From Candidatus Altiarchaeota archaeon (lineage in GTDB: Archaea; Altiarchaeota; Altiarchaeia; IMC4; SCGC-AAA252-I15), in contig JBDRLL010000028.1 of the NCBI GenBank assembly GCA_043813075.1, forward strand, positions 1-28,291: 28,291 bases of DNA. The letters run 5' to 3'. How positions within the stretch are numbered: position 1 is the stretch's first letter; each line of letters opens with the position of its first letter. The position numbers were made by a program, and so were the translations under genes. The notes beneath the pieces were generated by a model, which did no database searches, had not been told where the DNA came from, and saw nothing but the letters and a program-made list of their open reading frames with translations. Below are positions 1 through 28,291 of this stretch, piece by piece.

Positions 1-2
1 CC

Positions 3-356
3 CTAACCAGCGTAATAACCTACGTCATACTAATGCTCTTCTCGATACACGGACTATGCTTCTCAAAGAACACGATGAAGAAGATGCTGGTGATTGGGAT
101 AATCACCATATTCACCCTTGGCCCGATAATGACGAACGCCATAAGCAGGTACAGGATGCCCGTGACCCCCCTCATCATACTTCTAGCGTCATACAGCATG
201 ACAGAGTTCCACAGGATACGATACAGGAAACCTCTTGAAATCGTCTTTTTCGCCATCACCTTCACGGTAATGGCGATTTTCTTCTACGCCCAATGCCCGA
301 CAGTCACAGAATCAATCATTGAATACGCCGACAACGAGCTGATATGGGCCATATAG
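3..356 (+). CDS. 5'-partial polytopic membrane protein, probable C-terminus of a GT-C (PMT/ArnT-like) glycosyltransferase
   Basis: Frame is open from position 3 (CTA ACC AGC...) upstream of ATG 33, so the gene begins outside the window. Several hydrophobic helices and an 'SRYRMPVTP' motif like the C-terminal RY..P motif of GT-C enzymes. TAG at 354-356. Confidence 0.55.
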   Translation, partial: LTSVITYVILMLFSIHGLCFSKNTMKKMLVIGIITIFTLGPIMTNAISRYRMPVTPLIILLASYSMTEFHRIRYRKPLEIVFFAITFTVMAIFFYAQCPTVTESIIEYADNELIWAI

Positions 357-401
357 TGGGAGAGTATATTTATCATAATGGGGTAATAGGATAGTCAGAA
401 C

Positions 402-1349
402 ATGGATAGGACAAATGTAAAGACAATCTTCGGACTGATACTGACAGCGAACATAATCTCGGTCATATTCTTCATATACTTCAGTTCAACCGCAATCCCG
501 GAAGAACAGGTGGAAGTAGAGGTTACTGGAGACTATTTCGGGGAGGTTACGGCTAATGACAACGGGGGCAAGATTATAGCCCCATACCTTATTTCAGAGG
601 ATGTGTACTACATAGGCTTCGGGAGCGACAAGATGAGTTACGGCATATACCTTGTCAACACAACTGAAGGGGGGGTCATAATAGACAACGGCTGCGCCAT
701 ACACCGGGCAGAGGTCATCAATAAGCTAAACACCCTCGGATTCGCTCCGGAGGACATAAAATACGTGCTGAACACACACGCACACGGAGACCATGTTGGA
801 GCTGACAAACTTTTGCAGGATGCGGGGGCTAAGATAGTGATAAACGCAAAAGACGCCCCGTCACTGGAGTTCGGTGATGACATGATATTCTGCAGATTCT
901 GCTGTCCGATAGAATTAAAGCTCGTTAAGCCAAACATCATAATCAGAGATGGCAGCAAGATAGTGGTAGGCGATAAGACATTCCAGGCAATGGAATTCGG
1001 AGGCCACACTCCAGGAAGCACAGTATATATCATGAAATACATCTCTCCGACAGGCGTGAAGAAGGTGTATTTTACGGGAGATACTGTAATGGGGATAGAA
1101 TGGTTCGCCCATTGGAGAGGAAACAATTACTCAAACCTGACCCAATTCGCAGAATCAATAAAGAGGATATGGGCTGAGACTGGTAGAGACCCGGAATACA
1201 CCAAGTACTACATAGCTGCCGGACACATAAAGCCAAACGTCAAATGGACGTTCAAGGAGATGGACAAGAAATCATTCAGAGGAAACCTCGACAAGGTGAA
1301 GAAAAACGTTTTAAAGACTAAATACGAGATAAACAGTGACGTCTTATAG
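402..1349 (+). CDS. Membrane-anchored metallo-beta-lactamase-fold hydrolase (subclass B3-like motifs)
   Basis: THAHGDH (HxHxDH, 777-794), GHTPGS, FTGD and AGH metal-ligand motifs. N-terminal hydrophobic helix (IFGLILTANIISVIFFIYF). Confidence 0.88.
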   Translation: MDRTNVKTIFGLILTANIISVIFFIYFSSTAIPEEQVEVEVTGDYFGEVTANDNGGKIIAPYLISEDVYYIGFGSDKMSYGIYLVNTTEGGVIIDNGCAIHRAEVINKLNTLGFAPEDIKYVLNTHAHGDHVGADKLLQDAGAKIVINAKDAPSLEFGDDMIFCRFCCPIELKLVKPNIIIRDGSKIVVGDKTFQAMEFGGHTPGSTVYIMKYISPTGVKKVYFTGDTVMGIEWFAHWRGNNYSNLTQFAESIKRIWAETGRDPEYTKYYIAAGHIKPNVKWTFKEMDKKSFRGNLDKVKKNVLKTKYEINSDVL

Positions 1350-1357
1350 ACCACGCT

Positions 1358-2725
1358 TCAGACAAGATATCCTATCTCCTTAAGCCGCTTCTCCACGTCA
1401 ACACTGTACTCCACCTCATTAACAGGATTAGAGTCATTAGCCATTAAGAGAAAACCAGACATCAGTCCCTTAAGATCATCGGCGGCACCAGGGTTTACGG
1501 CATACACGTTCCTCAACTCCCTAGGGTCGGAAGCCAGGTCAAACAACTCCCACCTGACATCATCGCCTGACGCGTCAGGCCAGAAGACAAGTTTAAGCCC
1601 CTTATACCTCAAAGCCCTCTGGTCTGGAGCATACATCGGGTGTATAGCCTCGCTATATACGACAAGGTCTTCATTACGCACCCCAGCCAACACTGGTATG
1701 AGAGTCTCCCCACCATACCCATTATATGGTATGTCGAGTGTGTCTAGGATTGTCGGTGGTATATCAACCTCCCTCACCTGGTATGGCACCCTGACCCCAG
1801 TAATCGACGGTATCCTCATGAAAAGTGGGACGTGTATAAGCTCGTCGTAATGAGTGTGGCCATGATCGCACCCCCCGTGATCCTGGAATTCCTCGCCATG
1901 ATCCCCGACAACAATGATTATCGTCTTATTGTACAGGCCAAGCTCCTTGACGCCGTCTATAAGGCCTCCAATATGCTCGTCCGCGAAACGTATCTCCCCG
2001 TCATAAAGCGCAGTAAGGTACTCCACCTCCTTTGGTGTGTAGACAGTCTCCTTGCATATGCCCCTGCTCGTCGCATAGTATTTTTCTGGAATGTCCTTTA
2101 TGAAAAGGGAGTCATAACCCTCCTGCGGGTTGTAGGGCTGGTGCGGCTCGTTATAATGAAGCCATATGAGGAACTTCTCATTCCTGTGGGCGCGCATGAA
2201 GTTGATTGTCTGCTGCCTGAAGCCGTCAGCCCTCCCTCCAGGCCCGCGTTCAACGAATCCCTGGCTAAAGCCGAGGTCAGCCAGCGGGAACCACGCGTTA
2301 TAGTTGTAGTATGTGTAGTACCCGTTCTCGGATAGTGTCTCCGCCAGAGTCTTAACATTATCATTGAGAGCCACCCTCGGACCGACAAGGCCATGCTGGC
2401 TGGGATACAATGAGGATAATATGGATGCGAGGGAGGGGAGAGTCCATGGCGACTGGACGAACGCCTTATCGAACTGTATGTTCTCCCGCCCGAACTCGTC
2501 CAGCCGGGGGGTTATGTTCCGGTGATACCCGTTTGACGTCACATGGTCCGCCCTGAACGTCTCCACCGTCAAGATTATGACGTTACAGTCAACGCACTTA
2601 TAGTCCACTCCAACATCCCATACACGAGTAGTGGTCGTCTTCCCCTTGGATGAGGGCGGTTCTGAAATGCATGCGACAGACAGCAAAACAACCGTGAATA
2701 GCATGAAACACGTCCTTGAAGCCAT
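1358..2725 (-). CDS. Exported/anchored sulfatase-like enzyme (alkaline phosphatase superfamily) with Thr at the nucleophile position
   Basis: NVIILTVETFRADH, SPWTLPSLASILSSLYP, HYNEPHQPY, YDGEI, GDHGEEF, HGH, HVPL, ELFDL..DP.E and C-terminal RLKEIGY. N-terminal hydrophobic segment. Start placed at ATG 2725 (AAGGTG RBS upstream); ORF track start is 2764. Confidence 0.88.
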   Translation of the reverse strand: MASRTCFMLFTVVLLSVACISEPPSSKGKTTTTRVWDVGVDYKCVDCNVIILTVETFRADHVTSNGYHRNITPRLDEFGRENIQFDKAFVQSPWTLPSLASILSSLYPSQHGLVGPRVALNDNVKTLAETLSENGYYTYYNYNAWFPLADLGFSQGFVERGPGGRADGFRQQTINFMRAHRNEKFLIWLHYNEPHQPYNPQEGYDSLFIKDIPEKYYATSRGICKETVYTPKEVEYLTALYDGEIRFADEHIGGLIDGVKELGLYNKTIIIVVGDHGEEFQDHGGCDHGHTHYDELIHVPLFMRIPSITGVRVPYQVREVDIPPTILDTLDIPYNGYGGETLIPVLAGVRNEDLVVYSEAIHPMYAPDQRALRYKGLKLVFWPDASGDDVRWELFDLASDPRELRNVYAVNPGAADDLKGLMSGFLLMANDSNPVNEVEYSVDVEKRLKEIGYLV

Positions 2726-2751
2726 GAAAACACCTTGAGAGACTAAGAATA

Positions 2752-3498
2752 CTATTTTACACACATGTCTTTAAAATCCACTCCAACATTAGGGCACGCG
2801 CACAATGATTTAACATCACCATAAGTGTTCAAAAGCCCGTTAATGCAAGACAGGTTATATTCCCCTGCCGCATTGCATTTCGAAACCAGTGCGCATGGAG
2901 TCGAGCCTCCGGAAGACCCTAAACGAAGGCCTATATGATGGAAACAATAGTCCACTGGAGCCTGAGAGACGCTAGAGTAATCATCCCTAACCCTACCACA
3001 GAAATCAAAGGCAGATGCAATACTACGCTGGGAGACTATGTCAGACAGGTGGCCTATGCAGTCGTGCTCGAACCCGCCGCTCATCCTGCATGAGTCGTAG
3101 GCGTGCCCGTAGTCTGTATAAGCGTTGGCAAGTGCCTCCGCTGACTTGAAGAAGCATTCATCACGCCAGACACCATCGAGGATAGCGCACACGTCGGACG
3201 CCGTCTTCCTGCCAACGGAATCCTCTGGCTTATTGAATATGGCGAACACCGCAACATCAGTCATACAGTGACCCCTTACATTTTCACGCCCTATCTGGAG
3301 ACAGTATGAGACAGACTTGTTCGCCTCATGGCGTGTGAAAGAGGACTTACGGTATAGGCAGTAGTCCAGATACTCTGCGGGAAATTCGTCACAAACTGGG
3401 TTAAGCTCCTGGCGGCCTGCACCAGACATCAAGTGCATAGAATAGTAGGTGGCCGCCAAAAGTACTGCAGCCAACAGCACGTACATCCTACAGCCCAT
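2752..3498 (-). CDS. Membrane-anchored Cys-pair repeat protein of unknown function
   Basis: N-terminal TM helix followed by about six Cys-pair units, mostly C-x9-11-C. Start placed at ATG 3498 (GAAGGTGA RBS); ORF track start is TTG 3516. Confidence 0.75.
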   Translation of the reverse strand: MGCRMYVLLAAVLLAATYYSMHLMSGAGRQELNPVCDEFPAEYLDYCLYRKSSFTRHEANKSVSYCLQIGRENVRGHCMTDVAVFAIFNKPEDSVGRKTASDVCAILDGVWRDECFFKSAEALANAYTDYGHAYDSCRMSGGFEHDCIGHLSDIVSQRSIASAFDFCGRVRDDYSSVSQAPVDYCFHHIGLRLGSSGGSTPCALVSKCNAAGEYNLSCINGLLNTYGDVKSLCACPNVGVDFKDMCVK

Positions 3499-3502
3499 AG
3501 AG

Positions 3503-3931
3503 TTATTCACCTTCAATCACACTCCGGAACAGGAATGGCCTCCCGATTTCATCATAGCAGGACGAGCGCAGTCCGTCATGCCCTATCTTATCGCACAATG
3601 ACCTGAGTTTCTCTGACAACTGCGCGTATCCCCGCGGCACACCCCTGTTCTTAATGTAGTAGCTGACGAGTATGTCATGCACCATCTCGTAGTTGCACGC
3701 GTCCCTTATGACGGGTTCGGAGACGATCTCGCAATACTTCTCGGACCGCTCAGGGTCTGACAGCACAATGCCTGCTGAAGCCTGTGAGATACACGCGTCC
3801 CCCTCCAACGCAACAGCCACATCATCGCATTCGACAGGCCTCGCCTGGAGCGACACGAGCAGATAGTACAATATGAATGCCAAAAGAAGGCCTGCTGCCA
3901 TGAGGTATATCCCACCATCATTACGTCTCAT
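3503..3931 (-). CDS. Small membrane-anchored Cys-pair repeat protein of unknown function
   Basis: N-terminal TM helix and three C-x11-C units. Purine-rich GGTGATGGGAGAGG directly upstream of the ATG. Confidence 0.75.
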   Translation of the reverse strand: MRRNDGGIYLMAAGLLLAFILYYLLVSLQARPVECDDVAVALEGDACISQASAGIVLSDPERSEKYCEIVSEPVIRDACNYEMVHDILVSYYIKNRGVPRGYAQLSEKLRSLCDKIGHDGLRSSCYDEIGRPFLFRSVIEGE

Positions 3932-3952
3932 CCTCTCCCATCACCAACGTTT

Positions 3953-5533
3953 TTAAGGTATCCTCCAGACCTGAACCCCAGAACGTTTTATCTTCTTTAG
4001 GTTGTCTGGCACATGGTCTAGCGAGTCGAACTCCATAACCCACTTGGAGGGTATCCTGACCAGGCAGCTCTTCTTTGACTTGTAACGCTGAAGGGATGAC
4101 AAGTCCTCGTAGACGACATAGGCGTTGAAGCTTTCCTGACAGTCTATAAGCTCTATGCGTATGAAATCCAAGTCAAGGTCACTGCCATGATATATCCTCA
4201 TGAAGTTATAAACGTCAAAGTCCGCGTAATAGAAGCCGGACTTGCCCTTAAGGAAATCGTATGCTAGGCGGTAGCCGATAATCCTGGAATTATCGAAGAC
4301 CCATAAGGCATGGGTGACGTAGAGCGAGCTCGAAACAAGTGACAGTAAGAGTATAACCGCTGTTATCCTATGGAAAGTGCTCTTGCGTAAGAATTCCACT
4401 ATCATGCGGGACACCATTATGGAGGCTGCAGGCAGCAGTATGGATATGAACCTACCGTCCTTGTGGATCATCTTCCATTCTGTTATGCTCTGAGTGCCAA
4501 AGTTTAGGTAGATTGCGAGGACTATGAACCATAGTAGAATCATAGTGTCCTTAGACGAACGCTTATACAAGAGGTATATCAGGGAGAGTAACATGTAGAA
4601 CCCGAAGAACCCGAAGAGAGGGGCATCCACAAAACCGAACTTGCTTGTGAAATGGGTCAGCTCGAATTCAAGAGTCTTCTTGTTTATGCCGAATAGTATT
4701 GAAGGGTAAACTAGAAGGTCGTTCCAATTCGCAGTCTCATCATAGAAGAGTATGTTTGCAGCCAGGTTACGGATGGTGCCGACATTATAGTAGGAGAATA
4801 CTGCGACCTGGAGGAGGACCATCATGCAGAATCCAAGCGCGAAGGAGGCGGGAGCATAACCTATCCTACGCTCCTTTAGGATGTAGTACAACACCATTGA
4901 CGACGCGAAGACGACGAATATCATGGCCGTGACCTTTACCAGAAACGCCAGTCCAGTCGCGAGTCCTGAAAGGAGGAATAAGAAGTGTCTGTTCCCACGG
5001 TCCCTGACGCCCAGGAAAAGGAAATACGCTGCGAGAGAAGTGTAGAACTCGAGGGGTACGTCAGGCATGTACCAGCTGGCCCAGAGAATGTTGAAGGGCA
5101 CGACACCAACTATGAGAGAGGAGAGGAGAGATGTCCACTCATCATAGAATATCCGGGATATCCTGTACACCAGGGGTATAAGCAATATCGAGCAGAGCAT
5201 CGACTGGGATACGACAGCCATCTCGCTGAGGCCGAATATTTTTATGGCGAACATGGGTGGGAAGTACATGAGTATCCGGCTGCCGTAGACGCCAGCCAAC
5301 TGTTTTTTAGGCTGGAAGCCATCCAACAGATTGACAAGCCGGTTCATGTAGACTGGAGTGTCGCTTAGGTTCAAGCCGACGAAGAAGTACATTCGGAGTA
5401 ACACATTCAACAGGATTATCAGTATGAGCAATACGTGGACTTTGTTCTTAACCATGAAGTCAAATGGGCCTGGAGTCAGGGTCCTCTTCTTGCTCACACC
5501 ACCACTCTTCTTTACCACGTAAACCCCCTCCAC
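3953..5533 (-). CDS. GT-C fold polytopic glycosyltransferase (PMT_2/ArnT-like)
   Basis: Many TM helices with LR....G...D..Y after TM1, 'WYMPDVP', 'GLAFLVK' and 'KDGRF..ILLP' motifs and a soluble C-terminal domain. Alternative start GTG 5518 after GGAGGGGG. Confidence 0.8.
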   Translation of the reverse strand: MEGVYVVKKSGGVSKKRTLTPGPFDFMVKNKVHVLLILIILLNVLLRMYFFVGLNLSDTPVYMNRLVNLLDGFQPKKQLAGVYGSRILMYFPPMFAIKIFGLSEMAVVSQSMLCSILLIPLVYRISRIFYDEWTSLLSSLIVGVVPFNILWASWYMPDVPLEFYTSLAAYFLFLGVRDRGNRHFLFLLSGLATGLAFLVKVTAMIFVVFASSMVLYYILKERRIGYAPASFALGFCMMVLLQVAVFSYYNVGTIRNLAANILFYDETANWNDLLVYPSILFGINKKTLEFELTHFTSKFGFVDAPLFGFFGFYMLLSLIYLLYKRSSKDTMILLWFIVLAIYLNFGTQSITEWKMIHKDGRFISILLPAASIMVSRMIVEFLRKSTFHRITAVILLLSLVSSSLYVTHALWVFDNSRIIGYRLAYDFLKGKSGFYYADFDVYNFMRIYHGSDLDLDFIRIELIDCQESFNAYVVYEDLSSLQRYKSKKSCLVRIPSKWVMEFDSLDHVPDNLKKIKRSGVQVWRIP

Positions 5534-5582
5534 TAACTATGAAACCTATTTTACTTATTCATAGTAGTATAGTTATTAAGAT
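5534..5582. promoter_or_regulatory. AT-rich divergent promoter region between the GT-C operon and the radical SAM gene
   Basis: 49-bp AT-rich gap between divergent starts; exact TATA boxes not resolvable by eye. Confidence 0.45.
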
Positions 5583-7070
5583 ATGAAAAAAGATGTCGTC
5601 CTAGTCTTCCCTAAGACAAGCCAGGACATCGGTGGATCAATTTCGGCACCATTCAGCGTGCTCACCATAGCGGCGCCACTGAAGGAGGATGGATACAACA
5701 TAAGGATCATAGACCAGCGGATAGAATCCGACTGGAGGACTACTCTTGAAAAGGAAGTGAGACAGCACCCGACATGCGTTGGAGTATCGAGCATGACTGG
5801 ATTCCAGATACACTATGCATTAGAGGCTGTGAATCTGGTGAAAGACACATCCCCAGACACGAAGGTTGTGTTCGGAGGCATACACGCGTCCATAATGCCT
5901 GAGCAATCACTGAAGACTTCGAGTATAGACTACGTGGTCCGGAACGAGGGGGAGGCGACATTCAGGGAGCTGGTGAACGCCCTAGAGAATGACTCGAGCG
6001 TATCGAACATAAACGGCCTCACATACAAGTCTGGTGAAAAGATCATCAGCAACCAGGACAGGGAGTTCATAAAACTGGATGACATGCCGCCAACCCCGTG
6101 GGAGCTTATAGACGCGGATAGATACATACACAAGGTTGTGATAATGGGCGACAGCGGCAGGGAGATGGACATAGGAGAGACCACGCGTGGATGCCCATTC
6201 AACTGTAGGTTCTGCTACAACGCACTGCACCATAAGAGATGCTGGAGGAGCATGAGTGTTGAAAAAACAGTAGAGATGATAAAAAATGCCGTCGACAAGT
6301 TCAAACTGGACGCGATATGGCTGAGGGACGACAACTTCTTCGTTGACTTCAAACGCGTTGAAGGAATAGCTGAAAGCATGGTAAATGAGAAGATGGACGT
6401 GAGATGGTATACTTCAGGCATAAGGATAGATCTCTTCAACGGGATGGATGAGAACATGATTAAACTGCTGAAGAAGAGCGGGTGCGACAGCTTCAGGTTT
6501 GGGGTGGAGTCAGGATCACAGCGGATACTCGACCTCATAGGGAAAAACATCCGGGTTGAGGAGGTTGTGGCAGCGAACGACAGGTGCAGGAAGCACGGGC
6601 TGACCCCCCACTACTCATACATGTGCGGTTTCCCTACCGAGACGGTCGATGACATAATGAAAACCGTCCACCTAGCCATGAAACTCAAGAAGGATAATCC
6701 AGATGGAAAGATGCATCCCATAAACGTCTACGCACCATACCCTGGCACAGAATTATACGCCCTCTGCCTTAAGGAGGGACTCACCCCACCAAAGTCCCTG
6801 GAGGAGTGGAGCCATATAGACTGGATGAGCAAGGACCCCCGCTTCCTATCATACCTAAGTGAGGAGGTCTTTGAGACAGCTAACAGCGTATCTAATCTTT
6901 CGTACTTCGTTTCAGACGCAGTCAGGATGGTGCTGCCAGACTACGTTAAGATGCTCGCACTCCCAATCCTATTGTGGTCTGACTTCAGGTGGAACCATAG
7001 AATCTACGCGCAAGACTATGAGATGTGGCTGTTCAGGAAGATAGTGGACAAGGTGCTTGGAAAGGACTAG
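5583..7070 (+). CDS. Cobalamin (B12)-binding radical SAM protein (class B methyltransferase/BchE-like superfamily)
   Basis: N-terminal B12-binding domain (VGVSSMT, VFGGIHAS, NEGE), then TRGCPFNCRFC (CxxxCxxC), DDNF, GVESGS, GFPTET and PYPGT. Confidence 0.92.
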   Translation: MKKDVVLVFPKTSQDIGGSISAPFSVLTIAAPLKEDGYNIRIIDQRIESDWRTTLEKEVRQHPTCVGVSSMTGFQIHYALEAVNLVKDTSPDTKVVFGGIHASIMPEQSLKTSSIDYVVRNEGEATFRELVNALENDSSVSNINGLTYKSGEKIISNQDREFIKLDDMPPTPWELIDADRYIHKVVIMGDSGREMDIGETTRGCPFNCRFCYNALHHKRCWRSMSVEKTVEMIKNAVDKFKLDAIWLRDDNFFVDFKRVEGIAESMVNEKMDVRWYTSGIRIDLFNGMDENMIKLLKKSGCDSFRFGVESGSQRILDLIGKNIRVEEVVAANDRCRKHGLTPHYSYMCGFPTETVDDIMKTVHLAMKLKKDNPDGKMHPINVYAPYPGTELYALCLKEGLTPPKSLEEWSHIDWMSKDPRFLSYLSEEVFETANSVSNLSYFVSDAVRMVLPDYVKMLALPILLWSDFRWNHRIYAQDYEMWLFRKIVDKVLGKD

Positions 7071-7735
7071 CCAGACAATTCAGTGAATATCCGCTTCAGA
7101 ATAATCCAGCCATCGCTGATGGTCTCCAGCTTGCCTTCACCAGATTTCCTAGGGCATTCAAAGCTTGGAACCTCAAGTATCCTCAGCCTGTTCTTAGCAG
7201 CCTTTATTGATATCTCAGTCTCTATGCCAAAACCATTTTCAGTCAAATCAAGCTTCTCCACCACGCCCTTTCGGAAAGACCGGTAGCCGTAGCATAAGTC
7301 AGAATAGTTGGTATGCCATATCATGTTAACAAGCCAGACGAAAAACATGTTGCCCATCTTCCGGACTATGCTTATGTCCTCACTACCACCACCCTGTATG
7401 AAGCGGGAGCCCATGCAAATGTCGAACCCAGCCTCAATGCCAGCAATCAAGAGTATCAGCTCGCTGGACATGTGGGAGCAGTCAGCATCCATCATTATTA
7501 TTATGTCACCGGAAGCCGCGCCCAAACCCGTTCGTAGGGCGGAACCCTTACCCTTAGCGTCATACAACACCCTACACCCATGGCTCTCAGCAACTTCAAC
7601 AGTCCTGTCTGAAGAATGCCCGTCCACAACCAGGATCTCATCAACATAGTCAGGCAGGCTGCCCAACACGCTCGACAGGTTATGCTCTTCATTAAGGGTG
7701 GGGATTATAACTGAAATCGAATTTCCGTTCAACAT
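7067..7735 (-). CDS. Glycosyltransferase family 2, DPM1-like polyprenol-phosphate glycosyltransferase
   Basis: SVIIPTLNEE, VVDGHSSDRT, GKGSAL, MDAD (DxD), GSRF, SD..YGYR and FGIETEI. Start placed at ATG 7735 just after the trpS stop; ORF track start is GTG 7744. Confidence 0.92.
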   Translation of the reverse strand: MLNGNSISVIIPTLNEEHNLSSVLGSLPDYVDEILVVDGHSSDRTVEVAESHGCRVLYDAKGKGSALRTGLGAASGDIIIMMDADCSHMSSELILLIAGIEAGFDICMGSRFIQGGGSEDISIVRKMGNMFFVWLVNMIWHTNYSDLCYGYRSFRKGVVEKLDLTENGFGIETEISIKAAKNRLRILEVPSFECPRKSGEGKLETISDGWIILKRIFTELSG

Positions 7736-7736
7736 C

Positions 7737-8843
7737 CTAAACACTACCCACTATTTTAGACGCGGTCTCGCGGGCCTTCACCAGCTTGGCCTGATGCTTC
7801 ACCAGGAATTTCCGTACAAGTTCCGCGCAATTCTTCTTGTCGTCCCCGCACATCAGCTTCCCGGACCTGCATTCATGGTATATGCGCGACAACTCAATGT
7901 CATCGTCAATCAGGTGATACAAGTACAGCTCGTAGACGACACACTTCTCAGGCTCCCCTCCAATCCTCTTCTGCTCCTCCAGCGTCTCCCTCCCACCAGT
8001 CTTGGCACGCATCACCTTCCCAGCGGCCTCATCAGGGTCGTCGGTCAACGCGATATAACTCTTAGTGTTGCTGGAGCTCATTTTACCGCCCTCCAGGCCC
8101 TGCATGAACTTGTGGTACGTGGCGGATGGAGGAATGCACTTGAAGTCAGAGCCCCCGTCACGGTCCGCTGACAGGCGTGATGCAATATCCCTGGTCAGCC
8201 GGATGTGGGGGTCCTGGTCGACGCCGACGGGAACCACGACTGGCCGGGGGCCTCCGAAGCATTCCAATTGGGGGTGGAGTATGTCGGCGACCTGCGTTAG
8301 GACTGATATTATCTTGCCGGGTGACAGTTCCCCGTATATCGCCTTGAGTTCGTTGAAAGTGACCCTCTTGGACGCCATGTCCCTGAGACGGTAGAACTCT
8401 GTTATGTAGTCGCTTTGAAACCAGAAGTGGAAGTTCTTGCGCTTCAGGCCGAGGGCGAAGTAGTTGGCGAGATACTCCTCCAACGCTATCCTCCTCGCTT
8501 CCACAAATCCTATGTCCCGCATGAGATAACTCTCCATGTCCGCGGCACACACGAACACGTCAGCCCTCTTCTCCTGGAACCATATTATCTCTTCAGCCAC
8601 CATCTTATGGCCGAAATGGAATTTACCGGAAGGCATGAGCCCGGTCATCATCGCGTAAGGCCTGCTATTACTGATTGATTCGACGATGCTGCTAAAGTCC
8701 CTGTGGCCGAATATAACGCCCCTCCGGACGTACTTGAACTCGTCCAGGACCTTACGGTACTTCTCTATCGAGTCTATCCCAAAGTCTTCCATAAGCTTCC
8801 CATAGTCCCCCACGTCCGAGATTGCCCAGGGATCCATGTTCAT
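7737..8843 (-). CDS. trpS: Tryptophan--tRNA ligase (archaeal type)
   Basis: TGLMPSGKFHFGH (HIGH-like), QVADIL, VPVGVDQDPH, KMSSS, AKTGGR and CGDDK. Confidence 0.97.
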   Translation of the reverse strand: MNMDPWAISDVGDYGKLMEDFGIDSIEKYRKVLDEFKYVRRGVIFGHRDFSSIVESISNSRPYAMMTGLMPSGKFHFGHKMVAEEIIWFQEKRADVFVCAADMESYLMRDIGFVEARRIALEEYLANYFALGLKRKNFHFWFQSDYITEFYRLRDMASKRVTFNELKAIYGELSPGKIISVLTQVADILHPQLECFGGPRPVVVPVGVDQDPHIRLTRDIASRLSADRDGGSDFKCIPPSATYHKFMQGLEGGKMSSSNTKSYIALTDDPDEAAGKVMRAKTGGRETLEEQKRIGGEPEKCVVYELYLYHLIDDDIELSRIYHECRSGKLMCGDDKKNCAELVRKFLVKHQAKLVKARETASKIVGSV

Positions 8844-9127
8844 TTCCTAACGTACCTCGACTTCATCCTAACCCACTCGTCGTCCATGCTTAGATCGTAA
8901 TGGTTGGCCATCTTCAGCGTCAAGTATAGTATGTCGGTAAGCTCCTCAGCAACCCTAGCGGGGCTGAATTCCTCATCGCTCTTGTAACCATCCTCCAACA
9001 GCATCTGGTTGGACAACTCCCCCAGCTCCTCCTGAATGTGCATTAGGGTCTGGTAGGGTTTGTCGATCCACCCCTTCTCCTCGTCCAAATCCCTTACCTG
9101 CCTCTGAAGATCCATCAACGCCGCCAT
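8840..9127 (-). CDS. MazG-like nucleotide pyrophosphohydrolase
   Basis: EELGEL...EELTDIL acidic helical motifs of all-alpha NTP-PPases; ATGA overlap with the trpS start. Confidence 0.88.
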   Translation of the reverse strand: MAALMDLQRQVRDLDEEKGWIDKPYQTLMHIQEELGELSNQMLLEDGYKSDEEFSPARVAEELTDILYLTLKMANHYDLSMDDEWVRMKSRYVRK

Positions 9128-9209
9128 ATATAAGATATTTGTGTATTATTTAGAATATATAGTTGGGTGGGATAGAGTGTATTCTCTGGATGCTCTAGAG
9201 AGGGGGTAT

Positions 9210-10343
9210 ATGAAGTTGCGTTATTTTCTGGAAGCACAAGAAAGGGAGTACATTAGATTATACCCCATAATCAGGTTCATACTAGCATGGTTCATATCCA
9301 CAAGGATTATGTTGAGTGTTATAGGAACCTGGTCCCGCATAATATTCCATAAGACGACCAGAACATACTCCCAACACGTTTGGCTCGACATCTGGGGAGT
9401 GTGGGACTCGAAATGGTATTTGGACATAGCGAAAAACGGGTATAGCCTTGCGGTAAGAGACCGTTTCGGGTCTGTGAACGTCGCATTCTTCCCATTCTAC
9501 TCCACGCTAATCAAGCTTCTGGAACGCCTGGTGGGGGACTACTTTATCTCCGGGCTAATCATCTCCAACATATGCCTGATCATAGCATGCATCTTCCTGT
9601 ACAAGCTATCCAGGCTAGACTACGACGAGGAGACTGCATTAAACTCAGTCAAATACCTGTTCCTATTCCCGACAGCATTCATCTATTCAGGAGTCTTCAC
9701 GGAGTCGACATACCTCGCGCTAGTCCTAACGTGCATGTACTATGCCAGAAGAGAAAAATGGGTTATAGTAGGAGTATTAGGGTACTTCACGGCGTTAACA
9801 AAAGCATTTGGCGTCCTCATCATCCTGCCACTACTCTACGAATACTTTAAGTCGATAGGATTCGACTGGCGGAAGATTCGGAAAAACATTCTGCTAATGG
9901 CTTTAATACCGCTGGGACTGTCAACCCTCATGTACTACCACCACCAAACATTCGACAAGCCGATCGTATTCATGGAAGTACAATCCACATGGGGGCGGCA
10001 TCTCGCCAACCCGTTAACGACACTGGCCGCAGAACTGAAGTCCAAGGATGAGGTAAGACGCTTTGAATCCTACTTCTGGATAGCGACCATGCTGATTTTA
10101 ATATCCTTCTGGAGGAAAATCCGGTTTTCATACCTCATATTATCGATGTATACGCTAGTGGGGCCCCTAATCACTGGGACGGTGTGGAGTATGCCGAGAT
10201 TCGCACTGGTCGTATTCCCGATGTACATGATATTCGCGATAATATCGAGGGGAAGACGAATGGAGGCCATACTAGCAACATCCATGCTGCTACAAGGGTT
10301 CCTGATGGGCTTGTGGGCCATAGGATTAAGGATAATAGTATGA
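9210..10343 (+). CDS. PIG-V-like (Mannosyl_trans2) GT-C mannosyltransferase
   Basis: WDSKWYLDIAKNGY, AFFPFY, LFLFPTAF...TES, Q..WGR and SMPRF motifs; multiple TM helices. Start placed at ATG 9210 after GAGAGGGGG; ORF track start is 9141. Confidence 0.85.
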   Translation: MKLRYFLEAQEREYIRLYPIIRFILAWFISTRIMLSVIGTWSRIIFHKTTRTYSQHVWLDIWGVWDSKWYLDIAKNGYSLAVRDRFGSVNVAFFPFYSTLIKLLERLVGDYFISGLIISNICLIIACIFLYKLSRLDYDEETALNSVKYLFLFPTAFIYSGVFTESTYLALVLTCMYYARREKWVIVGVLGYFTALTKAFGVLIILPLLYEYFKSIGFDWRKIRKNILLMALIPLGLSTLMYYHHQTFDKPIVFMEVQSTWGRHLANPLTTLAAELKSKDEVRRFESYFWIATMLILISFWRKIRFSYLILSMYTLVGPLITGTVWSMPRFALVVFPMYMIFAIISRGRRMEAILATSMLLQGFLMGLWAIGLRIIV

Positions 10344-10347
10344 GAAT

Positions 10348-11538
10348 ATGGAGACGGACATAGAACATGCGGTCGGCCTTGAGGGATACTACACCAAGTC
10401 CCAGGGAGTCGGCGGTATTATAAAGCAGGATGCGGGAGACTTCATAGTCGAAGAGATAGACGCGGGAGGGCGGATCATACCGGTTGAGGGTGACTTCCCA
10501 GGAGACAATGTTCCTGGCGAATACACCGTGTTCACGCTCGTCAAGAAGAATTGGGATACTGTGAGGGCCATCAAGGAGATATCACGGCGGGTGGGTGTAA
10601 GCCAGCGGAGATTAGGTTTCGCAGGGACTAAAGACAAGAAGGCTGTTACCACACAGAGGGTTTCAATATACAAGACCAGCATAGAAAAACTTCGTGACGT
10701 GTCAATCAAAGACGTCACACTCAAAGACTTCGGATATGCTGACGACTCGATAGGCCTCGGAGACCTGACTGGCAACACGTTCACAGTCACTATAAGGATG
10801 ATAAACCCGGAAGTCGGAGACCCTGCTGGAAGAATCAACGGAGTATACGGTGAATGCGGGGGAGTATTCCCAAACTACTATGGAATACAGCGGTTCGGGA
10901 GCGTGAGGCCAATAACGCACCTGGTGGGCAGGGAGATAATCAAGGGGGACTTGAAGTCCGCGGTCATGACGTACCTGACAATGGTTTTTGAGGGGGAGTC
11001 TGCGGAGAAGAAGAATGTTAGGGGAAGGCTCGCTGAGAGTGAGGACTTTAAGGCAGCTTTAGTGGAGTATCCGAAAGACTTGGGTTATGAGAAGATACTG
11101 CTCAACCATCTCGTAGAGAAGCCGGGAGACTATGCGGGCGCCATAAGGAGGATGCCAAAAAGCCTTCAGATGATGTTCGTGCACGCCTACCAGAGCTACG
11201 TCTTCAACAAGGCGTTGAGCTCATGCCTGGAGAAAGGGTTGAACGTCGAGAGCCTGCCCCTGGTTGGAGTGGATACGGGAGTTGACGAGGAGAGCGCGAG
11301 GATACTAGAGGAAGACGGGCTGACTACGGAGGACTTCAGGGTGAGGGAGATGCCGGAGCTGTCGAGCAGGGGGGAATACAGGAAATGCTTCGAGATGGCT
11401 GATGAATTCAAGGTGGTTGAATCAGGGATGGACGAACTCAACGAAGGTTTCCTTAAGGCGACACTATCATTCAGGCTAACCAAGGGATGCTATGCCACAG
11501 TATTCCTGAGGGAAGTGATGAAAAACCATGTTCACTGA
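10348..11538 (+). CDS. truD: tRNA pseudouridine(13) synthase TruD/Pus7
   Basis: DFIVEEI, GFAGTKDKKAVTTQ (catalytic Asp), LGDLTGNTF, PNYYGIQRFG, HAYQSYVFN and F.L.KGCYAT..LRE. Confidence 0.96.
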   Translation: METDIEHAVGLEGYYTKSQGVGGIIKQDAGDFIVEEIDAGGRIIPVEGDFPGDNVPGEYTVFTLVKKNWDTVRAIKEISRRVGVSQRRLGFAGTKDKKAVTTQRVSIYKTSIEKLRDVSIKDVTLKDFGYADDSIGLGDLTGNTFTVTIRMINPEVGDPAGRINGVYGECGGVFPNYYGIQRFGSVRPITHLVGREIIKGDLKSAVMTYLTMVFEGESAEKKNVRGRLAESEDFKAALVEYPKDLGYEKILLNHLVEKPGDYAGAIRRMPKSLQMMFVHAYQSYVFNKALSSCLEKGLNVESLPLVGVDTGVDEESARILEEDGLTTEDFRVREMPELSSRGEYRKCFEMADEFKVVESGMDELNEGFLKATLSFRLTKGCYATVFLREVMKNHVH

Positions 11539-12806
11539 AGACCCGCTTCACTAAGCCATGCCCTACCCTTCCCGACAACCTCTTTGAGGCGCTCACTGTC
11601 CCTGGCTTCCGCCGTAATCCTCATGTAAGGCTCAGTACCGGAAGGCCGTATAAGAATCCACGCGTCATCCCACTGGACTCTGACGCCGTCCACTGTAGTG
11701 TATTCCGAGTCGATGACCGTGGTTAGTTTCCCCATTACAACAGCCTTATCTCCCTCAGCACAGGGTATCTTAACGCGCTCTACAGGATATGACGGTATCC
11801 CAGATAATATGTCGTAGAAACTGCCTTCCGAAACCATGCTGACCGTCTTAGCCACAGTGGCAACACCATCAGGGTATATGTGTATGTCCGGGAAGATGTA
11901 GGTCCCTGAAGGCTCCCCGCCGAAGCCTGCCTTGTTCTCCCGTATGCCCTCCGCGACCGCGACGTCTCCGACTGGGACGCGGATGACCTCACCACACACC
12001 TCTTCAACACGCATGCTCGCGTCAACCGTTGTGACAACCCGGTCAAGACCATACGCCAGCACAGCCAAAAACGAGTCCCATTCGACAAGCCTGCCTCCAG
12101 AGTCTATGGCAGCGGTCCTGTCAGCGTCACCATCATGGGCGAACGCTATGTCATAGCCGCCTTCACGCACCATCCTGCATGTCTCGGCCAGATTGGATTC
12201 TGTGGGCTCTAGTGGATGCGGGAATACTCCGTCCGTATTGTCGTTGACGACGGTAACATTACACCCCATTCCTTCAAGCAGTCCTGGCGTTATGGAGGAG
12301 CCGCTTCCCCCAGCACAATCAAGGAGCACGTTAACCCCGTCAGCCGCACCAACGTGCCCGAGTATCAGGTCGATATGCCGCCCAACATAGTCTCCGCTAA
12401 CCTCACTCCCATAACCCTTCCTGAACACTCTCCCCTCAAAAACATCCTCCAGATTCTTCTCTTCCCCAGGCCGGAATGCACCGTCCCTACTCCAGAACTT
12501 GAAGCCGTTATAATCAGGGGGATTGTGGGATGCCGTGACCATGACGCCGACGCCATAATCTGACGTCGCCACGCCGACAGTGGGTGTCGAAACAACACCC
12601 AACTCCACCACATTACAGCCAGTCGATAGTATGCCTGAAACCAGGGAGCTCTCAAGTAGAGGCCCTGAACTCCGGGTGTCCCTGCCCACGGCGACGGTGC
12701 CAAACCCTGTCGTAGTGCCCAACGCCTGGCCCATCCTGACCGCGAATTCTGGCGGAAGCTCCGAAACCTTGCGGCGAATACCTGAAGTACCGAATAAACC
12801 ACACAT
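11532..12806 (-). CDS. glmM: Alpha-D-phosphohexomutase (phosphoglucosamine mutase / PMM-PGM family)
   Basis: LFGTSGIR, TASHNP (catalytic Ser), DGDADR, GGEPSG and IRPSGTEP; GGAGG RBS. Substrate specificity is not certain from motifs. Confidence 0.85.
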   Translation of the reverse strand: MCGLFGTSGIRRKVSELPPEFAVRMGQALGTTTGFGTVAVGRDTRSSGPLLESSLVSGILSTGCNVVELGVVSTPTVGVATSDYGVGVMVTASHNPPDYNGFKFWSRDGAFRPGEEKNLEDVFEGRVFRKGYGSEVSGDYVGRHIDLILGHVGAADGVNVLLDCAGGSGSSITPGLLEGMGCNVTVVNDNTDGVFPHPLEPTESNLAETCRMVREGGYDIAFAHDGDADRTAAIDSGGRLVEWDSFLAVLAYGLDRVVTTVDASMRVEEVCGEVIRVPVGDVAVAEGIRENKAGFGGEPSGTYIFPDIHIYPDGVATVAKTVSMVSEGSFYDILSGIPSYPVERVKIPCAEGDKAVVMGKLTTVIDSEYTTVDGVRVQWDDAWILIRPSGTEPYMRITAEARDSERLKEVVGKGRAWLSEAGLQ

Positions 12807-12908
12807 CCTATATTATCCTCCGGTAGTATATTAGAAACACCGCAGTTATGAATGAGAATGTACGCGAGAAAAGCAGTACACCATAACCTATGAATGCGTC
12901 TAACACCA

Positions 12909-13847
12909 TCACTTGAGAAGTGTTAGCCTGGCCAGCAGGGCTTCAAGCTGTATCCTCTCGTTAGCCCCCTCAACAAGGGTGAAGTTCGCCTCGCCAACCA
13001 AGTCGATTATGCACACCTTCTTCTTGTCGTCAGCATCCAAGTTGAATGCCTCGCGGTTCATCTGCAAGAGTATGTCCTCTCCAGAGAGGCCGTAGTTGAG
13101 CATGAGCTCATCGAGAATCTTCCGCGCATCAATGAATTTCCCCGCCAACGCGGTGGCCATGAGATTCTTTATGTCTTCCGGACGGGCCCGGGTGGTTATG
13201 GAGTAGACGTTTTCATCGTTAACCTCCCCCAATGCCGCGGCACTCTGGAGTATGTTTATCGCACGGCGTATATCACCCTCCGAAACGTAGAGTATCGCAT
13301 CAATGCCCTTAGCGTCTGACTTGACGCCCTCCTTCTTCAGTATTTCAAGCAGGTGCTTCTTGACCTTGTCGGAAGGAACCCTTGTGAAGCGGAATATGGC
13401 GCACCTGCTCTGCAGGGGCTCTATTATCTTGCTGGAATAATTGCAGCTCAATATGAACCTGCAGGTCGTGGTGTAACGCTCCATCGTACGGCGCAAAGCA
13501 TTCTGAGCATCGGATGTGAGGGAATCAGACTCATCGAGGAAGATTATCTTAAAGTCACCGGACAAAGGCTTGGTCCTAGCGAAATCCTTTATCTTGCTCC
13601 GCACGACGTCGATGCCACGCTCGTCGCTCGCATTCAACTCCAGGAAATCATAGCCCAACTCACCGAACAACTCACGGGCAATACAAGTGGCTGCCGTAGT
13701 CTTGCCAACGCCCGCCGGCCCCGCGAACATCAAGTGCGGCATGCTCCTAGACTTCACGTAAGCCTGAAGACGGTCCACCGCAGAATCCTGGCCCACAATA
13801 TCCGCAAGCTTCTGTGGCCGATATTTCTCAGTCCAAGGTAATTCCAT
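12909..13847 (-). CDS. rfcS: Replication factor C small subunit
   Basis: PWTEKYRP, GPAGVGKTT (Walker A), ELNASDERGIDVVR, LDESD, AQNALRRTME and QSRC; no intein. Confidence 0.97.
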   Translation of the reverse strand: MELPWTEKYRPQKLADIVGQDSAVDRLQAYVKSRSMPHLMFAGPAGVGKTTAATCIARELFGELGYDFLELNASDERGIDVVRSKIKDFARTKPLSGDFKIIFLDESDSLTSDAQNALRRTMERYTTTCRFILSCNYSSKIIEPLQSRCAIFRFTRVPSDKVKKHLLEILKKEGVKSDAKGIDAILYVSEGDIRRAINILQSAAALGEVNDENVYSITTRARPEDIKNLMATALAGKFIDARKILDELMLNYGLSGEDILLQMNREAFNLDADDKKKVCIIDLVGEANFTLVEGANERIQLEALLARLTLLK

Positions 13848-14031
13848 TCTCAGAGTATCTAATTGGATTGCCTGAATAAAACCGATATAGGCTATAGAAT
13901 ATGGTAGTTGATGATATTATAAAAATTCGCTGGATGCATACAGATAGATGGTAAAACAAGGCTGAGACATTAATAAAAAACGTTATCCAAATGAATAGGC
14001 ATAACAGGACGATAATCACGGGGTATATGAG
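13848..14031. promoter_or_regulatory. Divergent promoter region rfcS/ileS (largest intergenic gap, 184 bp)
   Basis: AT-rich, with TATA-like TATTATAAAA (13915-13924) and ATTAATAAAA (13969-13978). Confidence 0.5.
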
Positions 14032-17000
14032 ATGGCTGTAGGGCAGGTTGGGGAATACAATCCAGTCGAGCTGGAAGAGAGGATACTCGCATACTGGAAG
14101 CAGAACAAGGTTATGGAGGAGACCCTCAGCCGGCATGAAGGCAGGAAGCTGTTCTCCTTCCTGGAAGGCCCTCCGACAGCCAACGCCCCGCCCGCACTCC
14201 ACCACGTGGAAGTGCGAGTCTTCAAGGACCTGGTGAACAGATTCCACTACATGAGGGGGTATGACGTACCCCGGAAGGCGGGATGGGATTGCCATGGGCT
14301 GCCTGTGGAAGTGCAGGTGGAGAAGGAGCTGGGCTTGAAGAGCAAGAAGGATATTTTAGACTATGGTGTAGACAAGTTCGTGGAAAAATGCAGGGACAGC
14401 GTCTTCAGCCACATAAAGGAGTGGGACGCCCTCACAGAGAGGATGGCGTACTGGATAGACTTAGGGAGGCCGTACGTCACCATGGACAACGACTACATAG
14501 AGAGCGTCTGGTGGTCCCTCAAGCAGCTATGGGATAAGAAGCTGCTGTATGAAGGATACCGTGTCGTCCCATACTGCGCGAGATGCGGGACTCCGCTGTC
14601 AAGCCATGAGGTTGCGCAGGGATACAAGAACGTTAAGGAGACGACCGTTATAGTCGCATTCAGGGCTAAGGACAAGGACTACAGCCTGCTCGCGTGGACT
14701 ACAACACCTTGGACCCTGTTGTCTAACCTTGCTCTCGCAGTCAATCCGGAAGTGGATTACGTCACCATAAAGCATCACGGCGAAAAATACGTCCTAGCCA
14801 AAAGCATAGCTGAAACACGATTCAAGGATGCTGAAGTGATAGGTGAATTCAAGGGTAAGGAGCTTGTTGGCGTGGAATACCACCCATTGTTCAGCCACTT
14901 CATCGGAAAACTAGAAAAACCCGCGTGGCGGGTCATAACGGGAGGATTCGTTACTACTGAGGAGGGTACGGGCATCGTCCACATCGCACCCGCCTTCGGT
15001 GAAGACGACTACAACGTGGGGCTTGAAAACGACCTGCCGCTAGTCAACCCCATAGAAGACGACGGGAAGTTCGGGGAAGCCATACCAGAGTTGAAGGGGG
15101 TTTTCGCCAAGGACGCTGACGAGAGGATAATCCAGATGCTTGATGACATGGGCCTGCTGGTGGCGAAATACCCGTACGAGCACGACTACCCGTTCTGCTG
15201 GAGGTGCAAGACACCACTACTCTACTATGCAATGAAATCCTGGTTCATAAGGGTAAGCTCGCTGACAGACAAGCTGCTGGAGAAGAACAACGAGATAAGC
15301 TGGTATCCGGAACACATAAGGGAAGGCAGGTTCGGGAACTGGGTCGCCAACGCCCGTGACTGGGGGCTGTCGAGGAACCGGTTCTGGGGCACACCCCTCC
15401 CCATATGGAAGTGCGTTGAATGTGGTGAAACCCAGGCCATAGGATCCAGGAAAGAACTGAAGGAAAAGGCTATTGTGGATGTGGGCGACGACATAGACCT
15501 GCACAGGCCGCACGTCGACGGGATCGTCTTTAAATGCGGTTGCGGCGGAGAGATGAGGAGGGTTGAATATGTGATAGACTGCTGGTATGATTCCGGCTCC
15601 GCGACATACGCGCAACTACACTACCCGTTCGAGAACAAAAAGCTATTCAACGAGTACTCACCCTACGACTTCATTTCAGAGGCGACAGACCAGACGCGCG
15701 GCTGGTTCTACACGCTCCTAGTCCTGTCTGCCATACTCTTCGACAAGCCAGCATACCGGAAATGTGTCGTGGGAGGGCTTCTGCTGGACGACAACGGGGA
15801 GAAGATGAGCAAGAGCAACAGCAACATCATAGACCCGTGGGAGCTGTTCAACAAGACGGGCGCCGACGCAGTCAGACTGCAGATGTGCTCGCAGGCACCG
15901 TGGAACGCCAGGAGATTCGGTGCAGAAAGCATGGGGGAGATGGTGCTGCCACTGCTCAGGACCCTATGGAACTGCTACCACTTCACTGTCAGATACATGA
16001 TGCTAGACGACTTCGACCCCAGACAACACGAAATCACGGAGTGCAATCTAGAGCTTGAGGACGACTGGATACTGAACGCGACAAACCAGACCATATCTAA
16101 TGTGACAAAAAACCTTAACGACAACAACTTCCACACCGCACTATATGAGATAAACAACCACATAGTGGAAGACCTGTCGCGATGGTACATAAAGCTAATA
16201 AGAGACAGGCTATGGCTCGAAGACAAAGAAGGGGGCATAAACCCCTCGAAGAAGGCGGCCTACATGACCCTCAGCAAAGTCTTCGAGAAGACTTGCCTTA
16301 TGATGGCGCCGCTCGCGCCATTCATCACAGAGGAGATTTACCAGAACCTCCTGAAGAAAGACGTTGCAAGCATACACCACATGCCATGGCCTATGCCGGA
16401 GGAAGTGGATGATGGGATGATCTCTGGCATGAACACGGCCAGGAAGATTGTGGAGGCAGGCAGCAACTGCAGGCAGCAGGCGGGCATAAAACTGAGATAC
16501 CCCATAGCAAAGGCGACGATAGTCGGCGGTGAGAAGATAAGGGAGGCTGTGGAGTCTATGAGGGAGGTGGTGTCCAAGCAACTAAACGCCAAGGAGGTAG
16601 AATACGTCAATGAGATGAGGGGGGTGAGATACATCGCCTCCCCAGACTACAGCAGGATAGGGCCGGAATATGGGGGCAAAGCGAATCAGGTGGCGGAGGC
16701 CATAAGGAAAAACCCACTGGAAGCCAAGAGCATACTGGAGGGGGGCGATGCATCGGACATGGGGGGTTTCAAGGTTACTGCAGACATGATATCAGAGGTT
16801 AGGATAGAGGTTCCTGAGAGATACAAGGCCAGTGAATTCAAGTCAGGAGACCATAATGGGATAGTGTTCATAGAGACGGAACGCAGCCAAAGCCTGTTAA
16901 ACGAGGCTCTTGCAAGGGACTTAATCAGGAACATACAGGAGTTGAGGAAGAAGAACAACCTGGAGGAAATGCAGCGGATAAACGTGAAAGCCTCGAAAAC

Positions 17001-17148
17001 AGGTGATATGGAGGCTATGATGTCTGAATTCGAGGGTTTGGTGCTTAGTGAGACCCGGTGTGATGCCATAGAGCTCGTGGAAGGGCTTGAGACAGGCCAC
17101 GGATTCACATATGAAGGCTCTAAGATAGGTGTTGAAATCTCTTTTTAA
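14032..17148 (+). CDS. ileS: Isoleucine--tRNA ligase, type 2, with non-canonical ALHH signature
   Basis: EGPPTAN..ALHH, GWDCHGLPVE, WTTTPWTL and GTGIVH (CP1 editing domain), DWGLSRNRFWGTPLP, DQTRGWF, KMSKS and WYIKLIRDR. Confidence 0.97.
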   Translation: MAVGQVGEYNPVELEERILAYWKQNKVMEETLSRHEGRKLFSFLEGPPTANAPPALHHVEVRVFKDLVNRFHYMRGYDVPRKAGWDCHGLPVEVQVEKELGLKSKKDILDYGVDKFVEKCRDSVFSHIKEWDALTERMAYWIDLGRPYVTMDNDYIESVWWSLKQLWDKKLLYEGYRVVPYCARCGTPLSSHEVAQGYKNVKETTVIVAFRAKDKDYSLLAWTTTPWTLLSNLALAVNPEVDYVTIKHHGEKYVLAKSIAETRFKDAEVIGEFKGKELVGVEYHPLFSHFIGKLEKPAWRVITGGFVTTEEGTGIVHIAPAFGEDDYNVGLENDLPLVNPIEDDGKFGEAIPELKGVFAKDADERIIQMLDDMGLLVAKYPYEHDYPFCWRCKTPLLYYAMKSWFIRVSSLTDKLLEKNNEISWYPEHIREGRFGNWVANARDWGLSRNRFWGTPLPIWKCVECGETQAIGSRKELKEKAIVDVGDDIDLHRPHVDGIVFKCGCGGEMRRVEYVIDCWYDSGSATYAQLHYPFENKKLFNEYSPYDFISEATDQTRGWFYTLLVLSAILFDKPAYRKCVVGGLLLDDNGEKMSKSNSNIIDPWELFNKTGADAVRLQMCSQAPWNARRFGAESMGEMVLPLLRTLWNCYHFTVRYMMLDDFDPRQHEITECNLELEDDWILNATNQTISNVTKNLNDNNFHTALYEINNHIVEDLSRWYIKLIRDRLWLEDKEGGINPSKKAAYMTLSKVFEKTCLMMAPLAPFITEEIYQNLLKKDVASIHHMPWPMPEEVDDGMISGMNTARKIVEAGSNCRQQAGIKLRYPIAKATIVGGEKIREAVESMREVVSKQLNAKEVEYVNEMRGVRYIASPDYSRIGPEYGGKANQVAEAIRKNPLEAKSILEGGDASDMGGFKVTADMISEVRIEVPERYKASEFKSGDHNGIVFIETERSQSLLNEALARDLIRNIQELRKKNNLEEMQRINVKASKTGDMEAMMSEFEGLVLSETRCDAIELVEGLETGHGFTYEGSKIGVEISF

Positions 17149-17160
17149 ATGAATACCTAC

Positions 17161-17170
17161 TATAATATAT
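17161..17170 (+). promoter_or_regulatory. Putative TATA box of the rpl21e operon
   Basis: TATAATATAT begins 31 nt upstream of the rpl21e ATG; no clear SD motif. Confidence 0.45.
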
Positions 17171-17191
17171 TCCTTTGACTATTGGGTTAAA

Positions 17192-17476
17192 ATGAAGGGT
17201 TCTAGCGGATATAGACGGCGCACGCGAAACCTTAAGGTAGGTTTGCGGGAGAGGGGGAAGGTTAAGATAAGGCGCAGGCTAACCGAGTTTGAGGAGAACC
17301 AGGATGTTTCTATAAAGATAGATCCAAGCTACCAGAAGATGCCGCACCCACGGTTCAAGGGCAGGACAGGGAAAGTAGTCGGCAGACAAGGCAGATCCTA
17401 CTTCGTCAAGATAATCGACGGGGGAAAGACAAAGAAGATACTGGTGCAGCCAGAGCACCTGAATAAAGTGGGGTAA
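17192..17476 (+). CDS. rpl21e: 50S ribosomal protein L21e
   Basis: S.GYRRRTR, IKIDPS, MPHPRFKGRTG.V...GR.Y and PEHL; conserved order rpl21e-rpoF-DUF655. Confidence 0.97.
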   Translation: MKGSSGYRRRTRNLKVGLRERGKVKIRRRLTEFEENQDVSIKIDPSYQKMPHPRFKGRTGKVVGRQGRSYFVKIIDGGKTKKILVQPEHLNKVG

Positions 17477-17480
17477 AGCA

Positions 17481-17825
17481 ATGGACGTTCTAGAAGAGAA
17501 GCCAGTGACACTGGCAACGGTAGAGTCGATACTCAAAAAGAAGGAGAAGGAGTATAAGGAGGGGGAGATAGAGCTTTCATACGAGCAGAGGAGGGCTCTA
17601 GAGCATTCATCCAAGTTCAAGCACCTGAACGTCAAGGACTCCGAGAAGCTGGGCAAGGAATTGGCAGGTGTCGGCCTGGACCTTAGTGAAGAGAGGGTGG
17701 TTAAGATAATAGACTTGATGCCTGAGACAGTGGATGATGTGAGGGCGATTTTCGCTAAAGAAAGGTTCAAGTACACTGAGGAAGACATCAAGAAGATAAC
17801 AGACCTTGTGGCACAATACCGCTAA
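17481..17825 (+). CDS. rpo4: DNA-directed RNA polymerase subunit Rpo4 (RpoF)
   Basis: LSYEQRRALEH..KF and VKIIDLMPET.DDVRAIF; syntenic position after rpl21e. Confidence 0.95.
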   Translation: MDVLEEKPVTLATVESILKKKEKEYKEGEIELSYEQRRALEHSSKFKHLNVKDSEKLGKELAGVGLDLSEERVVKIIDLMPETVDDVRAIFAKERFKYTEEDIKKITDLVAQYR

Positions 17826-17830
17826 AGGGG

Positions 17831-18406
17831 GTGGTGGCTTTGAAAAGAGACGATAACGTCAGAATACTGGATTATCTACCAAAAGGCAAGTCCGACGTGC
17901 CACCGCACAAGCGTAAGCCGGTGGCGCAAGCGGTTGGGACCAAATACTTCTCGCTGCTAGAGTTAAGCCCAAGAGAGGGTGTTACGCTGGAGCAGGGAGC
18001 CCCAGAATACATAGGGGAGGGGTCGAGGGAGAAGATAGACCACATAGAGAGGAGGATAAAATACGACTGGCTAACGCCAACTGCAAAGTCAGAGCTGCCG
18101 GTAGTGCTCACAGACATAGTCAATGAAGACGAGGAAAGGTTCATAAACTTCTACAACACCGCAGGGTCGATAAGCACCAGACAGCACAAGCTGGAATGCC
18201 TCCCGAAGATAGGCAAGAGACATAGGGAGGAGATACTGATGGAGAGGGAGATACAGCCGTTCAAAGACTTTGAGGACATGCGTTCACGAGTAAAAAACAC
18301 TCCAGACCCGGTCAAGGTCATAGTCGACAAGATAGTGGAAGAACTGAAGGGGGAAAGCAAATACTACCTGTTCGTGCCCTTATTCGAAGAAACGAGAAGA
18401 AGATAA
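17831..18406 (+). CDS. DUF655 family putative RNA-binding protein
   Basis: ILDYLP.G, AQAVG..YF.LLE, YIGEG.R.KI, F.N.A..IS.R.H.LE.LP.IGK (HhH) and PF..F; follows rpoF as in many archaea. Confidence 0.92.
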   Translation: MVALKRDDNVRILDYLPKGKSDVPPHKRKPVAQAVGTKYFSLLELSPREGVTLEQGAPEYIGEGSREKIDHIERRIKYDWLTPTAKSELPVVLTDIVNEDEERFINFYNTAGSISTRQHKLECLPKIGKRHREEILMEREIQPFKDFEDMRSRVKNTPDPVKVIVDKIVEELKGESKYYLFVPLFEETRRR

Positions 18407-18427
18407 AAAGCGCAGTTGGTTGGGGAG

Positions 18428-18715
18428 ATGCGAGACCGACATGAACCCGGAGACGACAACACAGTCTTCATAGGCAAGAAAGGGGTCATGAGCTATGTTC
18501 TAGCGGTTGTGACACAATTCAACAACGGACACCAAGATGTCATCATAAAGGCCAGGGGCCGCGCCATAAGCAGGGCTGTTGACGTCGCTGAGATAGTAAG
18601 GCAGAGGTTTGTGACTGACGCGAAGGTGGGTGACATAAGCATATCCACTGAGGAGATAGATGGTGAGGAAGGGCCAATAAAAGTCTCAGCGATAGGCATA
18701 ACACTGTCCAGATAG
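18428..18715 (+). CDS. albA: DNA/RNA-binding protein Alba
   Basis: [31 protein letters not shown] and VSAI.I.L. Start placed at ATG 18428; ORF track start is TTG 18416. Confidence 0.97.
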
Positions 18716-18788
18716 TGCGTGATGATAATTCTCCAAACAAGCATATGTATGTGTGTGACCCAATAGTTAGAGGGTATGGGGTAATGTG

Positions 18789-19283
18789 ATGGACAATCCA
18801 CTGCCATTATGCAGGCTTTGCGCTAAAAACAGGGTTCTCTGCAGCTCATGCAACAGGGGGTTCTCTGAAGGCAGGATAACCGAGTACGACATTGAGCTTT
18901 CAAGGCTGGTGTATGAGATGTTTGAAGGCAGGATAGGCTTCAAGAAGGCTGTGGACGCCAACGAACACGTAATCGTGCTCGCCGACAGGGGGAATGTGGG
19001 AGAGCTAATAGGCAGGGAAGGCAATGGCCTGAGGAGGATGAGTGAGAGAGTCGGCAAACCCGTGAAGATAGTTGGTGTCGGAGATGTTGAGGACATGATA
19101 CGGGACCTTATCGCGCCCGCCAGGATACATAGCATAAACAAGGTGTACAAGCCTGGGGGAGAGACAGCATACAGGGTCAGGATAGACTCTAGAGACAAAG
19201 GACGTCTGAGGATAAACCCTGAAGCCATGAAGAGCATAATATCGTCGATAGCTGAGAGAGAAGTCGACTTGAAGCTGGAATGA
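18789..19283 (+). CDS. Archaeal NusA-like KH-domain protein with N-terminal Cys4 metal-binding motif
   Basis: CRLC-x6-CSSC, then KH GxxG loop LIGREG, GKPVKIV and LIAPARI..IN.VY.PGG. Confidence 0.8.
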   Translation: MDNPLPLCRLCAKNRVLCSSCNRGFSEGRITEYDIELSRLVYEMFEGRIGFKKAVDANEHVIVLADRGNVGELIGREGNGLRRMSERVGKPVKIVGVGDVEDMIRDLIAPARIHSINKVYKPGGETAYRVRIDSRDKGRLRINPEAMKSIISSIAEREVDLKLE

Positions 19284-19286
19284 TTA

Positions 19287-19293
19287 TTAAATA
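19287..19293 (+). promoter_or_regulatory. Putative TATA box of aspS
   Basis: TTAAATA begins 31 nt upstream of the aspS ATG with no SD motif in between. Confidence 0.45.
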
Positions 19294-19317
19294 TCCCTTC
19301 AGTAATAATCGAATACC

Positions 19318-20622
19318 ATGCGCACGCACTACTCGAACGAGATTACAAACGGGCTTGACGGGAAGGACGTCCAGGTCGCCGGATGGGTGCACGACGTAAG
19401 AGACCTGGGAAAACTGAAATTCCTCCTGATAAGGGATAGGGGAGGCGTACTTCAGGTCACAGCGAAAGACGGTGAAACACCGGCTGAAGTGATGGAGTCC
19501 ATAAACAAGCTCAACAAGGAAGCCGTGGTAAGCGTCAAAGGCAAAGTCTTAGTGAACAACAAGGCGCCTAGAGGGTTTGAATTAAAGCCTGACGTGGTGA
19601 CGCTAATAGCTGACTCTGTAAGCCCACTGCCACTTGACGTGACAGGGAAGGTCGACGCAGACCTGGACACGCGACTGAACAACCGTTTCATGGACGTTAG
19701 GAAGCCGGAAGTCCAGGCGATATTCAAGATAAGAGCCAAGATACAGGAGGCGTACAGGGAATTCTTCATCAACAGGGGTTTCATAGAGATAAACCCGCCC
19801 ACAGTAATCGCAGCCGCAAGCGAGGGGGGCACGAACCTGTTTCCCATAACATACTTCGAGAGGGAGGCTTTCCTCGCGCAGAGCCCGCAGCTCTACAAGC
19901 AGATGATGATGTGCACTGGACTTGATAAAGTGTTCATAATGCAGCCGGTCTTCAGGGCGGAACCCCACAACACGCCAAGACACTTGAACGAGATATTACA
20001 GATGGATGTGGAGAAGGCATTCATAAAAGACGAGGAGGGGGTGCTAGAGGAACTCGAGGGTGTGGTGAACCACATAATGAAGAGGGTGTGTGGGGAGTGC
20101 TCTGAGGAGCTGAAGACGCTTGGGAGAGAAGAGGAAGTGGTGGTACCGGGATTGCCATTCAAGAGGCTGACGTACGATGAGGTCATAGACACGCTAAACG
20201 AGAACAACATCAAGATAGAATGGGGGGAGGACATACCACCGGAAGGAGAGAAGAAACTCAATGAACTGCTGAATGAACCGTTCATAATCAAGCACTGGCC
20301 GACAAAGATAAGGGCATTCTACTCGAGGCCTTTGGACGACAGGCCTGAAGTCTGCGGCGCCTTCGACTTGGACTACATGGGCATGGAGATGTCTTCGGGA
20401 GCACAGCGTATCCACGACCACGACCAGCTGGTTGAGGCGCTGAAGAGGAAGGGCTTGAACCCCGAGAATTTTGAGTTCTATCTTAAGGCATTCCGCTATG
20501 GCATGCCACCACACGGCGGGTGGAGCATCGGCGCGGAGAGGATAACCCAGGCCATAACGGGAGTGAAGAACATAAGGGAGTGCGTGTTATACCCGAGGGA
20601 CAGGACGCGCGTGGAGCCGTGA
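19318..20622 (+). CDS. aspS: Aspartate--tRNA(Asp/Asn) ligase, archaeal non-discriminating type
   Basis: RTHY, AGWVH, motif 1 GFIEI.PP, LAQSPQLYKQ, motif 2 FRAE.HNT.RHLNE and motif 3 GMPPHGG..IGAER; His25 and Pro84. Confidence 0.97.
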   Translation: MRTHYSNEITNGLDGKDVQVAGWVHDVRDLGKLKFLLIRDRGGVLQVTAKDGETPAEVMESINKLNKEAVVSVKGKVLVNNKAPRGFELKPDVVTLIADSVSPLPLDVTGKVDADLDTRLNNRFMDVRKPEVQAIFKIRAKIQEAYREFFINRGFIEINPPTVIAAASEGGTNLFPITYFEREAFLAQSPQLYKQMMMCTGLDKVFIMQPVFRAEPHNTPRHLNEILQMDVEKAFIKDEEGVLEELEGVVNHIMKRVCGECSEELKTLGREEEVVVPGLPFKRLTYDEVIDTLNENNIKIEWGEDIPPEGEKKLNELLNEPFIIKHWPTKIRAFYSRPLDDRPEVCGAFDLDYMGMEMSSGAQRIHDHDQLVEALKRKGLNPENFEFYLKAFRYGMPPHGGWSIGAERITQAITGVKNIRECVLYPRDRTRVEP

Positions 20623-20629
20623 GACGCCT

Positions 20630-22813
20630 TTAACAGTCTGTTAGCTCATACTCGTGGCCGACCACCTTGAATATCAGGCACCTCCTGTTGGGGAAGTTCC
20701 TGAGTGAGAATTCCCGGACATCCCCCGTTTCACCCACCATGTTGAGTATTACCACATCATCGTCGAAATTCATGCCAGCAAGGTTAGAGCCGGTTATGTA
20801 GTCGGGTATGAAACGCGCGAATACAACCGCATTCTCCTCGTTCTCGTGTATCTCCTTGAACATTTTCACCAGCCTGGTGTCTATGCCATGCTGCCCGGAG
20901 TTGAGAGCCATGTTAGAGTGCAGGTAGATTAATGACGAGACAGCGCAAGCCAACACGATTATTGTGAGGAACTTGTAGTTGGAGTGCAGGACCTCGACCT
21001 TCGTGAAAGACCTGACCGTCAGCAGGAGTATTATCGGCATCAGCTCGTAGTAATAGCGTGGACCGAAGAACTTGCAGTGGTAGTAGTATATGAAGTAGCC
21101 GAATATAGTGATCATTATTATGGACGAGAATAGATAGTCGACCACATCCTTCTTGTAGAAGAAGAGGAAGAATAGGAAGGCTATGTATAGCAGGCCGATC
21201 CCGCCGAACAGTGAGTCATCCAGCATGCTAAGGCTTATGTAAGTGTTCAAAAAGCCTTTTTCCACGGTATGGCCCCGTGATTCAAATGACATTAGAGGCT
21301 TTCCAGCCCCCATGTGGAAGCCGGGCAGCTCGCTCTCATTGTACTCTTGGAATGGGGTTTTGAGCATGTTACCGGTCACCAGGTAGTTGTAGCCGAGGAA
21401 CATTATGAGCATCACGCTGAATGAAGCAGCAAAGGGTATCAGCTTCTCCAGGGTTATCTTCCTGGACCATAAGGCGTGTAGTATGAAGGGTATTAAAAAC
21501 AGAACTAGATTGTATATCCTTATGTTCAGAAGCAGTCCAAGGGAAAGCCCGGCGAGTAGGGGGTAGAAGTCGCCTTTATTCTTTATTGACTTCATGTAGG
21601 CGAGTAGGAACAGGATGTAGCTCAGCATTGCAAGAGTATTATTCATGTAGGACGAGCTCATTAGTATAGACCATGGACTCACCGCCATCAGGAGGGCAGT
21701 GTAGAACGCAAGACGACGGTCATTGAACACCTCCAGGCCCAGATAGAAGAGGGCGACGACAGCGAGACCCCCGATGATGGGATTTACCATGAATGACGCC
21801 TTCAAATATTCGCCGATGGCAAGCAGGAGGGGGAAGGCCACCAGATACTTCCCGTAAACCCGTTTACCGTGTATGGCGAGGAAGTTCCCCGCGTTCCGGA
21901 GGTACACGAAATCTCTTGAAAGCGAGTATGAGCTGTCTATTGCGGGATCGCTTATGGAGTATATGAAGAACTTGCCGTTTAGGATGAGTTTCGCCTGCAA
22001 CAATTGTGTTACACCGTCCGGAGTGTGGGGCATTGCGCCGAGGAGATAATATCCGAAAACAGCCGAAGGGGTGACGGTGAAGACAAACAATAGGGGGACT
22101 AGTAGGATGTTCCTGCTGAGTATATTCACCCGCATAGAGAAGATGAAGAAAACAACTGCCGCAACAGCAATGGACTTAACTAGAGCTATCAGGTAGTAGC
22201 GGTATATCGACCCGTTCACGTAGAAGTAGTAATGGAATGAGCGAAACCCATTCCCCCTGACTGTAGACCAGACCTGCGAGGCATCATACATTATTTTTAT
22301 CTTAGTCTCATTGCGTGTTATGAACTCCGCAGGTATTGTGAATATCTGATCCTTGAAATAGTGTATGTCCTCAGGACCCCACACGAAGAAATCCCCGACA
22401 CGCTTCCCATCAGCGAATACGGTTAGCACGAGATTGGTATTTGTGACGTCATACCTCTTTACCATGACTAAATCCTTGCCCGGAACACTCTTGACGTAGA
22501 ACAGCTCGTTCCAGTCATACTCGTACACTATCTTATGGTTGTCGTAGTAACTCTTGTTGCCAGGGTAATACAAGACAGTATACTGGCTGTTGAAGAGGTT
22601 CCTAGGCCAATAGTAGTGGGTTACCTCACTCCATACGCTGCCGACGTCAACAGAATCTATCGGAACAACACCATCAAGGCCGGGGGGTATGTATCCTGGA
22701 GACAGCATATAGAAGACTATAAGGAAGGCTAGTGCTGACGCCATCACCTCCGCCCTCATCAGACTGGACGGCGAGAAACCGGGTTTTTTAAACCCGTTGC
22801 GCCTCAGAGACAT
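20630..22813 (-). CDS. Large GT-C fold glycosyltransferase with an extra N-terminal extracytoplasmic domain
   Basis: TM helix, then an aromatic beta-rich domain, then a GT-C core (TPD....QAK, KY...FPLLLA, NPIIG, SSSYMNN, NIR.YN, YNY..TG....TPF, GPRYYYE). Confidence 0.78.
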   Translation of the reverse strand: MSLRRNGFKKPGFSPSSLMRAEVMASALAFLIVFYMLSPGYIPPGLDGVVPIDSVDVGSVWSEVTHYYWPRNLFNSQYTVLYYPGNKSYYDNHKIVYEYDWNELFYVKSVPGKDLVMVKRYDVTNTNLVLTVFADGKRVGDFFVWGPEDIHYFKDQIFTIPAEFITRNETKIKIMYDASQVWSTVRGNGFRSFHYYFYVNGSIYRYYLIALVKSIAVAAVVFFIFSMRVNILSRNILLVPLLFVFTVTPSAVFGYYLLGAMPHTPDGVTQLLQAKLILNGKFFIYSISDPAIDSSYSLSRDFVYLRNAGNFLAIHGKRVYGKYLVAFPLLLAIGEYLKASFMVNPIIGGLAVVALFYLGLEVFNDRRLAFYTALLMAVSPWSILMSSSYMNNTLAMLSYILFLLAYMKSIKNKGDFYPLLAGLSLGLLLNIRIYNLVLFLIPFILHALWSRKITLEKLIPFAASFSVMLIMFLGYNYLVTGNMLKTPFQEYNESELPGFHMGAGKPLMSFESRGHTVEKGFLNTYISLSMLDDSLFGGIGLLYIAFLFFLFFYKKDVVDYLFSSIIMITIFGYFIYYYHCKFFGPRYYYELMPIILLLTVRSFTKVEVLHSNYKFLTIIVLACAVSSLIYLHSNMALNSGQHGIDTRLVKMFKEIHENEENAVVFARFIPDYITGSNLAGMNFDDDVVILNMVGETGDVREFSLRNFPNRRCLIFKVVGHEYELTDC

Positions 22814-22874
22814 GGTATATACTATGGTAGGTAAAGTATAAGAAAATAAGGTGGAGCCGTTGTATCACTCTTAT

Positions 22875-23903
22875 TCAAGGGTTTGTGACGTTCTCAACAG
22901 CATAATCCTGGGATCCTAAACCTATTTCAGCGGCGTAGTCAAGCATATGCCGTCCATCAATACCGTGCTTCGCCAGGAAGGGGTCCACGCCCCCATTCGC
23001 CCTGGAAACCAGGTCTATGCTCGCCATGTCTACCGCGACAGGATCCTTGCTCAATAGTATGCCAACATCATCTGCGATGGGTTTTTGCGCGTAAGGCATA
23101 CAGTCACAGTCCGCGGTAACGTCGGTGATAAAGCTCATGAACCACCATTCCCTACCGCGTAATGCGGCCTGCGCATACTCGGCGATACGCTCCATAAGAA
23201 CCTTGTTGACGCTGTCCGAGAGATCCCAGGGGATGTCTATCGCAGCATGCGGGCAGACTGCAATGCAACGAGCGCATCCAATACATTTGCTGGAGTCTAT
23301 TAACGCAGGGCCCTGCAGGGATATCGCATCTCCAGGGCACTCGTTAACGCAAGTACCGCATGAAACGCACTTATCGCTGGAAACCTTGGGGGATATGACT
23401 GAATGCATCTCCAGCTTACCGGGACGGGAGCCCAAGCCCATGCCGATGTTCTTCAAAGCCCCGCCGAACCCTGTCGCGATATGGCCCTTGAAATGAGAGA
23501 CTGCGACCAGCTGACGGTAATCCCCGAGTCCTGCGCCAAGCTTGGCGGTCTTAAGCATGCCGCCGACTATAGGGACTTCTAGGGTGTCCTCACCCACCGG
23601 ACCGTCGAGTATGTGCAGTGGGAGGAACCCGAATCCATGCTGCCTGGCAACGTTCAGATGGTCGATCATCCGAGTCCGCCCGCCACGATATAGGACGTTG
23701 CAGTCCACGAACACCGGCTTATCCAGGATTGATGCAGCGCCCTTAAGCCATTCCGGCCTGACGTGCGTGGTATTCCCCTTCTCCCCGAAATGCACTTTCA
23801 ACGCCACACCACCATTGAATGATTCCGCTATAATCCTGAAGAATTCATCAGCGCCATCGCGGAGACGGGACACGTCATCGTATAGGTAGACGACAGACGA
23901 CAT
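22875..23903 (-). CDS. DUF362 family Fe-S protein with inserted 2x[4Fe-4S] ferredoxin domain
   Basis: ALKVHFGE.GN, NVLY.G.R, SHFKGH..TGFGGALKNIGMG, CVSCGTCVNECP, CIGCARCIAVCP, DCDC and DPVAVD.AS.DL. Confidence 0.9.
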   Translation of the reverse strand: MSSVVYLYDDVSRLRDGADEFFRIIAESFNGGVALKVHFGEKGNTTHVRPEWLKGAASILDKPVFVDCNVLYRGGRTRMIDHLNVARQHGFGFLPLHILDGPVGEDTLEVPIVGGMLKTAKLGAGLGDYRQLVAVSHFKGHIATGFGGALKNIGMGLGSRPGKLEMHSVISPKVSSDKCVSCGTCVNECPGDAISLQGPALIDSSKCIGCARCIAVCPHAAIDIPWDLSDSVNKVLMERIAEYAQAALRGREWWFMSFITDVTADCDCMPYAQKPIADDVGILLSKDPVAVDMASIDLVSRANGGVDPFLAKHGIDGRHMLDYAAEIGLGSQDYAVENVTNP

Positions 23904-23938
23904 GAGAACTTATATGCCATACACGTAAAAGAAATACA

Positions 23939-24448
23939 ATGCATGGTGAATTGCGGATGTCGTTCAGGAGGGTGAATGAGAAGTACTTCAACAACAGGCT
24001 GGCGGAAGGCGACTACACGTTCTCGTGGAAGAAGCTTTCTGGAACATACGCTTCCGTAGAATACACGAAGGAAAAATCCAGGATACGCGTGAACCCAGTG
24101 ATAAAGGATGATGAGGAGCTGCTGGACTACGTTATGCTGCACGAGATACTCCACACCATACGGGGCTTCAGGAGGATACGGACGCACCGCGGGAAATTCA
24201 ACGACAGGATGAAGGAACTCCTGGGGGAGGATGAATTCAGGAGGCTCGAGGAGAAACTCGACTCCATGAACATAAGACAGCGGACGTTCGGGAGGAGATA
24301 CGTCTACAAGTGCCCGAAATGCGGGCAGAAGATAGTGAGGAAGAAGAAGGTGAAGGACACTTCCTGCTCCCTATGCGACAAGAGATACAACCCCAAATAC
24401 AGGCTAGAACTGGTTGAAGGCTACTACACGCTCGAACACTTCATTTAA
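23939..24448 (+). CDS. SprT-like zinc metalloprotease with C-terminal zinc ribbon
   Basis: N.KYF...L, LHEILH (HExxH), downstream H...F, and YKCPKC...CSLC. Confidence 0.85.
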   Translation: MHGELRMSFRRVNEKYFNNRLAEGDYTFSWKKLSGTYASVEYTKEKSRIRVNPVIKDDEELLDYVMLHEILHTIRGFRRIRTHRGKFNDRMKELLGEDEFRRLEEKLDSMNIRQRTFGRRYVYKCPKCGQKIVRKKKVKDTSCSLCDKRYNPKYRLELVEGYYTLEHFI

Positions 24449-25995
24449 TGGAGGAAACATCTGACTCCAGTATACACCATAGCCATCCCATGCTCGTCCG
24501 CGGCCTGGATGACTTCAGCGTCCCTTATGCTGCCGCCGGGGTGTATGACCGCTGATACCCCAGCCTTAGCGGCCTCGTCGATCCCGTCCCGGAACGGGAA
24601 GAATGCGTCAGAAGCCATAACACTGCCATTAGCGTGCTCTCCAGCCTTCATGGCCGCGATTTTGACTGCGTCGACGCGGCTCATCTGGCCGGCTCCAATC
24701 CCGGTAGTGTACCCTTTTTTCGCGAATATTATCGAGTTAGACTTAGTGTGCCGGCACACCTTCCATGCGAACAGCATGGCTTCCACCTCCTCTTCTGAAG
24801 GCTTCCGGTTAGACACGGTCTTGAGGTCATCCCTCGTCAACTCCCTCAAGTCCATATCTTGGACCAGCATGCCGCCGACCACCCGACGATAATCGAAGGA
24901 CTGCTTCGGTTTTTCTGGTGAGCCGATGTCCAGGACACGCATCTTCTCCTTCTTCTTCAGTATGTCGAGGGAGGAGGCCTCGTATCCTGGCGCGATAACA
25001 GACTCCACGAAAGTGGATGTTATCTCCTCTGCTAGTTTCTCGTCGACTGGCCTGTTTAGTGCGACTATGCACCCGAACGCTGATAGGGGGTCCGCTTTAT
25101 GGGCGAGAGAGTATGCCTCACCCAAAGAGTCGGCGACGCCGACTCCCGACGGGTTTAGGTGTTTTACTATTACTGCGGCAGGTTTATCGAACTCGACCAC
25201 GAGACGCAATGCAGCATCGAGGTCGAGTATGTTGTTGAACGAAAGCTTCTTATCTCCTGCGAGAAGCTTCGCGCCACCAACACACGATCCGACATATGAT
25301 GGGTCTGCGTAGAATGCAGCCGCCTGATGAGAATTCTCGCCGTAACGAAGATCGTAAAGCTTGGTCAGAGAGAGGTTTACCGTATCGGGGAACTTAACAT
25401 GCTCTACGACAGTCCTGCTGAGATAGTCGTAGATGAGTGAATCATACTCGGCAGTATGCTGGAAGGCCTTAACTGCCAGACGCGCCAGCGTCCCCTCCGA
25501 TAGGGAGAGATCATTTTCACGCAATTCTGTGAGGACTGGTTCATAGTCGGAGGGATCGATGACTGCACCAACGTGTTGATAGTTCTTGGCGGCGGCGCGA
25601 ATCAATGTGGGCCCGCCGACATCGATGTTCTCAATAGCGTCTTCAAGAGAAACATCTTTCTTGGATATCGTCTGCTTGAAGGGATAGAGGTTTACTACGA
25701 CAAGGTCTATCAAGTCCATGCCATACTCCTCGATCTGGGACATGTGCTCCTTCTTGTCACGCCTCGCCAGCAGGCCCCCGTGTATCTTAAAGTGTATGGT
25801 CTTGACTCTGCCATCAAGCATCTCCGGGGTCCCAGTGTAGTCTGAGATGTGGGTGAAGGGGATTCCTTTCTCCTTCAGAAGCTTGGCGGTGCCGCCAGTA
25901 GAAATTATCGTAACGCCCAGGCTAGATAATCCAGAAGCGAATTCAGCCAGCCCCCTCTTGTCAGAGACGCTAATCAAAGCGGTCTTGGCCTTCAA
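24445..25995 (-). CDS. purH: Bifunctional AICAR formyltransferase/IMP cyclohydrolase (bacterial type)
   Basis: ALISVSDK, STGGTA, GRVKT.H, IENIDVGGP..IRAAAKN, LRYGENSHQ, LSFNN..D, KH.NP.G, KSN, GAGQMSRVD, SDAFFPF and PGGSIRD; TTG start with GGTG RBS. Confidence 0.97.
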   Translation of the reverse strand: MKAKTALISVSDKRGLAEFASGLSSLGVTIISTGGTAKLLKEKGIPFTHISDYTGTPEMLDGRVKTIHFKIHGGLLARRDKKEHMSQIEEYGMDLIDLVVVNLYPFKQTISKKDVSLEDAIENIDVGGPTLIRAAAKNYQHVGAVIDPSDYEPVLTELRENDLSLSEGTLARLAVKAFQHTAEYDSLIYDYLSRTVVEHVKFPDTVNLSLTKLYDLRYGENSHQAAAFYADPSYVGSCVGGAKLLAGDKKLSFNNILDLDAALRLVVEFDKPAAVIVKHLNPSGVGVADSLGEAYSLAHKADPLSAFGCIVALNRPVDEKLAEEITSTFVESVIAPGYEASSLDILKKKEKMRVLDIGSPEKPKQSFDYRRVVGGMLVQDMDLRELTRDDLKTVSNRKPSEEEVEAMLFAWKVCRHTKSNSIIFAKKGYTTGIGAGQMSRVDAVKIAAMKAGEHANGSVMASDAFFPFRDGIDEAAKAGVSAVIHPGGSIRDAEVIQAADEHGMAMVYTGVRCFLH

Positions 25996-26030
25996 AACAA
26001 AACACCAGTAAAAGACTTCGCATGAAGACC

Positions 26031-26888
26031 TTAAAAATCAAGGGTGATCGACTTGGCGGCTTTCATCGTGTTTTCGAGCAGGCATGCTATCGTCATCGGA
26101 CCTGTGCCCCCTGGCACGGGGGTTATGTGCGATGCTTTTTTCCTGACGTTCTCGTAGTCCACGTCACCGACGACAGAATCGCCTTTACGGGCCACGCCAA
26201 CGTCGACGACAACAGCACCATCCTGGACCATGTCCTCCTTAATCAGGTGGGGGACGCCGGTGGCTGATATCAGCAGGTCAGCGTTGAGTGTATGCGACTT
26301 CAAGTCCCTCGTCTTCACGTGGCAGACGGTAACCGTAGCATCCCGGTTCAAAAGCAACTGGGCCATTGGCCTGCCGACAACGAGACTGTGATTCACTATG
26401 ACTGCGTTCAATCCCTCAAGGGTTATCTTGTATTCCTCCAGGAGTCTGATGACTCCTAGTGGTGTGGCGGAGACCATGCGCTCGTCGCCTGACGCGAGCA
26501 GGCCCTGGTTTACGGGCGAGAAGCCGTCAACATCCTTGTCAGGGTTTATTAGTGAGATAATCTTTGCTGTGTTGATGTGTTCGGGTAATGGAAGTTGAAC
26601 CAGGATTCCGTGAACATCACCCGTGTTGTTCAGCTTGTCTATCACACCAATCAACTCCTCCTCAGTGATATCATCTGGGAGTTCGTGGACCTGCGACATG
26701 AACCCGACCTCCTCGCATGCCGTATGCTTCATGGAGACATACAACCTTGATGAGGGGTTATCGCCGACGATAACAGTCGCAAGCCCTGGAACAACACCAG
26801 ATTCTTTAGAGAATACATTAACCTCCTTCTTCAATCCTGCCCTAATCTTCTTGGCCAGCTTACGGCCGTCTAATACTATGGCAGCCAT
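26031..26888 (-). CDS. folD: Methylenetetrahydrofolate dehydrogenase/cyclohydrolase
   Basis: LDG..LA, Y...K, GILVQLPLP, KDVDGF, ATP.G, ATVT.CH, GDVD and TPVPGGTGPMT. Start placed at ATG 26888; ORF track start is GTG 26894. Confidence 0.97.
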   Translation of the reverse strand: MAAIVLDGRKLAKKIRAGLKKEVNVFSKESGVVPGLATVIVGDNPSSRLYVSMKHTACEEVGFMSQVHELPDDITEEELIGVIDKLNNTGDVHGILVQLPLPEHINTAKIISLINPDKDVDGFSPVNQGLLASGDERMVSATPLGVIRLLEEYKITLEGLNAVIVNHSLVVGRPMAQLLLNRDATVTVCHVKTRDLKSHTLNADLLISATGVPHLIKEDMVQDGAVVVDVGVARKGDSVVGDVDYENVRKKASHITPVPGGTGPMTIACLLENTMKAAKSITLDF

Positions 26889-26890
26889 TC

Positions 26891-28150
26891 TCACATGTAT
26901 ACGGGGAACCTTGACGAGAGTTCAGACACCCTAGACCGAACGCCGGAGATTATCTTCTCATCCCCTTTGCCGTCGACGACTTCAGTCATCAATCCGCCCA
27001 GCTCGGACATCTCACCCTGCATCATGCCGCGTATAGTGACGCATGGGGTCCCTACCCTGATGCCAGACGTTACGAACGGCTTCTCTGGGTCGAAGGGGAT
27101 GGTGTTCTTGTTGACGGTGATTCCTGAGGAGTTAAGAGCCTCCTCAGCCTGCTTTCCAGTGAGTCCCTTGCCCCTCAAATCCACGAGCATGAGGTGATTG
27201 TCTGTGCCACCTGAAACAAGACTGAATTCGTTTTCAGCCAGTGAGGAAGCCAACGCCCTCGCGTTCTCCACTATCTGGGCCTGAAGCTTCCTGCGCTCCC
27301 CACTCATGTTCTCCTTGAAGCACACCGCCTTCGCGGCAATAACGTTCATGAACGGGCCGCCCTGCGCCCCAGGGAAAACAGCCTTATCCAAGTCTTTAGC
27401 ATACTCCTCCCTGCACATGACCAGCGCGCCTCGCGGACCCATAAGGGTCTTATGGGTGGTGGTCGTGATGTAGTCTGCATGCTTCGCCGGGTTGGGGTGC
27501 ACTCCCGCAGCAACCAGGCCGGCTATGTGGGCTATGTCAGCCATCAACACAGCACCGACTTCATCGGCAATCTCCCGGAAGGCCTTGAAGTCGACGATCC
27601 GGGGGTAAGCACTGTAGCCGCACACGATCAGTTTAGGCTTCACCTTCCTGGCGACTGAAAGCACTTCAGCAGGGTCGATAGTCTGCGTCTTCTCGCTGAC
27701 GGTGTAGGTTTCGCCGTGATATATTTTACCGGAGAAATTGACTTTATACCCGTGGCTCAGGTGGCCGCCATGGCTCAAGTCCATGCCGAGGATCGTGTCG
27801 CCAGGATTCAATGCCGCGAAATAGACGGCCATATTAGCCTGCGTCCCAGAGTGGGGTTGGACGTTCACGTGTTCGACGCCGAACAGCTTCTTAGCCCGCT
27901 CTATCGCAAGGTCCTCGACAGCATCAACGTACTCGCAACCACCATAGTATCTCTTGTGCGGGTACCCCTCAGCGTACTTGTTGGTCATCACACAGGAGAC
28001 GGCCTCGCGGACCGCGACACTACAATAGCTTTCGCTCGCAATCATGTTAACGCCCTCCTGACGCATTATCTCATCCTGGATGACGTTGTAGACCTCCTCG
28101 TCAACGGAAGCCAGCTCCCTGTAGAAAGACTCTAGAGTAATCTTGAACAC
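26891..28150 (-). CDS. glyA: Serine hydroxymethyltransferase (bacterial THF type)
   Basis: [42 protein letters not shown] (PLP Lys), FPG.QGGP, GTDNHL, NKN.IP.D and SGIR.GT. Confidence 0.97.
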
Positions 28151-28220
28151 CTCAAAGGGGATAAGTATTTTAAGTAAAACAAGTTAAAAATAACACCCCA
28201 AACACGGTAAAACCATAATT

Positions 28221-28291
28221 GGGCCTGTAGCCTAGTGGATAGGGCGACAGCCTTCTAAGCTGTAGACCGTGGGTTCGAATCCCACCAGGCC
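28221..28291 (+). tRNA. tRNA-Arg (anticodon TCT), intronless, 3' end cut by the window edge
   Basis: Acceptor GGGCCTG/CAGGCC(C), D arm GCCT-AGTGGATA-GGGC with A20 Arg identity element, anticodon arm ACAGC-CTTCTAA-GCTGT (TCT at 28254-28256), T arm GTGGG-TTCGAAT-CCCAC. Confidence 0.96.

Follow-up and report, generated by a model that had tools for sequence, protein, structure and literature searches.

The DNA analysed here, a stretch of 28,291 nucleotides from a Candidatus Altiarchaeota archaeon (the window), carries a gene for isoleucyl-tRNA synthetase (IleRS) in which the class I signature H-x-G-H reads ALHH. This raises the question of what kind of enzyme it is and how it came to occupy its place in an archaeal chromosome. 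The swapped class I signature was described in bacterial IleRS2 and was read as an adaptation to mupirocin. According to the text of PMC10485003, DrIleRS2 of Deinococcus radiodurans, which has ALHH, shows a mupirocin Ki of 6.6 mM, compared with 8.1 μM (823-fold lower) for its HVGH revertant; the third His of the swapped motif takes the position of the first His, and modelling shows a clash with mupirocin. What the earlier note on this DNA says about ALHH in DrIleRS2 and about hyper-resistance agrees with these passages of the paper. In the three-clade IleRS scheme set out in the text of PMC13752280, only HUP-2 shows the swapped motif, and the only archaeal IleRS2 assayed is that of Diapherotrites (DaIleRS2), whose natural motif is canonical and which was given the swapped one by mutation. 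A search of that paper's main text and of four supplementary files found neither Altiarchaeota nor natural archaeal swapped motifs mentioned.

The gene, ileS, is a complete open reading frame (14032..17148, forward strand) coding for 1038 amino acids. Its product scores 915.6 bits against the NCBIfam equivalog TIGR00392 (cut-off 621.4), which identifies it as an isoleucyl-tRNA synthetase, and contains the Pfam domains tRNA-synt_1, Anticodon_1 and DUF5915. The last of these (PF19302, residues 845-1036, 71.8 bits) marks a type-2 C-terminus lacking the zinc-binding domain of IleRS1. Among PDB entries, four PmIleRS2 chains gave 841-851 bits, T. thermophilus IleRS 791 bits and IleRS1 structures 267-320 bits; the best matches to solved IleRS2 had E = 1e-254, and the alignment to PmIleRS2 spans residues 12-1023. 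The catalytic domain resembles IleRS2 more closely than IleRS1 or IleRS-A, and the IleRS2 clade that holds it has support of 99-100. The enzyme is thus of the IleRS2 (HUP-2) type, as the earlier note had proposed. It is not an IleRS-A (HUP-1), as its motif is ALHH and branches with support of 99-100 separate it from the IleRS-A-like clade; nor is it MupA or MupB, since it reached 849.5 and 818.1 bits with the models NF000257 and NF000258, under their exception cut-off of 1900.

Searches of the genome (89% complete, a draft of 41 contigs) for a second ileS, a check suggested in the earlier note, detected this one only. As the sole ileS, flanked by genes for the replication factor C (RFC) small subunit, ribosomal protein L21e (rpl21e), RNA polymerase subunit F (rpoF) and AspRS, it fits the role of housekeeping copy that had been ascribed to it. 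A second IleRS found in a relative (genome G017, contig C238, 2.7 kb) was read as contamination, its identity to Chloroflexota enzymes being 52%.

The signature region, GPPTANAPPALHH (14167..14205, forward strand, residues 46-58), ends with ALHH (14194..14205, forward strand, residues 55-58), encoded by the codons GCA CTC CAC CAC. Relative to H-x-G-H, Ala stands at the place of the first His and His at the place of Gly, which amounts to a swap of positions 1 and 3. A55-L56-H57-H58 aligns in gapless register with the HVGH that both T. thermophilus IleRS (1ile) and P. megaterium IleRS2 (8c8u) carry, and with GVHH in 8c8w. The enzyme thus has the sequence of a G/AXHH (swapped-signature) IleRS2, in which Ala comes first and His third and fourth. 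The remaining motifs were examined in alignment A1, which includes 22 sequences of the IleRS2 clade. In the Thr-rich CP1 editing motif WTTTPWT (14695..14715, forward strand, residues 222-228) W222, T223-T225, P226, W227 and T228 are invariant; in the second CP1 editing motif, GTGIVHIAPAFGEDD (14965..15009, forward strand, residues 312-326), the invariant residues are G314, H317, A319, G323 and D326, and in the KMSKS loop (15802..15816, forward strand, residues 591-595) they are K591, M592 and S593. Translation of the frame and the gapless alignment with the structures thus confirm that ALHH replaces HxGH, and the KMSKS and CP1 editing motifs, described at the outset as intact, are so. The G/AXHH IleRS2, a kind of enzyme already known, thereby gains a new member from archaea; no new kind of enzyme is revealed.

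The genome being a draft of 41 contigs, one could imagine that ALHH stems from an error of sequencing or assembly, or that the gene is decaying. The probability of this is negligible. ALHH is not an assembly error, because other genomes of the phylum encode it with different codons (synonymous codons vary over 23 genomes); the frame is open over its full length, and the catalytic and editing motifs are all present. A public contig spanning 14005-14303 shows 0 differences, although it may derive from the source sample and is therefore not independent. The possibility of a consensus error at 14194-14205, raised with the original observation, was thus answered in favour of the motif.

Within the phylum, 24 of 61 Altiarchaeota genomes (families f1, f3 and f4) have ALHH as a fixed motif: an exact-pattern search found it in 23, with 0 matches for the reversed-pattern control, and one further genome (L021) reads GPPTPNAPPALHH. 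The motif region was present in 118 of the best 120 database homologues, the other two being N-terminally truncated with no motif region to read, and x-x-H-H was found in all 118 (73 ALHH, 41 GLHH, 2 GIHH, 1 CLHH and 1 LLHH). The nearest relatives bear the names Woesearchaeota, Nanoarchaeota or Aenigmatarchaeota and are 45-53% identical to the ALHH enzyme; all other representative clusters are at most 51% identical to it. In the other families of the phylum, all 15 loci with a readable N-terminus (nine of f5, two of f9 and one each of f2, f6, f7 and f8) have canonical HIGH, HVGH, HLGH or HMGH. Their enzymes are of the canonical IleRS-A type in f2, f5, f6, f7 and f8 and of a related type in f9, and the ALHH enzyme is about 37-42% identical to them.

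Three IleRS trees were built: FastTree with 181 rows, IQ-TREE under LG+G4 with 79 rows and under LG+C10+G4 with 41 rows. The LG+C10+G4 tree comes from a fast search and carries SH-aLRT support alone, the LG+G4 trees are likewise fast searches, and the AU test was done manually. In all three trees the ALHH enzymes of Altiarchaeales and the G/ALHH enzymes of DPANN archaea (IleRS2 of Woesearchaeota, Nanoarchaeota and Aenigmatarchaeota) form a clade with support of 100 inside IleRS2 (99-100), from which the bacterial/eukaryote-like IleRS2 clade stands apart with support of 99-100. The canonical Altiarchaeota enzymes group with archaeal HxGT (IleRS-A-like) sequences, and a single clade of all Altiarchaeota IleRS was rejected by the AU test (p = 1.5e-53, delta lnL 449).

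This rejection bears on the idea that an archaeal IleRS was inherited vertically and that its HIGH was mutated to ALHH within the lineage, in favour of which nothing can be cited beyond the archaeal host. It is hardly credible, considering also that ileS is only 37-42% identical to the enzyme of neighbouring families, compared with 54-80% for the flanking genes, and that IleRS-A enzymes were reported, in the text of PMC13752280, to be inactivated by the motif swap. The suggestion in the earlier note that the motif evolved independently in this archaeon is not right either: the motif arrived with the acquired gene and is common to the DPANN sister clade. The broader suspicion that the gene is not the lineage's own archaeal IleRS is supported by the same test.

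The donor suspected at first was a bacterium, with a bacterial-clade IleRS2, for instance of the Deinococcus type, transferred to the archaeon. Several observations are compatible with such a transfer: the four motif residues are the same as those given for DrIleRS2 in PMC10485003, T. thermophilus IleRS is the PDB entry that matches the N-terminal part best (137.5 bits), a close homologue (P0105) is labelled at source as 'MAG: bacterium', and the AU test does not reject a tree in which the clade is the sister group of the bacterial/eukaryote-like clade as a whole (p = 0.34). In the 79-row and 41-row trees, however, a single clade (SH-aLRT 100) holds every one of the 19 named bacterial sequences as well as 11 unnamed representatives, and it excludes the Altiarchaeales and DPANN enzymes. 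Union with the Actinomycetota/Chloroflexota GxHH group, which holds an ALHH representative (P0145), was rejected (p = 0.0017), and when the tree was constrained to unite the clade with bacteria, its best placement was beside the bacteria as a whole, in the sister position, and not inside them. The maximum likelihood position is as sister to all other IleRS2. Within the sample of these trees, which holds no Deinococcus or Thermus sequence, nesting among bacterial IleRS2 was not found. Taking into account also that the nearest relatives, at 45-53% identity, are Woesearchaeota, Nanoarchaeota and Aenigmatarchaeota, with other clusters at 51% or below, a bacterial donor is quite improbable. GPPTAN and DQTRGWF, which had been taken as markers of the bacterial clade, are invariant (the alanine nearly so) across the 22 sequences of A1, most of the named ones archaeal, and therefore are not diagnostic of bacteria.

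The chromosomal surroundings suggest how the gene was installed. The left edge of the slot is the gene of the RFC small subunit (12909..13847, reverse strand; Pfam Rep_fac_C and AAA). On the right, ileS is followed on the forward strand by rpl21e, which bounds the slot on that side (17192..17476, 94 amino acids; PF01157, 90.3 bits), rpoF, identified as Rpb4-like by PF03874 and synteny (17481..17825), and a gene for a DUF655 protein that belongs to the conserved downstream cluster (17831..18406; PF04919, 203.7 bits, and synteny). The order RFC-small / ileS / L21e-Rpb4-DUF655 is common to the f1 and f4 loci and to the f5 loci L030-L032, and rpl21e is kept beside both types of ileS. Between the two types the flanks are 54-80% identical, compared with 37-40% for ileS, and in f5 genomes with no more than about 40% identity in ileS the RFC small subunit is 72-78% identical. 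As the IleRS-A gene of f5 lies in the same slot, replacement in place is indicated.

No shared flanks were found at the f3, f2, f6, f7 and f9 loci within the DNA compared, and on the donor side the slot's flanking genes are absent from the IleRS2 loci L052, L096, L108, L120 and L129. What had been searched as an ileS-rpoF spacer for relics of the old gene proved to be rpl21e, and the 184-bp spacer between the RFC gene and ileS has no detectable similarity to other loci. The G+C content across ileS (0.51-0.55, flanks 0.49-0.56) gives no foreign signature, and scans for tRNA genes and Rfam families gave no match near ileS.

ValRS and LeuRS were dropped as species markers and EF-2 was chosen, because both synthetases are mosaic in the phylum. 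In the EF-2 tree the IleRS-A-bearing families f9, f8, f6 and (f2, f7) lie successively outside a crown of f5 and f1/f3/f4, in which f1, f3 and f4 are in a polytomy with f5 and are not resolved as one clade. The direction of the exchange could be reversed, with the ALHH IleRS2 ancestral in Altiarchaeales and the canonical IleRS-A gained later by f5 and others; the shared slot alone gives no direction, and the polytomy of the EF-2 crown leaves room for this order. We consider it unlikely, since f2, f5, f6, f7 and f8 all have IleRS-A and f9 a related type, the lineages branching outside the crown are all canonical, and the IleRS-A rows (f2, f5, f6, f7 and f8 in the 181-row tree, without f6 in the 79-row tree) fall into a single Altiarchaeota clade, at whose base f8 stands as it does in the EF-2 tree. 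Exchange of an older IleRS-A for the ALHH enzyme remains the preferred direction, and one single replacement event is its most parsimonious reading; it stays a parsimony reading because the EF-2 tree leaves f1, f3, f4 and f5 as a polytomy.

Taken together, the window probably encodes the sole, working housekeeping IleRS of this archaeon, a type-2 enzyme that replaced an IleRS-A in place and came from an archaeal clade shared with DPANN. The ancestor of f1, f3 and f4 would have exchanged its IleRS-A-type enzyme with canonical HIGH in the slot that has the RFC small-subunit gene on one side and the rpl21e-rpoF-DUF655 cluster on the other. The new ileS would have belonged to the archaeal IleRS2 clade that includes Woesearchaeota, Nanoarchaeota and Aenigmatarchaeota, where A/G-L-H-H is fixed, and would have been inherited vertically ever since. 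By analogy with bacterial IleRS2, His57 (motif position 3) may supply the imidazole that normally comes from the first His in the transition state of isoleucine activation, and the HUP-2 scaffold, with its helix tip shifted, may make room for the His57 side chain beside the adenine. A side effect would be that the bulky His57 clashes with mupirocin-like inhibitors, and the Altiarchaeales enzyme is predicted, on the same analogy, to be hyper-resistant to mupirocin. One archaeal IleRS-A was unexpectedly resistant, according to the text of PMC13752280; the phenotype is therefore not fully predictable from the clade.

The closest known counterparts are the bacterial G/AXHH IleRS2 of D. radiodurans and S. 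griseus, as described in the text of Brkic et al. 2023 (PMC10485003), which share with the Altiarchaeales enzyme the HUP-2 type, the type-2 C-terminus, KMSKS, the swap of positions 1 and 3 and the housekeeping role, DrIleRS2 having even the same four residues. The present enzyme differs in its archaeal host and its position outside the bacterial IleRS2 clade in all three trees; it also reads GPPTANAPP, whereas most bacterial sequences have GPPTANG-x-P. DaIleRS2 likewise comes from an archaeon and belongs to the IleRS2 (HUP-2) clade, but it is canonical by nature in the account of PMC13752280, whereas the swap of Altiarchaeales is natural and fixed across its clade. With the IleRS-A of f2, f5, f6, f7 and f8 the enzyme shares its cellular function, a C-terminal organisation of similar type and, in f5, the slot; those enzymes belong to a different deep archaeal clade (HUP-1), are canonical (HIGH/HVGH/HLGH), about 37-42% identical and reportedly swap-intolerant.

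The concept that a xenologue can displace a gene in situ was reportedly put forward by Omelchenko et al. in 2003. The present case resembles it in that a distant homologue took over the position of an essential gene among conserved neighbours; it is unlike it in that the gene encodes an aminoacyl-tRNA synthetase of class I and lies between divergently oriented RFC-small and rpl21e genes in an archaeal phylum.

A wider reading, which we put forward tentatively and hold to be rather doubtful, is that the Altiarchaeales and DPANN A/G-L-H-H clade is the earliest-branching IleRS2 and the swap ancient, and that class Ia synthetase genes move between Altiarchaeales and Woesearchaeota-like archaea, displacing the resident gene in its own slot. 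If this were true, the swap would be ancestral in IleRS2, or far older than any mupirocin producer, and would reflect what the HUP-2 scaffold permits and not an antibiotic-driven adaptation. The mobile class Ia genes would then include IleRS and, elsewhere in the genome, ValRS and apparently LeuRS, and sister families would differ in having a HUP-1 or a HUP-2 enzyme in an otherwise conserved context. The swap is fixed in an essential enzyme of uncultured archaea, in a clade at or near the base of IleRS2, and an explanation by antibiotics only is therefore weakened. These archaea offer natural enzymes for testing the tolerance of HUP-2 to the swap. The in-place replacement provides a rare matched pair, a canonical IleRS-A and a swapped IleRS2 with the same neighbours in sister families, which is of use in comparisons of catalytic rate, fidelity and inhibitor sensitivity and in work on the displacement of essential translation genes.

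The ileS open reading frame at 14032-17148 (+ strand) encodes a protein of 1038 amino acids. In its translation the signature region GPPTANAPPALHH (residues 46-58, nt 14167-14205, +) ends in ALHH (residues 55-58, nt 14194-14205, +), a swapped signature (A/G-x-H-H) as compared with the canonical class I H-x-G-H. KMSKS (residues 591-595), the Thr-rich WTTTPWT (residues 222-228) and GTGIVHIAPAFGEDD (residues 312-326) are also present in the product, and these positions were invariant in an alignment of 22 IleRS2-clade sequences. When the first 130 residues were used in a PDB search, ALHH aligned without gaps with HVGH of the T. thermophilus IleRS (1ile), with HVGH of P. megaterium IleRS2 (8c8u) and with GVHH of chain 8c8w. 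The earlier note had described ALHH together with present KMSKS and editing motifs, and this description proved exact.

The exact degenerate pattern GPPTAN-xx-P-[A/G]-x-HH had one match each in 23 of the 61 genomes of the phylum, with codons differing synonymously among the 23, and the reversed pattern, used as a control on the same 61 genomes, had none. One additional genome, G023 (family f4, locus L021), carries GPPTPNAPPALHH and was missed by the exact pattern. Sorted by the nine families of the phylum (f1-f9), ALHH was found in 21 of 21 f1 genomes (own genome counted), in 2 of 2 f3 genomes and in the single f4 genome, and in none of the genomes of f2, f6 and f7 (0/1 each), f5 (0/22), f8 (0/4) and f9 (0/8). 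Two of the best 120 database homologues are N-terminally truncated and lack the motif region; all 118 that span it have x-x-H-H (ALHH 73, GLHH 41, GIHH 2, CLHH 1, LLHH 1). The synonymous codon variety and the uniform homologues exclude the consensus error that had been considered for ALHH. Positions 14005-14303 are covered with no differences by a public DNA contig, which may derive from the source sample. CLHH and LLHH belong to P0035 and P0052, homologues of the Altiarchaeales clade, and show that position 1 of the signature is not limited to Gly or Ala once His is at position 3. At an f3 locus (L137, G022:C51, about 4561-7666) the reading frame of an ALHH-type ileS is interrupted at around residue 100: two tblastn segments lie in different frames, stops fall inside the match and the gene call P0055 begins past the motif. 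This break could be a genuine frameshift or an assembly error.

With 915.6 bits the protein scored above the cut-off (621.4) of TIGR00392, the equivalog model for ileS; it did not pass the MupA and MupB models (849 and 818 bits vs 1900). Its Pfam matches are tRNA-synt_1, Anticodon_1 and DUF5915. In a sequence search of solved structures the four PmIleRS2 chains scored 841-851 bits, the T. thermophilus IleRS 791 bits, eukaryotic-type and cytoplasmic IleRS 605-692 bits, and IleRS1 structures only 267-320 bits. From this order of sequence scores, with PmIleRS2 highest and IleRS1 lowest, the enzyme is assigned to type 2 (IleRS2, HUP-2). A single ileS was found in the own genome (1.80 Mb, 41 contigs, 89% complete), the remaining matches being ValRS, LeuRS and, weakly, other class I synthetases; as the sole copy found at this completeness, with core-gene neighbours, it is the housekeeping enzyme. 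A second IleRS in the relative G017 (L172, G017:C238:1-2681) is a fragment on a 2.7-kb contig that shares 51-52% identity with Chloroflexota IleRS2; contamination of the bin is its most likely source.

The names of close homologues place the organism in Candidatus Altiarchaeota/Altiarchaeales. IleRS identity inside f1, f3 and f4 is 56-75%, and the next-best homologues (45-53% identical, motif GPPTANAPP-G/A-L-HH) are named Woesearchaeota, Nanoarchaeota or Aenigmatarchaeota. In a search of 1.84 billion representatives, 51% identity or 900 bits was exceeded by two clusters alone, Altiarchaeales and this DPANN cluster. The IleRS of the remaining families of the phylum are 36-42% identical to the own enzyme, and canonical HIGH, HVGH, HLGH or HMGH was present at all 15 of their loci having the N-terminus (f2, f5, f6, f7, f8, f9).

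Three trees were built: by FastTree (181 rows), by IQ-TREE with LG+G4 (79 rows, 1026 columns) and by IQ-TREE with LG+C10+G4 (41 rows, 1016 columns), all without Deinococcus or Thermus rows and with SH-aLRT supports from fast searches. In all three, IleRS2 was monophyletic (support 99-100) and contained a clade of Altiarchaeales ALHH and DPANN G/ALHH sequences (support 100), which was sister to all remaining IleRS2 in both IQ-TREE trees and lay within an unresolved basal polytomy in the FastTree tree. All 19 named bacterial rows formed, with 11 unnamed representatives, a single separate clade (support 99-100, three trees); four of these representatives have H[Y/F]GH, a eukaryote-like signature. 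Archaeal IleRS2 labelled Hodarchaeales, Promethearchaeota, Heimdallarchaeota, Poseidoniia/'Methanobacteriota archaeon' and Halobacteriota surround the bacterial clade. The canonical Altiarchaeota IleRS fell, in the three trees, into the other deep group alongside archaeal HxGT sequences, a group that matches the IleRS-A clade (deep archaeal, HUP-1) of PMC13752280.

In AU tests (79-row alignment, LG+G4, fast constrained searches) a single clade of all Altiarchaeota IleRS was rejected (p = 1.5e-53, delta lnL 449), and so was a union of the Altiarchaeales + DPANN clade with the Actinomycetota/Chloroflexota GxHH clade, which contains the ALHH representative P0145 (p = 0.0017). Union with the whole bacterial/eukaryote-like clade was not rejected (p = 0.34); in the best tree under this constraint the clade was sister to all 30 rows, none of which enclosed it. 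The tree placement, the AU tests and this sister position therefore argue against a bacterial-clade IleRS2. Of the interpretation in the earlier note, a foreign housekeeping enzyme of type 2 was upheld and the bacterial origin was not.

The gene lies among core genes: a phosphoglucomutase-family gene, the RFC small subunit (RFCs), rpl21e, rpoF (Rpb4-like) and DUF655, as well as AspRS, TruD, a Trp/Tyr-type aaRS, PurH, FolD and SHMT. The order RFCs(-) / ileS(+) / rpl21e / rpoF / DUF655 was found at f1 loci L007-L010, L012, L017, L019 and L020 and at the f4 locus L021; at L011 (f1) only the RFCs flank was seen. Canonical ileS of f5 has the identical gene order, with both flanks at L030, L031 and L032, the downstream flank at L033, L034 and, with a gap, L139, and RFCs at L043 and L044. 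Between f1 and f5 the identity is 72-78% for RFCs, about 59-69% for L21e, 54-62% for Rpb4, 63-71% for DUF655 and 37-40% for ileS. These flanks were not seen in the DNA examined at f2, f6, f7, f9 and f3 loci, nor at archaeal IleRS2 loci of other phyla.

In the window, rpl21e (17192-17476, +; ribosomal protein L21e, 94 aa, Pfam 90.3 bits) lies in what looked like a 332-bp gap separating ileS from rpoF, being shorter than the 100-aa ORF cut-off applied initially; rpl21e-rpoF-DUF655 is the usual archaeal cluster. At two f1 loci RFCs and ileS are separated by additional DNA, about 4.2 kb at L141 (G001:C3) and about 2.4 kb at L140 (G007:C53), the latter also with about 1.1 kb between ileS and rpl21e.

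In an EF-2 tree of 38 genomes, f9, f8, f6 and (f2, f7) were successively outside a crown in which f5 formed a clade (support 97) and the branching of f1, f3 and f4 was not resolved. All lineages outside the crown have canonical IleRS, and the IleRS-A subtree follows the EF-2 order, with f8 basal. Most parsimoniously, IleRS-A would have occupied the RFCs-rpl21e slot in the crown ancestor, and an ALHH IleRS2 would have displaced it within the slot on the stem of f1/f3/f4. Since the branching of the ALHH clade broadly tracks EF-2, vertical descent after the replacement fits the data. G+C across ileS showed no foreign signature, as expected of an old event.

Outside the window, the own-genome ValRS (L046/L142, G000:C22:39720-42125) shares 64-70% identity with ValRS named Woesearchaeota, Nanoarchaeota or Nanoarchaeia, 66-80% with those of most f1 and f3 genomes, and only 40-49% with those of f2, f4, f5, f6, f7, f8, f9 and the f1 genomes G006 and G007. 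On these identities it is classed as a foreign type, which points to a second and later replacement of a class Ia synthetase, involving the same sort of partner lineage. The LeuRS (L047, G000:C22:46999-49923) is mosaic: identity is 62-72% to part of f1, 68% to f3, 65% to f4 and 55-63% to f9, only 45-51% to f5, f6, f7 and ten other f1 genomes, and 40-43% to f8. Class Ia synthetases seem to be often exchanged within the phylum. The window also holds an envelope/glycosylation-type gene cluster (402-7744, 9141-10343, 20630-22813) with a metallo-beta-lactamase fold, a sulfatase, three PMT_2-family glycosyltransferases, a GT2 glycosyltransferase and a B12-binding radical SAM protein, and a tRNA-Arg (anticodon TCT, 28221-28291, +) cut by the window end.

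G/AXHH IleRS2 is an already described kind (PMC10485003), of which the Altiarchaeales enzyme is an archaeal member. According to that paper, the tip of the signature-bearing helix is shifted in IleRS2, so that a His at position 3 is accommodated without pushing adenine away, its N-epsilon lying where the canonical first His has its own. DrIleRS2, with a natural ALHH, is reported there to be as efficient as canonical IleRS2 and to have a Ki for mupirocin of 6.6 mM vs 8.1 uM for its HVGH revertant, the third His clashing with mupirocin in modelling. By analogy with bacterial IleRS2, His57 of the Altiarchaeales IleRS would be the catalytic His, and the enzyme would bind mupirocin-like inhibitors poorly. 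This phenotype is likely but not certain, because PMC13752280 tested a canonical Diapherotrites IleRS2 and its engineered swap, and found one IleRS-A unexpectedly resistant. The paper (October 2026) also restricts the swap to HUP-2 and reports IleRS2 in archaea; its main text and four supplementary files, searched by term, mention neither Altiarchaeota nor natural archaeal swapped motifs, and Fig. 1D and the Zenodo data may mark such leaves. A literature search on horizontal gene transfer of Altiarchaeota aminoacyl-tRNA synthetases returned no on-topic paper by title and start of abstract.

The canonical/swapped state changed at least seven times on the 79-row tree, six times inside IleRS2, and position 1 is A, G, C or L inside the Altiarchaeales + DPANN clade. 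Swapped GIHH and GVHH occur at loci L120 and L129 and in proteins P0133, P0135 and P0126, which are named Poseidoniia/'Methanobacteriota archaeon', Promethearchaeia and Halobacteriota and lie scattered on the same tree. Of 401 genomes sampled from the phylum to which the Woesearchaeota genome G061 belongs, 32 had the exact pattern, a patchy spread. Taken together, the repeated changes, the tolerance at position 1, the scattered archaeal swaps and the patchy spread fit a swapped signature that is a state freely allowed by the HUP-2 scaffold, whatever its selective cause. The swapped state may be very old, a hint that the signature is ancient in IleRS2, and the Altiarchaeales ileS adds a clean example of an essential synthetase displaced within its own slot.
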